Part shown: one piece after another, positions 1 to 64,000 of the stretch | Layout: each line of letters starts with the position of its first letter | How positions within the stretch are numbered: the first letter of the stretch is position 1 | From: Candidatus Multivorans sp. | Lineage (GTDB): Bacteria; Acidobacteriota; Thermoanaerobaculia; Multivoradales; Multivoraceae | Direction of reading: 5' to 3' | Length of the DNA stretch: 64,000 nucleotides | NCBI GenBank assembly: GCA_965247095.1 | Contig: OZ251997.1 | Coordinates: 3,424,001 to 3,488,000, forward strand | The notes under the pieces: model-generated | Database searches by the model: none | What the model saw: only the letters and a program-made list of their open reading frames with translations | What the model was told of the DNA's origin: nothing | Position numbers and translations under genes: made by a program

Positions 1-580
1 ACTTGCTCCTGAAGGAGGCGGAAGGCTCCAGGTGGTGCAGCCCGGCGATCAGCTCGGTGCGGCTCTTGCCTGTCGCGTACCAGAACAGGTCGTGCCTGGG
101 CAGGCCCGAGCGGTGACTCAGCAGGTCGACGGCGGTCATCTGCTCCGTCGCCACCGGGTCGTGGAGGCGGAACTCGGGAAGCACGGTGCGGACCGGCGTG
201 TCCCAGGCGAGGGCGCCTTCGTCGACGTACATGGCCAGCAGGGTGGCGGTGAAGGACTTCGTGTTGGAGCCGATGGCGAAGAGCGTGTCCGGGGTCACGG
301 GGAGCTGCTGCTCGACGTCGCGCCAGCCGTAGCCCGTGGCGAGGATCGTCTTGCCGTCTTCGACGATCGCGACGCCGAGGCCGGGGACCTTCCATTCGGC
401 CATGACGGCTTCGACCCACTGGTCGAAGCCGTCGATGCGGGGGTCGGGGGTTTGGGCGGAGAGGGGGGTGGTGAGGGTGAGGGCGAGGGCGAGGGCGGTG
501 AGGAGGGCGCCCGCCTTGGCGCCGTGCCCTACCAGGGTTCGGCGTGACAGGAGAGTGTGCCCGGGAGAGGTCGACGGCAT
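1..580 (-). CDS. Serine hydrolase, beta-lactamase family (3' end outside window)
   Basis: Manual minus-strand translation from ATG 580: MPSTSPGHTLLSRRTLVG... (Tat-like SRR plus hydrophobic leader), VPGLGVAIV, SxxK motif FAIGSNTKSFTA, LLSHRSGLP. Confidence 0.85.
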   Translation of the reverse strand, partial: MPSTSPGHTLLSRRTLVGHGAKAGALLTALALALTLTTPLSAQTPDPRIDGFDQWVEAVMAEWKVPGLGVAIVEDGKTILATGYGWRDVEQQLPVTPDTLFAIGSNTKSFTATLLAMYVDEGALAWDTPVRTVLPEFRLHDPVATEQMTAVDLLSHRSGLPRHDLFWYATGKSRTELIAGLHHLEPSASFRSK

Positions 581-660
581 GGGTCGCGGCTCCTTGGATG
601 GGGACGTGGGTGCGGCGGGGATGGGCTCGTGGGTGTATACCATCGGGCGGGTTGGGGGGT

Positions 661-2202
661 GTGGACGTGTTGAGGAGCGGTTTCATCGTGTTGGGGCTGG
701 TCGCGGCGCTCGTCCTCGCGGGTTGCAACGGAGCGACCGACGGGACGGACGAAGCCGAGACCCAGGAGTTCGACGTCGTCTTCGAGGGCGCCCGCGTCAT
801 CGACCCCGAGCGAAGGCTCGACGAGGTCAGAAACGTGGGAATTCGCGGCGGTGTCATCGCCGCCTTGACGGAACAGCCCCTCGCCGAGTCCCTCGCCGAC
901 GGCGGCGTCCTCATCGACGCGGCCGACCTGGTCCTGGCGCCGGGATTCGTGGACCTCCACGCCCACGGCCAGGGCTCGGCGTCGCACGAGTACCAGGCAA
1001 GGGACGGCGTCACCACCGCGCTCGAGCTCGAATGGGGCGTCGCCGACGTGGGGGCGTTCCTGGATTCCAGGCGCGGGAAGTCGCTCGTCAACTATGGCGC
1101 CACCATCAATCACGGCGCGTTGAGGGGCCTGGAGATCGTTCCGCAGGAGGAACGGGCGGATCTCGAGGCGGCCTTCACGGCGGCCAGCTCCGCCGACGAG
1201 CCGCTCAGCGCCGAGCGTGACGCCGCGGACAGGACGTACTACTCCGAGCTGCCGCCCGAGCGCTTCCCCGCCATGCTGGAGCGTCTGGACCAGGGACTCG
1301 AGGAAGGCGCCCTGGGGATCGGCCTCGCCGTCCAGTACTACCCGGGCGCGAGCCGCCGGGAGATGTTCGAGGTGTTCCGCTTCGCCGGCGAGAAGCGGGC
1401 CACCATCCACACCCACGTCCGTTCGATGACGATCGAGGCGATGCAGGAAGTCCTGGCCAACGCGGTCGCCACCGGGGCGCCCCTGCACATCGTGCACGTG
1501 AACAGCATGGCCCTCGGCGAGATCGACACGGTGCTAGGCCTGATCGGCGGCGCGCGCCGCCTGGGGCTCGACGTGACGACGGAGGCCTACCCCTACACGG
1601 CCGGCTCGACCAGCCTCCACAGCTCGATCTTCGACGAGGGCTGGCAAGGCCGCCTGGGCATCGACTACGGCGACCTCCAGTGGGAGGCAACGGGAGAGAG
1701 GCTGACCAGGGAGACCTTCGAGCGGTACCGCCGCGAGCGGGGCACGGTCATCCTGCACTTCATGAAGGAAGAGTGGATCGAGACGGCGCTCGCGACCGAC
1801 TGGGTGATCGTCGCCTCCGACGGCATGCCCTACGCCCCGAAGGCGCACCCCCGAACGGCCGGCACCTACTCACGGGTCCTGGGCCGCTACGTCCGCGAAC
1901 GGGGCACGCTCGACCTGATGACCGCCCTGTTGAAGATGAGCCTCCTGCCGGCCGACCGCGTGGCCTCGATGTCCGAGCAGATGAGGCGCAAGGGGCGGAT
2001 CCAGGTCGGTGCCGACGCGGACATCGTCGTGTTCGATCCCGAGACGGTGATCGACACCGCGACGTTCGAAGACGGGCTGTCGTTCTCGGAGGGGATCGTT
2101 CACACGATGGTGAATGGGGTGTTCGTTGTGCGGGACGGGGAGACGGTGGAGGGGGTTGCGCCGGGGCGGGCGATTGTTGGGCGGTTTGCGGGTGAGCCTT
2201 AG
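661..2202 (+). CDS. Amidohydrolase, N-acyl-D-amino-acid deacylase-like lipoprotein
   Basis: ORF 544..2202, start probably near GTG 661. Lipobox LVLAGC, PGFVDLHAH, ASDG...HPR, GRIQVGADADIVVFDP. Confidence 0.85.
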   Translation: MDVLRSGFIVLGLVAALVLAGCNGATDGTDEAETQEFDVVFEGARVIDPERRLDEVRNVGIRGGVIAALTEQPLAESLADGGVLIDAADLVLAPGFVDLHAHGQGSASHEYQARDGVTTALELEWGVADVGAFLDSRRGKSLVNYGATINHGALRGLEIVPQEERADLEAAFTAASSADEPLSAERDAADRTYYSELPPERFPAMLERLDQGLEEGALGIGLAVQYYPGASRREMFEVFRFAGEKRATIHTHVRSMTIEAMQEVLANAVATGAPLHIVHVNSMALGEIDTVLGLIGGARRLGLDVTTEAYPYTAGSTSLHSSIFDEGWQGRLGIDYGDLQWEATGERLTRETFERYRRERGTVILHFMKEEWIETALATDWVIVASDGMPYAPKAHPRTAGTYSRVLGRYVRERGTLDLMTALLKMSLLPADRVASMSEQMRRKGRIQVGADADIVVFDPETVIDTATFEDGLSFSEGIVHTMVNGVFVVRDGETVEGVAPGRAIVGRFAGEP

Positions 2203-2205
2203 TAG

Positions 2206-2490
2206 CGGGCCATCGACGTGACAGGCGTTGGCCTCCGGGGCTGGGGGAGCCACACGTTCCCCGCCGGCCTCGCCTTCGCCGAGCACGGCCTCCGCGACCT
2301 CGTCCTATCCTACGGTTGTCGCGAAGGCCGCGCCGACCCGCCGCTTCCCCCCGAAGGCGTCGCTGGCGACGTGGTGCTGGGACTGACGAAGAGCGGGTGC
2401 CTTTCCTCCTCGACAACGTGCTGCCGGAAGATGTGGAGGCGCAGCTCGACCGTGGCGTGATGATCGGCGCGGGTCGGCGGGAGGGTCGGC
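2206..2490 (+). pseudogene. Frameshifted remnant of an unknown gene, homologous to 8515-8678
   Basis: GDVVLGLT/EERVPFLLDNVLPEDVEAQLDRGVMIGAG aligns with GNVVLELTEERGMYFLDSVLPENVASEIGRGGLIGTG at 8546-8660. Confidence 0.5.
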
Positions 2491-2699
2491 GGAGGTGGGA
2501 GGGACCACAGCGGGCGGCGACTGCCTTGTTAGCGTCGCGATAGGGGCCGCCGAGTCGTTGGTCGGAGGCCTCTAGTGTTGGTCTCTGGCTAGCCGTCTCC
2601 GCCGAGGCACCACGAAGTCCCAATGCACCTGTGCTCTGATCCACGGGCAGGCGGCATAGTGAAGTTGCCCCGGTTTCGTGGACGGTTTAGGTTTGGGGT

Positions 2700-3548
2700 T
2701 CAGGCTGCTTCGCAGTAGGACCTTTCGAAGTTGATGGGCGACCGGTGTCCGATGCCTGAGTGGCGCCGATGCGGGTTGTACCAGCCCTCGATCCAACGGA
2801 AGAGTTCGGTCTTCGCTTCGGCGCGATTTCGGAAGGTCGTCCGGTCGAGCAGTTCGCACTCGAGGCTGGCGAAGAAGCTCTCGGCCATGGCGTTGTCGTA
2901 GCAATCTCCTACGGAACCCATCGAGAGCGCGATGCCTGCGTCTCGGCAGCGCTTCCCGAAGGCCAAGGAAGTGTACTGGCTGCCCTGATCGGAGTGATGG
3001 ATCACCTCCCCCGGCCGGCGCTGGGCGATCGCCATCTCCAGTGCACCGACCACGAGCTCTGTCGCGAGAGACGAGTCCATGGCCCAGCCGACGATTCGCC
3101 GACTGAACACGTCAAGGACGACGGCCAGGTAGAGGAAGCCCGATAGCGTCGGCACGTAGGTGATGTCGGCCAGCCAAAGCCGGTCCGGCGCCTCGGCCGC
3201 AAACTCCCGGTCGACGAGGTCCGGCGCCGGACGCGCCGAAGCGGCGCGGCGGGTTGTCGTCGGCCGCTTGCGCCGGCTGACGCCCGACAAGCCGGACTCT
3301 CGCATGAGTCTGGCGACCCGCTTGCGGCTTACCAGAACCCCGTCGTCGGCCAACTCGGCCTGAATGCGGGGAGCGCCGTAGGTGCCCCGGCTCCGCTTGT
3401 GGATCGCCTGCATCCGCTCGACGAGAGCAGCGTCCGACTTCTCCCTGGCCGACCGCGGTCTCTTCAACCAGGCGTAGTACCCGCTCGTGGAGACGCCGAG
3501 CACACGGGCCATTGTCGTGATCCGGAACTCGGCCTGGTGCGCTCTCAT
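2700..3548 (-). CDS. IS3-family transposase OrfB (rve DDE integrase core)
   Basis: YGAPRI, WLADITYV, HHSDQGSQY, DNAMAESFFASLECE, YNPHRRHS. Confidence 0.95.
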   Translation of the reverse strand: MRAHQAEFRITTMARVLGVSTSGYYAWLKRPRSAREKSDAALVERMQAIHKRSRGTYGAPRIQAELADDGVLVSRKRVARLMRESGLSGVSRRKRPTTTRRAASARPAPDLVDREFAAEAPDRLWLADITYVPTLSGFLYLAVVLDVFSRRIVGWAMDSSLATELVVGALEMAIAQRRPGEVIHHSDQGSQYTSLAFGKRCRDAGIALSMGSVGDCYDNAMAESFFASLECELLDRTTFRNRAEAKTELFRWIEGWYNPHRRHSGIGHRSPINFERSYCEAA

Positions 3549-3853
3549 GAACCTGAAGACCCCTTCGGGCCCGTCTCCCGGGCGAACCAGGCCGTTGCTC
3601 TTGCCAGGATCTCCCGCTCCTCGCGCAGCCGGCGATTGTCGCGGCGCAGGCGCCGCAGCTCTTCGCGCTCCGCCGTGGTCAGTCCGTCAGCGCGGCGGCC
3701 CTCGTCCCGGTCTGCCTGGGCCACCCAGTTACGGATGGACTGCGCTGAGGGCTCGAACTCGCAGGCTAGTTGGTCCGGGCTGCGCCCGGACCGGACCAGA
3801 TCCACCATCTGTTGCCGGTACTCTGCCGGGTACCGAGGTCTTGATCTTGGCAT
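3545..3853 (-). CDS. IS3-family transposase OrfA (HTH)
   Basis: MPRSRPRYPAEYRQQMVDLVRSG...ELRRLRRDNRRLREEREIL. Overlaps orfB by ATGA. Confidence 0.92.
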   Translation of the reverse strand: MPRSRPRYPAEYRQQMVDLVRSGRSPDQLACEFEPSAQSIRNWVAQADRDEGRRADGLTTAEREELRRLRRDNRRLREEREILARATAWFARETGPKGSSGS

Positions 3854-3946
3854 CGTGGGTACCTCCTCCTCCAAGGATGAAGTGTCCACCAAACCGGGGC
3901 AAGCTCATAGATCAGCCATCTGCATCACACTCCAAACGCACTCTGT

Positions 3947-4474
3947 CTACGGCAGGAATCCGCAAACCTCTAGTCCGTAGCTGAGTATGGAGTCGTAGAT
4001 CCGCACGTCTCCAATGACCTCGCGGGGAATCCCCAATTCGAGGCGCTTCCTGATTCCGGCTTCGTCGATTCGCCAGATCGGCTCAGTCTTCGGTTCCGCA
4101 CCGTAGCGATCAGCGTTGATCATGGCAAGGCCATTGACCGCTCACAGGCGACGGTGGTCGGTGCGGAAATAGACTGCGGATGGTTCGCGGCATTCGATCC
4201 GTCTGCGGTCCACCGTGTAGGGCCACTCGCCACGAGTTCAGGTGGCGCGGTCGATCTCGTGGGGATCTGGTGGCCTAGAGGCAGACCGAACGCGAGTGCT
4301 TTCTGACTCAGCCGAGGCCCGAGTCGGGCTGGCCGCTTCGCGATTCCCTGTCGGCCGATAAATCACGCCCAGAAGAGCTGAAACAAGGGCCAACAACAGA
4401 CTGCCGACAACAATAATGCCAAGCATCCATAGGCATCCGCTTGTGCATCCGCTCCCACGTTCGGTCTCAGCCAT
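3947..4474 (-). pseudogene. Membrane-anchored DUF2511/YebY-like gene with two in-frame TGA stops
   Basis: Reading through TGA at 4238-4240 and 4142-4144 gives ...DRAT*TRGEWPYTVDRRRIECREPSAVYF...RRL*AVNGLA...EPIWRIDE...YGLEVC, ending at TAG 3947. N-terminal transmembrane segment. Confidence 0.55.
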
Positions 4475-5306
4475 CGGCGTACCGCTCCTTCGCGCGCGAC
4501 ACGGCTTGTTCTAGACGCAGGCCCGAGGACAGTCGCTTCCAGATTACCTGCCATCGATCACGATCCCACCCCATATAGTCGGCTAGAGTTGCCGGTGCCA
4601 TCACGAAGTCGATCGCAACGATGCAAACTAAGTTGGCCAGCCGCTCGCTGCTGACCTCTTTGTAGAAGTTTGTGACTGGAGTGCTGCCGATGCTCGCTCG
4701 GTCACCCGGTGTCCAACTCAATTGATGGATGGCCCAATGGTGGCCGTGTACTGCGGCCGAGAAGATCCTGTAGAGCGACTCACCCTTCAACTTGGAGACG
4801 AGTTGAGTCGCTGTCGGCATCTTGCCGATACCCTTGACTCGACCGTTGGGTCTGCGAACGACCGTCACTCCTAGGTGTGTTGCCTCTACAGCCAGATCCT
4901 CAATTCGTTTCTCATATTGATCGACCGACTTGTTCTCAGACCGTCGGTATTTCACGTTCTGCACGATTCCGTTATGCCGATGGGCGTAGATCCGAGCCTG
5001 GCGTTCTGTCGGATCAAGTTCGGGGTCAAGCAGCCAGAAGACGCGGGAACTGAGTTCAAGCACCACGCGCGCGCAGGAGCAGGCTCCCAAGAGTTTCACT
5101 GGCTGATCCAAGGCATCAAGGAAGAGGCTGGTGTGATCATCCATGGAGTCCATCAGCGTCATCCCTATGCCATAGGCGGTCAGGGCGCGTTTGGGATTTC
5201 CCAGGAGGTCGGCTGGAGAACCCTTGGCTGGTTTGTCGGGTTGGTTCTTGATGTAGTCCGCAAGTTCGACCAGAAACTCGCGCAACACTTCTTGTTCCCT
5301 CGTCAC
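4467..5306 (-). CDS. Hypothetical helical protein, DUF5677/HEPN-like
   Basis: 279-aa lower-GC ORF with ARVVLELSSRVFWLL and LYRIFSAAVHG patterns. Confidence 0.5.
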   Translation of the reverse strand: MTREQEVLREFLVELADYIKNQPDKPAKGSPADLLGNPKRALTAYGIGMTLMDSMDDHTSLFLDALDQPVKLLGACSCARVVLELSSRVFWLLDPELDPTERQARIYAHRHNGIVQNVKYRRSENKSVDQYEKRIEDLAVEATHLGVTVVRRPNGRVKGIGKMPTATQLVSKLKGESLYRIFSAAVHGHHWAIHQLSWTPGDRASIGSTPVTNFYKEVSSERLANLVCIVAIDFVMAPATLADYMGWDRDRWQVIWKRLSSGLRLEQAVSRAKERYADG

Positions 5307-5525
5307 GCCTCGACTCCAATCTCGACCTGAATCGGCTTCATCGCGGTAGTTCTCCTGAAGAGCTTAGGGAGGTTCGGGCGTTTCCCCTCCACCATATCCT
5401 CGACAGAAAGATCTTGGATCACTGGATAAGTTCCCGTATCATCCGTGAACGTGCGTCTGCTGCGGTTGTTCTCTACCATCGTCATCTGGTTCTCAAAGCA
5501 GATCAGCACCCCAGCCGATGAGTTC
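5303..5525 (-). pseudogene. C-terminal fragment of a DNA methyltransferase/Mrr-like restriction protein
   Basis: AGVLICFE...YPVIQDLSVEDMVEGKRPNLP resembles the YPxIQILTxEELLxGKRPxLP tail of such proteins. The N-terminal part is absent. Confidence 0.4.
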
Positions 5526-5886
5526 GGCTACTGGCCGAGTACGTAGCTTGAAGGGGAAGCGCGCCTGAATGGAAACGCCGTTCAGGAAAACGCATCGTCA
5601 TCAGCTGCGAGGAGGTTCCGGGCACCTTCTAGATTGCCATCTTCGGCATGAGCCAAGATCTGCAGCATGAACGCCTCTCAGCGATTTGGTTCGCTCATCG
5701 GAGGAGTTGGAATCCCTAGGTTGGCGAGCTTCTTGCTCCAGTAGATGCGATGTTCCACAGGGTCGATCTCCAATATTCTCGGAACCAGAGCAACGAAGCG
5801 GGTGCGTTCATCTTGGGGCCAGACGGTTAGCTTTGTTGAGTTCACATCAAGGTTGAGCGCTGGACATTCTCTGACGGCCCCCTCTA

Positions 5887-7023
5887 GTGTAGTGTCTCCG
5901 ACATGGGTTGACAGTCTCGGGCAAGTTCGTCAGTATTCCGTTCATGTGGGAACCAGCGGAACGACTTCACATCGAAGAGAGGGATCGAGCGCTTCTCAAG
6001 AAATGGGTAGAGGCGCCGACGACGACGCAACGCACGGTCCGGCGTAGCCGGATCGTGCTCGCTGCGGCGGAGGGCACGGCCAATCGGGCGATTGCGGCGA
6101 AACTCGGCGTTTCGCGGCCCACGGTGCTGCTGTGGCGTCGTCGGTTCGCGGAGGACGGACCTTCGGGGCTGACCAGGGATCGTCCCCGCGGTTGCGGAAA
6201 GCCGCCGCTCTCGGAGTCGGTCGTGCGTAAAGTGATCGAAGCGACGCTGCACGAGAAGCCGCCCGGTCAGACCCACTGGAGCGTGCGTTCGATGGCTCGG
6301 GCCCAGGGCATCAGTCCGGCGGCGGTCCAGCGCATCTGGGTGGCGCACGGGCTGAAGCCCCATCTGGTCAAGACGTTCAAGCTGAGCAACGACCCCAGGT
6401 TCGTGGAAAAGCTGCGGGACGTTGTGGGCCTGTACCGGAATCCGCCCGAGAACGCGCTTGTGCTGTGCGTGGACGAGAAGAGCCAGATCCAGGCTCTGGA
6501 CCGGACCCAGCCGGGCTTGCCGCTCAAGCGCGGCCGCGCGGGAACGATGACCCACGACTACAAGCGCAACGGGACGACGACGTTGTTCGCTGCGCTGAAC
6601 GTGTTGGAGGGCACGGTGATCGCGGAGTGCATGGGCCGGCAGCGCCACCAGGAGTTTCTCCGTTTCCTCAAGCGTCTCGACCGTGAGATCCCGAAGCATC
6701 TCGACCTGCACCTGATCCTGGACAACTACCAGACCCACAAACACGCCGCCGTGCGCGCATGGCTGGAGCGAAAGCCTCGCTTCCACTTCCATTTCATTCC
6801 CACTTCGTCGCCCTGGCTCAACCTGGTCGAACGCTGGCTGGGCGGTCTGACCACGAAGGCGATCCGGCGCGGTGCATTCCAGAGCGTCAACGACCTCGTA
6901 AAGACCATCTACGACTACGTGGAGCACAGCAACGAAAACTCCCGGCCGTTCGTCTGGACGGCCACCGCCGACAGCATCATCGCAAAGGTTACACGTGGTA
7001 AAGCCATGTTGGAGACAGTACAC
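5887..7023 (+). mobile_element. IS630-family insertion sequence, complete
   Basis: IRs (CTA)GTGTAGTGTCTCCGACATGG and reverse complement (CTA)GTGTACTGTCTCCAACATGG. TA duplicated in a CTAG context at 5884-5887 and 7023-7026. Confidence 0.93.
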
Positions 7024-7026
7024 TAG
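5944..7026 (+). CDS. IS630-family transposase
   Basis: HTH N-terminus, CVDEKSQIQALDRTQP, HDYKRNGTTTLFAAL, ILDNYQTHK, WLNLVERW. The stop codon TAG overlaps the target duplication. Confidence 0.95.
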   Translation: MWEPAERLHIEERDRALLKKWVEAPTTTQRTVRRSRIVLAAAEGTANRAIAAKLGVSRPTVLLWRRRFAEDGPSGLTRDRPRGCGKPPLSESVVRKVIEATLHEKPPGQTHWSVRSMARAQGISPAAVQRIWVAHGLKPHLVKTFKLSNDPRFVEKLRDVVGLYRNPPENALVLCVDEKSQIQALDRTQPGLPLKRGRAGTMTHDYKRNGTTTLFAALNVLEGTVIAECMGRQRHQEFLRFLKRLDREIPKHLDLHLILDNYQTHKHAAVRAWLERKPRFHFHFIPTSSPWLNLVERWLGGLTTKAIRRGAFQSVNDLVKTIYDYVEHSNENSRPFVWTATADSIIAKVTRGKAMLETVH

Positions 7027-7101
7027 GTCCTAGCTCTGGGACCGTCCGCCCCGTCGCTGGCCCGCTGAGGGCGGGCAAGTCCCACTCTTTCTCGGATGCG
7101 G

Positions 7102-8298
7102 TCACCAACTTCCATGTCGCCTTCGCCCGGTCCAAAGTGCGGACTTCCATCGCTCCAGTTCCTTCCTCCGGAACGCGATGTCCTTCAGGCCCCAGATCGA
7201 TCGCAGCCAGTCGCTTGCGCCTACGATGTAGCCCGGGAGCGCGGCGCTCGCGGCCCGTGCCGCGGGCGACGACAGTGCACTGCGGTAGTGGGCCATGATC
7301 TCCGGCGTCAGGACGCTTCGGTCGCCGACCGCTCTCGGCATCACTCCGTTCACGAAGATGTTGTGATGCCGCAGCAGGTACTGGCCGATCCAGCTCGACA
7401 TCAGGAAGCTGAACGACTTGAAGTGGAAGTCGTCCCGGACCGGCCAGCACCAGGTGTTCGCGATGACGAGACGCTTGACGCGCTCCGGGTGCTTGCGTGC
7501 GAAGTCGAGGCCGATCGGCCCACCCCAGGCGGTCATGAATAGGGTGATCTCGCGAAGGTCGAGATGGTCGAGCAGGGTGGTCAGGCGGTGCGCATGACTC
7601 TCGGGACGATGGTCTTCGCGCAGCGCACTCCGTGACGAGAGACGGAAGCCGATGCGGTCGAGTGCGACACAGCGGAACTCCGATCGCAGTTCCCGGACCG
7701 GATGCCGGAACTCGCACGACCATGCGGGGTTCCCGTGGACGAACACGAGCGGTTCGCCCTTGCCTTCGTCGATGTAGTGCATCCGGTGATCGGGTGGGAG
7801 GGCGAGAAAGCGGCTCTCGAAGGGAAACAGGTCGTCCGAAACCCAATCGGGGCGGGCGGTCGATGCGATCCTGTTGCACGCGGCGCACAGCTCCCTGAGC
7901 TTCTCGAGACAGTCCGCCCAGCTCCGCTCGTGCTCGTCGCGGGCCTCGTCCTGGGTGAACCGGGCGTGAGTGAGCGTGAGGCGCGTCCTGTCGGCCGATT
8001 CAGGTTCGAACTCGATGGTGACCAGCGTGTCGGTGTCGCTGCCTTCCGAGCGCCAGGTGTGCACCAGACGACGTAGCGGCGCGACTTCCCGGTACACGCC
8101 GCGGGCGAGCCAGCGCTGCCCGTCGGTCCCGCGCATCTCGATGAGGAATGTCCCGCCGACCGCGACGTCGGCGACCGCGCGGGAGGCGACGGCATCGCCC
8201 GGCGCCAGCCATTGCGTCAGCAACTCCGGGTCGGTCCATGACGCGTAGACCCGTTGGACCGGTGCGTCGATCACGCGTCGCAGCGTCAGGTCCGTCAT
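7102..8298 (-). pseudogene. In-frame fusion of an SRPBCC (AHSA1-like) domain and a degenerate haloalkane-dehalogenase-like alpha/beta hydrolase
   Basis: MTDLTLRRVIDAPVQRVYASWTDPELLTQW (SRPBCC), then RPDWVSDDLFPFESRF...MHYIDEG...VHGNPAW. The nucleophile elbow reads MTAWGG instead of xDWGG. The C-terminus is shortened and lacks the catalytic His segment. Confidence 0.7.
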
Positions 8299-8514
8299 CG
8301 CCGTTTCGCCCTCCTCGTCGGTGCCGGTCTCGACCAGTGCACCGAGCGCATCGAAGCGCTCCGTCCAGAAGCGCGCGTGGAACTCGAGCCAGTCCTGGGC
8401 GTCCCGGAGCGCGGCCGGGTTGATCCGGCACACCCCGTTCCCGGCCCCTCGCTTCGCGTGTGACGAGGCCGGCGCGTTCGAGTACGCCGAGGTGAATCAA
8501 CGGCTTGGAAGAGC
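8299..8514 (-). pseudogene. ArsR/SmtB-family regulator remnant (frameshifted, 5' truncated)
   Basis: HLGVLERAGLVTREARGRER in one frame continues as CRINPAALRDAQDWLEFHARFWTERFDAL in another. ArsR is the usual upstream partner of SRPBCC genes. Confidence 0.7.
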
Positions 8515-8678
8515 CGGACTGATTTGCGGCCGAAGTCGCGGCCGCCGGCAACGTGGTGCTGGAGCTGACGGAGGAGCGGGGGATGTACTTCCTGGATAGC
8601 GTGTTGCCGGAGAATGTGGCCTCCGAGATCGGCCGCGGCGGATTGATCGGCACCGGCTGGCGCAAGGATTCGGCTTAG
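8515..8678 (+). pseudogene. C-terminal remnant of an unknown gene, homologous to 2206-2490
   Basis: FAAEVAAAGNVVLELTEERGMYFLDSVLPENVASEIGRGGLIGTGWRKDSA*. Confidence 0.45.
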
Positions 8679-8777
8679 GCGGGGAGGGAGTAGAGCGGGC
8701 GAACGACCCCTTGGTAGCGGTGCAGCGAGAGTCGTCGAGCGACGAGAGCGGGCAGACGGTCCAGATTGGGTAGTGCG

Positions 8778-9275
8778 TCAGTCTGAAGTCTCCGGCCGAT
8801 TCAGGGCGGTGATGTCCTTCTCGTCGGGCGGGCTAGCGATGTCCAGGATGGTGCAGACGGCCAGCTGCAGGTCGGTGCTTGTGTGTCGAAGGTCGGCCAG
8901 ATGAGAATCGTCGAAGTACCGCCATGCCTCAAAGTCATGCCGGTGGAGCTCCAGAACCTCCGGAAACGCCTTGTCGGCATCGTTTGCCGGGTGCCGTTGC
9001 ATGAGTTGAGACTTGCTCTCGGCTGGCAGGGCGCGGTAGAGGGTCGCCAGATCGTGGGTTCTTCGGTGGCCACCTGTCTCCCGCACAAGAAGCGCCTTCA
9101 GGCCATACTCGGCCGCGAGAGCGGTCAGGATGAACGATGCCCACATCCGTCCGAGCCTCTCGGCTTTGTTGGTCGACGTGCCCGTTCGGGCGAGCCGGTA
9201 GAGGGTGAACGATGCGTGCTGCATCGCTATCGCTTGCCCGAACCGCAGCCGAAAAGGTGGCTTCTCCGCTTCCAT
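8778..9275 (-). CDS. HEPN-domain protein
   Basis: LAAEYGLKALL...GHRRTHDLATLYRALP...FEAWRY matches the HEPN pattern E..LKA / THDL..L / WRY. Confidence 0.7.
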   Translation of the reverse strand: MEAEKPPFRLRFGQAIAMQHASFTLYRLARTGTSTNKAERLGRMWASFILTALAAEYGLKALLVRETGGHRRTHDLATLYRALPAESKSQLMQRHPANDADKAFPEVLELHRHDFEAWRYFDDSHLADLRHTSTDLQLAVCTILDIASPPDEKDITALNRPETSD

Positions 9276-9308
9276 CGGCAGAAGATCAGCAAGCGTCTGG
9301 TGGCGGTA

Positions 9309-10187
9309 TCATGGCCCCGCTAGACCGCTTGCCAAGTCGCTGAACTCGCTAAAGTCGTCCGACCCATCGGACTGAATCGCATATCGGAATCGAAGCTCGT
9401 CCCTGTCCTCCTGACGACTATCATCCTTGATGCCGAGCACATGAAGCGCGGCGTAGAAGCCGTGGATGTTACGCAGCACGACGATCTGTCCGAGACGAGG
9501 AGTCCGGGTGCGCGAAGTGTAGTCCAAGGATGAGGCGTCCGTTACCTGCGAGATCGCCGTGCATTCTCGGGCCAGTGCCACGCCGTTGATGGACTTCGGG
9601 TCGTTGTACACATGAATACTGGTGTCGCTGGCTTTCGTCCACCTCGTTTCGAATTCAAACACTCCAGAGCCGATGACGTAATGGCCGTTGAAGCCGCTGT
9701 AGTCGAACACGACCTCGCCAGTCGACGATGTCATTCTCGGGGGTGGCACTTGGGACGCCTTGCCGGCGAAGGGCTGAACGCCCAGCTTATTGGCGATCAT
9801 CGTCGCGAGTTGCGCAGGGGTGTGCTTCCGGGCGCACTCGTAGATGATGTCCGTGGGCAGACCGAGCGCTCGTGCGTCATCGAATCGCACCGGGAGGATG
9901 TATTCCTCTTTTTCCTCGATCATCCGGCTAAGGGCCGACCGCCTTTCATGCCTGGGCCAAGCCTTGGACACATAGGCTTCGGAGATGAACATCACGACGT
10001 AGGCGCTCTCTTCGGCGAATGCCTCATGGAATGCCTCCGAGCCGCTGCGGCCCCAAAGGTCGATCTTTTCGAAACCGTCGTAGAAGACGTCGATGGATCG
10101 ACCATGGAGATGCTGGGCGACCTGCTCCACGTAGTCACGCTGTTCCCCGGCAAAAGACAGTGCTACTTGATACTTCGGGCTGTTCAT
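9309..10187 (-). CDS. TIR-domain protein (TIR_2) with a C-terminal beta-rich domain
   Basis: YQVALSFAGEQRDYVEQVA...VFYDGFEKIDLWG...VVMFISEAYVSKAWPRHE (WxxxE catalytic Glu). About 145-aa C-terminal domain GEVVFDYS...ELRFRY. Confidence 0.88.
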   Translation of the reverse strand: MNSPKYQVALSFAGEQRDYVEQVAQHLHGRSIDVFYDGFEKIDLWGRSGSEAFHEAFAEESAYVVMFISEAYVSKAWPRHERRSALSRMIEEKEEYILPVRFDDARALGLPTDIIYECARKHTPAQLATMIANKLGVQPFAGKASQVPPPRMTSSTGEVVFDYSGFNGHYVIGSGVFEFETRWTKASDTSIHVYNDPKSINGVALARECTAISQVTDASSLDYTSRTRTPRLGQIVVLRNIHGFYAALHVLGIKDDSRQEDRDELRFRYAIQSDGSDDFSEFSDLASGLAGP

Positions 10188-10334
10188 GGGACTCCCTATC
10201 CACGCCGTGGTAGCTCTCGAATGTACGCCTTCGCAACGAGGCTTGTATCGCGGTGTTCAGAGTAAGCGACAATTGAACCTACGCCTAGGCGAGCTCGATT
10301 CGACGGACGTCGGCTCCGTGCTTGAACTCTATTC

Positions 10335-11237
10335 CTACAACCTCCCCGTAGCCCGCGCCCGCTCCAGCACCGGCTGATAGATCCGCAACGTCGCCGCATC
10401 CACCAACTGCCCCCCCTTGCCGCCGGCCCCGGCCCCCTTCGCCACCGACTCGTTGTACAGGTCGACCATCTTCTGCGCCTGCTTGATCTCCCTGGGCGAC
10501 GGCGCGAAGACGTCGTTGGCGAGCGGGATCTGGTTGGGGTGGATGCACCACTTGCCGACGGCGCCGAGGGTGGCGGCCCACGTGGCCTGCTTCATGTAGG
10601 CGCCGTCGTTCCGGAAGTCGCCGAAGGGGCCGTCGATGGCGTCGATGCCGGCGGCGCGGCAGGCGGCGATCATGCGGACGCGGTGGGCGGACCACATGTC
10701 GCCGGGGTAGCGGAAGTCCTTGTCGAGCTCGTGGCCGAAGCGCATGCCCATGCTGCCGGAGAGGTCGCCGAAGCCGAGGATGAGCGCCTCGAGGCGGGGC
10801 GAGGAGGTGGCGATCGCTTCGACTTTGGCGAGGCCCTCGGCCTCCTCGATCAGGGCCTCCAGGCCGATCTTGCGGGTGAGCCCGAGCTTCTGCTCCAGGC
10901 CGTCGAGCATGGTCTCGAAGAACCAGATGTCGCGCGGCTGCTTGACCTTGGGCAGGATGATGATGTCGAGGTTCTGGCCGGCGCCTTCGACGACGCTGAT
11001 CACGTCGTCGACGGCCCAGCGGGTGGTGTGGTCGTCGACGCGCACGGAGCGCACCTTGTTGCCCCAGTCGAGATCGTTCAGGCCGTCGATGGCGATCTGG
11101 CGCGCGCCCTCCTTCTTCTCGGGGGAGACGGCGTCCTCCAGGTCGAGGAAGACGAGGTCGGCGTCGCTTCCGGCCGACTTCTCGACCATCCTGGGGTTGC
11201 TGGCCGGCACCGCCAGCTCGGAACGTCTCAGTCGCAT
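10335..11237 (-). CDS. CitE-like CoA-ester lyase (HpcH/HpaI aldolase/citrate lyase beta family), copy 1
   Basis: MRLRRSELAVPASN, FLDLEDAV, ILPKV, LIEEAEG, LGFGDLS, GKWCIHPNQI. Confidence 0.9.
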   Translation of the reverse strand: MRLRRSELAVPASNPRMVEKSAGSDADLVFLDLEDAVSPEKKEGARQIAIDGLNDLDWGNKVRSVRVDDHTTRWAVDDVISVVEGAGQNLDIIILPKVKQPRDIWFFETMLDGLEQKLGLTRKIGLEALIEEAEGLAKVEAIATSSPRLEALILGFGDLSGSMGMRFGHELDKDFRYPGDMWSAHRVRMIAACRAAGIDAIDGPFGDFRNDGAYMKQATWAATLGAVGKWCIHPNQIPLANDVFAPSPREIKQAQKMVDLYNESVAKGAGAGGKGGQLVDAATLRIYQPVLERARATGRL

Positions 11238-11242
11238 CGGGG

Positions 11243-12517
11243 CTACTCCTTGGATTGCTTTTCTGGCGGACGCCTTGCGCCGGATGCGGGCAGGATGCCC
11301 GCGTTCCCAGGGGAGATTCCGAACTGGGCGAGGATCTCTTCGCGGTGCTCGTCGAGCAGGGGCGCCCTGCTCCGCACCCCGGTCTTCGTTTCGGTGTACT
11401 TGATCGGGCTGCCGACGATCCTGACCGGTTCGTTGTCGCCCGGCAGCTCGACTTCGGCGACCATCTCGCGGACCGCGGTGTGGGGGCTCTCGAAGATGTC
11501 GGCCGCAGTCTGCACCGGGCCGCAGGGGACCCGGCCGGCGAGCGCCTCGACGACCTGGTCGCGGGTCTGCGAGCCGGTCCACTCCGAGACGACGCCTTCC
11601 ACGAACTCCCGGTGCTTGCGGCGGGCCGCGAAGTCCTTCGTGCGCTCGTCGTCGGCGAGTTCCGGCCGCCCCATCTCGTGGCAGAGGATCTCCCACTGCG
11701 CCGGCAGCGGCGCTGCGATCGCCACGCCGCCGTCCTTCGCGTCGAAGATGCCGAACGGGCACAGGCTGTGGTGGTGCTTGCCGCGCGGCCCGAGCTGGTT
11801 GCTCTTCGCGGCGCCGTAGTTCGCGAACACGGACTCGCACAGCAGGTTGACGCCGTCGACCATCGCGACGTCCATGAACTGGCCCTTGCCGGTGCGCCGC
11901 GCGTGATGGACCCCGGCGACGACGCCGAGCGCCATGAGTGCTCCGGGAAACAAATCGCCGACGGAGGCACCGCCGGGATAGCCGCTGGCGCCGTCGGGGC
12001 CGTTGATGTGGGCGAAGCCGCCCATCGCCTGGGCCACGATGTCGAAGGCGGGCCAGGCGGCGTACGGGCTCTCGCCGGTCCTGGGATCGCCGAAGCCGCG
12101 GAGCGCCGCGTAGACGATCCTGGGGTTGCGCTCGCGGACGACCTCGTAGCCGACGCCGAGCCGGTCCATCACGCCGGCGCGCATGTTCTCGAGCACCGCG
12201 TCGGCCTGCTCGCACAGGCTGAGGAAGGTTTCGCGGTCGGCTTCGTCCTTGAGGTCGAGCGCGATGCTGCGCTTGTTGCGGTTGATGCTGCCGAAGTAGC
12301 CGCCGAAGTCGCAGCCTCCGTCGACGCCCGCCTTGCCTTCCGCCGGGTGGATGAAGTCCGTAGGCGTCGGAGGCGAGGGCCGCGACATGTCGCCGGTCGG
12401 CGGCTCCACCTTGATCACGTCGGCGCCGAGGTCGGCGAGGATGGCCGAGCCGAACGGCCCGGCGAGCGCCATCGTGCAGTCGACGATGACGAGGTCGCTG
12501 AGGGGGCCTGCGCTCAT
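11243..12517 (-). CDS. CaiB/BaiF family III CoA transferase, copy 1
   Basis: GPFGSAILADLGADVIKVEPPTGD, NRNKRSIALDLK, DAVLENMRAG, AFDIVAQAMGG. The C-terminal tail is encoded by a REP-like repeat. Confidence 0.92.
   Translation of the reverse strand: MSAGPLSDLVIVDCTMALAGPFGSAILADLGADVIKVEPPTGDMSRPSPPTPTDFIHPAEGKAGVDGGCDFGGYFGSINRNKRSIALDLKDEADRETFLSLCEQADAVLENMRAGVMDRLGVGYEVVRERNPRIVYAALRGFGDPRTGESPYAAWPAFDIVAQAMGGFAHINGPDGASGYPGGASVGDLFPGALMALGVVAGVHHARRTGKGQFMDVAMVDGVNLLCESVFANYGAAKSNQLGPRGKHHHSLCPFGIFDAKDGGVAIAAPLPAQWEILCHEMGRPELADDERTKDFAARRKHREFVEGVVSEWTGSQTRDQVVEALAGRVPCGPVQTAADIFESPHTAVREMVAEVELPGDNEPVRIVGSPIKYTETKTGVRSRAPLLDEHREEILAQFGISPGNAGILPASGARRPPEKQSKE
11277..11311. repeat. REP-like palindromic repeat, family A, inside the caiB 3' end
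   Basis: GCGCCGGATGCGGGCAGGATGCCCGCGTTCCCAGG with hairpin GCGGGCA-N3-TGCCCGC. Confidence 0.8.
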
Positions 12518-12548
12518 GGGGTGACGCCTGCAGGCAGACCGGCGCGTC

Positions 12549-12650
12549 GCGCCGGATGCGGGCAAGATGCCCGCGTGCCATCCGTGCGCCCGATGACGGG
12601 CGCACGGAGTGGGTCGCGTGTGGCGCGAACGCGCCACACGGGTTCCCAGG
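12549..12650. repeat. Composite repeat: family B double hairpin nested inside a family A REP-like unit
   Basis: GCGCCGGATGCGGGCAAGATGCCCGCG-[TGCCATCCGTGCGCCCGATGACGGGCGCACGGA...CGTGTGGCGCGAACGCGCCACACGGG]-TTCCCAGG. Confidence 0.8.
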
Positions 12651-12659
12651 GGCCTCTGT

Positions 12660-13136
12660 TCACTGGGCTCCCCAGTGCGAGCGGCGCTTGATCAGCACCT
12701 CGCGCTCGCCTTCGAAGACGATCGTGCCGTCCTGCTTGGTGCCCCAGTGCTTGAAGCGGACGATGCCGGCGTCGTCCCGGTCGGCGTCCCGGGTCTCGAG
12801 CACCTCGGTGTAGGCGGTCAGCGAGTCGCCGAGAAAGACGGGCGCGCGAAAGCGCATCCTGTCGAGGCTGAGTTCGGCGAGCGCGTTCTCGGCCGTGTCC
12901 TGGGTGGCCAGACCGATCACGGTCGAGCCGGTGACGAGGCCGAACACGAGTCGCCGTCCGAAGGGCGAGTCCTTCATCTTGTGCTCGTCGAAGTGACCGT
13001 CGGCAGTGTTCATCACCAGCTTGGTGAGGAGCTGGCTCTCGACCTCTTCGATCGTCGTGCCGCGGGCATGGCGCATCTTCTGGCCGGCGGCGAAGTCCTC
13101 GAAGTAGGTGGAGGAGGAGGTGAGCGCTGCGGTCAC
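12660..13136 (-). CDS. MaoC-family dehydratase, copy 1a
   Basis: YFEDFAAGQKMRHARGTTI...NTADGHFD...RFRAPVFLGDSL. Confidence 0.88.
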   Translation of the reverse strand: MTAALTSSSTYFEDFAAGQKMRHARGTTIEEVESQLLTKLVMNTADGHFDEHKMKDSPFGRRLVFGLVTGSTVIGLATQDTAENALAELSLDRMRFRAPVFLGDSLTAYTEVLETRDADRDDAGIVRFKHWGTKQDGTIVFEGEREVLIKRRSHWGAQ

Positions 13137-13167
13137 GGCGCTGCCTCCTGCCCAGCCGCGGCGGCGC

Positions 13168-13204
13168 GGTTCCCAGAGCGGGCAGGATGCCCGCGTTCCC
13201 AGGG
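13168..13204. repeat. REP-like repeat, family A
   Basis: GGTTCCCAGAGCGGGCAGGATGCCCGCGTTCCCAGGG between the two maoC genes. Confidence 0.8.
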
Positions 13205-13221
13205 CGGAAAGCTGTGGGCCG

Positions 13222-13716
13222 TCATGACGCCGCCTGCCGCCGCTTGGCGACCAGGTTGGTGCGCTGGTAGCTCAGCACGACCTCTCCGTTCTGGTTGCGG
13301 GCCTCCGTCTCCCAGGTGACGATGCCGAAGTGGGGTCTGGAGCCGGACTCGCGGCGACTCACCACGCGGCTCCGGCCGGTGATCGTGTCGCCGGGGTAGA
13401 CCGGCCGGTGGAACTTCACGTCGTTCACGCCGAGGAACGGTCCGCCGCCCTCGGAGAGGTCCTCGACGGACATGCCGACCACGGTGCAAAGCACGAGCAG
13501 CGGGTCGATGACGACGGAGTCGTGGCCGTGGGCTCGTGCGTACTCGGCGTTGAAGTAGAGCGGCGTGAACCGCATCGTGGCGGTGGCGAAGAGCGCGTTG
13601 TCCGCCTCGCTCAGGGTGCGGCCCCAGTGATGCTCGAAGACCCGGCCCTCTTCGAAGTCCTGGTAGCGGTTGCCCTTCTTCTGGAGCGGGAAGGTGGAGA
13701 AGTCTGGATCGGGCAT
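13222..13716 (-). CDS. MaoC-family dehydratase, copy 1b
   Basis: GNRYQDFEEGRVFEHHWGRTLSEADN...PLYFNAEYA...FHRPVYPGDTI. Confidence 0.88.
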   Translation of the reverse strand: MPDPDFSTFPLQKKGNRYQDFEEGRVFEHHWGRTLSEADNALFATATMRFTPLYFNAEYARAHGHDSVVIDPLLVLCTVVGMSVEDLSEGGGPFLGVNDVKFHRPVYPGDTITGRSRVVSRRESGSRPHFGIVTWETEARNQNGEVVLSYQRTNLVAKRRQAAS

Positions 13717-13791
13717 TGCGGCAGTGGTTCTACCACGCGTTCTGCGCCTGGATCCTGACGATGGCGGGCTTCGCCAGTGGCTACGACGACG

Positions 13792-14256
13792 TTAGCGCAA
13801 CGGAGGGAAGTTGATCGTTACGAACTGGAACACAGCTACAGGCTCTCCGTGAAGCGTCGCGGGCCGGTACTTGCGGCGCTTGAGGGCCCTCACCACCGCC
13901 GTTGCGAGTCCGTAACCGGGATCCTGGAGAACGACCGGGTCTTCCACCCTTCCGCGCTCGTTGACGATGTAACCGACCACCACAGCACCATAGACACCTG
14001 CCGCCCACGCCTCCCTGGTGCGCCTCGGCTCATAGGAGTAGGGGTTCTTTCGCACAGGCGGTTCCAGTCCGTCCACCGGCTTGCCGCCCACCGTCAACGT
14101 GTAGATCTCCCTATCCCCCGCCGCTTGGCGTGTTGCCTCACGATAGGTGCCGGAGACGAGTCGGATGGCGAAGACGTAGTGATCGGCGCTGTTGGCGTGT
14201 GGCTGATTGACGTAGCGTTGCGCCGATGAAACGGCCACGTCGTGCAGTCCCTCCAC
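13792..14256 (-). CDS. TonB C-terminal domain protein (possibly 5' truncated)
   Basis: REAWAAGVYGAVVVGYIVNERGRVEDPVVLQDPGYGLATAVVRALKRRKYRPATLHGEPVAV matches the TonB_C pattern. Confidence 0.7.
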   Translation of the reverse strand: MEGLHDVAVSSAQRYVNQPHANSADHYVFAIRLVSGTYREATRQAAGDREIYTLTVGGKPVDGLEPPVRKNPYSYEPRRTREAWAAGVYGAVVVGYIVNERGRVEDPVVLQDPGYGLATAVVRALKRRKYRPATLHGEPVAVFQFVTINFPPLR

Positions 14257-14310
14257 CTCTGCCGTTCCGGCGTGGACAACCCAGAAGCGGCGCGGCAGTT
14301 CCAGGTCGGG

Positions 14311-14645
14311 ATGGAGCCTCTTGAGTCGGCGCCAGGGGGGCGCTCAGCCTCCACCGAGGCGTCTATCTCTACGTGGGGAGCGCACGCGGTCCAGGCGGCC
14401 TGGCGGCGAGATTGCGGCGCCACGCCCGCCCGGTCGATCGGCTCCACTGGCACGTCGACTACATCCGCCGCCAGGCCGAGCCCTTGCTCGCATTCGTTTG
14501 CTCAGGCTCGCATCGGCACGAATGCGAGTGGGCCGGTGTGCTGGAGTCCCGGTCGCGACGGCGTCGAAGCGCACCTCCGTCAGTCGGACGGATGCGACGT
14601 GCGGGCGAGCGCGTCGCCATCCTTGAAACGGAAACCGTGCCCTGA
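14311..14645 (+). pseudogene. Degenerate DUF123/GIY-YIG nuclease-family gene
   Basis: GVYLYVGSARGPGGLAARLRRHARPVDRLHWHVDYI...ECEWA. The putative start MEPLESAPG is in another frame and the C-terminus is eroded. Confidence 0.65.
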
Positions 14646-14822
14646 TCTCGCTCTCCCTCAAGCAGTTGCAGAGGGCCGGCCGCGCGTGGGGCGTGAGGAT
14701 TCTGGGGACGGGGTTGTGGGGTGGAAGCCGAAAAGTTTCGGCGCAAGGACAATTGGTCTTGACGACAGCCCTCCGTGCGGTCATTCTCGGAACGCTGAAC
14801 TCGATTCACACGGAGGACTGAA

Positions 14823-15977
14823 ATGCGCTCGACTATTCTCGCTGCCCTGCTCGTGGTGCTCGCGGCTCCGGCCGGGCTCCAGGCCCAGGCCATGGAATCG
14901 GCCGAACCCTTCAAAGTCGGCACCTTCCAGATCGACGGGGAGGCCGTCGTGGGGCTCGTGCTGCGGGATTCGCTGATCGTCGACATCGGCGCGGCGAACA
15001 CCGAGCTGGAGCTGGATTCAATCTACCCCCGCCTCGCCATGCCGGCCGACATGCTCGAGTTGATCGGCCAGTACGAGTACGGCCTCAAGTACCGGCTCTA
15101 CGAGATCGTCAACGACCTCGTCGCCGGGAACCGGCTGTCGGGGGGCACGCGCGCCGCCTACGTCCACGACGTCGACGACGTCAGGATCCTTGCGCCGATC
15201 CTGTATCCGAGCAAGCTGATGAACGCGGCGGTCAACTTCTACACACACGCGTGCGAGGGCTGCACCGAGGAGGAGCTGAAGGCGCGGACCAGGGAGCGGC
15301 AGGAGAACCGGGGCGTGCCCTACCTGTTCTTGAAGCCCACCCGCGGCGCGATCATCGGCAGCGGCGAGAACATCGTGATGCCCTACGGCCGTGACCGGAT
15401 CGAATGGGAAGTCGAAATGGCCATCGTCTTCGGCCGCACGGGCAAGTACATCTCCGCGAGCCGTGCATACGACCACGTGTTCGGCTACATGGTCGCCATG
15501 GACGTATCCGATCGTGGCGGGCGTCCTCCGGGTGGCTTCGGCTCCGGCCGCCTGGACTGGTTCGTCGGTAAGGGCCATGACACGTTCGCGCCCCATGGGC
15601 CCTGGATCGTTCCGAAGGAGTTCTACGGCGACCCGATGGAGCGCTTGCACCAGAGCCTGGTCATCGACGGCGTGACCGTCCAGGAGGCCAGGGCGGGAGA
15701 CATGATCCACAACATCCCGGAGCTGATCGAGTACGCGTCGTCGCTCATTACCGTATTCCCTGGTGACGTTCTGCAAAGCGGGACGTCCGGCGGAACCGGC
15801 GCCGGTCGCGTCGAGCGCGCGACAGGCTCCGGGTACCTGCAGGCGGGCGAGACGATCAGCGCCAGCATCGAGGGGATCGGCACGCTGACCCACACCGTCA
15901 TAGCCGAGGAGAGCGTTCCGGCTGACCTGTCCGGCGCGCAGCTCCCGCCGGTCGAGACCTATCGCCCGCCACGCTGA
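14823..15977 (+). CDS. Fumarylacetoacetate hydrolase family protein with signal peptide
   Basis: PYLFLKP, IEWEVEMAIVFG, MDVSDR, GKGHDTFAPHGPWIV, PGDVLQSGT. Sec-type leader MRSTILAALLVVLAAPAGLQAQA. Confidence 0.88.
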   Translation: MRSTILAALLVVLAAPAGLQAQAMESAEPFKVGTFQIDGEAVVGLVLRDSLIVDIGAANTELELDSIYPRLAMPADMLELIGQYEYGLKYRLYEIVNDLVAGNRLSGGTRAAYVHDVDDVRILAPILYPSKLMNAAVNFYTHACEGCTEEELKARTRERQENRGVPYLFLKPTRGAIIGSGENIVMPYGRDRIEWEVEMAIVFGRTGKYISASRAYDHVFGYMVAMDVSDRGGRPPGGFGSGRLDWFVGKGHDTFAPHGPWIVPKEFYGDPMERLHQSLVIDGVTVQEARAGDMIHNIPELIEYASSLITVFPGDVLQSGTSGGTGAGRVERATGSGYLQAGETISASIEGIGTLTHTVIAEESVPADLSGAQLPPVETYRPPR

Positions 15978-16001
15978 CGGGACGGACGTGCATTCGCTGG
16001 T

Positions 16002-17471
16002 CTAGTTACCGGGCGTCTCGCCGCCGCGCGCATCCGGCGCGTCGTACTTCGGCAACCGGGCGATGAGCTCGGCCTTGATGTCCGCCATCTCGGGGTCGTC
16101 AGCCCGATTCATCCACTCGTTGGGATCGGACTCGAGATCGTAGAGCTCTTCGGCGCCATCGGCATAGCGGATGTAGCGGTAGTGATCGTACGTCACCGCG
16201 TGATTGCGATAGCCGTTGGTCGTCAGGACGGATCGATCCCACTCGGCGTCCGGGTCCTTCAGTAACGGCACGAGACTCACGCCCTCGATGTGATCGGGCG
16301 TCTCGAGCCCGGTCAGCTCGGTCAGGGTCGGGTAGATGTCCATCAGTGAAACGGTGGCCGCGGAACGCGTCCCCGCCTCGGTCACGCCAGGCGCGACGAC
16401 GATGATCGGCACACGGGTCGACTCGTTCCAGAGGGTCTGTTTTCGCCAGCGCGACTTCTCGCCGAGATGAAATCCATGGTCGGACCACAAGACGATGATG
16501 GTGTTTTCCGCGCGACCACTTTCCTCGAGTGCGTCGAGCACCTGTCCCAGCATGGCATCGGCGAAGCTGACGCTGGCCAGGTACGCGCGCACGCCTTCCC
16601 GCCAGACACCGGCCTCGAGTACCCACCGATGGAGCTCCATGGACGCCAACTCGCCACCGGAATCCTGTTTCATGTAGTCCGGGATGTCGTCCAGATCGCT
16701 CTCCGGGACGCTCGGCAGCTCGATGTCCTCCAGCGGGTACATGTCGAAGTACTTCTGGGGCAGATACCAGGGAAGATGGGGACGGTAGATGCCCACGGCA
16801 TGAAAGCGCGGGCCCGCGCCCGGAGCAAGGATCTGTTCAACGGACCAGGCGGCTACCTGGCCGTCGCCCATGGCCCGGTCATCGGCGACGACACTGGACC
16901 AGTCGAAGTTCCGGTTGAGGGGCGTTCCGTTGGCCGGTCGGTCGTGGGGCCTGACCTCGTCGGGAATCTGCCGTTCAAGTGAAGGGTAGTAGGCGTCCCA
17001 CGCCGTGGTGTCGTTGTAGCCGAAATAGGCCCAGGCGCTAAAGGTCGAACTGTGAAAAAGCTTACCCGCGCCGACGGTCGTGTAACCGGCATCCTGAAAG
17101 TGTCCCGGGATGGTCCGAATGTCCTGAAACGTCTCCTGAATCCGCCAGTCGGGAAAGTTCTGATAGATGCCCGAGGTCGAGGGCAGCAGGCCGGTCATCA
17201 TGGCCGTTCGCGATGGGTTGCAGAGGACGCTGGGCGAGCGGGCGTTCGTGAATAGCATCCCCCGTTCCGCGAGCCGATCCATGTTCGGCGTCTTGACTTG
17301 GGTATTGCCGCCCAGGGGGCCGACCCAGTCGTTCAGGTCGTCGATCGAAACAAACAGGACGTCGGGGCGCTCGCCTGCGTCTGTTTGTGCGAGAACGGAT
17401 CCCGGCGGCGCGGTCAGTACCGTCGCGAGAACGATTCCGAGGACTCTGATCGCGCGTAATCCAGCATTCAT
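16002..17471 (-). CDS. Sulfatase (iduronate-2-sulfatase/choline-sulfatase-like)
   Basis: RPDVLFVSIDDLNDW, CNPSRTAMMTG (CxPxR), GIYRPHLPW, WSDHGFHLGEK. Signal peptide from ATG 17471. Confidence 0.9.
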   Translation of the reverse strand: MNAGLRAIRVLGIVLATVLTAPPGSVLAQTDAGERPDVLFVSIDDLNDWVGPLGGNTQVKTPNMDRLAERGMLFTNARSPSVLCNPSRTAMMTGLLPSTSGIYQNFPDWRIQETFQDIRTIPGHFQDAGYTTVGAGKLFHSSTFSAWAYFGYNDTTAWDAYYPSLERQIPDEVRPHDRPANGTPLNRNFDWSSVVADDRAMGDGQVAAWSVEQILAPGAGPRFHAVGIYRPHLPWYLPQKYFDMYPLEDIELPSVPESDLDDIPDYMKQDSGGELASMELHRWVLEAGVWREGVRAYLASVSFADAMLGQVLDALEESGRAENTIIVLWSDHGFHLGEKSRWRKQTLWNESTRVPIIVVAPGVTEAGTRSAATVSLMDIYPTLTELTGLETPDHIEGVSLVPLLKDPDAEWDRSVLTTNGYRNHAVTYDHYRYIRYADGAEELYDLESDPNEWMNRADDPEMADIKAELIARLPKYDAPDARGGETPGN

Positions 17472-19198
17472 TGGTTGGGATTCTGCGATGGGTTGACCCC
17501 CAGGCGGTCGAGAAGGGCCTCGAAGCGGTGCTCGCCGTGCAGGTTGTCTAGCCAGGGATGGACCTTCGTCCACAAAGTGAGGCTGCCCTTTCGGGCGAAG
17601 GCCTCCTCCAGCCATTCAAGGGCTGGCTCCCGCTCGTCGAGCCAAGCATAGAGTAGTGCCAGGCCGTAGGGATGGGCTTTGCCGGCCTTCAACCGCAGCA
17701 ACTGCTTCTTAGCCAGCCAGCGGAAGACGCCTTCCTCTCCTTCCGAGGTGTAGATCCGACCCATTTCTTCCGCCTGCTCTGGTTGCCCCCGCCTCTGCAG
17801 GTGGATCTGCCGCTCGTGGATCGCGTCATCGGGTCGCCCCATGGCGGTGTAGACGGTGGCGAGCAGGTTGCGGGTCGCGGGGAAGTCGGTCTCGAACTCG
17901 AGGGTGTGGCGGAGTTGCCCGATGGCCGCATCGTACTGCCGCGAAAAAAAGAGAACCTGAGCGAAAGCCCGACTGCACCGCGGGGCCAGGGGGTCGAGAT
18001 CGACAGCTATCCTCATCTCTCGCTCGGCTTCCTCGAGACGGCCGACCGGGGCCAGACAGAAAATGGCGTAGGCGAGATGCACTCTGGCTGCTCCTGGGTC
18101 GAGCTGCCGCGCGCGTTCGATCGCTAGGTGCGCACCCGGCCAATCCCAGTAGAAGGTGGAACGGATGATCCCGAGGGCTCGATGAGCCCCGGGGAGGGAG
18201 TCGTCGAGCTCGAGTGCCCGGCTCACCGCATCCTCCGCCCTGGGGAGGGTGTCCTCGAACGGCGCCAGCCCGTAATGACACAGATCGGTGAGGGCGAGGC
18301 CGAGCAAGGCAAGACCGTGGGCAAAGTCCGGTTCCAGCTCGAGCGCTCTCTCCAGCAGCTCGACCGCTCGTTCCAGGTGGCGGAACTCACGTGCGAACTG
18401 GTACCGAGCTTCCAGGTAGAGCTGGTAGACCTCCCGATTCTCGGTCGGCCTCTTCAACCGGGAAGGAGTTCGGGGACCCAGAATCGTCTTCCTAACGTGC
18501 GCGACGATCGCTGTGACAATGTCGTCATGGATGGCGAAGGCGTCGCCCAGCTCTCGATCGTAGTGCTCCGACCAAAGCTGGAAGCCGGTCGACGCCCGTG
18601 TCAACCGGACGGCGATTCGTAAACGGCCCTCGGACTTGCGCACGCTGCCCTCGACGAGCGTCGCTACTCCGAGCTTGTTCCCGATCTCCGAGTCGTCCAG
18701 CCCCTTGAGCCCGACGTTGGCGGACGAGGCTCGGCCAATGACCCGCAGCCCCTTCACCTGCGCCAGGGCGTCGATGATCTCTTCAGCCAGCCCGTCACAG
18801 AAGAAGTCGAGCTCCGGGTCGGAGCTCAGATTGGCGATGGGAAGCACGGCGATCGAGCCCTCCAGCGCTGCCTCGACCCGCGCTACGAATCGATATCCCT
18901 TGCCGGGAACCGTCACGATGTAGGGCGTGCCCTCGGTCTCCGTCCCCAGGATCTTGCGCAGAACCGATATGTTCTGGGTGAGGTTGCTGTCGTCGACCGT
19001 CGAGTCCGGCCAGATGAGCCTCATGAGCTCGTCTCTCTCCAATAGACGCCCGCTGTTCTCGACGAGGGCCAGCAGAGTGTCGAAGCTCCTCGATCGAAGT
19101 GGAACGGTGTGACCGCCGCGCAGGAGTCGCCTCTCGCCGACTTCGAGACGGAAGGCACCGAACGAGTACGATCTGCGATCTGGCTCAGAGACTCTCAC
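17468..19198 (-). CDS. Winged-helix (OmpR-type DNA-binding) / TolB-like / TPR regulator
   Basis: YSFGAFRLE...NLTQNISVLRKILG...YIVTVPGKGYRF, SIAVLPIANLS...DGLAEEII, then TPR repeats. Divergent from the TonB-dependent receptor. Confidence 0.88.
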   Translation of the reverse strand: MRVSEPDRRSYSFGAFRLEVGERRLLRGGHTVPLRSRSFDTLLALVENSGRLLERDELMRLIWPDSTVDDSNLTQNISVLRKILGTETEGTPYIVTVPGKGYRFVARVEAALEGSIAVLPIANLSSDPELDFFCDGLAEEIIDALAQVKGLRVIGRASSANVGLKGLDDSEIGNKLGVATLVEGSVRKSEGRLRIAVRLTRASTGFQLWSEHYDRELGDAFAIHDDIVTAIVAHVRKTILGPRTPSRLKRPTENREVYQLYLEARYQFAREFRHLERAVELLERALELEPDFAHGLALLGLALTDLCHYGLAPFEDTLPRAEDAVSRALELDDSLPGAHRALGIIRSTFYWDWPGAHLAIERARQLDPGAARVHLAYAIFCLAPVGRLEEAEREMRIAVDLDPLAPRCSRAFAQVLFFSRQYDAAIGQLRHTLEFETDFPATRNLLATVYTAMGRPDDAIHERQIHLQRRGQPEQAEEMGRIYTSEGEEGVFRWLAKKQLLRLKAGKAHPYGLALLYAWLDEREPALEWLEEAFARKGSLTLWTKVHPWLDNLHGEHRFEALLDRLGVNPSQNPNQ

Positions 19199-19385
19199 TG
19201 GACTGTTCGGGCGCAGCGCCGATCCTCCGCGAGTATATCGAGCGAGATTTTACAGGTTCTCCGAAGAAATCTGCCCCGTCTCCTGGACAAGAGGGGAGTG
19301 CGTGCTGAAGATGTAGACGTAGAGAATTTCGAGAGAGCCCGAGATCCCGATTCAACCGAGTCGCAAGACTCTGGAAGGAGAGATC

Positions 19386-22103
19386 ATGGACGCCACCGCC
19401 CTTAGGTCTTCTATCTGGAGCATCGTCATCGCCCTCTGCGCCTTGCCACTTCTGGCCGACGGTCCGCAGACCGGGACCCTCGACGGCCTGGTGCTCGACG
19501 CTCAGAGCCAACCGCTGCCAGGGGTGACCGTGACCCTCTCCGGTCCCCGCGGCGAGAAGACCGTGATTACAGGCGACGACGGCGTCTTCCGTTTCGCCCT
19601 GCTCGAGGCGGGAGAGTACACGGTGAAGGCCGCCCTCGAGGGGCTCGGGGAGAGCGAGGCAACATCTGCCCGTCTCGAGACCGGCGCCCGTCGTACCCTG
19701 GAGTTGACTCTGGGCGCCGCCACCGAGGAGACGCTCACCGTCACCGCCGCGGCGGCTCTCGTCGACCGGTACGTCGTCGGCAGCTCCGCCAGCCTCGAGA
19801 CGGCGGTGGCGGAGAACTTGAGCTTCGGTGGGCGCCAATATCAATCTTCCTTCAACACACTGCCTGGCGTCACGCACTCCGCCAGGTCGCGGAGGCAGAG
19901 CGACCAGAAGATGGCGGTCAACGGCGGCCAGGACACCGAAGTGGCAGGCATGATCGACGGCGTCGACTCGAGCTTCTCCCGCATGAACGGCAGCGCGCGC
20001 ACGTTCCTGCCCACCAGCGCCCTTCAGGAGGTGCAGTTGGAAAGCGCCGGTTTCTCGACCGAGTACGGGCGGGTGGTCGGTGGGGTCACCAACGCGGTGG
20101 TCAAGAGCGGCACCAACACTTTCCACGGCCAGTTCCTCTACATCCCCCAGAGCCAGAAGTGGCGGGCCGCCGACAAGAATATCGACATCCCCCGCTCGGA
20201 CTCGATCATCTCGAGCTTCGAGGCCAACGTCGGCGGACCCATCGTCAGCGACAAGGCATGGTTCTTCGCCGCTTACGCCGAGCTGGACCAGAATCGCGTC
20301 GACAAGATCACCGCGACCGGCACCCCCTTGGCCGCCGGCCGCACCAACGAGCCGGCGCTCGTCAAGCTCACCTTCCAGCCCAACGACCGCAGCCACCTGA
20401 GGCTGCTGGCAATCGATAGCCCGACCAGGGTGCTCGCGATCCCCCCCACCTCCGGCGACAACTATGGCCCCTTCCCCATCCAGCTCCCCGCCGACATGGT
20501 GACGGCGAGCTGGGGCTATGTCGTCAGCCCGTCGGCGTACTTCGAGCTGCGCGTCGCCGACCAGAATAACAATTCGTACACACAGCCGGGCACGAGCCAC
20601 CCGATCGACCCCAACGCCAGCCCGGACGATCCCCTCGGAAACAACTTCCAATATTTTGACCTTGGCGCGCGCAAATTCTACAACTCCTTCTCATCGTTTG
20701 GAGGATCGGGATTCCTGGAGCTTCCGCGGAAACAAGGTAACGCCTCGATGAGCCTGTTCCGTGGCAGTAACGAGATCAAGTTCGGCATCGACTACCAGGA
20801 CATCGAGTTGACGAGCTTCAATAGCATCGGCGAGAAATTCACTGGAAGAGGCTTCAACAACGCTCTACCCGGCGGCTTCGCGACGCCGCTCTTCAAGGAC
20901 GTCTTCGACCCGGCGGACCCGCGCACGACCACCACGCAGGTAGTCTCCGCTTACGCCCAGGACCGCCTCGATGTCGCCGACCGTTGGAGCCTGCATTTCG
21001 GCCTGCGTCTCGACAGCCAGACGGCCGACAACGACGGCGGTGAGGAAGCCGTCTCTTGGACCAAAGTCGCGCCCCGCTTCGGTGCGGTCTACGACGTCAA
21101 GGGCGACGGCCAGCTGCTGCTCAAGGCCTCTGCTGGGCGCTACTACCAGATCTTCCCCCAGGTCCTGGTCGAGGTTGAGTTCGCCCGCGCGCCCACCGGC
21201 ACCAATATCTTCGACCGATTCGGGTGGAATCCCGCGACCCAGCGCTACAACATCTTCCAGCGTCGTTCGAATACCGTTGGGGACAATGCGATCCAGGAGC
21301 TCGATCCCTACTTCAAGGACGAGGTCACGTTCGGTACGCAGTGGCAGTTCTCGGACGCCTGGGTGTTCGAGGCGCAGGCGATCTGGTGGGAGCTCTCCGA
21401 TCTCCTCTGGGCCTCCGACCAGTTCGACGCGGCCGGCGCGATCTATCGCGACGTGCGCAACTGGGACGGGGGCTTCCGTGACTACGTCGGGCTGCGTCTC
21501 GAGATCAACCGCGCCTTTCGCGACGGCTGGACCCTGCGTACCAACTACACCCTGAGCAAGAACGAGGGCAACAACTTCGGCCGCAATGACAACAGCTTCC
21601 ACTTCGACGACGACCTCTTCGAGGGTCTGGGGGGGATCGAGGTCGGCACCGGCGCTAGCAACGCCACCTCGGTCAACCGCGATGGGCGCGGCTTTCTCGA
21701 TCGCACCCACAACCTGAACGTCGTCGCGCTCAAGCAGTTCACAGTTGGGGAGCAGACCTTCTCAATCGGGGGGTACCTGGCCTTCCGCAGCGGCGAGCCT
21801 TGGGGCCTGCGTCAATCGACCTTCGTTGCGCACCCGCAGTCGGGACAGAGGATCCGCACCACCTCCTACCGTGAGCCACGCGACGCCAACGAGCTAGAGG
21901 ACACCATCGAGCTGAGCTTGACCGGCTCCTGGAACTTCCCGATCACAGGGCGCGTCCAGGGCCGCGTGGCGATCGAGGCTGTGAACCTCAACAACGATCA
22001 GGAGCTGGTCGGCATCAACCGGGCGAACGGCCGGCCGATACCGGGCGTCACGGCCTACCAGATGCCGAGGGAGATCAGGGGGCAGATCGGCATCCAGTTC
22101 TAG
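19386..22103 (+). CDS. TonB-dependent receptor with carboxypeptidase-regulatory-like N-terminal domain
   Basis: Signal peptide, LPGVTVTLSG, AGFSTEYGRVVGGVTNAVVKSGTNTFHG plug motif, SAYAQDR, terminal Phe (GIQF). Confidence 0.9.
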   Translation: MDATALRSSIWSIVIALCALPLLADGPQTGTLDGLVLDAQSQPLPGVTVTLSGPRGEKTVITGDDGVFRFALLEAGEYTVKAALEGLGESEATSARLETGARRTLELTLGAATEETLTVTAAAALVDRYVVGSSASLETAVAENLSFGGRQYQSSFNTLPGVTHSARSRRQSDQKMAVNGGQDTEVAGMIDGVDSSFSRMNGSARTFLPTSALQEVQLESAGFSTEYGRVVGGVTNAVVKSGTNTFHGQFLYIPQSQKWRAADKNIDIPRSDSIISSFEANVGGPIVSDKAWFFAAYAELDQNRVDKITATGTPLAAGRTNEPALVKLTFQPNDRSHLRLLAIDSPTRVLAIPPTSGDNYGPFPIQLPADMVTASWGYVVSPSAYFELRVADQNNNSYTQPGTSHPIDPNASPDDPLGNNFQYFDLGARKFYNSFSSFGGSGFLELPRKQGNASMSLFRGSNEIKFGIDYQDIELTSFNSIGEKFTGRGFNNALPGGFATPLFKDVFDPADPRTTTTQVVSAYAQDRLDVADRWSLHFGLRLDSQTADNDGGEEAVSWTKVAPRFGAVYDVKGDGQLLLKASAGRYYQIFPQVLVEVEFARAPTGTNIFDRFGWNPATQRYNIFQRRSNTVGDNAIQELDPYFKDEVTFGTQWQFSDAWVFEAQAIWWELSDLLWASDQFDAAGAIYRDVRNWDGGFRDYVGLRLEINRAFRDGWTLRTNYTLSKNEGNNFGRNDNSFHFDDDLFEGLGGIEVGTGASNATSVNRDGRGFLDRTHNLNVVALKQFTVGEQTFSIGGYLAFRSGEPWGLRQSTFVAHPQSGQRIRTTSYREPRDANELEDTIELSLTGSWNFPITGRVQGRVAIEAVNLNNDQELVGINRANGRPIPGVTAYQMPREIRGQIGIQF

Positions 22104-22140
22104 AAGGGCTCTGCTTACAGCGCCCCATAAACTCCACTCG

Positions 22141-23760
22141 ATGAAGCAAATGTCCGGCGTCGTAACTCGACGCGATCTGCTCCGCAATCTCGGCCTGGCA
22201 GCCGGGACCGGCTTGTTGACCGCTCGTTGTGGCCGTCGTGATGCCGGTTCGCCCGGCGAGCGGCCCAACATCGTCATGATCATGTCCGACGACATGGGTT
22301 ACTCCGACCTGGGCTGTTACGGAGGCGAAATCCGCACCCCGCACCTGGACCGGTTGGGTTTCGGTGGGATGCGCTTCACACGCTTCTACACAAACAACGT
22401 GTGCTCGCCGTCGCGAGCGTCCCTGATGACGGGGATTCAAAGCGACCTCTCGCTCGAATTGGGAGAAGGGCCGGGGCTGCAACAGGCGCACATCACCCAC
22501 CGTGCACCGACCCTTGCCGAGGCGCTCCGAGGCGCCGGTTACGGAACGTACATGAGCGGCAAATGGCATTTGGCCTCGGCCACGGACGATTTCGCGAACC
22601 TTCCTTGTCAACGAGGCTTCGATCGATTCTATGGTGGCATTATCGGGGCCTACAGCTACTTTGCGCCGTACTCGTTGATGCGAGACAACCAAACTTGTCC
22701 CGAGGAGTACGAAGACCCCGCCTACTATTTCACTGACGCGATATCCGACAATGCCGTCGATTTCCTGGAAGAGGCGGATGACAAGGACGAACCCTTCTTT
22801 CTCTACGTGGCTTATAACGCCCCCCACTGGCCGCTTCATGCCCGCGAGAGCGACGTCGCGAAATACAGGGGGAACTACGCGCTCGGCTGGGACGAGCTTC
22901 GCGATCAGCGACACGCCCGAATGAAGAAGTTGGGAGTCATCGATCCGGATTGGCAGCTCTCCCCAAGGAACCCTGACGTGCCGGCGTGGGAAGACGAGCC
23001 GCACAAAGATTGGCAGCAACGGCGCATGGAAGTCTATGCCGCCCAAGTCGAGGTCATGGACGAAGGGATCGGACGCATCCTCGCGGAGCTCGAGCGTCAG
23101 GGCAAGCTCGACAATACCCTCGTCTGCTTCCAGCACGACAATGGCGGCTGCCGCGTCGAATACACGACCGATCACCCACATGAGAAATTCCAGTTCGAGG
23201 GGACACGTGACGGCCGTCCGCTCCGCGCCGGAAATGATCCGGGGATTCTGCCCGGGCCCGAAGACACGTTTCAGAGCTACGGCTACGGCTGGGCGAACGC
23301 GTCCAACACGCCGTTTCGACTCTACAAATCGCACGACCACGAGGGCGGGATCTGTGTTCCGTTGATTGCTCACTGGCCAGGGGTCATCAAGCCCGGCGCG
23401 ATCAACGAGCAAACAGCCCACGTCACGGACCTGCTGCCGACGTTTCTTGAAGTTGCCCGCGCTGAGCGTCCGCCTGCTCCAGGGGACGAGCCGCCCATGC
23501 CCATGGATGGCCGTACCCTGGCCTCTGTGTTGCGGGGGCACAGACGGGAGCCGCCCGCGGCACTTTTCTGGCAAGGGCTCGCGAGCGGCAGCCGCGCCGT
23601 GCGCCAGGGCAAGTGGAAGCTCGTGGCGGCCGGTGATCAACCGTGGGAACTCTACGATGTCGAGGCCGATGGGACGGAGCTGAGCGACCTCGCGCCCCAG
23701 ATGAGCGGAAAAGCCGCGGAACTGGCAGCCCTGTGGGACGAGTGGGCTTCGCGTAGATGA
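22141..23760 (+). CDS. Arylsulfatase, Tat-exported
   Basis: TRRDLL Tat motif, RPNIVMIMSDDMGYSDLGCYG, CSPSRASLMTG, GKWHL, AYNAPHWPL. Confidence 0.92.
   Translation: MKQMSGVVTRRDLLRNLGLAAGTGLLTARCGRRDAGSPGERPNIVMIMSDDMGYSDLGCYGGEIRTPHLDRLGFGGMRFTRFYTNNVCSPSRASLMTGIQSDLSLELGEGPGLQQAHITHRAPTLAEALRGAGYGTYMSGKWHLASATDDFANLPCQRGFDRFYGGIIGAYSYFAPYSLMRDNQTCPEEYEDPAYYFTDAISDNAVDFLEEADDKDEPFFLYVAYNAPHWPLHARESDVAKYRGNYALGWDELRDQRHARMKKLGVIDPDWQLSPRNPDVPAWEDEPHKDWQQRRMEVYAAQVEVMDEGIGRILAELERQGKLDNTLVCFQHDNGGCRVEYTTDHPHEKFQFEGTRDGRPLRAGNDPGILPGPEDTFQSYGYGWANASNTPFRLYKSHDHEGGICVPLIAHWPGVIKPGAINEQTAHVTDLLPTFLEVARAERPPAPGDEPPMPMDGRTLASVLRGHRREPPAALFWQGLASGSRAVRQGKWKLVAAGDQPWELYDVEADGTELSDLAPQMSGKAAELAALWDEWASRR
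23732..23757 (+). repeat. 26-bp direct repeat, left copy (3' end of arylsulfatase)
   Basis: TGTGGGACGAGTGGGCTTCGCGTAGA, identical to 24730-24755. Confidence 0.9.
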
Positions 23761-24704
23761 TCGCCCCCCACCCCTTCGACGTACCGATCCATCTCTGCGG
23801 GGCTCTGCGATCACCGAAGCAGATGCTCGCCGACCAGGAGGAGGACGGCCATGCCTCGGTGCACGACGACCAAACGGCGAAGCAACTAGGCTTTCGTGCC
23901 GGCCCGATCGAAGGGCCGACCCACTTCAGCCAGTTCGAGCCGTTGCTTGCCGAGATCTGGGGCAAAGAGTGGTTCGAGAGCGGCTGCCTGAGCGCCCACT
24001 ACCGCAATATGGTGATTGAAGGGGAGGAGGTGCGGACATTCGTGGAGCGGCCGACCGAAGGTGAGATCCAGGTCCGGATCCGAGCGGAGAAGGCCGATGG
24101 CACGGAGGTTCTGGTCGGTACCGCCTCGATCGGCAGCGATCCGCCACAGTCCGAGCTGGAGACCCGCCTCGCCAATCTTCGCCCACCTGGGCAGCTGGTG
24201 ATCCTGCGTGATCTCGAGGTCGGCATGCGGGGGGCCGTGGTCGAAGAGGTGCGGATGGACTTCGACCAAAATATGGGTAAGTTGTACCCCTTCTCGCTCA
24301 ACCAGAAGCTGGAGAAGATGACCGAGCGATCGCCCTGGTTCACCGAGGAGGGTGGCGGCGGCTCGCCCTGGGGTCGAGCGATCATTCCGCTCGAGATGGT
24401 CAGTGTGCTGCTCTGCTATAGCGGCGATCTTGCCTGCTTCCCCAGGCGCGGTCCGGCCGTCGGTCTCATTGCAGGCCAGCAGATCCGGATGATCAAAGGT
24501 CCGCTCTTCGTCAGCGAGGACTACTTCGTCGATCGCGAGATCATCGCGCTGAGCGAGAGTCGGCGAACCGAGTCGACCTGGACCCGGGTGTCTGTCCGTG
24601 AGCCGGGGTCGAAGGATCTGGTGGCCGAGATGATCGTCGGCGGAGCCACTCTCAAGGACTCGTACGCCAACTACCAGCAGGAGTTGGCGGCGTTGACTCG
24701 ATAG
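23757..24704 (+). CDS. Hypothetical protein, probable double hot-dog fold
   Basis: SVHDDQTAKQLGFRAGPIEGPTHF resembles the MaoC-type hydratase motif. Second half contains SPWGRAIIP and GPLFV. Confidence 0.55.
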   Translation: MIAPHPFDVPIHLCGALRSPKQMLADQEEDGHASVHDDQTAKQLGFRAGPIEGPTHFSQFEPLLAEIWGKEWFESGCLSAHYRNMVIEGEEVRTFVERPTEGEIQVRIRAEKADGTEVLVGTASIGSDPPQSELETRLANLRPPGQLVILRDLEVGMRGAVVEEVRMDFDQNMGKLYPFSLNQKLEKMTERSPWFTEEGGGGSPWGRAIIPLEMVSVLLCYSGDLACFPRRGPAVGLIAGQQIRMIKGPLFVSEDYFVDREIIALSESRRTESTWTRVSVREPGSKDLVAEMIVGGATLKDSYANYQQELAALTR

Positions 24705-24729
24705 TGGAGCCTGGGGCTGTCGCGCCCTT

Positions 24730-24755
24730 TGTGGGACGAGTGGGCTTCGCGTAGA
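24730..24755 (+). repeat. 26-bp direct repeat, right copy
   Basis: TGTGGGACGAGTGGGCTTCGCGTAGA, identical to 23732-23757. Confidence 0.9.
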
Positions 24756-24757
24756 AA

Positions 24758-25993
24758 CTAGTAGTGCACGCCCTTGACGGGCCGCGGCACCGGGGTCGTG
24801 CGTGGGGCCTCGATACGACGGTGCATCTCTTCGTAGGACGCGCCGCCCTCTACCTTGGCGGCCATCTCGTCAGGGTCGAAGTCGATGCCGGTGGGGTTGC
24901 GGGCGAAGTCGGGGCCCCGGATGTAGGCCAGCCCCTCCGCCTTGGTGGGGTAGTTGTCGACCTGTGTCTCGAGCCTGTTGCCGTCGGGATCGGCGTAGTA
25001 GAGCGACGTGGTCATGCCGTGGTTGGTGCACCAGTAAGGTGGTTTGACGCCGCTCTCTTTCAGTCTGGCATAGGTATCGACGGCGAGTTCGCCCATGGTC
25101 TTGTACTCGAAGGCGAAGTGGTCGTAGCCCTGGTCTCCGGCGCCGCGCTCCAGCTTCCTGTCCTCGACGAGCAGGATGCGCAGAAGTCGGTGGTCGAAGC
25201 GCAGCAGGGCCAGACTCTCACTGCGCTCGGCAGCGTCACAGCCCAGCACCTGCACGTACCAGTCGACCATCGGCTCCAACTGCCTGGTGCGGATGACGGT
25301 GTGGACGAGTTCGGAGGGCGCGACGGTTTCCTTCTCCGCGGACGCCGCATCGCCTGGGGCAGGCAGACTGTGCAGATCGAAGTCGACTCCGGCGGCGGAT
25401 TCCTCCGAGCCTGCGGCCTCCCCCAGATAGGGCTCGAGATCTTCGATTCGATCGAAGCGGTCGAGGAGCATCTCGATCCGATTGCCGCTGGGGTCGGCAT
25501 AGAGGAGTGAAACGCTGTCGCCGTAGCGTCTGGCTGCGCGCGGCTCGATTCCCCCGAGTTTCAGAGCGTGATAGTTGGCGCCGAGCTCGGTGAGCGAGTC
25601 GTAGCTGAAGGTGAAGCGATCCCAACCGAGAAGGCCGGCTTCAGGCACAGGTCGACCGCCTCGCGCGAAGATCGAGATGCGGTGATGCTCGGTGTCGTAG
25701 GAGCACCAGGCGCCTCCACGAGCGCCTTGACGAGCGACGTGGTGGGGACGGCAACGAAGGAGGGTCTCGTAGAAGGTCAGTGCCTCGTTCAGGTCGGTGG
25801 TATTCACCGCCATGTGGGCGAAGGCGGAGGGCGACACGATGTCAGCGCTTCTCGCCCCCCGCGCCGAGCCCACTCCCAGGCAAGCCCCGGCCGCCACCAT
25901 GGCTCCCTCCAGGAAGCGGCGCCGATCCATCGAGGGACCGGAGTGATCCGTTTGGGTGGCTCGCATTGTGGGCACCTCCTGCCGAGTTTTCAC
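24758..25993 (-). CDS. Tat-exported tandem VOC/glyoxalase (extradiol dioxygenase-like) protein
   Basis: DRRRFLE Tat motif. Two repeats: HMAVNT...YDTEHHRI...LYADPSGNRIE and HTVIRT...DHFAFEY...NHGMTTSLYYADPDGNRLE. Start codon uncertain. Confidence 0.8.
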   Translation of the reverse strand: MKTRQEVPTMRATQTDHSGPSMDRRRFLEGAMVAAGACLGVGSARGARSADIVSPSAFAHMAVNTTDLNEALTFYETLLRCRPHHVARQGARGGAWCSYDTEHHRISIFARGGRPVPEAGLLGWDRFTFSYDSLTELGANYHALKLGGIEPRAARRYGDSVSLLYADPSGNRIEMLLDRFDRIEDLEPYLGEAAGSEESAAGVDFDLHSLPAPGDAASAEKETVAPSELVHTVIRTRQLEPMVDWYVQVLGCDAAERSESLALLRFDHRLLRILLVEDRKLERGAGDQGYDHFAFEYKTMGELAVDTYARLKESGVKPPYWCTNHGMTTSLYYADPDGNRLETQVDNYPTKAEGLAYIRGPDFARNPTGIDFDPDEMAAKVEGGASYEEMHRRIEAPRTTPVPRPVKGVHY

Positions 25994-26041
25994 GAAATCA
26001 TTTTCTAGTTTGCCACATCGCTGCCCCAGACTCCAGTCGGC

Positions 26042-27487
26042 CTAGGGAGTGCTGGTCCACTCTGCTTCGGCGTACGGCGTCTTGGTTGGCGGTGTCTCGT
26101 CAGGCAGAGGATGCGTGGGGCTGCCCGGAGCGCCTCTCACCGGCCCAGGGGCTGCGTGTCTGCCGTGCGTTTCCGCTTTCGGAAGCGCCTCGAATGCACT
26201 GGCGAGCCGTTCCAGGATCTCCGGGTGGTCCGCCGCCAGATCGGTCGACTCGGTCGGGTCCTGGACGATGTTGAAGAGCTGCCGCTCGAATTCCTGAGTT
26301 TCCGGGTTCGGCATTTGGACCAGTTTCCACTCGCCATCCAGGTAGCCGAAGTAGTAGTCCTGTTCCGGAGGCCCGCGCCAGATCTGGATGAACGGCTTAT
26401 CGCTGAACTCGGCTTCGCCGCGGAGCGCGGGCCAGAGATTTCGACCATCCAGCGGCTTTGGCGACTCCGCCGTAGTTCCTGTGGCGGCCAGCAGCGTCGG
26501 CAACACGTCTTCCACCGACGTGGCCCCGGCAATAGATGATCCGCCCGGCACTTCGGCCGGCCAGTGTATGAGGGCCGGAACGCGGATACCTCCCTCCCAC
26601 CCGGTGAATTTCTCACCCCGCAGCGGGCCGTTGTCCGCCCCGACACTCTCCAAACCTCCGTTGTCGCTCATGAAGAAGATGAGTGTGTTCTCAGAACGCC
26701 CGGCTTCGTCGAGTGCCGCCCGGAGCTCGCCGATCCCGGAGTCGACTTCCGTCACCATCGCCGCAAAGATCCTGCGATGCTCATCCTCGATCGCGGAGTA
26801 CGCATCGATCGCTTCTTGCGGCGCCTGCAGAGGCGAATGAGGCGCGTTGTAAGACAGGTAGAGGAACACCGGTCTCTCTGGATCGCTCTCGCCGATCAGG
26901 CGGACGGCCTCCCGGGTCTGTAGGTGCGTGGCGTAGCCCTCTTCCATCACGGTCGACCCGTTGCGCTGCCAATCGATCGCGCCCCAGACCGTGTGCTGGT
27001 AGTAGTTCATGAAGCCAACCAATCCGCCGTAGAAATGATCGAAGCCGCGGTTCTGCGGATAGTACGGCTTCTTGTTCGGTCCGAGGTGCCACTTGCCGAC
27101 CGCGAAGGTCTGGTAGCCGGCGTCCTGGAGATACTCCGCCAGGAGCTTCTCGTCGAGCGGCAGTCCGGTATCGAACCAGGGCTCGAGCGCCCTCAGGACT
27201 CCCGTGTTCAGTGGCGAGCGACCCGTCATCAGCGCGGCGCGCGTCGGAGAACAGATCGGGTGGACGTAGAAGCGATCGAACGTCACTCCCTCCCTTGCGA
27301 GCGCGTCAATCTGCGGCGTTCGGATCTCGCTTCCGTTGTAACCCACGTCCCCGAAACCAAGGTCATCCGTCACGATCACGACAACGTTGGGGGGTGCTAA
27401 CGCTTCTTCCTCGTCGGCAGCGCAGCCCCCCATTCCCACAACGGCTAGTGCGATCGCGAGGCTCAGATACCGTTCTGTTCGATTCAT
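26042..27487 (-). CDS. Arylsulfatase B-like sulfatase, lipoprotein
   Basis: MGGC lipobox-like, PNVVVIVTDDLGFGDVG, CSPTRAALMTGR, GKWHLG, YNAPHSPLQAP. Confidence 0.92.
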   Translation of the reverse strand: MNRTERYLSLAIALAVVGMGGCAADEEEALAPPNVVVIVTDDLGFGDVGYNGSEIRTPQIDALAREGVTFDRFYVHPICSPTRAALMTGRSPLNTGVLRALEPWFDTGLPLDEKLLAEYLQDAGYQTFAVGKWHLGPNKKPYYPQNRGFDHFYGGLVGFMNYYQHTVWGAIDWQRNGSTVMEEGYATHLQTREAVRLIGESDPERPVFLYLSYNAPHSPLQAPQEAIDAYSAIEDEHRRIFAAMVTEVDSGIGELRAALDEAGRSENTLIFFMSDNGGLESVGADNGPLRGEKFTGWEGGIRVPALIHWPAEVPGGSSIAGATSVEDVLPTLLAATGTTAESPKPLDGRNLWPALRGEAEFSDKPFIQIWRGPPEQDYYFGYLDGEWKLVQMPNPETQEFERQLFNIVQDPTESTDLAADHPEILERLASAFEALPKAETHGRHAAPGPVRGAPGSPTHPLPDETPPTKTPYAEAEWTSTP

Positions 27488-28506
27488 GGTTGGTTGGACA
27501 CGACAGGACTTGATCCTGGGGCATCGACGTCAACGCCGGTCATGAGCTTGAGGTTACGACCATTGCCCTCGTGACACGCGTACTCGTACAGGATGTGATC
27601 CTCGGGAGCCCGCTTGAACGCGTCGAGCGCGATCGTCCAGGGTCGTGTAAACACTTTCGGATCTTCGATTGTGGCCTCGTAGTGGATCGTGTCGGCGTCC
27701 GTCAGCGTGAAGCGTTCCACTACGTGCAAGGCGTCGCTATGGAAGACGCCGTGACCCGTCGAGAGCGCGCTTGCAGGAGCGCCCTCCAAGGCTACCCCAC
27801 GCGCAACCACCCAGGTCTTCTCGGTGAAGTTCGTGACATCGACGACCAGCGTATCGCCTTCCCAGTGGCCACGCGAATCACCCAACCCCAGGCGTATCTC
27901 CGAGCTGACATGCGGAGGCCCGTCCAGGGGAATGTAACGGTACTCGTGGTTCGCCTCGTAGAGGATCACAACGTACCCAGGCACCTGCAGAATCTGATAC
28001 GTGTTGAACCCATACGGCAAGTTCGCGCGCGGTAGCCCGGCCGACAGACACTTCACTCGCGGATCGAGCTGCGCGAGCTTGTCCTGGTTGGCCATGATCT
28101 CTTCCCGTTTCGCCGCCGCCCACGGTTGCAACGGGATCTTCCCGTCCGGGGGATCCACGACCAGCGGCGTTTGATTGGGAGCGGCCCGCGGTGGAGCGTT
28201 TGGGTCTGGTTCGAGAAGACTCGCAGGGGGTTGCGAATCGATATTGGCACCTTCCTGACGCCACAGATCGTCCACCGGCGTCTCCACGGGCCGGCGCTCG
28301 CCGGGAAGCCAGTGACCCCGCAGGTCCGGGTCGCCCCACGGTGTGCGTGGAGACGTATACGTCTCGTGTTGGGCACCTTTGCCGGAGGCTTCAGCGGCGG
28401 CAAGCGGCACTAGCGCCGCGAACGCCGCGGCGGTGAGGAGACCGGGCGGAGCGAAGGACCGACGGTTCACCTCGAACTCCTTGCCGGCGAGTTGTGTCCT
28501 CGGCAC
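27484..28506 (-). CDS. Exported hypothetical protein (PRTPWGDPDL family)
   Basis: Signal peptide, GDSRGHWEGDTLVVD, ALHVVERFT, IEDPKVFTRPW, YEYACHEGN. Paralog of the next gene. True start probably near 28470. Confidence 0.75.
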   Translation of the reverse strand: MPRTQLAGKEFEVNRRSFAPPGLLTAAAFAALVPLAAAEASGKGAQHETYTSPRTPWGDPDLRGHWLPGERRPVETPVDDLWRQEGANIDSQPPASLLEPDPNAPPRAAPNQTPLVVDPPDGKIPLQPWAAAKREEIMANQDKLAQLDPRVKCLSAGLPRANLPYGFNTYQILQVPGYVVILYEANHEYRYIPLDGPPHVSSEIRLGLGDSRGHWEGDTLVVDVTNFTEKTWVVARGVALEGAPASALSTGHGVFHSDALHVVERFTLTDADTIHYEATIEDPKVFTRPWTIALDAFKRAPEDHILYEYACHEGNGRNLKLMTGVDVDAPGSSPVVSNQP

Positions 28507-28511
28507 GTCAC

Positions 28512-29258
28512 CTACTGACCCTCCAGCGATTGCAGGATGAAATCGACGCAGTCGTATTCCAGGAGCTGGAGTCCCTGTTCCACGCGCCGATACAGCGGCA
28601 TCCTCATGTTCCAGGGGCGCGTGAACACTTTCGGATCCTCGATGGTGACCTCGTAGTCGATGTGGTACGGGCTGGTGGGCGTGAAGCGTTCAACCAAATG
28701 CAAGGCATCGCTGTGGAAGTTCCCGGCCGCGTCGAACCACGTCCGGTCGTTGAAATGGGTGGTGTCGACGACCAGGGTGTCTCCCTCCCAGTGGCCGCGG
28801 GAGTCGCCCATCCAGAAGTCATTCGGCAGCGGATGCGGGCTGCCATCCGTGTAGATGATCCGAACCGCGTGCGCGAACTCGTAGGTCATCACCACATGGT
28901 CCGGCGTCTGAAGGATCTGAAAAGGGAACGGCATGTACGTGATACGCGGGACACCGGGCAGATAGCACTTGCGAACCGGGTCGGCCGTGAGCCGATTCTC
29001 GTAGTTCTCCTGTTTTCGCGCCTCCGCCCAGGGCTGATACGGGATGTCGTTGCCCTCCACCACGCTCAGACCGGCGGGAACGCCATCCTGCGCATTGTGG
29101 TGCTGAAGGTCCCACGCGGCCGTCGTGAGGACCTGCCAGATCCCGCTCAGGTCGGGTCTGCCGTCGCTCGTGCGCGGTCCTTCGTAGCCTGACGCCTGGG
29201 CCCACGCCGCATGAAGACCCAGGCACGCGGTGAGACCGTAGGCGAGCACGAAACGCAT
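28512..29258 (-). CDS. Exported hypothetical protein, paralog of 27484..28506
   Basis: PRTSDGRPDLSGIW, CYLPGVPR, GDSRGHWEGDTLVVD, IEDPKVFTRPW, LEYDC. Confidence 0.78.
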   Translation of the reverse strand: MRFVLAYGLTACLGLHAAWAQASGYEGPRTSDGRPDLSGIWQVLTTAAWDLQHHNAQDGVPAGLSVVEGNDIPYQPWAEARKQENYENRLTADPVRKCYLPGVPRITYMPFPFQILQTPDHVVMTYEFAHAVRIIYTDGSPHPLPNDFWMGDSRGHWEGDTLVVDTTHFNDRTWFDAAGNFHSDALHLVERFTPTSPYHIDYEVTIEDPKVFTRPWNMRMPLYRRVEQGLQLLEYDCVDFILQSLEGQ

Positions 29259-29273
29259 CGTTCCCTCCCCACT

Positions 29274-31478
29274 CTAGGGCAGCCTGAGCGCGATCAATGC
29301 CGGCGTCTTTCCGCCGACGGTGAGTGCTAAGTATTGCCGGCCGTCCAGCATGTAGGTCATCGGCGTCCCGACTGCGCCCCCCACGTCTCGAACTTCGTCA
29401 CGAGCCGCTCCAGCGTTCAGCGTGTAGGTCCTTGGCGTCCCGATTGCGGCTCCAGGCAGGTCGACCGCGGCAAGGACTTCTCCCGACCCCTTGTCGTAGG
29501 CCACCAGTTGGGGACCATCGTCGGTGCCACCGGAAGACAACGCGTAGATGAGCAGCGTCTTCGTCAAGAGTGGCCCGAAATTGTTGACCTCACCTCCCAA
29601 TGGCGGCAGATCGAGATGGCGCAGCAGGGGGTGGTTACGAATTGGGTCGCCGTTGCCGGTCGGCGTCATCCAGAGGTGCTCGCCCGTGTTCATGTCGATG
29701 GCCGTCATCCGCGAATAGGGCGGCTTCCAGAGCGGCAGCCCCGGTGGCATCGGCGGCTGGCGTTGGGGGTTCCCCCCGTCCAGAAACGGCCCGGCGCCCG
29801 CGACGACGTATCGCAAGTTCGACCCCTCGTCCGGCTCGGGCTCGCGAAAGCGCACGACGGAGTGCACACCTTTTGACGGCACGTAGAGAATGCCCGTCTC
29901 CGGGTCTACCGCCGCGCCGCCCCAACTGGCACCGCCCGCGCCGCCTGGACGGTAGATCGTGCCGCGCAACGAGTGCGGGGTGTACAGCGGGCCGAGCCGG
30001 AACCCCTCGACCGCCTTGACCGCCATCTGGCGGATCTCGGGGGTGAAGTCGACCAGGTCGTCTATCGAAGTGCCCTGATGCTCGAAGGGCGCCGGCTTGG
30101 TCGGGAACGGCTGGGTCGGTGACAGGACCTCTCCCTCCAGGTCAGTGTCGGTCGGCACGGGCCGCTCTTCAATCGGCCAGACCGGTTCGCCCGTCACGCG
30201 GTCGAAGGTGTAGACGAACCCCTGCTTGGTCACCTGGGCGGCCGCCTTCACCCGGCGGCCGTCAACGGTGATGTCGAGCAGGTTCGGCCCCGCCGGGATG
30301 TCGTAGTTCCACAGGCCGTGGTGCACGATCTGGAAGTGCCAGACGCGCTCGCCCGTCTCTACATCCACACAAACCAGACTCTGCGCAAAGAGGTTGTCGC
30401 CAGGCCGCTCGCCGCCCCAACTGTCGGAGGTCGGGGCGCTCGTCGGCAGATAGACGTAGCCGAGCTCGGGGTCCGCCGTGATGTTCCCCCAGGTATTCGT
30501 GTGGCCCGAGTAGCGCCACGACTCGTTCTGCCACGTGTCGGCCCCGAACTCATCGGCGCTCTGCGGCACGTTGTGGAAGTCCCACTTGTGCCGCCCGGTG
30601 CGCGCGTCGTAGGCGCGCACGAACCCCGGCGTGCCCTCTTTCGTGACGCGAAGGTCGTGGATTGTCGAGGGTGCGCCGATGATGATCGTGTCACCCACGA
30701 TCAGCGGAGCTGACCGCGACGGGGAAGGCAGCCCGCTGGGGTTCTCGCGAGCCCGCGGCAGACCCTCCTCCAGACTGACGCGCCCGTTGTCGCCGAACCC
30801 GGTGGCGAGGAGGCCGGTCTTCGCGTCGACGGCCGTCAGATAGCCGTCGCCCGTGCCCCAAAAGATCCGCGCCTCGCCCCCGTTCTCCCAGTAGGCCACC
30901 CCGCGGTGTTTCCAGGGCGCAGGGACCGGCGGGCTGGCGGCCTCGTAGACTCGCGGGTTGTAGACCCAGCGCGTCTCACCCGTCCGGGCATCGATCGCTG
31001 CCGCCTGATAGAGCGGCGTGCTCAGATACAGCACGCCGTCGACCATGAGCGGGACCGCCTCGAAGAAGATTGATTGCAATGTAATGTTCGGCCGCGTCGC
31101 TAAGCGGTAGAACGTCCGCGTCGGCCAGCGGCCTGGCTCGGCCGCCTCCAGCCGGTCGAAGAGTGTCTCGGAGGGGATGAGCGAGATCCCGTGCTCATCC
31201 TCGAACGGGAGATGGGAGTCGGCGATGCGCCAGCGCCAGGCCACCTCGAGGTCGCCGAAGTTCTCGCCGGTGATCTGATCGAGCGGCGCGTACTTCGTGC
31301 CCCACGTGTCGCCAGCGTAGGTGCGCCACTCGCCGCCGGCCGCGCCCTGCTGCGCGTCGACCGACGCCGCCCAGAGCCACGTGAGGGTCAGCGTCGCGGC
31401 CACCAGGACCCGTGTGTGCCGTCTCATCCTGCGCAGCACCCGCTGGATGTCGACCACCGGCGATTCACCCGCGGCCAT
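29274..31478 (-). CDS. PQQ-dependent dehydrogenase (quinoprotein glucose dehydrogenase-like)
   Basis: KYAPLDQI, PLMVDGVLY, HRGVAYW, WHFQIVHHGLWNYD, TKQGFVYTFDRVTGEPVWPIEERPVP, PMTYMLDGRQY. Confidence 0.9.
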   Translation of the reverse strand: MAAGESPVVDIQRVLRRMRRHTRVLVAATLTLTWLWAASVDAQQGAAGGEWRTYAGDTWGTKYAPLDQITGENFGDLEVAWRWRIADSHLPFEDEHGISLIPSETLFDRLEAAEPGRWPTRTFYRLATRPNITLQSIFFEAVPLMVDGVLYLSTPLYQAAAIDARTGETRWVYNPRVYEAASPPVPAPWKHRGVAYWENGGEARIFWGTGDGYLTAVDAKTGLLATGFGDNGRVSLEEGLPRARENPSGLPSPSRSAPLIVGDTIIIGAPSTIHDLRVTKEGTPGFVRAYDARTGRHKWDFHNVPQSADEFGADTWQNESWRYSGHTNTWGNITADPELGYVYLPTSAPTSDSWGGERPGDNLFAQSLVCVDVETGERVWHFQIVHHGLWNYDIPAGPNLLDITVDGRRVKAAAQVTKQGFVYTFDRVTGEPVWPIEERPVPTDTDLEGEVLSPTQPFPTKPAPFEHQGTSIDDLVDFTPEIRQMAVKAVEGFRLGPLYTPHSLRGTIYRPGGAGGASWGGAAVDPETGILYVPSKGVHSVVRFREPEPDEGSNLRYVVAGAGPFLDGGNPQRQPPMPPGLPLWKPPYSRMTAIDMNTGEHLWMTPTGNGDPIRNHPLLRHLDLPPLGGEVNNFGPLLTKTLLIYALSSGGTDDGPQLVAYDKGSGEVLAAVDLPGAAIGTPRTYTLNAGAARDEVRDVGGAVGTPMTYMLDGRQYLALTVGGKTPALIALRLP

Positions 31479-31489
31479 CTCAACCCTGC

Positions 31490-31897
31490 TTATCGCCCAT
31501 CGGGAGCGCCAGTGCCAGAGGACCCCGCAAAGAACCTTGACCCATCGGGCAACGTGATGTCCCTGGCGTTCGCTGTGTTGGATCCGTTCTTGGCACCAAA
31601 GCCATCGATGACCAGTTCCGTGCCAATCGGGACCGAGTACTTGTTCAGGCCCCGCCTGATCAACGCGTTCGGGGCGCCCAATTCAATGGCCCAACTCGCC
31701 ACCTGGCCGTCTGGACCTTCCACATCGATGTGTATCCAGCAGTGGGGGTTTATCCACTCCGTTTTCGTGACGGTGCCGCGTAGCTGAACCGGCTTGTTCG
31801 CGTCGAACTCGGCCGAGAACGCATGATGCGCCAGCACGGGTCCCGCGGCCAGCAGCATGCCGAAGCCGACAACCGCCAAGAAGAGCCTTGTTCCCAT
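31490..31897 (-). CDS. DUF6152-like exported protein
   Basis: Signal peptide, then AHHAFSAEFDANKPVQLRGTVTKTEWINPHCWIHIDV. Confidence 0.75.
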   Translation of the reverse strand: MGTRLFLAVVGFGMLLAAGPVLAHHAFSAEFDANKPVQLRGTVTKTEWINPHCWIHIDVEGPDGQVASWAIELGAPNALIRRGLNKYSVPIGTELVIDGFGAKNGSNTANARDITLPDGSRFFAGSSGTGAPDGR

Positions 31898-32057
31898 GAA
31901 AGTCACCTGACCGTAGATCTCAGAGATTCTGCCACTAATCCTCGCCGTGCGCTCCCGCCCCTGTCCAGGAGACGGGGCGGATTCTTTCGGAGAACTCCTA
32001 ACCGCTGCGCCGTTGATGGCGCCGAGAGCCACGTGAGTGTCAGCGTCGCGGGCTGTT

Positions 32058-33197
32058 CTAGTTCGCGACGTACTTCGTGATGCCGCCGCCGGCGGTGGGA
32101 CGGGAATCCGGCCCTTCCGCCGCATAGATGTTGCCGTCCTCATCCACGGCGACACCCTCACCGGCGACCCCTTGCACGCGATCGTCGTGAGGGTGCGGCG
32201 GCACAAAGCCGGTCAGCCGGTCCTCGCCGGCCGGTCCGATCCGTACACCGTTCCTCCAGGCGGGGCGGTTGTTGGGGCCCGAGTCCGAATCGATCGCATA
32301 GAGCGTGTCGTCGGCGGTGATGAACAGCCCACTGACCTTGCTGTACTGCATGTAGGTGTCGAGGAGGTTGCCGTCCTGGTCGAAGATTTGGATCCGGCTA
32401 TTGCCACGGTCCGCGACATACAGACGGCCTTGCGAGTCGAACGCCAGTCCGTGCGGCGTGCGAAACTGCCCGGGACGGAAGCCGATTTCACCCCACTCCT
32501 TGATGAAGTTGCCCTCGCTGTCGAACTTGAGGATCCGTCCGGTCGCGCCCGGAGGCGGATCAGGCGCCTGGCCGCTATGTCCGTCAGACACGAAGATGTC
32601 GCCGTTGGGCGCCGTAATGACATCGCACGGCTGGTAGAGCTGGCCAGGGCCGCTTCCGGGCACCCCCGCCTCGCCGAGTCGCAGCAGGATCTCGCCCTCC
32701 GGGCTGAACTTGATCACCTGATGCCCCTTGGTCGCGGCCTCGTTCCCTGCGAAGTCGGTCACCCAGACGTTGCCGTCGCTGTCCACGTGGAGACCGTGCG
32801 GTACCACGAACAGTCCGGCCCCGAAGCTGGTCAGGATCTCACCAGTGTTCCTGTCGAACTTGAAGATCGGATCGAGCTCCGGGTTGGACTCGCACCCACC
32901 GTCCAGACCGCCACCGCACCGGTCATAGGCCCAGACATGCCCGTCGGGACCGATATCGATGCCCGCGGTCGAACCCCAAACCCGCCCGTCGGGGAGCGAC
33001 GCCCAGTTCAAGATCACCTCGCCGGTCGGATTCGGCAGCGACCGATCCACCCGGTCGCTCATCTTCCCGTCGTCCATCGCGCCCGTCTCCTCCTCCACCG
33101 CCGGAGCGCCACCGCCACAGGCCACGAGAGCCACCAGCGGTAGGGACAGGAGCGCCAGCCCGCCTCGGCTCGCCAGGATCGATCGGAATTTACGCAT
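32058..33197 (-). CDS. NHL-repeat lipoprotein (peptidyl-alpha-hydroxyglycine alpha-amidating lyase-like)
   Basis: LVAC lipobox, PHGLHVDSDGNVWVTD, GQFRTPHGLAFDSQGRLYVADRGNSRIQIFD. Confidence 0.85.
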   Translation of the reverse strand: MRKFRSILASRGGLALLSLPLVALVACGGGAPAVEEETGAMDDGKMSDRVDRSLPNPTGEVILNWASLPDGRVWGSTAGIDIGPDGHVWAYDRCGGGLDGGCESNPELDPIFKFDRNTGEILTSFGAGLFVVPHGLHVDSDGNVWVTDFAGNEAATKGHQVIKFSPEGEILLRLGEAGVPGSGPGQLYQPCDVITAPNGDIFVSDGHSGQAPDPPPGATGRILKFDSEGNFIKEWGEIGFRPGQFRTPHGLAFDSQGRLYVADRGNSRIQIFDQDGNLLDTYMQYSKVSGLFITADDTLYAIDSDSGPNNRPAWRNGVRIGPAGEDRLTGFVPPHPHDDRVQGVAGEGVAVDEDGNIYAAEGPDSRPTAGGGITKYVAN

Positions 33198-33283
33198 GTT
33201 GCCCACCTTTCTCTGGGTGACGCCAGGAAGTAAAAAGATAGCTCTAGCGGCTCGCGTGATGAGCATCGCGCTCCTCCTTAGTT

Positions 33284-34003
33284 TACTCGGAACTGCCGCC
33301 CGAACGCTTCCCCGCCATGCTGCAGCTCCTGCAGGAAGGGCTGGAGGAGAGCGCCCTGGGGATCGGCCTCGCCGTCCAGTACTACCCCGGGGCGACCCGC
33401 CGGGAGATCGTCGAAGTGTTCCGATTCGCCGGCGAGAAGCGGGCCACCATCCACACGCACGTCCGTTCGATGACGATCGATGCGATGCAGGAAGTCTTGG
33501 CCAACGCGGTCGCTACTGGGGCGCCCCTGCACATCGTGCACGTGAACAGCATGGCCCTCGGCGAGATCGACACGGTGCTGGACCTGATCGGCGGCGCGCG
33601 CCGCCTGGGGCTCGACGTGACGACGGAGGCCTACCCCTACACGGCCGGCTCGACCAGTCTCCACAGCTCGATCTTCGATGAAGGGTGGCAGGACCGCCTG
33701 GGCATCGGCTACGGCGACCTCCAGTGGGAAGCAACGGGGGAGAGGCTGACCAAGGAGACCATCGAGCGGTACCGCCGCGAGCGGGGAACGGTGATCCTGC
33801 ACTTCATGAAGGAGGAGTGGATCGAGATGGCGCTCGCGAACGACTGGGTGATCGACACCGCCACCTTCGAAGACGGGCTCTCCTTCTCAGAGGGAATCCA
33901 CCACACGATGGTGAACGGCGTGTTCGTCGTCCGCGACGGCGAGACTGTCGAGGGGGTTGCTCCAGGCCGGGCGATCGTCGGGCGTTTCGCGGCCGAGCCC
34001 TAA
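33284..34003 (+). pseudogene. Truncated, internally deleted second copy of the 661..2202 amidohydrolase
   Basis: Matches copy 1 from YSELPPERFPAML onward. Lacks the N-terminal ~190 codons including HxH, and has an in-frame 243-bp deletion (WVI|DTATF) that removes ASDG/HPR. Confidence 0.9.
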
Positions 34004-34066
34004 CTCGCCTGGGTCACGCGGACGCCTTGGGCGTGCTCCACGTCCCGCGACCGCGCAGTCATCCGC

Positions 34067-34969
34067 CTACAGCTTCCCCGTCGCTCGCGCCCGGTCCAGC
34101 ACCGGCTGGTAGATCCGCACCGTCGCCGCGTCGACGAGCTGGCCGCCCTTGCCGCCGGCGCCGGCGCCAGCCTTGAGCGATTCGTTGTAGAGATCGACCA
34201 TCTTCTGCGCCTGCGCGATCTCCCTCGGCGAGGGCGCGAACACATCGTTGGCAAGCGGGATCTGGTTGGGGTGAATGCACCACTTGCCGACGGCGCCGAG
34301 GGAGGCGGCCCAGGTGGCCTGCTGCATGTAGGCGCTGTCGTTCCGGAAGTCGCCGAAGGGGCCGTCGATGGCGTCGATGCCGGCGGCCCGGCAGGCGGCG
34401 ATCATGCGGACCCGGTGGGCGGACCACATGTCGCCGGGGTAGCGATAGTCCTTGTCGAGTTCGTGGCCGAAGCGCATGCCCATGCTCGCCGAAAGGTCGC
34501 CGAAGCCGAGGATGAGCGCCTCGAGGCGGGGCGAGGAGGTGGCGATCGCTTCGACGTTGGCGAGGGCCTCGGCTTCCTCGATCAGTGCCTCCAGGCCGAT
34601 CTTGCGTGTGAGCCCGAGCTTCTGTTCGAGGCCGTCGAGCATGGTCTCGAAGAACCAGATGTCGCGGGGCTGCTTGACCTTGGGCAGGATGATGATGTCG
34701 AGGTTCTCGCCGGCGCCCTCGACGACGCTGATCACGTCGTCGACGGCCCAGCGGGTGGTGTGGTCGTTGACGCGCACGGAGCGCACCTTGTTGCCCCAGT
34801 CGAGTTCGTTCAGACCGTCGATGGCGATCTGGCGCGCGCCCTCCTTCTTCTCGGGGGAGACGGCGTCTTCCAGGTCGAGGAAGACGAGGTCGGCGTCGCT
34901 CCCGGCCGACTTCTCGACCATCCTGGGGTTGCTGGCCGGCACCGCCAGTTCGGAACGTCTCAGTCGCAT
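34067..34969 (-). CDS. CitE-like CoA-ester lyase, copy 2
   Basis: Same length as 10335..11237 and near-identical protein. Confidence 0.9.
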   Translation of the reverse strand: MRLRRSELAVPASNPRMVEKSAGSDADLVFLDLEDAVSPEKKEGARQIAIDGLNELDWGNKVRSVRVNDHTTRWAVDDVISVVEGAGENLDIIILPKVKQPRDIWFFETMLDGLEQKLGLTRKIGLEALIEEAEALANVEAIATSSPRLEALILGFGDLSASMGMRFGHELDKDYRYPGDMWSAHRVRMIAACRAAGIDAIDGPFGDFRNDSAYMQQATWAASLGAVGKWCIHPNQIPLANDVFAPSPREIAQAQKMVDLYNESLKAGAGAGGKGGQLVDAATVRIYQPVLDRARATGKL

Positions 34970-34974
34970 GGGGG

Positions 34975-36234
34975 CTACTCCTTGGGTGGGTCTTCCGGGT
35001 CCAGCCCGGCGTTGATCCCGAACTCGGCGAGGATCTCGTCGCGGTGCTCGTCGAGCAGGGGCGCTCTGCTGCGCACGCCGGTCTTCGTTTCGGTGTACTT
35101 GATCGGGCTGCCGACGATCTTGACCGGCTCGTTGTCGCCCGGCAGCTCGACTTCGGCGACCATCTCGCGGACCGCGGTGTGGGGGCTTTCGAAGATGTCG
35201 GCGGCGGTCTGGACCGGGCCGCAGGGCACCTTGCCGCCGAGCGTTTCGACGACCTGGTCGCGGGTGAGCGAGCCGGTCCACTCCGAGACGACGCCTTCCA
35301 CGAACTCGCGGTTCTTGCGGCGGGCCGCGAAGTCCTTCGTGCGTTCGTCGTCGACGAGTTCCGGCCGCCCCATCTCGTGGCAGAGGATCTCCCACTGGGC
35401 CGGCATCGGCGCGGCGATGGCCACGCCGCCGTCCTTCGCGTCGAAGATGCCGAACGGGCACAGGCTGTGGTGGTGCTTGCCGCGCGGCCCGAGTTGGTTG
35501 CTCTTGGCGGCGCCGTAGTTCGCGAACACCGATTCGCACAGGAAGTTCACCCCGTCGACCATGGCGACGTCCATGAACTGGCCCTTGCCGGTGCGCCGCG
35601 CGTGGTGGACCCCGGCGACGACGCCGAGCGCCATCAGCGTCCCGGGAAACAGGTCGCCGACGGAGGCGCCCCCGGGGTAGCCCCCTCCGGACCCGCCGTC
35701 GCCCGCGGGGCCGTTGATGTGGGCGAAACCGCCCATCGCCTGCGCCACGATGTCGAAGGCCGGCCAGTCGGCGTAGGGGCTCTCGCCGGTCCGCGGGTCG
35801 CCGAAGCCGCGCAGCGCCGCGTAGACGATCCGCGGATTGCGCTCCCGGATCACCTCGTAGCTCAGCCCGAGCCGGTCCATCACGCCGGCGCGCATGTTCT
35901 CGAGCACGGCGTCGGCCTGCTCGCACAGGCGGAGGAAGGTCTCGCGGTCGGCCTCGTCCTTCAGGTCGAGCGAGATGCTGCGCTTGTTCCGGTTGATGCT
36001 GCCGAAGTAGCCGCCGAAGTCGCAGCCGCCGTCGACGCCGGCCTTGCCCTGGGCGGGGTGGATGAAGTCCGGCGGCGTCGGCGGCGAGGGGCGGGACATG
36101 TCGCCGGTCGGCGGCTCCACCTTGATCACGTCGGCGCCGAGGTCGGCGAGGATCGCCGAGCCGAAGGGCCCGGCGAGGGCCATCGTACAGTCGATGATGA
36201 CGAGGTCGCTGAGGGGGCCTGACCCTCCGCCCAC
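34975..36234 (-). CDS. CaiB/BaiF CoA transferase, copy 2
   Basis: Near-identical to 11243..12517, with a Gly-rich insertion (GDGGSGGG) and no REP-derived tail. Confidence 0.92.
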   Translation of the reverse strand: MGGGSGPLSDLVIIDCTMALAGPFGSAILADLGADVIKVEPPTGDMSRPSPPTPPDFIHPAQGKAGVDGGCDFGGYFGSINRNKRSISLDLKDEADRETFLRLCEQADAVLENMRAGVMDRLGLSYEVIRERNPRIVYAALRGFGDPRTGESPYADWPAFDIVAQAMGGFAHINGPAGDGGSGGGYPGGASVGDLFPGTLMALGVVAGVHHARRTGKGQFMDVAMVDGVNFLCESVFANYGAAKSNQLGPRGKHHHSLCPFGIFDAKDGGVAIAAPMPAQWEILCHEMGRPELVDDERTKDFAARRKNREFVEGVVSEWTGSLTRDQVVETLGGKVPCGPVQTAADIFESPHTAVREMVAEVELPGDNEPVKIVGSPIKYTETKTGVRSRAPLLDEHRDEILAEFGINAGLDPEDPPKE

Positions 36235-36707
36235 TACGACCCCCAGTGCGAGCGGCGCTTGATGAGGACCTCGCGCTCGCCCTCGAAGACGATCGTGCCG
36301 TCCTGCTTCGTGCCCCAGTGCTTGAAGCGGACGACGCCGGCGTCGTCGCGGTCGGCGTCGCGGACCTCAAGCACCTCGGTGTAGGCGGTCAGCGAGTCGC
36401 CGAGGAAGACGGGCGCGCGGAAGCGCATCTTGTCGAGGCCGAGTTCGGCGAGGGCGTTCTCGGCCGTGTCCTGGGTTGCCAGGCCGATGACCGTCGAGCC
36501 GGTGACCAGGCCGAACACGAGCCGCTGCCCGAAGGGCGACGCCTTCATCTTGTGCTCGTCGAAGTGGCCGTCGGCGGTGTTCAGGACGAGCTTGGTGAGG
36601 AGCTGGCTTTCGACCTCCTCGATCGTGGTGCCGCGGGCGTGGCGCATCTTCTGGCCGGCGGCGAACTCTTCGAAGTAGGTGGAGGGGGAGGTGAGCGCTG
36701 CGGTCAT
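36234..36707 (-). CDS. MaoC-family dehydratase, copy 2a
   Basis: Near-identical to 12660..13136. Confidence 0.88.
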   Translation of the reverse strand: MTAALTSPSTYFEEFAAGQKMRHARGTTIEEVESQLLTKLVLNTADGHFDEHKMKASPFGQRLVFGLVTGSTVIGLATQDTAENALAELGLDKMRFRAPVFLGDSLTAYTEVLEVRDADRDDAGVVRFKHWGTKQDGTIVFEGEREVLIKRRSHWGS

Positions 36708-36741
36708 GGCGCTGCCTCCTGCCCAGCCGCGGTGGCGGCCC

Positions 36742-36778
36742 GGTTCCCAGAGCGGGCAGGATGCCCGCGTTCCCAGGG
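36742..36778. repeat. REP-like repeat, family A
   Basis: GGTTCCCAGAGCGGGCAGGATGCCCGCGTTCCCAGGG at the position equivalent to 13168-13204. Confidence 0.8.
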
Positions 36779-36795
36779 CGGAGAGCTGTGGGCCG

Positions 36796-37290
36796 TCATG
36801 ACGCCGCCTCGCGCCGCTTGGCGACCAGGTTGGTGCGCTGGTAGCTCAGCACGACCTCTCCCTTCTGGTTGCGGGCCTCCGTTTCCCAGGTGACGATGCC
36901 GAAGTGCGGCCGCGACCCGGACTCGCGGCGGCCGACGACCCGGCTCTTCCCCGTGATCGTGTCGCCGGGGTAGACGGGCCGGTGGAACTTCACGTCGTTC
37001 ACGCCGAGGAATGGCCCGCCGCCCTCGGAGAGGTCTTCGACGGACATGCCGACCACGGTGCAGAGCACGAGCAGCGGGTCGATGACCACCGAGTCGTGCC
37101 CGTGAGCGCGCGCGTACTCGGCGTTGAAGTAGAGCGGCGTGAACCGCATCGTGGCGGTGGCGAAGAGCGCGTTGTCGGCTTCGCTCAGCGTGCGGCCCCA
37201 GTGGTGCTCGAAGACCCGGCCTTCCTCGAAGTCCTGGTAGCGGTTGCCCTTCTTCTGGAGCGGGAAGGTGGAGAAGTCCGGATCGGCCAT
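36796..37290 (-). CDS. MaoC-family dehydratase, copy 2b
   Basis: Near-identical to 13222..13716. Start MADPDF at 37290. Confidence 0.88.
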   Translation of the reverse strand: MADPDFSTFPLQKKGNRYQDFEEGRVFEHHWGRTLSEADNALFATATMRFTPLYFNAEYARAHGHDSVVIDPLLVLCTVVGMSVEDLSEGGGPFLGVNDVKFHRPVYPGDTITGKSRVVGRRESGSRPHFGIVTWETEARNQKGEVVLSYQRTNLVAKRREAAS

Positions 37291-37355
37291 GCGGCGAAAC
37301 CCTCTTGGCTTGATGCTGAAGGCGGTTGGGAGATCTACCACGGTACGATTTGCGG

Positions 37356-37769
37356 ATGATTCCCTGGAACGACCTGAAAACGACCCTTGAGCAGGATCCC
37401 GAGTTCTGGTACACCACGCGGTACTGGACGGCCAACGTCCGGCTGAGCGTGGGCGACCGGCACCATGCGATCCGCTTCCAGGACGGCGCGTTGGCCGCGC
37501 TCGAGCCGTGCGAAGCCGACAGCCCGTGCGACGTCTTCCTGGCCGGCCCCGAAGACGAGTGGCGCGAACTCCTGCGCGCGGAGCCGCGGCCGTTCTATCA
37601 GGATCCGTTCTTCGCCAGCGTGCATCACGGCATCGAGATCAACCGCAATCAGCTCGCGTACGCCGCCTACTACCCGGCGCTGCGGCGCCTGGTCGAGGTG
37701 TTGCGGGAGATCGCCGCAGGTGGCGACGCAAAGAGGATGCTCCTCGGAGAGAAGCGGGCGAATGCCTAG
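37356..37769 (+). CDS. Hypothetical protein (possibly SCP2-like), coupled to the hydrolase
   Basis: MIPWNDLKTTLEQDPEF...EWRELLRAEPRPFYQD. Overlaps the start of the downstream gene. Confidence 0.6.
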   Translation: MIPWNDLKTTLEQDPEFWYTTRYWTANVRLSVGDRHHAIRFQDGALAALEPCEADSPCDVFLAGPEDEWRELLRAEPRPFYQDPFFASVHHGIEINRNQLAYAAYYPALRRLVEVLREIAAGGDAKRMLLGEKRANA

Positions 37770-38655
37770 CTTCGCGCGGCGCGTCGGCCGCTACCTGGAC
37801 CTCGAAGTCCAGGGCGTTTCCTACGAGGTCTACTTCGAATCGGCGGGCAACCCGGACGGCATTCCGCTGGTGCTCCAGCACACCGCCGGCTCCGACGGTC
37901 GCCAGTGGCGCCACCTGCTCGAAGACGAGCGGGTCGGCCGGGACTTCCACATGCTGGCCTACGACCTGCCCTACCACGCCAAGTCCGTGCCGCCCACGGG
38001 CATCGAGTGGTGGAAGCAGGAGTACAAGCTGACCAAGAGCTTCCTGCTCGACTTCGTGACCGCCTTCGTTGGCGAACTCGAACTCGAAGACCCGGTCTAC
38101 ATGGGCAGCTCCATCGGCGGCCACCTGGCCCTCGACCTCGCCTTGCACCGTCCGGGCCTGTTCCAGGCCGTGATCGGGCTCGAAGCCGCGATCAAGTCGG
38201 ATCCCGGCAACATCGACGTGCTCGACCACCCCGAGGTCAGCAACAGCTTCAAGGGCCACCTGATGGTCGGCCTCACCTCGCCCCTGGCGCCCGAGGCGCT
38301 GCGCCGCGAGGTCGGCTGGTGCTACAGCCAGGGCGCGCCGCGGGTGTTCCGGGGCGACCTCTTCTACTGGGGAACCGACCACGACCTGGGCGACCGGGCC
38401 TCGGAGATCGACACCTCGCAGGCCCGCGTCTTCCTGCTGACCGGCGAGTACGACGCCGCCACGACGCCGGAGATGTCCAAGGCGGTCGCCGCCCAGATCA
38501 AGGGCGCGACGTACCGGACGATGGAGGGGCTAGGGCACTTCCCGATGTCGGAGGACCCGGAGCGGTTCTTCGGCTACATCGAGCCGGTGCTGGGGGAGAT
38601 TGTGGGCGATCAGACGCGGCTGGGGGCGCCGGAGTGGCGTCCGGGCGCCCGATGA
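37762..38655 (+). CDS. Alpha/beta fold hydrolase
   Basis: LQHTAGSDGRQW, DLPYHAKS, nucleophile elbow GSSIGG, TGEYD, LGHFPMSEDP. Confidence 0.88.
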   Translation: MPSFARRVGRYLDLEVQGVSYEVYFESAGNPDGIPLVLQHTAGSDGRQWRHLLEDERVGRDFHMLAYDLPYHAKSVPPTGIEWWKQEYKLTKSFLLDFVTAFVGELELEDPVYMGSSIGGHLALDLALHRPGLFQAVIGLEAAIKSDPGNIDVLDHPEVSNSFKGHLMVGLTSPLAPEALRREVGWCYSQGAPRVFRGDLFYWGTDHDLGDRASEIDTSQARVFLLTGEYDAATTPEMSKAVAAQIKGATYRTMEGLGHFPMSEDPERFFGYIEPVLGEIVGDQTRLGAPEWRPGAR

Positions 38656-38700
38656 CGGACGCACGGACTGCTTCACGGTTGGCGCGAATCGCGCCACGCC
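38635..38700. repeat. Family B double-hairpin repeat overlapping the hydrolase stop codon
   Basis: TCCGGGCGCCCGATGACGGACGCACGGA...TGGCGCGAATCGCGCCA. Confidence 0.72.
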
Positions 38701-38819
38701 GAGCGGTATCGACGCGCCTCTTCGCCCGAGTGATACCGTCTTGGTTCGCACGGTATTGCTCCAAGATCTTCTGTACTCGGCCTCGGCACGCGCCCCCCGC
38801 AACGCTCGTCATCTGAACT

Positions 38820-39638
38820 GTGACCAAGGGCCGGCCTCCCGGACTACCTGACTTCCGCAAGCCGCCGCTTGTGGAGGTCGCGCTATCGGTACAGTTCGAA
38901 CCACTGCCCGGACTGACAACGGCTCACGTCGGGCTCCTGTGGCAGAGCAACTACCGGCACCAACTGCCTCTCATCGAAGAACATCCCCCGCTCGAGCCGG
39001 CCACAGAGGATTTCGGCCCGCCTGGTCCCCAGGGAGTCACGATCGCCTTCGGCAACAAACCGCCTGCACCGCGTGTGTGGTTTCTGAACGAGGAGAAGAC
39101 AGAGCTTCTCCAGATTCAGCCTGACCGATTCGCCCACAACTGGCGCAAGACGGGCGAACAGGACCGCTATCCGCGGTACGAGACGATCCGGGACCAGTTC
39201 AGGGATGAAGTCCGTGCGTTTGCCGGGTTCCTCAACGAGGAACGCCTGGACGGCCTATCGATCAACCAGTGTGAGGTCACCTATGTGAACCACGTCGATC
39301 TGGACGAGCCGGAGTTCAGTCGCTTGGAGAAGCTGGTCGCGAACTGGCAGCCGCTTCGCGAGTCCGCCTTCCTGCCCGTTCCCGAGGACCTGTCGTTGAG
39401 CTGGCGATTCCGAATGCCGAATGAGGCCGGCCGCTTACACGTCTTCGTCCAGCCCGCTTGGGATTCGAGCGGAAAACGCCTCTGGGCGTTCCGGCTCATG
39501 GCGCGAGGTCGTCCGGCCGGGGAAGGATTGGAAGGCGCCTTTGGGTTCCTGGATTTGGGCCGAGAGTGGGTCGTCCGCGGATTCGCGGATCTGACGACTG
39601 GCTTGATGCATCGTTTATGGGAGAGAACAGATGTTTGA
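38820..39638 (+). CDS. TIGR04255-family protein
   Basis: LPDFRKPPLVEVALSVQFEPL, PRVWFLNE..TELLQIQPDRFAHNWRK, YPRYETI, CEVTYVNH, final helix F..LTT...H.LW. Confidence 0.75.
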   Translation: MTKGRPPGLPDFRKPPLVEVALSVQFEPLPGLTTAHVGLLWQSNYRHQLPLIEEHPPLEPATEDFGPPGPQGVTIAFGNKPPAPRVWFLNEEKTELLQIQPDRFAHNWRKTGEQDRYPRYETIRDQFRDEVRAFAGFLNEERLDGLSINQCEVTYVNHVDLDEPEFSRLEKLVANWQPLRESAFLPVPEDLSLSWRFRMPNEAGRLHVFVQPAWDSSGKRLWAFRLMARGRPAGEGLEGAFGFLDLGREWVVRGFADLTTGLMHRLWERTDV

Positions 39639-40167
39639 CACAGCCCAATCGGGCCACATGGTTCTTTCTGAACCCCTCGGCTCGCCGGACGAGCACACGA
39701 CATCGTCGAGCGCGTCCAGCCAGCTTGCGAGCGGTCCTGCTCCGCCCGGGGTGCAGTTCCGGGTTGTTAGTGGACCGTATCGCGTCTTGATCGACGCGCC
39801 TCGACTCCCGTCGAAGTCGGTACTGGAGGCGATCCGTCGGGCAGCCGAGCTACTGCAACTCCCTCGGGGCTGGAACTCATACGATGCCGCGCCAGTCTCT
39901 CAGGAGTCCCTTAGAGAGGCACTCACGTTCCTCCTCGAGGCCGCAACAACCATCCCGAACTTGGCGTCACCCGCCGTCGTGCCGACGGCTCCGGGGGGAA
40001 TCCAGCTCGAATGGCACCAAGGCGGAGTGGACATCGAAGTCGAGTTCAACCCCGACGACCCACCGTCTTGGTATGCCGAAGATGTGGCAAGCGGCGAGAC
40101 AGCAGAAGAGGTCCTTGCCCCGAACGACGCCACCCTTCGCGTGTGGTTGGCTCGGGCTTCAGACTGA
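39631..40167 (+). CDS. Hypothetical protein (middle gene of the TIGR04255 module)
   Basis: Low-complexity N-terminus, then LLQLPRGWNSYDAAPVS...PAVVPTAPGGIQLEWHQGGVDIEVEF. 8-bp overlap with the upstream gene. Confidence 0.7.
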   Translation: MFDTAQSGHMVLSEPLGSPDEHTTSSSASSQLASGPAPPGVQFRVVSGPYRVLIDAPRLPSKSVLEAIRRAAELLQLPRGWNSYDAAPVSQESLREALTFLLEAATTIPNLASPAVVPTAPGGIQLEWHQGGVDIEVEFNPDDPPSWYAEDVASGETAEEVLAPNDATLRVWLARASD

Positions 40168-40171
40168 CTTC

Positions 40172-40585
40172 GTGACATCGCCCGAAGAGTGCCGGGCGCG
40201 GTTCCCCGACGATCCAGAGATCGAAGACCATGTGGGCCTGCTGCGGCGGATTCCACGAAGGCACTTCGTGCCCGACAAGAACGGCGGAGGTCGTCGGCTT
40301 TCTTCCGCAGCCTTCTACGACGACCGCGGCGGGGATCCCATGTCTGTCTATCGCACGGACGTCATCGCGTCGGAAGGCGACCGCCCGGACCGGGTGATGG
40401 CCGGGCATACGGGTTTCGGTCTGGTGTCGATCACTGCCGAGAGGTGCCGCCAGAAACAGCAGACAGTTCATGCCGATCCGCTTCCTGACGAGACTGCCCA
40501 CGCCTTGGTCTGCGGCCCGAAGACGAGGAGCCGCCGGAGGTGTTTTGCGAAGCACTCGCAATGGGTCATCGTCCCTCCGGCTTAG
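40172..40585 (+). CDS. Small hypothetical protein, possible ADP-ribosyltransferase/RES-like fold toxin
   Basis: GTG start 4 bp after the previous stop. Motifs LLRRI, RLSSAAF, MSVY, DPLPDETAHALVCG. Confidence 0.55.
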   Translation: MTSPEECRARFPDDPEIEDHVGLLRRIPRRHFVPDKNGGGRRLSSAAFYDDRGGDPMSVYRTDVIASEGDRPDRVMAGHTGFGLVSITAERCRQKQQTVHADPLPDETAHALVCGPKTRSRRRCFAKHSQWVIVPPA

Positions 40586-40606
40586 CAAGGACCGAGTTTC
40601 TCTGGG

Positions 40607-40634
40607 AAGTGTCCACGAAACCGGGGCAAGCTCA
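40607..40634 (-). mobile_element. Orphan IS3-family terminal inverted repeat
   Basis: AAGTGTCCACGAAACCGGGGCAAGCTCA is 27/28 identical to the IS3 end at 3880-3907. No transposase adjacent. Confidence 0.85.
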
Positions 40635-40657
40635 CCCCGGCGCGTTTCCGGAAGCGG

Positions 40658-43600
40658 CTACTTCGGGCGGAAGCGAGTAGCGACATACGTTTCGGCGTCC
40701 CTTTCGCCAAGCCGCACCGTGCCCGGCCCGCTCCGAACGTAGAAATCGCCGTCAGGCCGCTTCTCCAGCACCTTCCACCGCAAGTACACCGGCTCGGGAC
40801 TTCGCTGGCAACTCACGAGACAGACCGTCTTTCCCTCCACGATCTGCGTCTCAGGATCGATGCACGTGCCGGCCCGATCGCCCAAACCGTTGCGTACAAC
40901 CTGCGCCAAGTGCCGCATGAACTTGTCGTCGCTCTCCAGGCGGTCGTGGTCGATGCCGAGCACGTTGCGGTCGTCGTCGACGCCGATGAGGAGGTCCCCG
41001 CCATCGGTGTTGAGGAAGGCGGCGATGGTCTTGAGGGCCGCGTGGGTCACGTGCCGGTCGTCCTTGCGGCCCTCCTTCAGGTTCCAGCGCAGGCTCGACT
41101 TGAACTCGAGCGTCTTCGATTCCTGGAGCTTGAGCAGTTCTTCGGCTCGGCGGTGTCGCTTGATGTAGTCCTCGAACAGGTAGTCCTTGAGGGTCCGGCC
41201 GAAGTCGGGATCGTCGGTGATGCGCTTGTAGAAGTCGAAGTTGGTCTCGACGATTTCCTGGATCTTGTCCTCGACCTTGGGATCGAAGGTGAGCCGCACG
41301 TTCTCGCGGGTGTTCACCCTGGCACTCGCGGTGAGGCCGGCGTCGTGGTCGAGGGCGGATCGGATCTGTTCGAGGGTGACGCGGTGCTCGTCGGTGAGGT
41401 TCAGACCGAAGCGCTCGTTCAGGCCCTCGATGATCCGGGACAGGGCTTCCAACTCCTCGCCGCCGGCGCCGCCTGCAGGCTTGCTCCCGGCGGGCTCGAG
41501 CGGCCGGACTTGCCGTTCGAGCGCAATCCGGCCGCGGCTTGTCGGCTGGATGCGGAAGGACTCCATGTCGATGTTCTGCTGCACCTCGAGGGGCAGGGCC
41601 TCTCGGCCGACGGATAGCAGGCGGCGGAGGTGTCTGGCGAACTGGTAGAGCTTCTCGAGATCGGTATCGGCAAAGGTCAGAACCTGGGAGAGGAAGGCGT
41701 AGAGGCGGGTGTAGTCGGTGAGTTGGCCGAGAAAGTCCTGCGCTTCTTCGTCGACCAGCTCGGCGAAGCGCTGGCGGGCGGGTTCGAGGGCGGCGTAGAT
41801 TCGGTCCTGGGTGGCCTCGGGACCGAAGTACGCCCGCGCGAACGTCTCGATGTCGGCGGTCGCGAACACGCCGAAGTCGACCAGCCGTCCCTGGACTTCG
41901 TACAGCAGGTTGGGGTCGGTCTCTTCGGAGAGGAGGGTGGTCTCGTAGTACGGCTCGAAGGCCTTCTGGATCTCGTCCGGCTCGTTGGCGAAGTCGAGGA
42001 CCATCGTGCCGCCCTTGGCGGGGTGGGTGCGGTTCAGGCGAGACAGCGTCTGGACCGCGTTCACGCCGCCGAGTTTCTTGTCCACGTACATCGTGTGGAG
42101 CAACGGCTGGTCGAAGCCGGTCTGGAACTTGTTGGCGACGATCAGGAAGCGGTACTCGGGCTTGTCGAACGCGGCGGCCGTCTGCCGCTCGCCGATCACC
42201 CGATCCTGCCCGGCCGAGTTCATGCCGGACTCCGTGTAGGACTGGCCGCCGTCCTTGACCGTTCCGGAGAAGGCGACGAGCGCCTTCCAGGGGTGGCCCT
42301 TCTCCTCCACGTAGCGATCCAGGGCGAGCCTGGTGCGCACCGCGTGCAGGCGGGAGCGGGTGACGATCATTGCCTTGGCGCGGCCGCCGATCTCAGGCGC
42401 GACCAACTCGGCGAAGTGCTCCACGCAGATGGCGATCTTCTCTCGGATGGCATGCGAGTGGAGCTCGACGAAGGACTTGAGGAGATGCTCCGCCTTCCGT
42501 TTGTCGTAGCGCGGGTCGCCCTCGATCTTCTTCTTCAGGCGCCAGTACGCCTTGTAGGTCGTGTAACTGCCGAGCACGTCGAGAATGAACCCCTCCTCGA
42601 TCGCCTGGCGCATGCTGTAGAGGTGGAAGGGCTTGAACCTGCCGTCCGGCTGCTTCTCGCCGAAGAGCTCGAGGGTCTTGGGCTTCGGCGTGGCCGTGAA
42701 AGCGAACGTCGAAAGGTTCGGCAGTGGCCCGCGGAGGCGGATCTCCTCGTGGACGCGGTCTTCGAGCTCCTCCTCGGGAGTCAATGCGCCCGCCTCTGCC
42801 TGCTCGGCCTCCTCCAGGCTCTGCGCGTCGAGGACGGCCTTGAGGCTCTTGGTGCTCTCACCGGACTGCGAGGAGTGCGCTTCGTCCGCGATCACCGCGA
42901 AGCGCTTGCCGGGGAGCTGGCCGATCTCATCGGCGATGACCGGGAACTTCTGCAACGTGGTGACGATGATCGTCCGGCCGGCTTCCAGGGCCTCGCGGAG
43001 TTGGCGCGAGGTGTGGTCGATGTTTTCGACCACGCCGAGGGTCTGCTCGAACTGCCGGACGGTCTGCTGGAGCTGGCGGTCGAGCAGTCGACGGTCGGTC
43101 ACCACGACCACCGAATCGAAGACGCGCCGGTCGTCGAGGTCATGCAGCACCGAGAGCTGGTGGGCGAGCCAGGCGATCGTGTAGCTCTTGCCGCTGCCGG
43201 CCGAATGCTGGATCAGGTAACGCTCGCCCGGGCCGTGGTTGCGCGCGTGGCTGACGAGCCGGCGCACACAGTCGAGCTGCTGGTAGCGCGGGAAGATGAG
43301 GAAACGCTTGCCAGTCCTGCGCCCGCGATCATCTTCCTCCGTGACCTCCTGGATGAACTGGCGAAGGAGGTCGAGGATGCTGTCGCGGGCCCAGATCCGC
43401 TCCCACAGGTAGTCGGTGGGGTAGCCCTGGCGGGTGAGCGGGACGGCCGGGTTTCCCGCGCCGCCGTAGCGGCCCTGGTTGAAGGGCAGAAACCGGGTCT
43501 TGGGCCCCGCGAGGTGCGTGGTCACGAACACCTGTTCCGGGTCCACGGCGAAGTGGGCAAGGCAGCGTCCGTAGCCGAACAGCGGTTCCCGCGGATCCCG

Positions 43601-44194
43601 ATCGTTCTTGTACTGCCGGATGGCGTCGTCGACGGTCTGTCCAGTGAGTGGGTTCTTGAGTTCGGCCGTGAAGATGGGAATGCCGTTCAGGAAAAGCCCC
43701 AGGTCGACGCTCTCCTCGTTCTTCTCGCTGAAGTGGAGCTGGCGTACGACGGCGAAGAGGTTGGCGGCGTGCAGGCGCTGGAGTTCCTCGTTGAGGCCGC
43801 TTGCCGGTTGGAAGTACGCGAGCCGGAACTTGCAGCCCGAGTCTCTGACGCCGTTCCGCAGCACGTCGAGGGCGCCGCGGCGGGCGATCTCGCGTGACAG
43901 GCGGCCCAGGAAGCGCGGCTTCAGGTCGGCGCCGTAGTGCTGCTTGAGCTTCGTCCACTCCTTTGGCTGGGTGGCCAGGAGGAAGTCGAGGACATCGGGC
44001 GGGACCAGGCAGAGGGCGCGGTCGTAGTCCTTGGGCCGGCGCTTGTGGAAGCCGCCGGGCAGCGGGTCGTGGCCGTATGACGCGGCGGACTCGCGCAGTT
44101 CGGTGACGTCGTCCGGGTGGGCGTCGGGGCCGTGCTGGAGGAGGGCGCGCTCGATGGCCTGCTCGAAGCCGCGTTCTGAGATCTCGGGAGTCAT
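40658..44194 (-). CDS. hsdR: Type I restriction enzyme R subunit with C-terminal AlbA_2/Schlafen-like domain
   Basis: Nuclease motif VDLGLFLNGIPIFTAELKN, Walker A HSAGSGKS, DEAH, FTATP, FQTGFDQP, QTLSRLNR. Tail ESKTLEFKSSLRWN...KTIAAFLNTDGGDLLIGVDD. Confidence 0.93.
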   Translation of the reverse strand: MTPEISERGFEQAIERALLQHGPDAHPDDVTELRESAASYGHDPLPGGFHKRRPKDYDRALCLVPPDVLDFLLATQPKEWTKLKQHYGADLKPRFLGRLSREIARRGALDVLRNGVRDSGCKFRLAYFQPASGLNEELQRLHAANLFAVVRQLHFSEKNEESVDLGLFLNGIPIFTAELKNPLTGQTVDDAIRQYKNDRDPREPLFGYGRCLAHFAVDPEQVFVTTHLAGPKTRFLPFNQGRYGGAGNPAVPLTRQGYPTDYLWERIWARDSILDLLRQFIQEVTEEDDRGRRTGKRFLIFPRYQQLDCVRRLVSHARNHGPGERYLIQHSAGSGKSYTIAWLAHQLSVLHDLDDRRVFDSVVVVTDRRLLDRQLQQTVRQFEQTLGVVENIDHTSRQLREALEAGRTIIVTTLQKFPVIADEIGQLPGKRFAVIADEAHSSQSGESTKSLKAVLDAQSLEEAEQAEAGALTPEEELEDRVHEEIRLRGPLPNLSTFAFTATPKPKTLELFGEKQPDGRFKPFHLYSMRQAIEEGFILDVLGSYTTYKAYWRLKKKIEGDPRYDKRKAEHLLKSFVELHSHAIREKIAICVEHFAELVAPEIGGRAKAMIVTRSRLHAVRTRLALDRYVEEKGHPWKALVAFSGTVKDGGQSYTESGMNSAGQDRVIGERQTAAAFDKPEYRFLIVANKFQTGFDQPLLHTMYVDKKLGGVNAVQTLSRLNRTHPAKGGTMVLDFANEPDEIQKAFEPYYETTLLSEETDPNLLYEVQGRLVDFGVFATADIETFARAYFGPEATQDRIYAALEPARQRFAELVDEEAQDFLGQLTDYTRLYAFLSQVLTFADTDLEKLYQFARHLRRLLSVGREALPLEVQQNIDMESFRIQPTSRGRIALERQVRPLEPAGSKPAGGAGGEELEALSRIIEGLNERFGLNLTDEHRVTLEQIRSALDHDAGLTASARVNTRENVRLTFDPKVEDKIQEIVETNFDFYKRITDDPDFGRTLKDYLFEDYIKRHRRAEELLKLQESKTLEFKSSLRWNLKEGRKDDRHVTHAALKTIAAFLNTDGGDLLIGVDDDRNVLGIDHDRLESDDKFMRHLAQVVRNGLGDRAGTCIDPETQIVEGKTVCLVSCQRSPEPVYLRWKVLEKRPDGDFYVRSGPGTVRLGERDAETYVATRFRPK

Positions 44195-44257
44195 GGGACG
44201 TTCAGAGCGCAGCCGGACACGGCGCCGGTTGGGTTGTGCGATACTATGAGTGGTACT

Positions 44258-44512
44258 ATGCGTGGGAAGCACCGGCGAACCCTGGAGAGAATGCGCACGC
44301 GGCCAACGCCGGCGGACATCCGCTGGACGGACCTCGTAGCCATGCTCCAGGCCGCTGGTGTCCAGGTCTCGGAGCGCTCCGGGTCGAGAGTGCTCCTGAA
44401 GCAGGACGCGGAGCGGATGATTGTGCATCGGCCGCATCCAACACGGGTACTGGGCCGCGGGGCGGTGCGCGCCATCGTCGCCTTTCTCGATGCTGGAGGA
44501 GTGGAACCATGA
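44258..44512 (+). CDS. hicA: HicA-family toxin
   Basis: KHRRTLERM...DIRWTDLVAML...ERSGSRV...VHRPHP. ATGA overlap with hicB. Confidence 0.85.
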   Translation: MRGKHRRTLERMRTRPTPADIRWTDLVAMLQAAGVQVSERSGSRVLLKQDAERMIVHRPHPTRVLGRGAVRAIVAFLDAGGVEP

Positions 44513-44841
44513 TGAAGTACAAGGACTACGTTGCTGCCGTCGAATTCGACGATTCGGTGGGCCGTCTGCACGGCTGGGTCGTCAACAGCGGCCCCTATCC
44601 CATCGCGACGTTCGAAGCGATCGATGTTGACGGGCTTCGACGGGAGTTCGAGCGCTCCGTCGACGAGTACTTGGCGTCGTGCGCGGAGGATGGCGTCGAG
44701 CCGCGAAAGCCGTTCTCCGGCGTCCTCAACCTGCGGCTTGGACCCGACCTGCATCAACGAGCCGCCCTTTCCGCCGGCGCTCTCGGTGTGAGCCTGAACA
44801 GTTGGATCAAGCAGGCCGTCGAGGAGAAGGCTCTTCACTGA
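44509..44841 (+). CDS. hicB: HicB-family antitoxin
   Basis: MKYKDYVAAVEFDD...SVDEYLASC...EPRKPFSGVLNLRLGPDLH...SLNSWI. Confidence 0.9.
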   Translation: MMKYKDYVAAVEFDDSVGRLHGWVVNSGPYPIATFEAIDVDGLRREFERSVDEYLASCAEDGVEPRKPFSGVLNLRLGPDLHQRAALSAGALGVSLNSWIKQAVEEKALH

Positions 44842-44888
44842 CTGCGCGGGATAGCGGAACCGGAAGGCGAGGGCCAAGAGTCGTGTCG

Positions 44889-44943
44889 TGTCACAGCTCA
44901 ATGTCACAGCTTGTCGCAGCTCATGTCACACCTTGTCGCAGCT
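44889..44943. repeat. Array of five 10-bp direct repeats TGTCRCASCT
   Basis: TGTCACAGCT at 44889 and 44902, TGTCGCAGCT at 44912 and 44934, TGTCACACCT at 44924. Confidence 0.8.
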
Positions 44944-45111
44944 TTGACCTCGGCCCCGCGAACCTCTCCGTCAACCCGCCACGACGCGCCCAGCTTCTGA
45001 TCAGATGGGTCCAGCCCTCCGCGAATGTCGCCTGTTCCAGCACTGTTGCGCCCGCTTGGTCCGCGAGAGGTTGGCGGTGATCGCGGGGGTTGACTGTGCG
45101 CGACTGGAAGC

Positions 45112-46488
45112 TCATCGAGGTGCTGCCTCACGCACGTCGATCTTGCCGGTGACCGCGGCGGAGATGAGAGCGGTGCGGAGTTCCTTGAAGTGGCGGATTG
45201 CTTCCTCAACCTTGGCAACTAGGAGATGGACGCGGAGACACTCCTTCTGGATGTGAGCGACGATGTTGCCTTGCTCATCAACTCGTGGCACAGGCGTCGT
45301 GAGTGTCTTCACTTCGGGCATCCCGATCGTACGCAGTGTGGCGCCCATCGTTAGTCGCTCAAGCTCGCTCCGCATGGCGTCGAAGACGCGCAGCAGGTAC
45401 TCGGGACTCACGGCCTCGCTGCAAAGCCAAGCTATGAAGTGCTGCGACACGGCCGTCGAGCGCTCGGTTATCGCACAGAGGCCAATCGTTGCGTCGCGCG
45501 AGAAGACGACCGACCGTGGCGGAAGCAGGCGGGCCGACGAGTTGGCTAGCCCGAGTTCGTTCGTGTAGTACGCCGTGTCGCCGATGTAATCGTGATTCTT
45601 GAGGTAGCCAGTATCGTTCAGCGAAACCCAGGGAATGTCCCCGTCGTTCCAGTAGGCGTCGACTTTCTTGTCTGGAGTATGGCCGCTCTCCATTCGAGCG
45701 ACCCATTTCACACGCTTCACATCCCAGTGCATCGGGATCTCGCCCAGCCACTCGACGCCGGAGTCCTTCATGGGGACTTTGGGGTCGAGGCCCCGGGTGA
45801 CGACGCGGGTGATGAGGGCGGTCCGTTTCTCCTTAAGCAGCTCGATCAGCCGCTCCTTCTTCGCCACTAGCGCATCGATCTTCGCTGTCTCGCGGTCGAG
45901 GAAATCAGCGATTGCTTGTTGCTCGGAGAAGGAGGGTAGAGGATGGCGGAAGTTGCGAACAAAGTTACCGGAGATTCGCTTCTGGCCGCCCGCGCCATAC
46001 ATGGAGGCTTCTCCGATGAGGCGGAAGTGGTTGCCGAAAGTCAGGTAGAGAAGGAAACGAGCTTCCACCTCGGAAGACGGACGTAGCACGTGGAGCTCGG
46101 TCGTTCCGAAGCCGACGCTACTGGAGAGGCCTTTGGCTAGAGCGCCCTTACCGTTCTCGAAGCACGGCGTGATCTTGGCAACGATGACGTCTCCGTCGCG
46201 GAAGTACGTGTAGCCGTCGAGGACCTCTGAGAGCGGTTTGGTCGAATCGAGGCTCAGGCCGCCGTACTCGCGGATCGCTTCCATCGGAACAAAAGAAACC
46301 TCGGTCTCGGGATTGAAGGTGCTTACCTCTTTCTTGCTGAGTCTCGTTTCAACGACGAACCGGAGCCGCGTAGAGTCCCAGTGCGCCGGAATCTCCGGCA
46401 GCCACTCGATGTCGGGGTCCCTGTATTCTGGGTACCGCTGAAAGCGTCGCCGGGCCTCCTCCTCGGTCCAGTGGGTAATCTCGGTCAT
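45112..46488 (-). CDS. hsdS: Type I R-M specificity subunit
   Basis: Two TRDs with conserved spacers EQQAIADFLDRETAKIDALV...MKDSGVEWLGEIP and ELRTALISAAVTGKIDVR. Confidence 0.93.
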   Translation of the reverse strand: MTEITHWTEEEARRRFQRYPEYRDPDIEWLPEIPAHWDSTRLRFVVETRLSKKEVSTFNPETEVSFVPMEAIREYGGLSLDSTKPLSEVLDGYTYFRDGDVIVAKITPCFENGKGALAKGLSSSVGFGTTELHVLRPSSEVEARFLLYLTFGNHFRLIGEASMYGAGGQKRISGNFVRNFRHPLPSFSEQQAIADFLDRETAKIDALVAKKERLIELLKEKRTALITRVVTRGLDPKVPMKDSGVEWLGEIPMHWDVKRVKWVARMESGHTPDKKVDAYWNDGDIPWVSLNDTGYLKNHDYIGDTAYYTNELGLANSSARLLPPRSVVFSRDATIGLCAITERSTAVSQHFIAWLCSEAVSPEYLLRVFDAMRSELERLTMGATLRTIGMPEVKTLTTPVPRVDEQGNIVAHIQKECLRVHLLVAKVEEAIRHFKELRTALISAAVTGKIDVREAAPR

Positions 46489-47444
46489 GGCTCTTCGCCT
46501 CCGGTCAGAGCCTGAAGTCCCGCTCGCCATGGCCCGCGGGGGGGCCAGACCTGCGTGAACGGCCTCCCCCCAATGAGGCTGTCGCAGACCGGACCCAGAA
46601 AGGTCCGCAACTCCTCGCCAGCGTCAACGAGGTGAGCCGGCCCATCGGCCTTTGGCCCTATCCGCCTCCGCAGCACCTGCCACCTCTGGTCTCGCTCGGT
46701 GTCCTCGTAGTACTCAGGCAGCAGAGCCACCGGCCTCTCACTGGCGAACGATGTTCGCCGGCGCCGGAAGGTCTCCTCAACCGCGGTTCGCACCGTCTCG
46801 CCGTCGAACGCGAAGAGGCGAGCGAGACAGGCGATGTCCCAGAGATCCTTCACGCGGGTGTTCGTCGTACCGAGGCGCACCATCGCGTCGAGCTTCTCGG
46901 CCAGAAGAGTCTCCCGCGGGTAGGTCCAGAGGCGCGGGGCGGGCAGGTCGAGAAGGGTGGGATAGTCCCGCTCCTGACGCTCGGGCGTGATGACGTCACC
47001 AAAGCCGATGTCCGCCTGGAGGTGGAGTCGCGCCTGGCCGAGCCCGCCCTCCATCCGCACGCGCACACCGCCGTGGGGCTGGTCGTCACGGATGTCGTGC
47101 ATACGGATCGTCGCCGGGTCGAAGACGACGCCGTCCTGGGGGCATGGCGCTGCGCAGATCGCTTCAAAGGAGGTCCGCAAGGCCGCATGGTCTTCGGGCC
47201 CGGACGAGAGAAAGTCGATGTCCCGGGTGGGTCGCAGTTCCTGTCCGGTCCATACCCGGAAGAGAGCCGCCCCCTTCAGGGTGAATCGATCCACCTCATG
47301 GGAGGTGGCGAGGCGGTACAGGAAGCGCTCCATCGCGTAGCGCTGGAGCAGGAGATTGAAGCGAGTCCCCTGGCGGTGGGCAAGGTTCAGCAGGCGCTGG
47401 TGAATGGATGCGGGAACGTTGCGGATCTCCCTCTTGCGGGTCAT
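46485..47444 (-). CDS. abiEii: AbiEii/AbiGii nucleotidyltransferase toxin
   Basis: ASIHQRLLNLA...YAMERFLYRL...FTLKGAALF...RPTRDIDF...AEKLDAM...NTRVKDLWD. Confidence 0.9.
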   Translation of the reverse strand: MTRKREIRNVPASIHQRLLNLAHRQGTRFNLLLQRYAMERFLYRLATSHEVDRFTLKGAALFRVWTGQELRPTRDIDFLSSGPEDHAALRTSFEAICAAPCPQDGVVFDPATIRMHDIRDDQPHGGVRVRMEGGLGQARLHLQADIGFGDVITPERQERDYPTLLDLPAPRLWTYPRETLLAEKLDAMVRLGTTNTRVKDLWDIACLARLFAFDGETVRTAVEETFRRRRTSFASERPVALLPEYYEDTERDQRWQVLRRRIGPKADGPAHLVDAGEELRTFLGPVCDSLIGGRPFTQVWPPRGPWRAGLQALTGGEEP

Positions 47445-48097
47445 GCCGACAGAGCCTCCAGCACCGGACCGACCAGCGACTTGGCGCGGCAGACCTCCGC
47501 AGCCCGCCAGATCTCGTCGGCGGTTGCCTTGCGGTCGCCCAGGGCGTCGCGAAGTGCCTCCAGCGCCACGTCTTTCCCGACTAGCCTGCGGAAGCGAAAG
47601 CAGTCCACGACCGTTCGGGCCGGGCTCGTGATGCGCGTCGGAACCCCCTCGAAGGTTGCCCTCACGACCCCGTAGTGGAGCGAAGCGCCGGAGAAGCGAA
47701 CGATCTTGACCGGTAGCTCGCCAAGTTGAGGGGCTCTGGCCTTGTGCGGAATGGCGATCCACTCCTGCCACGGGAGCTGGGTCCCAAGGCCGTGGACGCT
47801 GAGCGCGGACAGCAGGCAGACAATGGCGCCCGGGACCCGCGCGCAAACTGCGGCCAGGGTGTAGTGCTCGGTGGGTTCCATGTCGGCGAGCCGGTAGAGA
47901 CCACGGGCAACTCTCTCGACCGAACCGGCATCCACGAGTTGCCGCAGTTGGCGGGAGTGGACGCCCAGTTGGGCTGCATCGCGCTGGCGGAAGAAGCCCC
48001 TGGCGCCGAGGCTCTGCCGGGCGGTGCCGCTCAGCCGGGTACGCCGGTCGGAAGTGTCGGCAACTGTGGATAGTTGCCTGCTGTTCTCAACGGCCAT
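47441..48097 (-). CDS. abiEi: AbiEi type IV antitoxin / transcriptional regulator
   Basis: VERVARGLYRL, VCLLSALSVHGL, ITSPARTVVDCFRFR...ALEALR. Confidence 0.9.
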   Translation of the reverse strand: MAVENSRQLSTVADTSDRRTRLSGTARQSLGARGFFRQRDAAQLGVHSRQLRQLVDAGSVERVARGLYRLADMEPTEHYTLAAVCARVPGAIVCLLSALSVHGLGTQLPWQEWIAIPHKARAPQLGELPVKIVRFSGASLHYGVVRATFEGVPTRITSPARTVVDCFRFRRLVGKDVALEALRDALGDRKATADEIWRAAEVCRAKSLVGPVLEALSA

Positions 48098-48163
48098 GCC
48101 GAGAGCCTAGGCCGCCGTGCTCCAGCGTGTCAAGTTGTCGGCAGATATCCGTGAGTGCCGACA
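48055..48163 (-). promoter_or_regulatory. Putative abiE promoter and operator inverted repeats
   Basis: Minus-strand TTGACA (48133-48128), 18 nt, TAGGCT (48109-48104). Perfect IR TGTCGGCA-N12-TGCCGACA at 48136-48163 and a degenerate copy TGTCGGCA-N12-TGCC at 48055-48078. Confidence 0.6.
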
Positions 48164-48173
48164 TTTCGATGCT

Positions 48174-50288
48174 TCAGCTTGCCATCTCTTGCAACATCTC
48201 GGCGATCTCGCTCTCCACCCGCTGGATATCGGCTTCGATCTCCTCCAGCGGCCGCGGCGGACGGTACTCGTAGAAGTAGCGGTTGAAGTTGATCTCGTAG
48301 CCGACCATGCCGACCTTCCCGTCCTTGTCATCCTGGCGGTTTGTGTCGATCCAGGCGTCGGGAACGTGGGGCTTGACCTCGCGCTCGAAGAACGACTCGA
48401 CGCTCTCCGAAAGGGGCACGTTCTCGGTGTCGCGGAGGGCCGGGTCGGGCTCGGGGCGGCCTTTCCGGTCGCGGCAGATCTTCGCCTTCTCGTTGCGCTC
48501 GGAGAGGGCGGCGAGAACGGCTTTCCTGATGGGTGCGGTGAGTTTCAGATCGGCTGCTTGGATTGCCCGGTCGAGTTCGGCTTCGAAGACCGCCCTGTCC
48601 AGGAACTGCCGATCGGGCAGCGTCTCCAGCAGAGCGCGAATCGCTGACTGCTTCTGTCTTCCGGCTTGCTCGTCCTTCGCCTTGGCTTCGGGGTCCCTCT
48701 TGCGGGAAACCGCCAGGTTGGCGAAGGCGCGCTGGTTGTCCAGCAGAGGAATCCGCTCGGGGCTGGCCTGGAAGTCGAGCCGGAGCGGCCGTTCGACGGT
48801 GATTTTGCGGAAGCCGAAGTGCGTGGTCGGATAAATGCGGCTGACGACGACTTCCCGCTCCTCGCCATTCTCGACGACCGTTCGGGTGGCGCCGTCCTCG
48901 TAGTCCCGGAGCAGCCGCAGGATGTCTTCCTTCCGCTCGAACGGGATCTCGCGGCGCTTCGCGCCCAGGCTCTTGCGCAGCAGCACCCAGAACGAGGTGG
49001 CGTCGATGAGTTGGACCTTGCCGCGGCGCTCGGAGCGCTTCCGGTTTGTCAGCACCCAGATGTAGGTGGCGATGCCCGTGTTGTAGAAGAGCTGCTCGGG
49101 GAGCGCGATGAGCGCCTCAAGCAGGTCGTTCTCGAGGATGAAGCGGCGGATCTCGCTCTCGCCGCTGCCGGCGTCGCCGGTGAAGAGGGGGGAGCCATTC
49201 ATGATGATCGCGATCCGCGATCCGCCCTGGTCCGGCGCCTTCGCGTGCGCCAGCATGTGGAGCAGGAACAGGAGTTGCCCGTCGCTGATCCGCGGCAGGC
49301 CCGGCGCAAAGCGGCCGGCGGCGCCCCGGTCGTGTTCGGTCCGCACCGCGTCCTGGTCGCGCTTCCAGTCCTTGCCGTAGGGCGGATTGGCGATCATGTA
49401 GTCGAAGCCGCTTCCGGCGTGCCGGTCGTTCGAGAGCGTGCTCCCGAACAGGATGTTGTTCGCGTCGCCGCCGTCCTCCGACTTCATGAAGAGGTCCGAC
49501 TTGCAGAGGGCGAAGGTCTCGGGGTTCACTTCCTGGCCGAACAGGTGGATGTCGGCGTCCGGGTTCACGGGGTCGCCCAGGTGCTTGCCGTCTCGTAGTT
49601 CGCCCTGGGTCGTGTGCTCCTTGGCGATGGTGAGCATGCCGCCGGAGCCGCAGCAAGGGTCGTAGATGCTGCGCGCAGCGCCCTCAGTCCGCAGCCCCTC
49701 TTCGTCGCCGGCGAGCATCAGGTCCACCATGAGATGGACCACGTCGCGGGGCGTGAAGTGCTCGCCGGGGTTCTCGTTCAGCGCCTCGTTGAACTTGCGG
49801 ATGAGCTCCTCGAAGATCGTGCCCATCGTGAAGTTGTCGATCTCGTCCGGGTGCAGATTGACCCTGGGGTCGCCGAACCGCTGCATGACCTGGAACAGCA
49901 GGCCCGACTCGTCGAGCTTGGAAATCGTGTTGTCGAAGTCGAACTTCTCCAGTACCTCGCGCATGTTGGGGCTGAAGCCGGCGATGTAGGCGCGCAGGTT
50001 CTTCGCGATATCGGGCGCGTCGGCGAGGAGCTTCCCGAAGTCGTACCGGGACGTGTTGTAGAACGCGTATCCGGAGGCGCGGCGGAGCAGCCGTTCGGGA
50101 TTGTCGAGCTTGCCCCGGTACTGGGCTTGGACCTCCATCACCCTCGCCTTGGTGGGCGCCAGCACGCAGTCGAGCCGGCGCAGCACGGTGAGCGGCAGGA
50201 TCACGTCCTGGTACTTGCCGCGCTTGAAGGTGTCGCGGATCAGGTCCGCGACGCCCCAAAGGAAGCTGACGATCTGGCTGTGGTTCAT
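48174..50288 (-). CDS. hsdM: Type I R-M methyltransferase subunit
   Basis: ILPLTVLRRLDCVL, GEHFTPRDVV, YDPCCGSGGML, ANPPYG, GYEINFNRYFY. Confidence 0.95.
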   Translation of the reverse strand: MNHSQIVSFLWGVADLIRDTFKRGKYQDVILPLTVLRRLDCVLAPTKARVMEVQAQYRGKLDNPERLLRRASGYAFYNTSRYDFGKLLADAPDIAKNLRAYIAGFSPNMREVLEKFDFDNTISKLDESGLLFQVMQRFGDPRVNLHPDEIDNFTMGTIFEELIRKFNEALNENPGEHFTPRDVVHLMVDLMLAGDEEGLRTEGAARSIYDPCCGSGGMLTIAKEHTTQGELRDGKHLGDPVNPDADIHLFGQEVNPETFALCKSDLFMKSEDGGDANNILFGSTLSNDRHAGSGFDYMIANPPYGKDWKRDQDAVRTEHDRGAAGRFAPGLPRISDGQLLFLLHMLAHAKAPDQGGSRIAIIMNGSPLFTGDAGSGESEIRRFILENDLLEALIALPEQLFYNTGIATYIWVLTNRKRSERRGKVQLIDATSFWVLLRKSLGAKRREIPFERKEDILRLLRDYEDGATRTVVENGEEREVVVSRIYPTTHFGFRKITVERPLRLDFQASPERIPLLDNQRAFANLAVSRKRDPEAKAKDEQAGRQKQSAIRALLETLPDRQFLDRAVFEAELDRAIQAADLKLTAPIRKAVLAALSERNEKAKICRDRKGRPEPDPALRDTENVPLSESVESFFEREVKPHVPDAWIDTNRQDDKDGKVGMVGYEINFNRYFYEYRPPRPLEEIEADIQRVESEIAEMLQEMAS

Positions 50289-50435
50289 GGTTGACGGGTC
50301 GGAATGTAGCGGATCGGCGTACGCCGGTCACTCCCGCCATTGCGCTGTACGGCCTGTCTCCGCACCAACGTCGTCGGCGGCTAGGCCGGTGTCCGTTCGA
50401 ACGGCTGCTCCTCTGCGAGCGTGCTGGCGCCGTCC

Positions 50436-50600
50436 TCAGTCAGCTTGGTAGCGCTTCCGGAGCCGCGCGAACACATCGGCCGCCGGCTGGACCTGACCAG
50501 CTTCGATCTGACGGTCGCCCAGTGCGAGTATCTTGAGCAGAGCCAGCGTTTCAGGTCGCGGCTTGGGCTCTGTCGGCTTGTGCGGTTTCGGCTTTGACAT
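50436..50600 (-). CDS. Short orphan antitoxin-like peptide (Phd/YefM-type C-terminal part)
   Basis: ETLALLKILALGDRQIEAGQVQPAADVFARLR. No N-terminal DNA-binding domain and no toxin follows. Confidence 0.55.
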   Translation of the reverse strand: MSKPKPHKPTEPKPRPETLALLKILALGDRQIEAGQVQPAADVFARLRKRYQAD

Positions 50601-50666
50601 GGTCTCCTCCTCGCGGGCCAAACATAGCCCATGCCGTGTGCGTATTGCGGGTAGGGAAGCCGGAGG

Positions 50667-50927
50667 ATGAAGAGGAAGCTGACGATCAGGGTAGACGGCG
50701 AGCTGATTCGCCGAGCCAGGCACTGCGCTCAGGCTCGCGGCGTCTCGCTGTCTTCCCTTGTAGAGACATCGCTCAGAGAGGTGGTGCGGGAAAGCGATCC
50801 CTCGTTCGCGTCCCGGTGGAGGGGCAAGTTCGAAGAGGCACGACGAGACGATGTCCGGTACAAGGCGCTCGCCCGCAAGTACCTTGACGGTGCCGGACAG
50901 GGGTGCTCGACAGAGGCTGCCGTATGA
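50667..50927 (+). CDS. Ribbon-helix-helix antitoxin-like protein (DUF6364-like)
   Basis: MKRKLTIRVDGELIRRARHCAQARGVSLSSLVETSL...YKALARKYL. Confidence 0.7.
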   Translation: MKRKLTIRVDGELIRRARHCAQARGVSLSSLVETSLREVVRESDPSFASRWRGKFEEARRDDVRYKALARKYLDGAGQGCSTEAAV

Positions 50928-50992
50928 AGCACAAGGGCTATATCGCCGCCGTCGAGTACGACGATTCGGTAGGTCGTCTACACGGCTGGGTC
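50924..50992 (+). pseudogene. N-terminal fragment of a second hicB
   Basis: MKHKGYIAAVEYDDSVGRLHGWV matches HicB at 44509 (MKYKDYVAAVEFDDSVGRLHGWV), then homology stops. Confidence 0.8.
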
Positions 50993-51175
50993 GAGATCGC
51001 AGCCGTCGTCGCCGACGATCCGGCGGATCATCGCGCCGACCGGTTCCTCGTCCACAACCGCGCTACGGAGGATGCGCCGAACGGTCTCCTCCAGAGACAG
51101 GGACTCCCGCTCCGCACGAATCTTCAGGCGACGGACGACCTCACTGTCTAGGCGACGTACACTCAGGCTTGCCAT
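50978..51175 (-). CDS. FitA-like ribbon-helix-helix antitoxin, 3' truncated
   Basis: MASLSVRRLDSEVVRRLKIRAERESLSLEETVRRIL. Runs head-on into the hicB fragment and no PIN toxin is present. Confidence 0.7.
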   Translation of the reverse strand: MASLSVRRLDSEVVRRLKIRAERESLSLEETVRRILRSAVVDEEPVGAMIRRIVGDDGCDLDPAV

Positions 51176-51252
51176 TGGCTCCGCTCCGTGGGCTTCGCGG
51201 TTCGCGACGCTAGCAGGAGGCGCCGAAGTGCTGGTAGTCAGTTGAGCACGCC

Positions 51253-52446
51253 ATGAACGACACTGCACCGGCCGCCGTCGGCTACATGACCCCGGAGCGC
51301 GAGATGCTGAGGCGAATCGCGCGCGAGTTCACGGACAAGGAGGTCCTGCCGGCGGCCAACGAGCTCGACCCGAAGAAGGAGCCGATCCCGCAGTCGCTGA
51401 TCGACCAGATGGGGGAGCTGGGCTTCTTCGGCATCACGATTCCGGAGGAGTACGGGGGTGCCGGGCTCGGCGCGTTCGAGTACTGCCTCGTGGCCGAGGA
51501 ACTGGCGCGGGGCTGGATGAGCGTGGCGAGCATCATCGCCCGGGGCAACGGGTTCTACCGCTCGATCCCGTTCGAGGGCGAAGAGCGGCGGAAGCGGATC
51601 GAGCTGATGGCGCAGGGCAAGTACCTCGGCGCGCTCGCCATGTCGGAGCCCGAGGTCGGCTCGGACATCTCGTCGATCACGTGCCGGGCGCGGGTCGAGG
51701 ACGACCACTGGGTGATCACCGGCAACAAGTACTGGTGCACCTTCGCCGACGGCGCCAACTTCATCCAGGTCATCGCGCGGACTGACAGCGATGAGTCCGG
51801 CAAGCGCCATCGCGGCCTGACCGGGATCGGGATCGAGAAGCCGCCCGGCGAGCTGCCCGAGGGCGTCACCGGCTCGCCGATCCCCAAGATCGGCTACCAC
51901 GGGTGGAAGACCTGGGAGCTGCACTTCGACAACGTGCGGGTGCCGATCACCAAGCGCCAGAAGGAGGCCAAGGGCCAGGCGTTCTACGGCATGGCGCGCG
52001 GGCTGGAGAGCGCCCGGGCTCACACCGCGGCGCGCTCGATCGGTCTCGCGCAGGGCGCGCTGGAGCAGGCGATCGCGTACTCCAAGGAACGGATTCAGTT
52101 CCGGCGGCCGATCGCCGACTTCCAGGCGATCCGCTTCAAGATCGCCAACATGGCGACCCAGGTCGAGGCGGCTCGCCAGTTGAACTACTCGGTCTGCGCC
52201 AAGATCGACACCGGGGTGTCGTGCGCCAAGGAAGCGGCGATGGTCAAGTACTACGCCTCCGAGATGTCGGAGCGGGTGGCTTCGGACGCCCTGCAGGTCC
52301 TGGCTGGCGCCGGCTACACCACGGACTACCCGGTCGAGCGCTACTGGCGCGATGCGAGACTGACCAAGATCTTCGAGGGGACGTCGGAGATCATGCTCAA
52401 GATCGTCTCCGACGCGTTGCTCGGGAAGCCGTCGAGGAGGAGTTAG
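51253..52446 (+). CDS. Acyl-CoA dehydrogenase
   Basis: IPEEYGGAG, LAMSEPEVGSD, GNKYWCT, ERIQFRRPIADFQAI, ERYWRDARLTKIFEGTSEI. Confidence 0.93.
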   Translation: MNDTAPAAVGYMTPEREMLRRIAREFTDKEVLPAANELDPKKEPIPQSLIDQMGELGFFGITIPEEYGGAGLGAFEYCLVAEELARGWMSVASIIARGNGFYRSIPFEGEERRKRIELMAQGKYLGALAMSEPEVGSDISSITCRARVEDDHWVITGNKYWCTFADGANFIQVIARTDSDESGKRHRGLTGIGIEKPPGELPEGVTGSPIPKIGYHGWKTWELHFDNVRVPITKRQKEAKGQAFYGMARGLESARAHTAARSIGLAQGALEQAIAYSKERIQFRRPIADFQAIRFKIANMATQVEAARQLNYSVCAKIDTGVSCAKEAAMVKYYASEMSERVASDALQVLAGAGYTTDYPVERYWRDARLTKIFEGTSEIMLKIVSDALLGKPSRRS

Positions 52447-52463
52447 TGACGCGGGTTCCGCCC

Positions 52464-52498
52464 CTGGGACCGCGGGCGTCTCGCCCGCATCCGGCGCC
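52464..52498. repeat. REP-like repeat, family A variant
   Basis: CTGGGACCGCGGGCGTCTCGCCCGCATCCGGCGCC. The stem shows a compensatory change (GCGGGCG-N3-CGCCCGC). Confidence 0.75.
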
Positions 52499-52519
52499 AG
52501 CAGTTGAGGAGGAAACGCC

Positions 52520-53848
52520 ATGAGACTCGCCAACCACCTCTGGAACCGCTTCGGCACCTTGGCCCTCGACGACATGCCGCGGTCCGCCCGCACCGTCGCC
52601 GGCCAGTGCGTGCTCGACTGGTACGGCTGCGCGCTGGTCGGCAGCCGCGAACCGCTGTCCGAGATCCTGCGTGCGGAACTGGGCGCCCAGGCCGGCCCGT
52701 GCTCCATTGTGGGCACGGACCTCCACTGCGCGCCGGGCGTCGCCGCGCTGCTCAATGGCACGGCCGGCCATGCGCTCGACTTCGACGACACACACAGCAT
52801 GATGGGCGGTCATCCCACGGTGCCGGTGTTCCCGGCCGCCCTGGCCCAGGCCCAGGAGATGGGGACCAGCGGCGAGCGGTTGCTTGTCGCCTTCATCGTC
52901 GGCGTCGAGGTGGAGTCGAGGATCGGCGCCCTCGTCGGGCCGGCGGCCTACGTCAAGGGCTGGCATTCGACGTCGACGATCGGGATCCACGGCGCCACTG
53001 CCGCCGCCTGCCATCTGCTGGGCGCCAGCAACGAGCAGTTCGGGCACGCGCTCGGTCTCGCCGCTTCCCAGTCGAGCGGTCTCAAGGCGAACTTCGGCAC
53101 CATGACCAAGCCGTTCCACGCCGGTCACGCCGCCGAACGCGGCCTGCTCTCGGCGCGGCTCGCGATGAGGGGCTTCACCTCGAACCCCGAGGCGGTCGAC
53201 GGCAGGCAGGGCTACGCCGATGCGGCGGGCTCGGGCAGCGAAGAAGTCAACTGGCAGCGGCTCGAGGACCAGGGCGACCGCTTCCTGATCGAGGACACGC
53301 TCTTCAAGTACCACGCCGCCTGCTACCTGACCCACGCCGCGATCGAGTCGGTGGGTTCACTGCGAGCCGAGCTGGCGTCCCGGGGCATCCGGCCGGAAGA
53401 GGTGGAGAAGGCCATCGTCAGCGTCCATCCGGGCTTGCTCGATGTCTGCGGCATCCCGGCGCCCAAGACCGGCCTGGAAGCGAAGTTCAGCCTCGTCGCC
53501 ACGACCTCCCTGGCGATGCTCGGCATCGACACGACGGACGCGGCCACGTTCGTCGACGAGGCGCTCGACAACCCGGCGTTCGCGCTCATGGTCGACAAGA
53601 TCGAGGTGCGGACCGACCGCAACCTCGGCCACACCCAGGCCCGGGTCGAACTCAGGGCGAACGGCAGCAGGCTCGAGCAGTTCCACGACACCGGCATCCC
53701 GGCCACGGACCTGGAGGCGCAGGGAGCGAAGCTGACCGCGAAGATGACGAGTTTGACGGCGCCGCTGCTCGGCAGCGAGGCGAGCGAACGGCTGCGGCAG
53801 TTGTCGCTCCACCTGGAAGCGGTGGACGACGTCCGCGAGTTGTTCTGA
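52520..53848 (+). CDS. MmgE/PrpD family protein
   Basis: AALLNGTAGHALDFDDTH, GHPTVPV, GWHSTST, NFGTMTKPFHAG, KYHAACYLTH, EAKFSL. Confidence 0.9.
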   Translation: MRLANHLWNRFGTLALDDMPRSARTVAGQCVLDWYGCALVGSREPLSEILRAELGAQAGPCSIVGTDLHCAPGVAALLNGTAGHALDFDDTHSMMGGHPTVPVFPAALAQAQEMGTSGERLLVAFIVGVEVESRIGALVGPAAYVKGWHSTSTIGIHGATAAACHLLGASNEQFGHALGLAASQSSGLKANFGTMTKPFHAGHAAERGLLSARLAMRGFTSNPEAVDGRQGYADAAGSGSEEVNWQRLEDQGDRFLIEDTLFKYHAACYLTHAAIESVGSLRAELASRGIRPEEVEKAIVSVHPGLLDVCGIPAPKTGLEAKFSLVATTSLAMLGIDTTDAATFVDEALDNPAFALMVDKIEVRTDRNLGHTQARVELRANGSRLEQFHDTGIPATDLEAQGAKLTAKMTSLTAPLLGSEASERLRQLSLHLEAVDDVRELF

Positions 53849-53858
53849 GTCGGGGCCG

Positions 53859-55361
53859 CTACCCGTCAATCCCCCCGAGGCACATGTACTTGAGCTCAAG
53901 GTAGTCGTCCAGGCCGTACTTGGAGCCTTCGCGGCCCTGGCCGGACTCCTTGACGCCGCCGAAGGGGGCCATCTCGTTGGAGATGATGCCCTCGTTGATC
54001 CCCACAATGCCGTACTCCAGGGCCTCGCTGACGCGCCAGATGCGGCCGATGTCGCGGGAGTAGAAGTAGCTGGCCAGGCCGAACTCCGTGTCGTTCGCCA
54101 TGGCGATGGCTTCTTCCTCGGTGCTGAACTTCAGCAGCGGCGCCACGGGGCCGAAGATCTCTTCGCGGAAGACGCGCATGTCGTCGGTCACGCCGGTGAG
54201 GATCGTGGGCTCCACGAAGCGCTCGCCCAGGTCTGAACGCCTGCCGCCGAGCTCGATCGTGGCGCCGCGGTCGACTGCGTCGGTGATGCGACTGGTCACC
54301 TTCTCCGCGGCCTCGGTGCTGATCAGTGGGCCCACGGTCACGCCTTCTTCGGCGCCGTCGCCCATCTTGATTCCGCGCACCGCGGCGGCGAATTTCTCGG
54401 CGAAGGCGTCGTAGATGCCTTCCTGGACCAGGATGCGGTTCGCGCAGACGCAGGTCTGGCCCGCGTTGCGGAACTTGCAGATCATCGCGCCCTCAACGGC
54501 CGCGTCCAGGTCGGCGTCGTCGAAGACGATGAAGGGCGCGTTGCCGCCCAGTTCCATGGACATGCGCTTCATCGTGCCGGCGCATTGGGCCATGAGCAGC
54601 TTGCCCACCGCGGTGGAGCCGGTGAAGGTGAGCTTGCGGACCGTGGGATTGGAGGTCAGTTCCCCGCCGATCTCGACGGTTTGGCCGCAGAGGATGTTGA
54701 TCGCTCCCGGCGGGATGCCCGCGCGCGTGGCCAGCTCGGCCAGTGCATGGGCCGACAGGGGCGTCTCGTTGGCGGGCTTGCACACCACCGTGCAGCCGGC
54801 GGCGAGGGCCGGACCGATCTTCCGCGCCAGCATGGCGTTGGGGAAGTTCCACGGGGTGATGCAGGCCACCACGCCGACCGGCTGCTTGATGCAGACGATG
54901 CGCTTGTCGTTGGACGGTCCGGGGATCGTGTCGCCGTACACCCGCTTGGCCTCTTCCGAGAACCACTCGACGTAGTTGGCGCCGTAGGCGATCTCCCCGC
55001 GGGCCTCGGCCAGGGGCTTGCCCTGCTCCGCGGTCAGAATCCGGGCCAGGTCTTCCTGGTTCTCCATCATCAGGTCGAACCAGCGCCGCAGCAGCGCGGC
55101 GCGCTCCTTGACCGTGGTGTGCCGCCAGGTCTCGAAGGCCCTCGCGGCGGCCTTGATCGCGCGACGGGTTTCGGCCGCGCCGCAACAGGCGACGTCGGCG
55201 ACGGTTTCGCCGGATGCCGGGTTCTCGACGGCGAAGGTCTCGCCCGAATCAGCGTCGACCCACTGGCCGTCGATGAACGCCTGAGACCTCAGCAGACCGG
55301 GGTCAGCCAGGGGCGGCTGGGAAGTCGAGGTGCGAGGGGCAACGGAGGTGGCAATGCTCAT
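53859..55361 (-). CDS. gabD: NAD(P)-dependent succinate-semialdehyde dehydrogenase
   Basis: ITPWNFPNAMLARK, FTGSTAVGK, SMELGGNAP, RNAGQTCVCANR, EEIFGP, GREGSKYG. Confidence 0.9.
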   Translation of the reverse strand: MSIATSVAPRTSTSQPPLADPGLLRSQAFIDGQWVDADSGETFAVENPASGETVADVACCGAAETRRAIKAAARAFETWRHTTVKERAALLRRWFDLMMENQEDLARILTAEQGKPLAEARGEIAYGANYVEWFSEEAKRVYGDTIPGPSNDKRIVCIKQPVGVVACITPWNFPNAMLARKIGPALAAGCTVVCKPANETPLSAHALAELATRAGIPPGAINILCGQTVEIGGELTSNPTVRKLTFTGSTAVGKLLMAQCAGTMKRMSMELGGNAPFIVFDDADLDAAVEGAMICKFRNAGQTCVCANRILVQEGIYDAFAEKFAAAVRGIKMGDGAEEGVTVGPLISTEAAEKVTSRITDAVDRGATIELGGRRSDLGERFVEPTILTGVTDDMRVFREEIFGPVAPLLKFSTEEEAIAMANDTEFGLASYFYSRDIGRIWRVSEALEYGIVGINEGIISNEMAPFGGVKESGQGREGSKYGLDDYLELKYMCLGGIDG

Positions 55362-55368
55362 GGAACGA

Positions 55369-56559
55369 CTAGCCCTCCAGCAACGTGATGATCTCGTCGA
55401 TGTCCTGGAGCGTCTCGGCCAGTTGGGTCCGGTAGTCCTCGTCGTCGACGTCTTCGAGCCGTTTCAGCGCTCTCGGCCGCCGGTCGCGGACGATGTCGAG
55501 CGCGGTCTGGCCCTGCAGCGTTTTCGCGCCGGTGTCGATCCCGCGTTCCACGAGCAGGCGGGCGCCGTCGACCATGTCGTACCGGCTGGCCCAGTGGAGC
55601 GCGTTGTAGCCTTCGTCGTTCGTCGACTCGGGATCCATGCCCCGGTCGAGGAGCTCGCGCAGCAGCTCGACGTCCTCCTGCAGGACCACCGGGCGGGCGA
55701 GGTGGTACCGATCCGCTTGTTCCATCGACGGATCGGCGCCGGCATCCAGCAGGGTGCGGAGGCAGCTACGGTCTTCGAGCCGGTGCGAGCGCATCAGAGC
55801 CACCCACAACGGGGCAGCGCCGTCCGGGTCGGGCCGGCTGGCCGCCTCGGGATCGTCGGCCAGGGCGGCCTGCAACTCCTCGCAGCGGCCCAGGCCGACG
55901 AGGTCGGCCGTGGAGATGGCCGGCGCCTGCGTCAGCGCGAGGTCGATCTGAGCGTTCTGCTTCACACTGGGCGAGAGCAGGATCAGCGACAGCGGCGTCT
56001 GGCCGTTCTCGAACGGTTCGAGGAGCAGATCCGGCCGGTCCGGGAGCGCCTTCTCCAGGTGCTCGACGGGCCTTGAGACCACGAAGTGGCGGCGGAACGC
56101 GTCGTCGTCGAGGAACGCCAGCGAGGCGTCGAACGCCGACTTCCCTGCGATCATCGCTTCGAGGTACTCGACGTAAGTCTCGCGGCTCTGGACGCCCACG
56201 ATCCGGTCCTGCTCCTCGCCGTCCTTGAAGAAGAGGATGTGCGGTACGCCGTTGACCCGCAAGCCGCGGTAGATGTCCGGCGATTCGTCGATGTCGAGCT
56301 TGCCGATCTTCGCCCGTCCTGCCATCTCCGGCGCCAGGCTCTCGACGATCGGGTCCACGACCTTGCAGGGGACGCACCACGTGGCGGTGAAGTCCACCAG
56401 CACCGGAACGTCGGCCTGGTAGACCTCGGCGTCGAAGTTGTCGCTGTTCAGGAAGACGACCTGAGCGAGCGGATCGGTCGGCTGCTGCGCGTCCTCGCCC
56501 GCGGTGCAGGCTGCGAGAACAGCTACAAGGCACAGGCAGAGGGCGAAACGAACTCTCAT
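55369..56559 (-). CDS. Thioredoxin-ankyrin repeat fusion lipoprotein
   Basis: LAAC lipobox, VLVDFTATWCVPCK, then ankyrin-like GQTPL, GAAPLWVA, GYNALHWA, GQTALDI. Confidence 0.8.
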   Translation of the reverse strand: MRVRFALCLCLVAVLAACTAGEDAQQPTDPLAQVVFLNSDNFDAEVYQADVPVLVDFTATWCVPCKVVDPIVESLAPEMAGRAKIGKLDIDESPDIYRGLRVNGVPHILFFKDGEEQDRIVGVQSRETYVEYLEAMIAGKSAFDASLAFLDDDAFRRHFVVSRPVEHLEKALPDRPDLLLEPFENGQTPLSLILLSPSVKQNAQIDLALTQAPAISTADLVGLGRCEELQAALADDPEAASRPDPDGAAPLWVALMRSHRLEDRSCLRTLLDAGADPSMEQADRYHLARPVVLQEDVELLRELLDRGMDPESTNDEGYNALHWASRYDMVDGARLLVERGIDTGAKTLQGQTALDIVRDRRPRALKRLEDVDDEDYRTQLAETLQDIDEIITLLEG

Positions 56560-56582
56560 CGGGGCTACCTCCGGTTGGGGCG

Positions 56583-56617
56583 GGCTGGCGGCTGGTGGCT
56601 GGTGGCTAGGAGCTGGC
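56583..56617. repeat. Degenerate heptamer tandem repeat (GGCTGGY)
   Basis: GGCTGGC GGCTGGT GGCTGGT GGCTAGG AGCTGGC. Related GCTAGCG GCTAGTG GCTA at 56699-56716. Confidence 0.55.
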
Positions 56618-56635
56618 GCGGTAGAACGATCTGAC

Positions 56636-56681
56636 CTGGGAACGCGGGCATCCTGCCCGCATCCGGCGCGGAGCGCCGGCC
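56636..56681. repeat. REP-like repeat, family A
   Basis: CTGGGAACGCGGGCATCCTGCCCGCATCCGGCGCGGAGCGCCGG. Confidence 0.8.
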
Positions 56682-56713
56682 TCTGGGAGTTCTGCCGCGC
56701 TAGCGGCTAGTGG

Positions 56714-58006
56714 CTACTCGCCGCCGGTGGTCTCGATCGCTCTCCCCGGCGTTCTCGCCTTCGGCGCCTCTTCGTCGTTGTACACGCAGGAGATGAAGCC
56801 CATCAGCATCTCGTCGGTCGACATCGGGCCGAACACCACGTCGCGATCGGGGTTGAAGCCCCAGCGTTCGGCCTCCTCGGGAGAGTTGTCGAACCACATG
56901 TCGATGCGCAGGCGGGTGCCCTTGGGCAGCACCTTCGGCTCGGAATACCAGTAGATCTCCTGCCAGTCGAAGTCCCAGTCCGGCACGTGAAGGATGAGCT
57001 CTTCCGTGCCGTCCGGGAAGAAGGCCGTGTACTTCGACTCGCGGCCGCGCATGTGCATGTGGGGGAGCATCCCGAGGATCGTGATGTCCCGCTCGAAGGT
57101 GCGCTCGGCGGAGTCGTGCCAGTAGTCGTGGCGTGCCGGAATCTCGAACTCGAAGTTGCTGATCGGGAAGAAGTGGATCGGGTGTTCGACCGTTTCGGTC
57201 GCGAACTTGAGGGCGATCGACGACTGATCCCAGCCGCCGCTGCCGGGCCCCGGCTCCTTGTGGTAGTGAAGATCGAAGGTGAGCGTGGCGCCGGCCTCAA
57301 GAAGCGAGCCGAAGCCCTCCGGCCACACATGGGGCGGCGACCCCGAGGTGGCGCCGCCGAGGTAGCTGCCGTCACCGCGGGTTTCCTCGTCGTTCGGCCC
57401 CTTGACGAAGATGTTGAAGTGGTGGACGAGTTCGCTGCCGCGGCGGAACTCGATCTCCTGCACCCACTTGTCGTCCGGCAGGATGTCCTCGGTCAGGACC
57501 AGGCGGTGCTTGGTGTAGATGTCCCTGATGTCGTCCTCGACGTAGTAGGGCGCCGGCATCTTGAGCACCAGGTCGGGATCGGTGAACAGCCAGCCCTCGT
57601 CGTCGGCCCAGTCGATGGGCGCCGGTCCGTTCTCCGGCCGGCCGGGCAGGGCGCCCGCTTCCACCCAGCGCTGCAGCGTGGCGATTTCGGCGTCGGCCAG
57701 GCCGCGCTCGTTCTTGAACACGCCGTCGAAGTGCTCGGAGGCGTCCCAGGGCGGCATCTCCTTCGAGGCCGTCATGCGCACGATGGCGCGCGCCCACGGG
57801 CGTGCCTCTTCGAACGTGGTGAGCGACATCGGCACGCCGCCACGGTAGATCTTGCCGCCTGACGGGCGGTGACACTCCTGGCAGTTCTCCTGCAGGATGG
57901 GCAGGACGTGTTCGTAGAATGTCGGACTCGTGGCGTCGGCGGCGCCGTGCGCCGCCGCGGCAAAGACCAGGCAGAGAGCAAGACCAACCAGGCGCCGACT
58001 CGTCAT
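56714..58006 (-). CDS. Exported cytochrome c / copper monooxygenase-like protein
   Basis: Signal peptide, CQECH heme motif, MPPW, VHH and PHMHMRG, WDFDWQ, DEM. Confidence 0.72.
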   Translation of the reverse strand: MTSRRLVGLALCLVFAAAAHGAADATSPTFYEHVLPILQENCQECHRPSGGKIYRGGVPMSLTTFEEARPWARAIVRMTASKEMPPWDASEHFDGVFKNERGLADAEIATLQRWVEAGALPGRPENGPAPIDWADDEGWLFTDPDLVLKMPAPYYVEDDIRDIYTKHRLVLTEDILPDDKWVQEIEFRRGSELVHHFNIFVKGPNDEETRGDGSYLGGATSGSPPHVWPEGFGSLLEAGATLTFDLHYHKEPGPGSGGWDQSSIALKFATETVEHPIHFFPISNFEFEIPARHDYWHDSAERTFERDITILGMLPHMHMRGRESKYTAFFPDGTEELILHVPDWDFDWQEIYWYSEPKVLPKGTRLRIDMWFDNSPEEAERWGFNPDRDVVFGPMSTDEMLMGFISCVYNDEEAPKARTPGRAIETTGGE

Positions 58007-58081
58007 CGCTACGTCCCCGTGGAAGAGTTCGGAATGAGTCAGTGTACAGGAGGCAAGTGGCGCCGCTCTCCCGACCCTCGG

Positions 58082-58320
58082 TCAGGCCGCGAGTGGGTAG
58101 TGGCAGCGCACTCCTTGGAAGCGCCGGAAGTCGTGGTCCGCGGTATGCACTTCGCCTCGATGGGCGCGAGCGAGCGCCGCGATCTGGGCGTCTGTGACGA
58201 GGTCGCCGCCCGCCGATCCCGCGGCGGCGAGCAACTCCACGACATGTCTCACGTGGTCTTCGCCCGGTAGCAGGAGCCGCGTGACCGGATGGGCGGTCCA
58301 CTCGGCCACCAAGTCGCCCG
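58082..58320 (-). pseudogene. C-terminal half of a VapC (PIN) toxin
   Basis: LLLPGEDH...GGDLVTDAQIAALARAHRGEVHTADHDFRRFQGVR. The N-terminal PIN half is missing. Confidence 0.75.
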
Positions 58321-58326
58321 CGACAA

Positions 58327-59325
58327 CTAACCCGGCAAAGCTGCCGCCTGGCGCCTGACGAGTCCGCGTACGTACTCGAATGCGTCGCGACGCTTGAGTT
58401 CCGGACGCGCGTTGATCCATCCGAGAATGGCCAGCGAGCGCATCAGCAGGAAGGCGGGCAGCAGGTCCAGCGCCGCGTCGCTCAATGACCGCTGCGAGCG
58501 ATACCCGGCGACCAGGGCATCCCGGATCATCCCGAAGTGCGGATTCGACTGGTAGTGGAAGAGCGCGACGGCAAGCTCGTACAAGTGCCATCCGAACCCT
58601 GCGTCGTCGAAGTCGATGACCTGCAGGCCGTTCTCGGTCTTCAGGATGTTGCCGGGATGGAGGTCGCCGTGAATCAGGCTGTACGTCTGCGGATCCTGGC
58701 CGTAGTCCGTGAAGAGCTCCCTCAGTTGTTCGCGGGCCTTTGAGAGCAGCCGACGGTCCGAAGCCTCAAGCCCCGAGGCTTCCCAGAAACGGCCCCAGAA
58801 GGGCGATTCGCCGAGGAGTCCGTCGACGTCGAACGAGTGCCTTCGAAAGCGGGGCGGCAGCTCCCAACCGACCGCCTGGTTGTGGATGCGCGCCGCGATG
58901 CGCCCCAGATCGTCGAAGTACCGCGCCAGGCGCTCGCCGGTCGCCGCGTTGACGAGATCCGACAAGACCTCCCCTTCCACCCACTCGGAGACCCCCACGA
59001 GACGCGACTCGGTCGTTCTCACCCGTACCGGCACGTAGCGATGGCCGTCCAGTGAGCGAACCGGTACCGGCGCGCCGACTCCGGCGGCGTTCAGGGCCGC
59101 CGTCCAGAGTTGCTCGGAGACGAGCTCCTCGAGGTCGTGGTAACCCGGCCGATGGAGGCGCAGGACGAAACTCCCGCCCGGCTCCGAATGGACCCGGAAG
59201 ACGACGTTCTCCTGGTGCGCGACCAGCTCGATGCGCGCGGGAGATTCGTCCCACTCTCGCCAGGCCGCGGTCGCTGCCTTGTGGAACTCCGCGTCTTCGA
59301 TCTCAGTTGCGGTGGCCGAGTTCAC
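58327..59325 (-). CDS. APH-family phosphotransferase (homoserine kinase type II/hydroxylysine kinase-like)
   Basis: ENVVFRV, VLRLHRPGYH, LIHGDLHPGNIL, VIDFDDAGFGWHLYELA. Start probably GTG 59325, overlapping the upstream gene. Confidence 0.88.
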   Translation of the reverse strand: MNSATATEIEDAEFHKAATAAWREWDESPARIELVAHQENVVFRVHSEPGGSFVLRLHRPGYHDLEELVSEQLWTAALNAAGVGAPVPVRSLDGHRYVPVRVRTTESRLVGVSEWVEGEVLSDLVNAATGERLARYFDDLGRIAARIHNQAVGWELPPRFRRHSFDVDGLLGESPFWGRFWEASGLEASDRRLLSKAREQLRELFTDYGQDPQTYSLIHGDLHPGNILKTENGLQVIDFDDAGFGWHLYELAVALFHYQSNPHFGMIRDALVAGYRSQRSLSDAALDLLPAFLLMRSLAILGWINARPELKRRDAFEYVRGLVRRQAAALPG

Positions 59326-60589
59326 GAAGCGTCTCCCCAAACGCGTCCAGGAAACCGTCGGCATGCTCCCGGCTGAAGCAGAGTGGAGGCCGGATCTTGA
59401 GCACGTTGCGCAACGCACCGGCATTGCTGGTCAAGAAGCCCTTGTCCTTCAACCGGTTCACGACGGCGACGACCCCGTCCAGGTCCGCCGTCTTCGCTTC
59501 TCGATCGCTCACCCATTCGACACCGAGGAAGAGCCCGTGGCCGCGAACCTCCGCCATCGGCTCGCAGGTCTCCTGGAATGCCTCCAGACCGCGACGGAGA
59601 TAGGCGCCTACGTCGACGACGTTCCGCCGCAGGTCTTCCGACTCGATGACGTCGAGCACCGCCGACCCCACGGCAGCCTGAAGGGGGCTGGAGGCGAAGG
59701 TGTTGAAGTACCGCGAGCGCCGACGGAACTCGTCGACGAGGACCTTGGAAGCGACGACAGCCGAGATGGGCAGTCCATTGCCCATGGGCTTTCCCATCGT
59801 CACGATGTCGGGCACGAACTCGTTTCTTTCGTAGCCCCACCAGCGACCCGTCCGGCAGAAGCCCGCCTGGACCTCGTCCGCGATGAAGAGGCCCCCGGCC
59901 TTGTGCACGAGCTCGACAGCTCGCGGCATGAAGTCCTCCGGGATGTTCGGAAGGCCCTCGTTGGCGAGGATCGGGCATACGAGCATGCCGGCCAGGGAGA
60001 TGCCGTTGTTCGCGAAGTCCTCGATCGCCCGCCGGATCTCGTCGAGGTACAGGTCCGTCAGTTCCTTCCCGGAAACACCTGGGCGCAACGGACGGTAGGT
60101 CTGCGGAAACGGGATACTCCGAATCTCGCTCCCGGGCGGAAGGTTCCGCGCAAAGGTCAGACGACGGACCTCTGCACTGTTGCCGTGGTAGGCCGAGTCG
60201 GTACAGAGGATGCCTCGATTCCCGGTGGCGAGGCGCGCCATCAAGAGAGCGACCTCGTTGGCCTCCGTGCCCGTGCAGGCGAAGACGGCGCTCGTCAACG
60301 ACTCGTGGTGGCGGTCGAGCAGCTTCTCCGCGTAGTCCAGGACACCCGGGTGCAGGTAGCGACTATGGACGTTCAGTGTCGCCGCCTGCTTGGCCATCGC
60401 CTCGACGACGCGTGGATGCGCGTGCCCCACGCAGGGCACGTTGTTGTACATGTCGACGAAGCGCCGGCCGCCCTCGTCGAAGAGGTAGACACCCTCGCCG
60501 CGGACGATCGTCAGGGGTTCCTCGTAGAAGAGGTGCGCGCCGGCGCCCAACAGTTGGTCTCGCCGCGCGATCAGATCGGCCGTTGTCAA
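59303..60589 (-). CDS. Class III PLP aminotransferase / phospho-lyase-like
   Basis: DMYNNVPCVGHAHP, TGTEANE, AYHGNS, IADEVQAGFCRTG, MGKPMGNG, YFNTF, NVLKIRPPL. Confidence 0.9.
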   Translation of the reverse strand: MTTADLIARRDQLLGAGAHLFYEEPLTIVRGEGVYLFDEGGRRFVDMYNNVPCVGHAHPRVVEAMAKQAATLNVHSRYLHPGVLDYAEKLLDRHHESLTSAVFACTGTEANEVALLMARLATGNRGILCTDSAYHGNSAEVRRLTFARNLPPGSEIRSIPFPQTYRPLRPGVSGKELTDLYLDEIRRAIEDFANNGISLAGMLVCPILANEGLPNIPEDFMPRAVELVHKAGGLFIADEVQAGFCRTGRWWGYERNEFVPDIVTMGKPMGNGLPISAVVASKVLVDEFRRRSRYFNTFASSPLQAAVGSAVLDVIESEDLRRNVVDVGAYLRRGLEAFQETCEPMAEVRGHGLFLGVEWVSDREAKTADLDGVVAVVNRLKDKGFLTSNAGALRNVLKIRPPLCFSREHADGFLDAFGETLRELGHRN

Positions 60590-60689
60590 GCGTTGACCTC
60601 CTCCTGTCGAGGCAGCCCCTGAGCCTCAGTTGCGACTCCCGACGGGGAGCGGCATCCTACTCTGGAGACGCCGCGAGGCGCGGTGAGCC

Positions 60690-61604
60690 CTACATCTCCA
60701 GCGCGACTTCCTTCTTGGCGTTCGACTCGAGCGACTGGACGTTGCGCTTCAGGTACTTGTTGAGCTGGCGGTCGTAGCGGCTGGTGGCGCCGGCGTGGCG
60801 AGCTCGCACGTAGGGCGCCCAACGCGGCTCGCTCGCCCCTTCGACCTGGTCGCCCATCACGGTCACGCGCTGGATGATGCGCTCCTCGTTGAAGTCGTTG
60901 AGCACGAAGTGCTGGGTGCATCGGTTGTCCCACATGGCGAGGGTGCCCTGGTTCCAGCGGTAGCGGACGGTGAAGCGCGTGTTCGACGCCCAGCGGGTCA
61001 GGTAGTTGAGCAGGTGGTCGCTCTCCTCGTGGCTGAGTTCGACGAGGCGGCGCGTGAAGTGCTCGTTGACGAAGAGGGACTTGCGGCCCGTCTCCGGGTG
61101 CACCCGGACCACCGGGTGGATCGTCATCTTCTCCGGCTTGCCGTGCGGCGTGGCGTCGTGGAGCGCCGTGAGACCCTCGCAGAGCTCCTGCAGCGGCGGC
61201 GACAGCTCCTCGTAGGCCTTGTACATGTTCGCCCACATCGTGTCGCCGCCGACCGCGGGGCACTTGACCATGTTCAGGATCGCCATCACCGAGGGACTCT
61301 GCTGGAAGCTGATGTCGCTGTGCCACTCGTCGGCGACCCCGCCGCGCGTGGCCACCAGCTCGAAGACCTCGGGGTGGTCCGTGAACGGGTTGTTGAGGTG
61401 CGGGTGCCCCTCGAGTTCGCCGAAGTGGCGGCCGAAGACAACGTGCTGCTCCACCGTCAGGTGCTGGTCGGGAAAGAAGAGGACCTGGTGCTCGAGCAGC
61501 AGGCCGCGGATCGTTGCGGCCCCCTCGGGGCCGGCGTCCGCCAGCGGCAAATCGTGGATCTCGGCACCCAGGGATCCGGAGAGACGGACGACGCGATGGC
61601 TCAT
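60690..61604 (-). CDS. TauD/TfdA family Fe(II)/2-oxoglutarate dioxygenase
   Basis: WHSDISF (HxD), GGDTMWAN, HPVVRVHPETGRK, WDNRCTQH...R. Confidence 0.92.
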   Translation of the reverse strand: MSHRVVRLSGSLGAEIHDLPLADAGPEGAATIRGLLLEHQVLFFPDQHLTVEQHVVFGRHFGELEGHPHLNNPFTDHPEVFELVATRGGVADEWHSDISFQQSPSVMAILNMVKCPAVGGDTMWANMYKAYEELSPPLQELCEGLTALHDATPHGKPEKMTIHPVVRVHPETGRKSLFVNEHFTRRLVELSHEESDHLLNYLTRWASNTRFTVRYRWNQGTLAMWDNRCTQHFVLNDFNEERIIQRVTVMGDQVEGASEPRWAPYVRARHAGATSRYDRQLNKYLKRNVQSLESNAKKEVALEM

Positions 61605-61620
61605 GAGAATTCTCCTAGCG

Positions 61621-61689
61621 GTGCCATCCGTGCGCCCGCTGACGGGCGCACGGACTGGTTCACGGGTGGCGCGGATCGCGCCACCCGGG
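61621..61689. repeat. Family B double-hairpin repeat
   Basis: GTGCCATCCGTGCGCCCGCTGACGGGCGCACGGACTGGTTCACGGGTGGCGCGGATCGCGCCACCCGGG. Confidence 0.8.
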
Positions 61690-61719
61690 TTGGAGGAACG
61701 AGGCTATCTCTAACGCCAG

Positions 61720-62572
61720 TCCTCGTGTCGTCCGAGGAGAGGCTGGAGTACGTGCGGAGCACGAGCTACGCGACCTTCCTGTCGGAACGGGTCGGCCTCT
61801 CCCGAGCCGCCGCGACGGTGTTCGAGCCGACGCGGCGGGCGCTCTTTGGCGTTGGCCTCGAGAGCGTCTCCGTGAGGGAGGCGGTCCTGACCGGAACCCC
61901 CGGCCCGAACCCGCTGACCGGCCAACCCGCCGGCGCCTACGAGCCGGGCCAGTACCCGGCCCCGCGGTACCCCATGTTTCCGGATGGCAATGCGTCCGTG
62001 GCGAGGTTGTTCGTGCGAAAGCTGATCCCGGCCGTCGCGCCTGGCAACTCGATGCAGGACGTGGTCACCGCGCGCTTCGACTACTCCGCCCTCGATCGAG
62101 AAGACTTAGCCGTACGGATTCGCCTGAACAGCACGGTGGTGACTATGGCGTCTCGGCGGATCCCGACGGGCCGCTCGTCGTCTTCATGGGGCACGTACCG
62201 GCGCCGGAGAACAGCGGCGGCCAGACAGGGAGGGACCTCTACCGCATCGGCCGCCGCAAGCTGTTCGAAACACCCTTCTCGACGTACGAGACGCAGATCG
62301 AAAGGCAGCTCACATCGATGTTCGGCGACTTCGGCTTCGACGCCGACCGGCACGTCGAAGCGATCACCGTCAACCGCTGGCCCCACGGCTATGCCTACGG
62401 CTACATGGACCTGTACGACCCCGACTGGCCGGCGGGAGAAGCGCCCCACGAACTGGGGCGCAGGTCGTTCGGTCGCGTCAGCATCGCGAACTCGGACGCG
62501 GAGGCTTTGGCCTACGTTCAAGGCGCGATCGATGCCGCCTGGCGCGCGGTGGAGGAGCGGCTGAGTCTGTAG
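61720..62572 (+). pseudogene. Fragmented spermidine-dehydrogenase-like FAD oxidoreductase
   Basis: FPDGNASVARLFVRKLIPAVAPG...RIRLNSTVV in one frame and ITVNRWPHGYAY...IANSDA...AIDAAWRAV in another. N-terminus and an internal part are missing. Confidence 0.75.
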
Positions 62573-62678
62573 CAGCCCGTGGCGGAACTCGCGTTGCGCG
62601 TGGCCGCGTGTCATTTCGATGATGCGATCACCGATTTGACATGCACGGCGCAGCTACCTGCTTGGGATTCGGGACGGC

Positions 62679-62835
62679 GTGACGCTCGAGGACCATCCGC
62701 TGCGCGGCCCGATCTTCGAGTCACTCGTCGTAGCGGAGCTCGTCAAGGCCTTCTCGGCGACGGGCCGCGATTCGCCGCTGTTCTTCTGGCGAGATGCCGC
62801 CGGGCACGAGATCGATATTCTCCTCGAACGCGGGC
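62679..62835 (+). pseudogene. DUF4143 / AAA ATPase C-terminal fragment
   Basis: RGPIFESLVVAELVKA...FFWRDAAGHEIDILLE. Confidence 0.65.
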
Positions 62836-62866
62836 CTTGGGACCCGTGCGAGCGATCCGTCCCGCC

Positions 62867-63060
62867 GGTAGGCTCTTTCACCGAGAAGGTCAGGAGCTTG
62901 AGTTCAAGGAGCAGTTCAACCTTGCTGGTCTGGCCGATTACTTTGGTGACTTCGCTACTACCGGTACGGTGGCCGAACTCAGCGAATTCAGTTCGCGGAA
63001 CTCGAGAGCATCATCAATCGGCGGATCGAGCGGAACAACCAAGAGTGGCTCGACCTAGTC
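62867..63060 (+). pseudogene. Internally deleted fragment of an AlbA_2-domain protein
   Basis: REGQELEFKEQFNLAGLADYF then, in another frame, YRYGGRTQRIQFAELESII. Confidence 0.5.
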
Positions 63061-63343
63061 CAGAAGATCGGAGCCGCGGGCCCAAGTAACGCGGCCGTTC
63101 TCGATACCGAGCGGGCTTTGGACCAGGCAGCCTCCGGCTGCCAGAGGTGCTGCCACCCGCTTTGAGCTGCGTCAGGGGCGCGGTATCCTCGTTGGCGATG
63201 AACAACACACGAAGGCCGCTGACATGGTCCATCAGGATCTGTGCCTTCTGTTTTGGGCGGCCGCTGCCTCGGCCGAGAGCGTCGACTGGCCCCGTTTCGG
63301 TAACGATCCCGGCTCGACCCCGAGAGCGGCAGGATCTACCGTG

Positions 63344-64000
63344 ATGGAAGTGGCGCCCTCTACGAACGTGGCCAAGACCCTGCTCCTCTCCTGTTGCGCG
63401 GCGCCGCTGCTCGTCGCCGCTGTCGCGACTGCCGCCGACACCGACTGGCCTAACTTCGGCAACGACGCCGGCAATTCGAAGTACTCGCCGCTGGCCAAGA
63501 TAGACGCCGACAACTTCGATCGTGTGCGGGTGGTCTGGACCTGGGAGTCGGTCGACACCCGGATCCCGAACCTGCCCGACTCGATCAGGCCGCGGTCTTT
63601 CAAGGCCATTCCGGTGGTCATCGACGGCCGTATGTACGTGAGCACCTCCCTCGGCCAGGTGGCGGCGATCGACGCCGCCTCGGGCAAGCCGTTGTGGAGC
63701 TACGACCCCCAGAGCTGGGAGGCGGGGCGGCCGACGAACATGGGGTTCCAACACCGCGGAGTGGCGATCTGGGGCAAGGGGGAGAAGCAACGAGTGATGA
63801 TGGCCACCCACGACCGGCGCCTGCTCTCGCTCGACGCCACAACCGGCAGGCCCGATCCCGCCTTCGGGAATCGGGGCGCACTGGGGATGACCAAGGATCT
63901 GGGCCGCAAGGTCCTCGAGTCGCGAACCACACACAGCTCGCCGCCGGCGATCTGTCGCGACACCGTGATCGTGGGCTCGATCGTGGCCGATATAGCCACA
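63344..64000 (+). CDS. PQQ-dependent dehydrogenase (runs off the window)
   Basis: Manual translation: signal peptide, DWPNFGNDAGNSKYSPLAKIDADNF, PVVIDGRMYVST, HRGVAIW, LDATTGRPDPAFG. Confidence 0.85.
   Translation, partial: MEVAPSTNVAKTLLLSCCAAPLLVAAVATAADTDWPNFGNDAGNSKYSPLAKIDADNFDRVRVVWTWESVDTRIPNLPDSIRPRSFKAIPVVIDGRMYVSTSLGQVAAIDAASGKPLWSYDPQSWEAGRPTNMGFQHRGVAIWGKGEKQRVMMATHDRRLLSLDATTGRPDPAFGNRGALGMTKDLGRKVLESRTTHSSPPAICRDTVIVGSIVADIAT

Follow-up and report, generated by a model that had tools for sequence, protein, structure and literature searches.

A three-gene TIGR04255 operon at the edge of a defence island: a candidate mobile conflict system distantly related to PDC-M32

Introduction

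What might three small, tightly packed genes be doing beside a type I restriction-modification block, with the lone end of an insertion element in between? The question arises from an operon within the window, which here means the whole 64,000-nucleotide stretch of Candidatus Multivorans sp. DNA that was analysed (contig OZ251997.1). The original prediction was of a toxin-antitoxin-sensor system analogous to the tripartite CmdTAC, with the TIGR04255 protein encoded by the first gene as chaperone or sensor, the second gene product as labile antitoxin and the third as an ADP-ribosyltransferase (ART)-like or RES-like toxin. The operon is small (1.77 kb) and therefore directly testable in laboratory strains.

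Results

The features of the locus are as follows, with coordinates relative to the window.

38820-39638, plus strand: g1, GTG start, 272 aa, TIGR04255 family protein
39631-40167, plus strand: g2, ATG start, 178 aa
39631-39816, plus strand: g2 N-terminal tail, residues 1-62, variable and Ser/Pro-rich with short semi-conserved motifs
39817-40167, plus strand: g2 C-terminal domain, residues 63-178, GWNSY...GGIQLEWH...E, PDC-M32A-like, candidate neutraliser or adaptor of g3
40172-40585, plus strand: g3, GTG start, 137 aa
40611-40650, no strand: solitary insertion-element end between g3 and the hsdR stop, marking the island junction

The coordinates and spacing confirm three intact, co-oriented genes of 272, 178 and 137 aa, with an overlap of 8 bp between g1 and g2 and a gap of 4 bp between g2 and g3. 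The placement of the triad between a dispersed repeat and an orphan insertion-element end also holds: a copy of a 61-nt repeat lies at 38628-38688, and the 40 nt at 40611-40650 match the inverted ends of a two-ORF insertion element at approximately 2660-3907 (inverted-repeat pairs I7 and I9). The transposase of that element is a multi-copy gene and very common. Downstream, hsdR (40658-44437, minus strand) is convergent with g3 and is followed by hsdS, AbiEii, AbiEi and hsdM, so that both type I restriction-modification and AbiE genes adjoin the triad, in keeping with the edge of a defence island. A PDB sequence search gave no backing to the idea that the small ORFs bordering the restriction-modification block encode HicAB.

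Comparison with four orthologous loci gave dN/dS ratios of 0.10-0.51 for g1, g2 and g3, codons 2-56 of g3 included. These codons are seemingly omitted from the source record, whose protein (P0016) is 81 aa long. Given these ratios and their joint recurrence elsewhere, g1-g3 are more than chance ORFs; they are real genes, translationally coupled and co-inherited, and the substitution patterns indicate that all three are under purifying selection. A Pfam search assigned no family to g1, g2 or g3, and profile searches against PDB sequences returned nothing meaningful for any of them.

Seventy-four related loci were found, in hosts from at least eight phyla. The order g1-g2-g3 is kept in 53 of these, with spacings of -26 to -1 bp between g1 and g2 and of -23 to +30 bp between g2 and g3, which bears out the expectation of a conserved unit. 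A g1 gene lies upstream of g2-g3 in 62/74 loci and g2 is present in 72/74, the remaining two loci beginning at g3; in all 72 loci having upstream DNA, g2 is found upstream of g3. Moreover, pairwise identities computed for each protein across 42 loci give matrices that correlate between g1, g2 and g3 (Pearson 0.76-0.90).

The GC content of the triad is 0.631 against 0.683 and 0.674 in its flanks, and the genes that adjoin it vary between loci. Neighbours of the kind found on mobile DNA (integrase, transposase, ArdC and PIN genes) occur at five loci (L019, L025, L067, L041 and L029), and a diverged triad, flanked by mobF and a coupling-protein gene, was found on a Mycobacterium plasmid (hhalign probability of 93.9% for the g2-like and 96.6% for the g3-like protein). 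The GC content, variable neighbours, spread over eight phyla and plasmid copy are all signs of mobility. That plasmid is the only one of 72,556 plasmid records with a detectable triad; tblastn searches with g3 gave no match in these or in 50,697 phage records, and those with g1 found nothing in the phage records. The plasmid copy, together with the ArdC-like gene that adjoins the L041 triad, would suit a role in anti-defence or establishment on behalf of conjugative elements, with g3 modifying a host defence factor after transfer. However, this concerns two of 75 loci; most triads lie outside recognisable conjugative DNA, none was seen in the phage records, and such a role is very improbable.

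A credible defence gene was the immediate neighbour in 10 of the 60 loci examined, a raw count made without a control set. One triad (L015) is found between HmaB and HmaC, and further defence neighbours were HEC-02A, hsdS, hsdR, AbiEi, AbiJ, mad8 and a DrmD-like gene. In the other 50 loci the neighbours were mostly housekeeping genes or genes of no known function. The setting of the triad is thus often beside defence genes or mobile elements.

Among PADLOC families, g2 and g3 matched PDC-M32A and PDC-M32B only, and the triad gave no sequence match to any other. All 50 g2 homologues matched PDC-M32A (best E 1.9e-16), the matches covering approximately positions 260-350 of 375; neither g2 nor these homologues are homologous to the profile over its whole length, the C-terminal part alone being matched. 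The possibility that g1 and g2 represent a split PDC-M32A was ruled out, as 0/42 g1 homologues match any PDC-M32 model. For PDC-M32B, the g3 of the window gave an E value of 0.011, and matches were found for 12/51 locus homologues at E <= 0.01 and for 31/145 representatives of the g3 family (best E 4.6e-9). PDC-M32 is a candidate, one of 145 picked by a guilt-by-embedding screen (bioRxiv 10.1101/2024.01.29.577857) for their defence context; the main text of that preprint does not mention it by name, and elsewhere in the literature the name turned up solely among PADLOC annotations listed for prophages. On these profile matches the triad appears to be only distantly related to this candidate phage-defence system.

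The manner in which the genes are lost is informative. In 6-7 loci (among them L033, L045, L060, L066, L069 and L070) g3 is fragmented or interrupted by stop codons beside a whole g2. Several of the frameshifts seen across the loci lie in contigs assembled from long-read metagenomes and could reflect sequencing errors. Insertions of IS66-family and IS4-family elements separate g2 from g3 in L025 and L059. A broken g2 beside a whole g3 was found in none of the loci examined. That g2 lies ahead of g3 in every locus with upstream DNA and that, of the two, only g3 is seen broken fit a toxin-neutraliser pair, and from these gene patterns g2-g3 seem to behave like an obligate pair. Conversely, g1 has gone without trace from seven loci where g2 and g3 persist and is therefore an accessory part; this loss, and a frameshifted g1 beside a whole g3 in L044, mean that g1 is not needed to tolerate g3 or to hold it in check. 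The alternative first genes of L042, L046, L049 and L070 could be assigned to no family in NCBIfam, Pfam or PADLOC.

Persistence of the pair without g1 is also what would be seen if g2-g3 were a selfish addiction module, i.e. a type II-like pair stabilising mobile DNA, with g1 dispensable and no role in phage defence. The plasmid triad between relaxase and coupling-protein genes and the five loci with integrase, transposase, ArdC or PIN neighbours point the same way, and the decay of g3 would suit any toxin. However, plasmid carriage is confined to that single record, the loci are mostly chromosomal with housekeeping neighbours, and g1 is strongly conserved (dN/dS 0.16-0.20, 25 invariant columns), which points to selection for something more than addiction. 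Pure addiction is unlikely; one operon could serve both addiction and defence.

The g2 protein is the most divergent of the three (mean identity 0.32 versus 0.49 and 0.51 across 42 loci) and by this measure evolves fastest. As noted at the outset, a Ser/Pro-rich N-terminus precedes a conserved GWNSY...GGIQLEW domain: residues 1-62 consist of S, P, T, A, G and Q to 56%, and the mean top-residue frequency is 0.28-0.30 in this tail versus 0.44-0.58 in the C-terminal part. The GW[ND]S motif, present in 37/50 sequences, is preceded by 66 to 106 aa, and the short semi-conserved motifs within the tail were spotted by eye. W81, P114, P118, G122, W128 and E136 are invariant. Where another first gene of approximately 222 aa takes the place of g1 (L042, L046 and L049) the g2 tails differ too, and in L028, which has no first gene, g2 is almost without a tail. 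In L032 and L045, however, the tail is kept while g1 is altogether missing, which weakens the idea that the tail docks on g1. Longer, fused relatives of g2 were looked for without success, a negative that carries little weight, and none of the g2 sequences tried was found in the Atlas.

The AF2 model of g3 (pLDDT 96.7, pTM 0.90) predicts a compact, well-folded alpha/beta protein. Its family is large, with 2,907 representative clusters at E <= 0.001 (approximately 2,900 at 50% identity), and carries no family name. Across 145 members R25, R26, R42, S45, F48, S58, R93, H110, G115 and K117 are near-invariant, and the conserved surface chemistry comprises chiefly four Arg, one His, one Lys and two Ser. 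One homologue (P0003), whose neighbours are all hypothetical, was found in the Atlas; the nearest named cluster, DUF6098, scored 0.92, a level often due to chance. We regard g3 as the candidate effector or toxin.

The proposal of an ART- or RES-like fold for g3 rested on the motif order R...S.AF...MSV...H. The residues themselves stand up well, R42, S45, A47, F48, M57, S58, V59 and H110 all being among the most conserved in the protein. The conserved Arg, Ser and His residues are reminiscent of the Arg/His tetrad of Tpt1 and of ART R-S motifs. The fold assignment is less secure. Foldseek of the model against the PDB returned 0 matches at E <= 0.001, the best E values being 0.1-0.3, and the best match was Tpt1 6e3a (probability 0.72, TM 0.42). 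Tpt1/KptA, ParT, cholera A1, AvrPphF or Tse2 account for 19 of the 44 matches listed, at probabilities no higher than 0.72 and TM-scores no higher than 0.42, and Tpt1/KptA was the most frequent of these weak matches (13/44 of those listed). Against viral models there was no significant match. R-S-E ARTs are expected to conserve a catalytic Glu. With motif positions assigned by sequence order alone, R25/R26 and S58 are invariant; at the candidate position E107, however, Glu is found in 46% of 145 sequences, Asp in 25% and Asn or Gln in 17%. An NAD+ site of the R-S-E or H-Y-E type that keeps its catalytic Glu is thus not seen in the g3 family. Aligning the 145-sequence g3 profile to E. coli KptA with hhalign, a comparison of limited sensitivity with its single-sequence target, gave no alignment (probability 0.09%). 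No match to the RES family was seen, nor to any Pfam family at E <= 1. An ART fold is therefore only hinted at by the model, through a resemblance that recurs below significance, and the RES part of the proposal finds no support.

A small effector with a fast-evolving partner also brings to mind a secreted polymorphic toxin (g3) with its immunity protein (g2), and the weak fold matches include Tse2 together with its immunity protein Tsi2. However, g3 is a single 137-aa domain without an N-terminal delivery or signal region, its partner is encoded upstream, the arrangement of toxin-antitoxin pairs, and 0/116 neighbours scanned matched a secretion-system family; we regard this explanation as barely credible.

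Full-length membership of TIGR04255 is clear for g1, which matches the NCBIfam model at positions 2-252 of 252 with 69.5 bits (curated cut-off 30, E 3.7e-19); its orthologues in three further loci (L002, L050 and L072) likewise pass the cut-off. A literature text search for TIGR04255 by name found nothing. In the AF2 model (pLDDT 91.1, pTM 0.88) each half of g1 is a beta-alpha-beta4-alpha unit, and many of the invariant polar residues lie on its beta-strands. Every one of the 21 PDB matches that Foldseek returned at E <= 0.001 was an AdoMetDC or a TATA-binding protein (TBP). We therefore take g1 to be, as modelled, a two-repeat TBP-like protein and a candidate accessory or sensor component, and not a chaperone of the SecB type.

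The match of the g1 fold to DNA-binding TBP and the prominence of Tpt1/KptA among the weak g3 matches raise the alternative of a non-toxic nucleic-acid processing or repair unit, perhaps acting against ribotoxin damage, in which g3 would be a phosphate-directed enzyme resembling Tpt1/KptA, g1 a TBP-like nucleic-acid binder and g2 an adaptor. That g3 conserves Arg, His, Lys and Ser and not an acidic catalytic residue would suit such a unit, as would the TBP domains present in DNA glycosylases and RNase HIII according to PMC3597702. Sporadic distribution, a GC content below that of the flanks and variable neighbours speak against it, as do the repeated disruption of g3 with g2 spared, the lack of a sequence link between g3 and KptA in the alignment above and the PADLOC link to a defence candidate. 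On balance we consider a repair unit improbable.

Discussion

Taken together, we tentatively favour the view that the triad is a horizontally mobile conflict operon, either toxin-antitoxin-like or abortive-infection, and a three-part distant variant of the candidate system PDC-M32, although this reading may well prove wrong. Under such a conflict operon, g3 would be an effector acting on a phosphate-bearing substrate, be it a nucleic acid or its NAD+-dependent modification, in the manner of Tpt1/KptA-type enzymes and ART toxins. Through its conserved C-terminal domain g2 would bind g3 and silence it, whilst the variable N-terminal tail of g2 might dock on g1. The latter may sense a trigger, for example a phage product or nucleic acid, upon which it would release or expose g2, allowing g3 to become active and to stop the growth of the infected cell. 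A bolder version is that TIGR04255 proteins are bacterial two-repeat TBP-fold sensors that gate a minimal, hitherto unrecognised Tpt1/ART-like nucleic-acid-modifying enzyme through the tail of a PDC-M32A-like adaptor or antitoxin, forming a chaperone-independent counterpart of the toxin-antitoxin-chaperone (TAC) systems; this we offer as a speculation of doubtful standing. If true, a role would be given at once to TIGR04255, to the PDC-M32A C-terminal domain and to a g3 family of approximately 2,900 clusters, and there would be a three-part defence or toxin-antitoxin architecture without a SecB chaperone. It would also provide a bacterial instance of a two-repeat TBP-like protein, set against the single-copy domains described outside TBP in PMC3597702.

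Of the known systems, PDC-M32 shares with the triad an adjacent gene pair in the order A-like then B-like, and some triads lie beside or inside restriction-modification and Hma systems. It differs in that the triad has a separate TIGR04255 gene ahead of the pair and that g2 covers only approximately positions 260-350 of the A profile. With the TBP/AdoMetDC fold, the g1 model shares two beta-alpha-beta4-alpha repeats (240-300 columns matched, Foldseek probability 0.95-1.00). However, TM-scores reach only 0.23-0.31 by query and at most 0.43 by target, sequence identity is 6-14% and the rmsd is 11-18 A; by the TM-scores and rmsd, the repeats are arranged differently from those of TBP or AdoMetDC. 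According to PMC3597702, every characterised TBP domain outside TBP itself is single copy. Likeness to ART-fold enzymes lies in size, alpha/beta class and the 17/44 listed g3 matches that are to Tpt1/KptA, ParT or cholera toxin A1, and is offset by the variable catalytic Glu position and by matches and a KptA profile comparison that fell short of significance.

Lastly, our comparison with TAC systems (CmdTAC, HigBAC) is based on PMC11618068 and 10.1101/2024.02.24.581848; such systems are defined by a SecB-like chaperone together with an antitoxin that bears a chaperone-addiction element. Here the resemblance to CmdTAC holds for the conserved triad and the g2-g3 pairing but not for the SecB-like chaperone or an essential g1. 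The g1 model is TBP-like, with SecB named in none of the PDB matches listed and no Pfam match; the extension of g2 is N-terminal, whereas the chaperone-addiction element of TAC antitoxins is C-terminal; and loss of g1 is tolerated with g3 staying whole. What the two would share, by analogy, is a set of three genes, a partner carrying an additional stretch of low conservation and a g3 proposed as an ART-like effector, and, as a working analogy only, a third protein that could couple sensing to release.

Architecture and surroundings of the triad

The three genes of the triad (g1, g2 and g3) are co-oriented ORFs, and their coordinates confirm the 8-bp overlap of g1 with g2 and the 4-bp gap between g2 and g3 put forward in the original prediction. 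Its placement of the triad between a dispersed repeat and an insertion-element end, converging on hsdR, likewise agrees with the coordinates in the window:

38628-38688: copy of a 61-nt dispersed repeat
38820-39638, + strand: g1 (GTG start, 272 aa, TIGR04255)
39631-40167, + strand: g2 (ATG start, 178 aa)
40172-40585, + strand: g3 (GTG start, 137 aa)
40611-40650: insertion-element end of 40 nt, matching the inverted ends of a two-ORF element at about 2660-3907
40658-44437, - strand: type I restriction R subunit gene (hsdR), downstream of and converging on g3
46488-48097, - strand: AbiEii-AbiEi pair, between hsdS and hsdM

The transposase of the element at about 2660-3907 is a very common multi-copy gene. 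On the 5′ side of the triad lie genes for a CoA-transferase, a MaoC-type hydratase and an alpha/beta-hydrolase. Beyond hsdR the order is hsdS, AbiEii, AbiEi and hsdM, which places the AbiEii-AbiEi genes, a defence pair, inside a type I RM operon. The listed start of the hsdR ORF is probably too far upstream. At its C-terminus the R subunit has a Schlafen/AlbA_2 domain (residues 1106-1242), a fusion also found in the syntenic locus L001. No Rfam families were found in 36000-52000 and no promoter-like sites in 38400-40800.

Direct copies of ~3 kb (10334-13454 and 34066-37028, 88-92% identical) contain CoA-transferase and MaoC-type hydratase genes and therefore represent a paralogous metabolic cluster. 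A 70-nt direct repeat (44512-44581 and 50924-50993, 84% identical) makes up the start of each of two small ORFs on the plus strand (44512-44841 and 50924-51151), which lie on either side of the hsdR-hsdS-AbiE-hsdM block; a PDB sequence search gave these ORFs no toxin-antitoxin name, and neither had a PADLOC match. Short G+C-rich palindromic intergenic repeats with a GCGGGCAGGATGCCCGC core are scattered in both orientations (11265-11317, 12536-12579, 13151-13208, 36737-36782, 52461-52500, 56629-56687).

The assignment of g1 to TIGR04255 was borne out by a full-length profile match (69.5 bits against a cut-off of 30), and no Pfam family matched g1, g2 or g3 at E <= 1. Purifying selection acts on all three genes (dN/dS against four orthologous loci: g1 0.16-0.20, g2 0.18-0.51, g3 0.10-0.39). 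Selection on g3 codons 2-56 (dN/dS 0.08-0.48, computable in three of the four loci) is of note since the only form of the window g3 in the protein collection is P0016, of 81 aa, which starts at the internal Met57 and omits 40172-40339. The full 137-aa length is shown by 25 aligned homologues, and these, with the dN/dS values, support the 137-aa form from the GTG at 40172. The triad has a G+C content of 0.631 against 0.683 and 0.674 in its flanks, and a GC3 of 0.73 against 0.85-0.96 in the upstream metabolic genes.

Conservation and distribution

A g3 profile search of one-genome-per-species contigs yielded 74 related loci (given below as L numbers). Their hosts are mostly Acidobacteriota, with others among Planctomycetota, Myxococcota, Gemmatimonadales, Dormiibacterota, Spirochaetales, a Planktothrix and several proteobacteria. 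By tblastn and profile searches, g1 was detected in 62/74 loci and g2 in 72/74; both loci without g2 start at g3. Conservation of gene order was upheld, as g1-g2-g3 were whole and tightly spaced in 53/74 loci (g1/g2 -26 to -1 bp, g2/g3 -23 to +30 bp). Across 42 loci the pairwise identity matrices for g1, g2 and g3 were correlated (Pearson 0.76-0.90, shared ancestry uncontrolled), and g2 was the fastest to diverge. A Bryobacteraceae contig (L035, 860-2616) carries a second, diverged g1-g2-g3 triad ~2 kb upstream of its main one.

The only triad-bearing plasmid found among the records searched was from Mycobacterium paragordonae (L075, NZ_CP025547.1). Here, a TIGR04255 gene and, after it, two overlapping genes of 180 and 142 aa (3986-5725) have mobF on one side and a type IV coupling-protein gene on the other. 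Profile comparison showed the 180-aa protein to be g2-like (probability 93.9%) and the 142-aa protein g3-like (96.6%), the latter with several residues altered that are invariant in g3 elsewhere. Phage records searched with g1 and g3 gave no match.

The nearest gene on each side was scanned in 60 loci, leaving out ten near-duplicate or fragmentary ones (116 proteins against Pfam, 111 against PADLOC). A credible defence neighbour was present in 10/60:

Defence neighbours of the triad (PADLOC)
L001: hsdR
L003: AbiEi and AbiJ
L007: AbiJ
L015 (1408-9373): HmaB-like methylase gene upstream, HmaC-like ATPase gene downstream, all on the same strand
L020: PDC-S48/DEDDh
L021: mad8
L041: DrmD-like
L043: hsdS
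L063: PDC-S07
L072: HEC-02A

With HmaB and HmaC on its two sides, the L015 triad thus sits inside an Hma system. Five additional PADLOC matches look like generic domain matches. Pfam identified integrase, transposase, ArdC and PIN neighbours (L019, L025, L067, L041, L029), and all other neighbours were housekeeping genes or of no recognised function. These raw, uncontrolled counts from 60 loci suggest that defence genes may be enriched beside the triad.

Predicted structures of g3 and g1

The g3 model was very confident (pLDDT 96.7, pTM 0.90) and had no significant match to the PDB or to viral models. The ART-like fold originally proposed for g3 was only hinted at. Among the 44 weak PDB matches listed, 13 were Tpt1/KptA RNA 2′-phosphotransferases (best 6e3a, probability 0.72, TM 0.42), two were ParT, two cholera toxin A1, one AvrPphF ORF2 and one Tse2, the last two of which also have ART-like folds. 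However, E107, at the Glu position needed by an R-S-E ART, is Glu in only 46% of 145 sequences. The family also differs from Tpt1/KptA in that its profile gave no alignment with E. coli KptA. Near-invariant in the 145 sequences are R25, R26, R42, S45, F48, S58, R93, H110, G115 and K117. Because this set is basic with Ser and His, and given the weak Tpt1/ART theme, these features point to a phosphate-bearing substrate, which may be RNA, DNA or NAD+.

The g1 model (pLDDT 91.1, pTM 0.88) comprises two beta-alpha-beta4-alpha repeats. All 21 PDB matches at E <= 0.001 were S-adenosylmethionine decarboxylases (AdoMetDC) or TATA-binding proteins (TBP), with high probabilities and low TM-scores (0.23-0.31 by query). 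With these AdoMetDC/TBP matches, the chaperone role envisaged as one option for g1 was not borne out in the form of a SecB-like protein. Moreover, many invariant polar residues sit on predicted strands (E19, Q25, R85, Q98, Q100, R103, N107, C151, E152, Y155, N157, R205 and R229), which suggests a face for specific binding or catalysis, and not a generic chaperone. The prediction for TIGR04255 is thus a bacterial protein with two repeats that resemble TBP; characterised TBP domains other than TBP itself are described as single copies in PMC3597702.

Loss of g1 and asymmetric decay of g3

Seven loci have g2-g3 but no TIGR04255 gene (L028, L032, L042, L045, L046, L049, L070), and an all-frame profile search found no trace of one in them. 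In L042, L046 and L049 its place is taken by a different gene of ~222 aa that matched no known family, and the g2 tails there differ by eye. Also by eye, the L028 g2 begins only ~40 residues before the GWNSY motif of its conserved C-terminal domain, and L032 and L045 keep the tail despite the missing g1. Furthermore, frameshifts interrupt g1 in L044, L066 and L069, and in L033 an internal stretch of it is deleted. On this comparison of loci, g1 is an accessory part.

Decay was otherwise distributed in g2 and g3. In six loci (L033, L045, L060, L066, L069, L070) g3 is split between frames or stop-bearing, and in all six g2 is a single unbroken match. By gene length alone and ignoring relatedness, the chance of 6/6 disruptions falling in g3 and not in g2 is ~0.007, although some frameshifts, from long-read assemblies, may be sequencing errors. 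Two independent insertions lie exactly between g2 and g3, an IS66-family element in L025 (4019-6033) and an IS4-family element in L059 (2141-3625), each with a transposase gene; the L025 g3 has no start codon left before about residue 21. Both genes are fragmentary in L061 and L073, and a broken g2 next to an intact g3 occurs in none of the loci. Decay of g3 with g2 spared is the pattern that a toxin and its neutraliser would predict.

Comparison with known systems

In PADLOC-DB, g2 matches only protein A and g3 only protein B of the phage defence candidate PDC-M32. All 50 g2 homologues matched PDC-M32A (best E 1.9e-16), always at positions about 260-350 of 375. PDC-M32B was matched at E <= 0.01 by 12/51 locus g3 homologues and by 31/145 aligned family members (best E 4.6e-9). 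An exhaustive profile search placed 2,907 clusters in the g3 family at E <= 0.001 (1,438 at <= 1e-10), with members nearly all of 125-145 aa. By these matches, the triad is a putative three-gene, distant variant of PDC-M32, alike in the g2 C-terminal domain and the g3 family and different in its separate g1, with no PDC-M32A match in 42 homologues. The PDC systems are 145 candidates picked for lying within BREX, DISARM or type I RM systems, according to the main text of 10.1101/2024.01.29.577857, where PDC-M32 does not appear. In the literature searched, PDC-M32 is otherwise named only in a list of PADLOC matches in Sinorhizobium prophages, and no mention of the term 'TIGR04255' was found.

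The best-supported reading is that the triad is a mobile conflict module, built from three families without known function, of which that of the candidate effector is large. In such a module g3 would be the effector, the conserved g2 C-terminal domain its obligate partner and probable neutraliser, and g1 an accessory part that senses or regulates and may hold on to the tail of g2. The original interpretation is thus partly supported: the triad is conserved and the decay of g3 fits a toxin and neutraliser, but g1 does not resemble a SecB-like chaperone. Toxin-antitoxin-chaperone (TAC) systems require such a chaperone and a chaperone-addiction element, according to PMC11618068 and 10.1101/2024.02.24.581848, and g1 differs from them in the former. 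The likeness of the triad to the TAC system CmdTAC is therefore an analogy of logic, not membership.

Follow-up and report, generated by a model that had tools for sequence, protein, structure and literature searches.

What does a Schlafen domain do at the end of a type I restriction subunit? The question is raised by an hsdR gene in a 64,000-nucleotide stretch of the Candidatus Multivorans sp. genome (GenBank assembly GCA_965247095.1, contig OZ251997.1, positions 3,424,001 to 3,488,000 of the forward strand), referred to below as the window. An earlier note, made from the sequence alone, proposed that this HsdR carries a built-in backup RNase that fires when the restriction complex is inhibited. 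Its premise that Schlafen domains are tRNases now extends to bacteria: two 2026 papers describe prokaryotic Schlafens as phage-triggered tRNases that are often linked to restriction-modification (R-M) systems (PMC13056530, Nat Microbiol; PMC13462974, Nat Commun).

It was not until 2025–2026 that prokaryotic Schlafen tRNases were demonstrated to be effectors of phage defence, and just two sensors, an Ig-like domain and Csx15, have known activation signals. How R-M-linked Schlafens are switched on is posed as an open question in the Discussion of PMC13462974. No form of the R-M/Schlafen link could be simpler than the HsdR-Schlafen fusion (HsdR::Slfn), in which a single polypeptide of a well-understood machine contains both sensor and effector. 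Knowing its trigger would tell whether the role of R-M-linked Schlafens is to guard against anti-restriction or to signal that DNA has been engaged or damaged, and also whether one enzyme can couple restriction to abortive/arrest responses.

The hsdR product carries a C-terminal extension

The open reading frame (ORF) at 40658..44437 on the minus strand encodes 1259 aa. Its M82 (window position 44194) is the likely start codon of hsdR, because alignments begin at residues 1 to 6 of the resulting 1178-aa protein (P0005) in 65 of 80 related loci and the family consensus begins there too. All strings quoted in the earlier note (...FYKRITDDPDFGRTLKDYLFEDY, then ESKTLEFKSS, IAAFLNTDGGDLLIGVDD, and FYVRSG) lie in this frame, and the span that it assigned to the extension, 40658 to 41160, differs from ours (Table 1) by at most 4 bases. 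We placed the start of the extension at residue 1011 because relatives lacking the Schlafen domain end at about residue 1013. When P0005 was compared with 72,556 plasmids by tblastn, 1351 records matched, every one at less than 60% identity; the best 40 alignments stop at query residues 951 to 1039, with 12 of them stopping at 1013. In one plasmid relative, the annotated type I restriction endonuclease is 1012 aa long and lacks the extension.

Separate production of the Schlafen part, from a split gene or by internal initiation, was rejected: the linker codons contain no in-frame ATG or GTG, and the junction is free of stop codons in 80 of 80 loci. A scan of window positions 40300 to 40800 for terminators and promoters found none.

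Table 1. Features of the hsdR::slfn locus. Positions are those of the window; residues are those of the 1178-aa protein.
Feature	Position	Strand	Evidence or content
hsdM, 704 aa	48174..50288	-	PF02384 N6_Mtase, 1.5e-55; PF12161 HsdM_N, 1.9e-24; PADLOC MTase_I, 9.4e-268
abiEi, antitoxin-like, embedded in R-M operon	47441..48097	-	PADLOC AbiEi, 5.3e-70; PF13338 AbiEi_4, 5.3e-11
abiEii, nucleotidyltransferase toxin-like	46485..47446	-	PF08843 AbiEii, 3.3e-42; PADLOC AbiEii, 2.3e-94, from ORF residue 138
hsdS, 472-aa ORF	45112..46530	-	PF01420 Methylase_S, two stretches, 4.7e-22; PADLOC Specificity_I, 1.9e-114
hicA (44234–44512) and hicB (44512–44841)	44234..44841	+	PF07927 HicA_toxin, 6.5e-9; PF05534 HicB, 6.6e-19
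hsdR::slfn	40658–44194	-	1178-aa HsdR; stop codon 40658–40660
HsdR core, residues 1–1010	41165..44194	-	PD-(D/E)xK nuclease, SF2 motor, helical C-terminal region
C-terminal extension, residues 1011–1178 (168 aa)	40661..41164	-	Short conserved linker and Schlafen/AlbA_2 nuclease domain
Predicted active-site motif E1025-x4-E1030-x-K1032 (ESKTLEFK)	41099..41122	-	Conservation and alignment to SLFN11
Schlafen-box-like AAFLN, then GG and hydrophobic core, to invariant D1074 (AAFLNTDGGDLLIGVDD)	40973..41020	-	

Apart from the extension, P0005 has the makeup of a type I R subunit. Beside the Schlafen family, its Pfam matches were HSDR_N, SWI2_SNF2/ResIII, and T1R_D3-like; PF04313, PF18766, PF04851, and PF22679 all exceeded their cut-offs, and the PADLOC REase_I model matched at 2.2e-35. 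The N-terminal PD-(D/E)xK nuclease was recognized by PF04313 with 57.6 bits (cut-off, 25.1), and D164/E178/K180 (43655–43705) do not vary among the 43 sequences aligned. The SF2 translocase is equally preserved, with both Walker A (GSGK, residues 333 to 336, 43187–43198) and DEAH (residues 437 to 440, 42875–42886) invariant in the same 43 sequences, and type I domain 3 is present as well. The closest solved chain is EcoR124I HsdR (2w00, 1.1e-11). The NCBIfam model TIGR00348 "hsdR" scored below its cut-off (214.2 versus 284.55 bits), and by sequence P0005 belongs to a divergent HsdR lineage outside this model. With nuclease and motor motifs intact and hsdM and hsdS adjoining, P0005 is best read as a functional R subunit of a type I restriction enzyme.

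The Schlafen domain retains the predicted active site

A Pfam search bore out the call of a C-terminal Schlafen/AlbA_2 domain made in the earlier note. ORF residues 1106 to 1242 (window 40712–41122) matched PF04326 (SLFN_AlbA_2) at E = 5.1e-19, with 69.4 bits against a cut-off of 25.3, and profile positions 1 to 116 of 118 were covered. The AlphaFold2 model of the domain had a pLDDT of 95.5 and a pTM of 0.90. A Foldseek search of the PDB with this model returned 31 matches at E ≤ 1e-3, among them the SAMD9 tRNase domain, SLFN13, SLFN11, SLFN14, SLFN5, and SLFN12. The Foldseek probability was 1.00 for 3lmm, 9o0d (SAMD9 tRNase), 2kyy, 5yd0 (SLFN13), and 7zel (SLFN11), and TM-scores normalised to the query were 0.45 to 0.63; the fold is thus the Schlafen/AlbA_2 alpha-beta fold.

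The C-lobes of SLFN11 and SLFN13 also match the domain directly by sequence, active-site motif included, and ESKTLEFK aligns with "ESQSIEFK" of SLFN11 chain 7fex. The acidic residues previously noticed as retained are indeed E1025 and E1030, and K1032 accompanies them. The E-x4-(E/D)-x-K catalytic motif is defined in PMC13056530 and PMC13462974, which report that its mutants (RorSlfn5 E15A/D20A; CbCash E17Q, D22N, and K24A) lose tRNA cleavage and defence. Among 67 full-length relatives, E1025 is kept in 66 and replaced by Lys in one, while E1030, K1032, D1074, AAFLN, and GG are found in all 67. When 68 diverse Schlafen domains were aligned, the triad, box, and Asp positions were invariant or at least 90% conserved.

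D1074 (D66 of the domain) is invariant in the 68-sequence alignment and in 43 of 43 aligned sequences. It lies in an "IGVDD" stretch aligned with "IGVDD" of SLFN11, at the position of the third metal-binding acidic residue, and we take it to be the counterpart of human SLFN11 D252. The Schlafen box reads AAFLN-T[D/E]-GG-DLLIGV, a SAFAN variant with A for S and L for A; a SAFAN-like box followed by Gly and a hydrophobic core has been described (preprint 10.64898/2026.05.29.728809). Overall, the HsdR C terminus bears an intact prokaryotic Schlafen (pSlfn) nuclease that is predicted to be catalytically competent.

The fusion is old, widespread, and conserved

The distribution of the fusion was assessed in 80 related genomic loci, with 196 other genome loci left out. 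By a phmmer-based pick, the Schlafen domain shares one ORF with HsdR in all 80. The gene is full length and uninterrupted in 65; six loci have a frame change within the HsdR core, one lacks the first 413 residues, and the junction is never the site of the breaks. Labels on the FastTree tree belong to 13 named phyla. A database search hit 1429 clusters (defined at 90% identity), and both domain sets were present in 120 of 120 clusters among the matches listed; this number of clusters provides many orthologues for expression. The same fusion is present in an HsdR that is only 46% identical to P0005 and aligns collinearly with it from end to end.

Mean identity to the window protein was 0.82 for the Schlafen domain, 0.85 for the motor, and 0.76 to 0.78 for other HsdR parts. 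The dN/dS ratio was 0.05 to 0.21 in the Schlafen domain and 0.12 to 0.24 in the core, with the domain lower in 19 of 20 pairs. The domain is therefore under purifying selection and about as conserved as the motor, and the fusion is old, widespread, and conserved. One could still ask whether the two parts were joined by accident, through loss of a stop codon between HsdR and a neighbouring Schlafen gene or through an assembly artefact, as the earlier note had allowed for. Nothing positive speaks for this explanation. It is refuted by the distribution and selection data, namely, the in-frame junction in every locus and in many phyla, the co-occurrence of both domain sets in each cluster listed, the collinear distant relative, and the low dN/dS of the domain, and we give it practically no credence.

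When the domain was compared by tblastn with 50,697 phage records, no match was found at E 1e-3. The same comparison with plasmids yielded seven records at 30 to 37% identity, none within HsdR. The fusion was thus not seen on catalogued phages or plasmids.

hsdR::slfn is part of a layered restriction cassette

In the window, hsdM and hsdS lie upstream of hsdR on the same strand (Table 1), and the usual cassette order is hsdM-abiEi-abiEii-hsdS-hsdR::slfn. The likely ATG of abiEii is at 47444–47446, overlapping the end of abiEi, and the stop-to-stop ORF extends to 47846; hsdS has an alternative start at 46488. Among the 62 related loci having enough upstream DNA, HsdS was found upstream of hsdR in 55, HsdM in 47, and an embedded AbiE in 41. 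The hicA/hicB toxin-antitoxin pair of the window is located between hsdS and hsdR on the opposite strand. A HicB-like match upstream of hsdR was detected in 8 of the 62 loci, and hicAB is an accessory rather than a constant part of the cassette. In rare sister forms, a LexA-like S24 autoprotease follows the Schlafen domain (HsdR-Schlafen-S24).

Possible function and triggers of the Schlafen domain

The reading of the extension as an effector, that is, a second, RNA-directed nuclease on HsdR, is well supported by homology. The fusion probably adds tRNA cutting to DNA restriction, and "built-in backup RNase" is a fair name for the likely effector. The whole explanation that we propose, a working R subunit with an RNA-directed Schlafen effector that is controlled by assembly and fired by DNA engagement or damage, we hold with confidence a little above even.

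By homology, the Schlafen domain would be a metal-dependent endonuclease cutting tRNA loops, and tRNA cutting would halt translation of host and phage. In an idle R2M2S1 complex, each HsdR would carry one silent Schlafen copy, since a single bacterial domain corresponds to one lobe of the mammalian enzyme and characterised cases are active only after multi-copy assembly. CbCash passes from an inactive dodecamer to a filament (PMC13462974), in the reported case of RzAgo two single Schlafen domains pair to restore the two-lobed enzyme, and RorSlfn5 purifies as a hexamer (PMC13056530). The domains may be switched on when HsdR C-termini come together or are released. One candidate trigger is an encounter with unmodified DNA, leading to dimerisation or collision of translocating complexes, the same event that triggers DNA cleavage; another is a DNA-damage signal. 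The authors of the Cash study speculate that R-M-linked Schlafens sense structures arising from DNA cleavage (PMC13462974). The cassette would in this way join DNA restriction, a tRNase abortive/arrest layer, and, usually, an embedded AbiE in one transferable unit.

The full-length AlphaFold2 model of the 1178-aa protein, built from an alignment of 43 rows with relatives 49 to 94% identical, had a mean pLDDT of 53.1 and a pTM of 0.32 and is too poor for packing of the Schlafen domain against HsdR to be read from it. Activity should not be assumed, because only two of seven bacterial Schlafen systems tested in E. coli defended (PMC13056530). Our literature search found no biochemical or genetic test of any HsdR-Schlafen protein.

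In its most specific form, our proposal makes the type I enzyme also a tRNase gated by DNA engagement: unmodified DNA would cause dimerisation or collision of complexes, two HsdR-borne Schlafens would meet, and tRNA would be cleaved. We put this form forward tentatively and regard it as doubtful. If it were true, one polypeptide would turn "non-self DNA detected" into translational arrest, as a convergent counterpart of ssDNA-activated SLFN11, and the HsdR-Schlafen-S24 sister forms would apply the same principle with RecA-type gating by damage.

The trigger may instead be the one suggested in the earlier note. A functional complex would hold the Schlafen domain off in cis, and anti-restriction factors (the DNA mimics Ocr and ArdA or Stp-like peptides) would inhibit or distort the complex and so unleash tRNA cutting, as in a covalent version of PrrC on EcoprrI. 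Such guarding has precedents: a type IC locus contains the gene for PrrC, which becomes active upon inhibition of EcoPrrI by T4 Stp, and PARIS also senses anti-restriction (PMC12707154). The Schlafen effector is attached to the very complex at which anti-restriction proteins are aimed, the residues of its active site are conserved, and the cassette is layered, with AbiE embedded in most loci. However, homology to PrrC is lacking, as the entire protein yields only HsdR-type and Schlafen families in Pfam and PADLOC, and there is no sequence feature indicating inhibitor sensing. The rare S24 autoprotease relatives, which hint at a DNA-damage or DNA-engagement signal, and the published speculation on DNA cleavage products (PMC13462974) also point away from a guard. 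We consider the guard unlikely as it is formulated here; as to the trigger itself, neither anti-restriction nor DNA engagement or damage is better supported, and at least two models stand on an equal footing.

A role that does not involve RNA would also account for a conserved C-terminal domain. It could assist restriction by binding or cutting DNA, or could regulate HsdR from within, for example by holding DNA ends or loops, cutting the second strand, or helping assembly with the methyltransferase. AlbA_2 domains bind DNA; among the fold matches are the SAMD9 domain solved with DNA (7ksp) and entries for SLFN5 described as "DNA binding," and relatives are labelled by NCBI as "putative DNA binding domain-containing protein." The domain is also located where HsdR C-terminal regions lie, and in EcoR124I HsdR the C-terminal region contacts the methyltransferase. 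Yet Schlafen-less relatives of the same HsdR family are annotated as complete genes, which argues that the domain has been added to HsdR and is not required by it. The strictest conservation, moreover, falls on the published catalytic triad and the metal-binding Asp, residues that serve tRNA cleavage in every bacterial case tested so far in the published work consulted. We therefore find a non-RNA role quite unlikely and keep the RNA-directed effector as the preferred reading.

Comparison with known Schlafen and restriction-linked tRNases

Of the characterised prokaryotic Schlafens, RorSlfn5 shares with the window protein PF04326, the E-x4-(E/D)-x-K motif, the fusion of one Schlafen domain to another module, and a defence context (PMC13056530); by analogy, the activity expected here would be phage-triggered tRNA cleavage. 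The partner in RorSlfn5 is an Ig-like sensor that binds the T5 tail-assembly chaperone (PMC13056530), whereas here it is a complete restriction motor-nuclease, with the Schlafen domain at the C terminus. In the tables of PMC13056530 (16 of 17 files searched), there are zero ResIII, SWI2_SNF2, or HSDR_N architectures, the only related entry being a ~516-aa "T1R_D3-like + SLFN_AlbA_2" form filed in the 17-member class pSlfn15. In the CRISPR-associated Schlafen CbCash, the triad E17/D22/K24 corresponds to E1025/E1030/K1032, but CbCash is switched on by cyclic tetra-adenylate via its Csx15 sensor (PMC13462974).

According to the same study, more than half of defence-linked Schlafens are found with R-M systems or other nucleases, and fusions to methyltransferases also occur. 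Among the Schlafen domains in its Supplementary Data 3 are some that come from R-M type I-associated proteins with lengths of 1140 to 1192 aa. One of them, GIW53030.1 (1192 aa), has a domain nearly identical to that of the window protein when compared by eye. Members of the HsdR::slfn family are thus already in this supplementary table, where they stand unremarked; the term "HsdR" occurs zero times in the text of PMC13462974, and the HsdR fusion is neither named nor analysed in it. Outside subscription-only papers and the PDF supplements of both Schlafen papers, our literature search found no paper that treats Schlafen together with HsdR; both words occurred only in a general nuclease review.

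As in the PrrC/EcoprrI system, a tRNase, here a predicted one, is linked to a type I enzyme both physically and genetically, and DNA restriction would be coupled to translational shut-off. PrrC is made separately, has an unrelated fold, and includes an NTPase domain, whereas the nuclease here is a Schlafen domain covalently fused to HsdR. As the earlier note stated, PrrC guards type I R-M from a gene of its own; the system that this tRNase guards is of type IC, and its activators are the T4 Stp peptide and dTTP (PMC12707154).

The mammalian group III Schlafens, such as SLFN11, likewise have a Schlafen tRNase and an ATPase motor for nucleic acids within a single chain, and the sequence match of SLFN11 to the window's domain includes the active site. 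Nucleases of the SLFN11 type are regulated by dimerisation and by ssDNA binding to the helicase (PMC13462974, PMC13056530). The domain order is reversed, however; the motor here is an unrelated SF2 type I translocase, in contrast to the SF1 helicase of SLFN11, and the bacterial domain corresponds to the C-lobe only. The resemblance between the two architectures is convergent.

Schlafen nucleases are joined to R-M subunits in other systems as well, namely, in the methyltransferase fusions of Cluster 3 of PMC13462974 and in Schlafen-GHKL on the type I S subunit (preprint 10.64898/2026.05.29.728809). Their partner is M or S, whereas here it is R, and the GHKL ATPase that is often present there is absent from the window protein by Pfam. 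The Schlafen subfamily of the window protein is also borne by a ~435-aa protein, whose N-terminal 275 residues gave no lead in the ESM Atlas, where the best score was 0.83 to unnamed clusters.

The operon and the hsdR gene

The minus strand of the window carries a type I restriction-modification operon with two toxin-antitoxin pairs within its span (see table). The probable start codon of hsdR was placed at the Met at 44194, the residue at which both the family consensus and the alignments of relatives begin; the resulting protein, P0005, is 1178 aa long. The frame remains open for 81 codons 5′ of this start (44195-44437, minus strand), overlapping hicA on the opposite strand. Because this stretch is absent from relatives, it is probably not translated. 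The abiEi/abiEii pair (46485-48097, minus strand) is of the abortive infection kind. Metabolic genes flank the island, and neither a tRNA gene nor an integrase was found there. The two convergent genes downstream of hsdR are found next to it only as fragments, in a few related loci.

Features of the restriction-modification island in the window
Feature	Position	Strand	Remarks
hsdM	48174-50288	-	N6_Mtase and HsdM_N; PADLOC MTase_I, 9.4e-268
abiEi	47441-48097	-	embedded between hsdM and hsdS
abiEii	46485-47446	-	embedded between hsdM and hsdS; start overlaps abiEi stop
hsdS	45112-46530	-	family searches including PADLOC
hicA/hicB toxin-antitoxin pair	44234-44841	+	between hsdS and hsdR, beginning ~40 bases from the start of hsdR
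hsdR, long ORF	40658-44437	-	domains described in the text
233-aa ORF without any family	39884-40585	+	downstream of hsdR, convergent
TIGR04255-family protein	38820-39638	+	downstream of hsdR, convergent

P0005 extends beyond the usual end of HsdR

A Pfam search of the long ORF returned the full set of domains of a type I restriction subunit (HSDR_N, SWI2_SNF2/ResIII, and T1R_D3-like). When P0005 was compared by tblastn with 72,556 plasmids, 1351 records matched, all at <60% identity; the best 40 alignments ended at query residues 951-1039, 12 of them at 1013. One of these relatives, encoded on the Ketogulonicigenium vulgare plasmid pYP1, bears the annotation type I restriction endonuclease, has 1012 aa, and ends 18 codons past aligned position 1006. 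From the ends of these alignments and the length of the annotated relative, the C-terminal extension is assigned to residues 1011-1178 (window 40661-41164), a short conserved linker followed by a Schlafen domain. The earlier note, whose quoted sequence strings were all found in the hsdR ORF, was thus correct in placing this domain past the usual HsdR end. The Schlafen-less pYP1 locus (L081, 1840-10021) has two genes inserted between hsdS and hsdR, one for an AAA ATPase and one for a "retron system putative HNH endonuclease"; the operons of this HsdR lineage seem to accommodate varied accessory defence genes.

The extension has the features of an intact Schlafen domain

PF04326 ("Schlafen, AlbA_2") was detected at the very C-terminal end of HsdR with an E value of 5.1e-19 (69.4 bits against a Pfam cut-off of 25.3). 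The domain alone matched the C-lobes of SLFN11 from pig (7fex, E 1.3e-4) and SLFN13 from rat (5yd0, E 3.2e-4), with ESKTLEFK aligned to ESQSIEFK. An AlphaFold2 model of the domain, built from an alignment of 68 diverse homologues, had a pLDDT of 95.5 and a pTM of 0.90, and Foldseek found 31 PDB matches to it at E ≤ 1e-3. All listed matches at this threshold were Schlafen/AlbA_2 structures: DIP2311, the SAMD9 tRNase/DNA-binding domain, a RecG-related N-domain, SLFN13, SLFN11, SLFN14, SLFN5, and SLFN12. Matches in a viral structure library were a giant-virus "Divergent AAA domain" protein and poxvirus Schlafen-like proteins. The model of full-length P0005 was too poor for use.

Published hallmarks of Schlafens are the E-x4-(E/D)-x-K motif (PMC13056530, PMC13462974), whose residues E17/D22/K24 in CbCash hold Mg2+ and the scissile phosphate (PMC13462974), as well as a SAFAN box with a Gly-hydrophobic core and a third acidic residue (preprint 10.64898/2026.05.29.728809). 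P0005 has every one of these hallmarks (E1025, E1030, and K1032; AAFLN-TD-GG-DLLIGV; and D1074), bearing out the claim that this is a Schlafen/AlbA_2 domain with its acidic residues kept. Judged by sequence, P0005 is a complete HsdR with a complete predicted Schlafen active site, both of them conserved.

The closest non-HsdR relatives of the domain's subfamily are 40-51% identical and form the C termini of many ~400- to 440-aa proteins (e.g., P0165, P0169, P0172, P0173, and P0182). Their ~270-aa N-terminal part has neither a Pfam family nor resemblance to HsdR, and a structure-atlas search with it gave no informative match. RNase HII, S1 domains, TPR, and PLD-like domains are further partners of the subfamily. 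The domain had no match in a phage collection and only distant, non-HsdR matches in plasmids.

The fusion is recurrent and both of its parts are conserved

A word-indexed protein-database search (2168 candidates of 647-2062 aa) yielded 1429 clusters (90% identity) matching residues 1005-1178 at E ≤ 1e-3. PF04326 and the type I domain PF22679 occurred together in 120 of the 120 clusters listed, most of them 1175-1193 aa long. In species-representative genomes, the patterns picked out 356 stretches, of which 276 passed tblastn; the best 80 were examined, and statements on domain presence refer to this set. In each of the 80, the Schlafen domain shares one stop-to-stop frame with HsdR and ends 0-36 residues before the stop. 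Matches were uninterrupted from residues 1-6 to at least 1175 in 65 loci. The other 15 comprise eight cut by contig ends, six with a frame change inside the HsdR core (L010, L026, L027, L032, L045, and L073), and one without the first 413 residues (L044); in no case does the break fall at the junction. The six frame-changed loci and L044 retain an intact Schlafen end and may be pseudogenes or assembly errors.

A FastTree phylogeny of the window and the 65 uninterrupted loci (the 15 incomplete ones were excluded) placed the window in a well-supported clade labelled Candidatus Multivorans (Acidobacteriota). The fusion recurs across 13 phylum labels, and one 19-row clade holds a dozen phyla on short branches. 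This pattern suggests horizontal spread, with the reservation that most records are metagenome bins. P0170 (Acanthopleuribacter pedis by NCBI name), 46% identical to P0005, is collinear with it from the HsdR N terminus through the Schlafen domain, and the fusion is therefore old. A one-off loss of a stop codon, which the earlier note had considered, does not fit a fusion that is in frame at 80 of 80 loci and present in all 120 clusters listed and in a 46%-identical relative.

Conservation was assessed in 67 sequences, the window and 66 loci with an ORF of at least 1150 aa (14 shorter loci were excluded). Mean identity to the window was highest in the motor (0.85), followed by the Schlafen domain (0.82), the N-terminal nuclease region (0.78), and the helical region (0.76). 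E1030, K1032, D1074, AAFLN, and GG were each found in 67/67 sequences and E1025 in 66, with Lys in the remaining one. In comparisons with 20 loci chosen to span 70-94% identity, dN/dS (Nei-Gojobori) ranged from 0.05 to 0.21 in the domain and from 0.12 to 0.24 in the core, the domain value being lower in 19 of the 20 pairs (the exception is L052). HsdR residues D164/E178/K180, GSGK, and DEAH were invariant in 43/43 sequences. Since the HsdR catalytic residues are as invariant as the Schlafen ones, both predicted nucleases are under maintenance.

Of the 80 loci, 62 extend 6.5 kb or more upstream of hsdR, and in these the upstream neighborhood was surveyed by tblastn (E ≤ 1e-5, query coverage of 50% or more). 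HsdS was found in 55, AbiEi in 49, HsdM in 47, AbiEii in 41, both AbiE genes in 41, and a HicB-like ORF in only 8. The recurrent unit is hsdM-abiEi-abiEii-hsdS-hsdR::slfn, the last being the fused gene.

Known systems and possible activation

Prokaryotic Schlafens as a kind of defence became known in 2025-2026. Bacterial Schlafens are joined to many presumed sensors, and two of the seven systems tested protect E. coli; RorSlfn5, for which a tail-assembly chaperone of T5 is the trigger, cleaves the anticodon arms of tRNAs, and motif mutants lose defence (PMC13056530, Nat Microbiol 2026). No architecture with ResIII, SWI2_SNF2, or HSDR_N occurs in the 16 of 17 supplementary files of that work that were searched; the sole related form there is a ~516-aa T1R_D3-like + Schlafen protein, assigned to a 17-member class. 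CbCash, a cA4-activated T-loop tRNase, is inactive as a dodecamer and converts into an active filament; of the defence-linked Schlafens, more than half adjoin restriction-modification systems or other nucleases, and fusions to methyltransferases occur among them (PMC13462974, Nat Commun 2026). HsdR is never mentioned in the text of that paper. Its Supplementary Data 3 contains Schlafen domains from 1140- to 1192-aa proteins with type I restriction-modification as the closest defence system; the domain of one, GIW53030.1 (1192 aa), is, on inspection by eye, nearly the same as that of the window. Fusion of a Schlafen-GHKL module to the S subunit of a type I system has also been described (preprint 10.64898/2026.05.29.728809). 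Our literature searches found no paper treating an HsdR-Schlafen fusion; family members are already in a published table, and the architecture itself is undescribed in the literature found.

We lean toward the view that the Schlafen domain is a regulated, RNA-directed second effector on HsdR. Homology predicts that it cuts RNA, most likely tRNA loops, using divalent metal; a DNA-directed or binding role is improbable. Going by three characterised bacterial Schlafens, a lone domain would be inactive, and activity would need several domains assembled. In the idle R2M2S1 holoenzyme, the two HsdR subunits lie on opposite sides of the methyltransferase core (EcoR124I structures), so the Schlafen domains would be kept apart. 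Type I enzymes cut DNA when they dimerise on unmodified DNA or when translocating enzymes collide. Either event might bring HsdR C termini together and would provide a natural switch for the second effector. Two single bacterial Schlafen domains, as a dimer, rebuild the two-lobed mammalian enzyme (preprint 10.64898/2026.05.29.728809).

What would trigger such an effector is a separate matter. The earlier note proposed a covalent guard firing when restriction is inhibited, for example by Ocr- or Stp-like proteins. It was right about the kind of domain, whose active site is intact, and about the kind of parallel. PrrC and PARIS are described as guards sensing that restriction is inhibited, and RloC as activated by DNA breaks (review PMC12707154). 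A guard against anti-restriction nevertheless seems unlikely to us here. DNA engagement or damage, as a specific claim, is only a tentative and rather doubtful candidate; how Schlafens linked to restriction-modification are activated is left open in PMC13462974, whose authors speculate on sensing of DNA-cleavage products. A weak hint toward a DNA-damage type of signal comes from a rare side branch, the HsdR-Schlafen-S24 form: in P0170 and in the fragments P0141 and P0176, each running from the end of HsdR onward, the Schlafen domain is followed by Peptidase_S24, with a LexA-like Ala-Gly site and a GRSMEP serine motif recognised by eye. Searching with this tail found 16 proteins among 2136 candidates, including 12 of HsdR type, only one of them with a Schlafen domain, and three ~2000-aa helicases. 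This distribution suggests that self-cleavage may serve as a switch on restriction subunits. Schlafen-less HsdRs with DUF3387 likewise end in this S24 tail.
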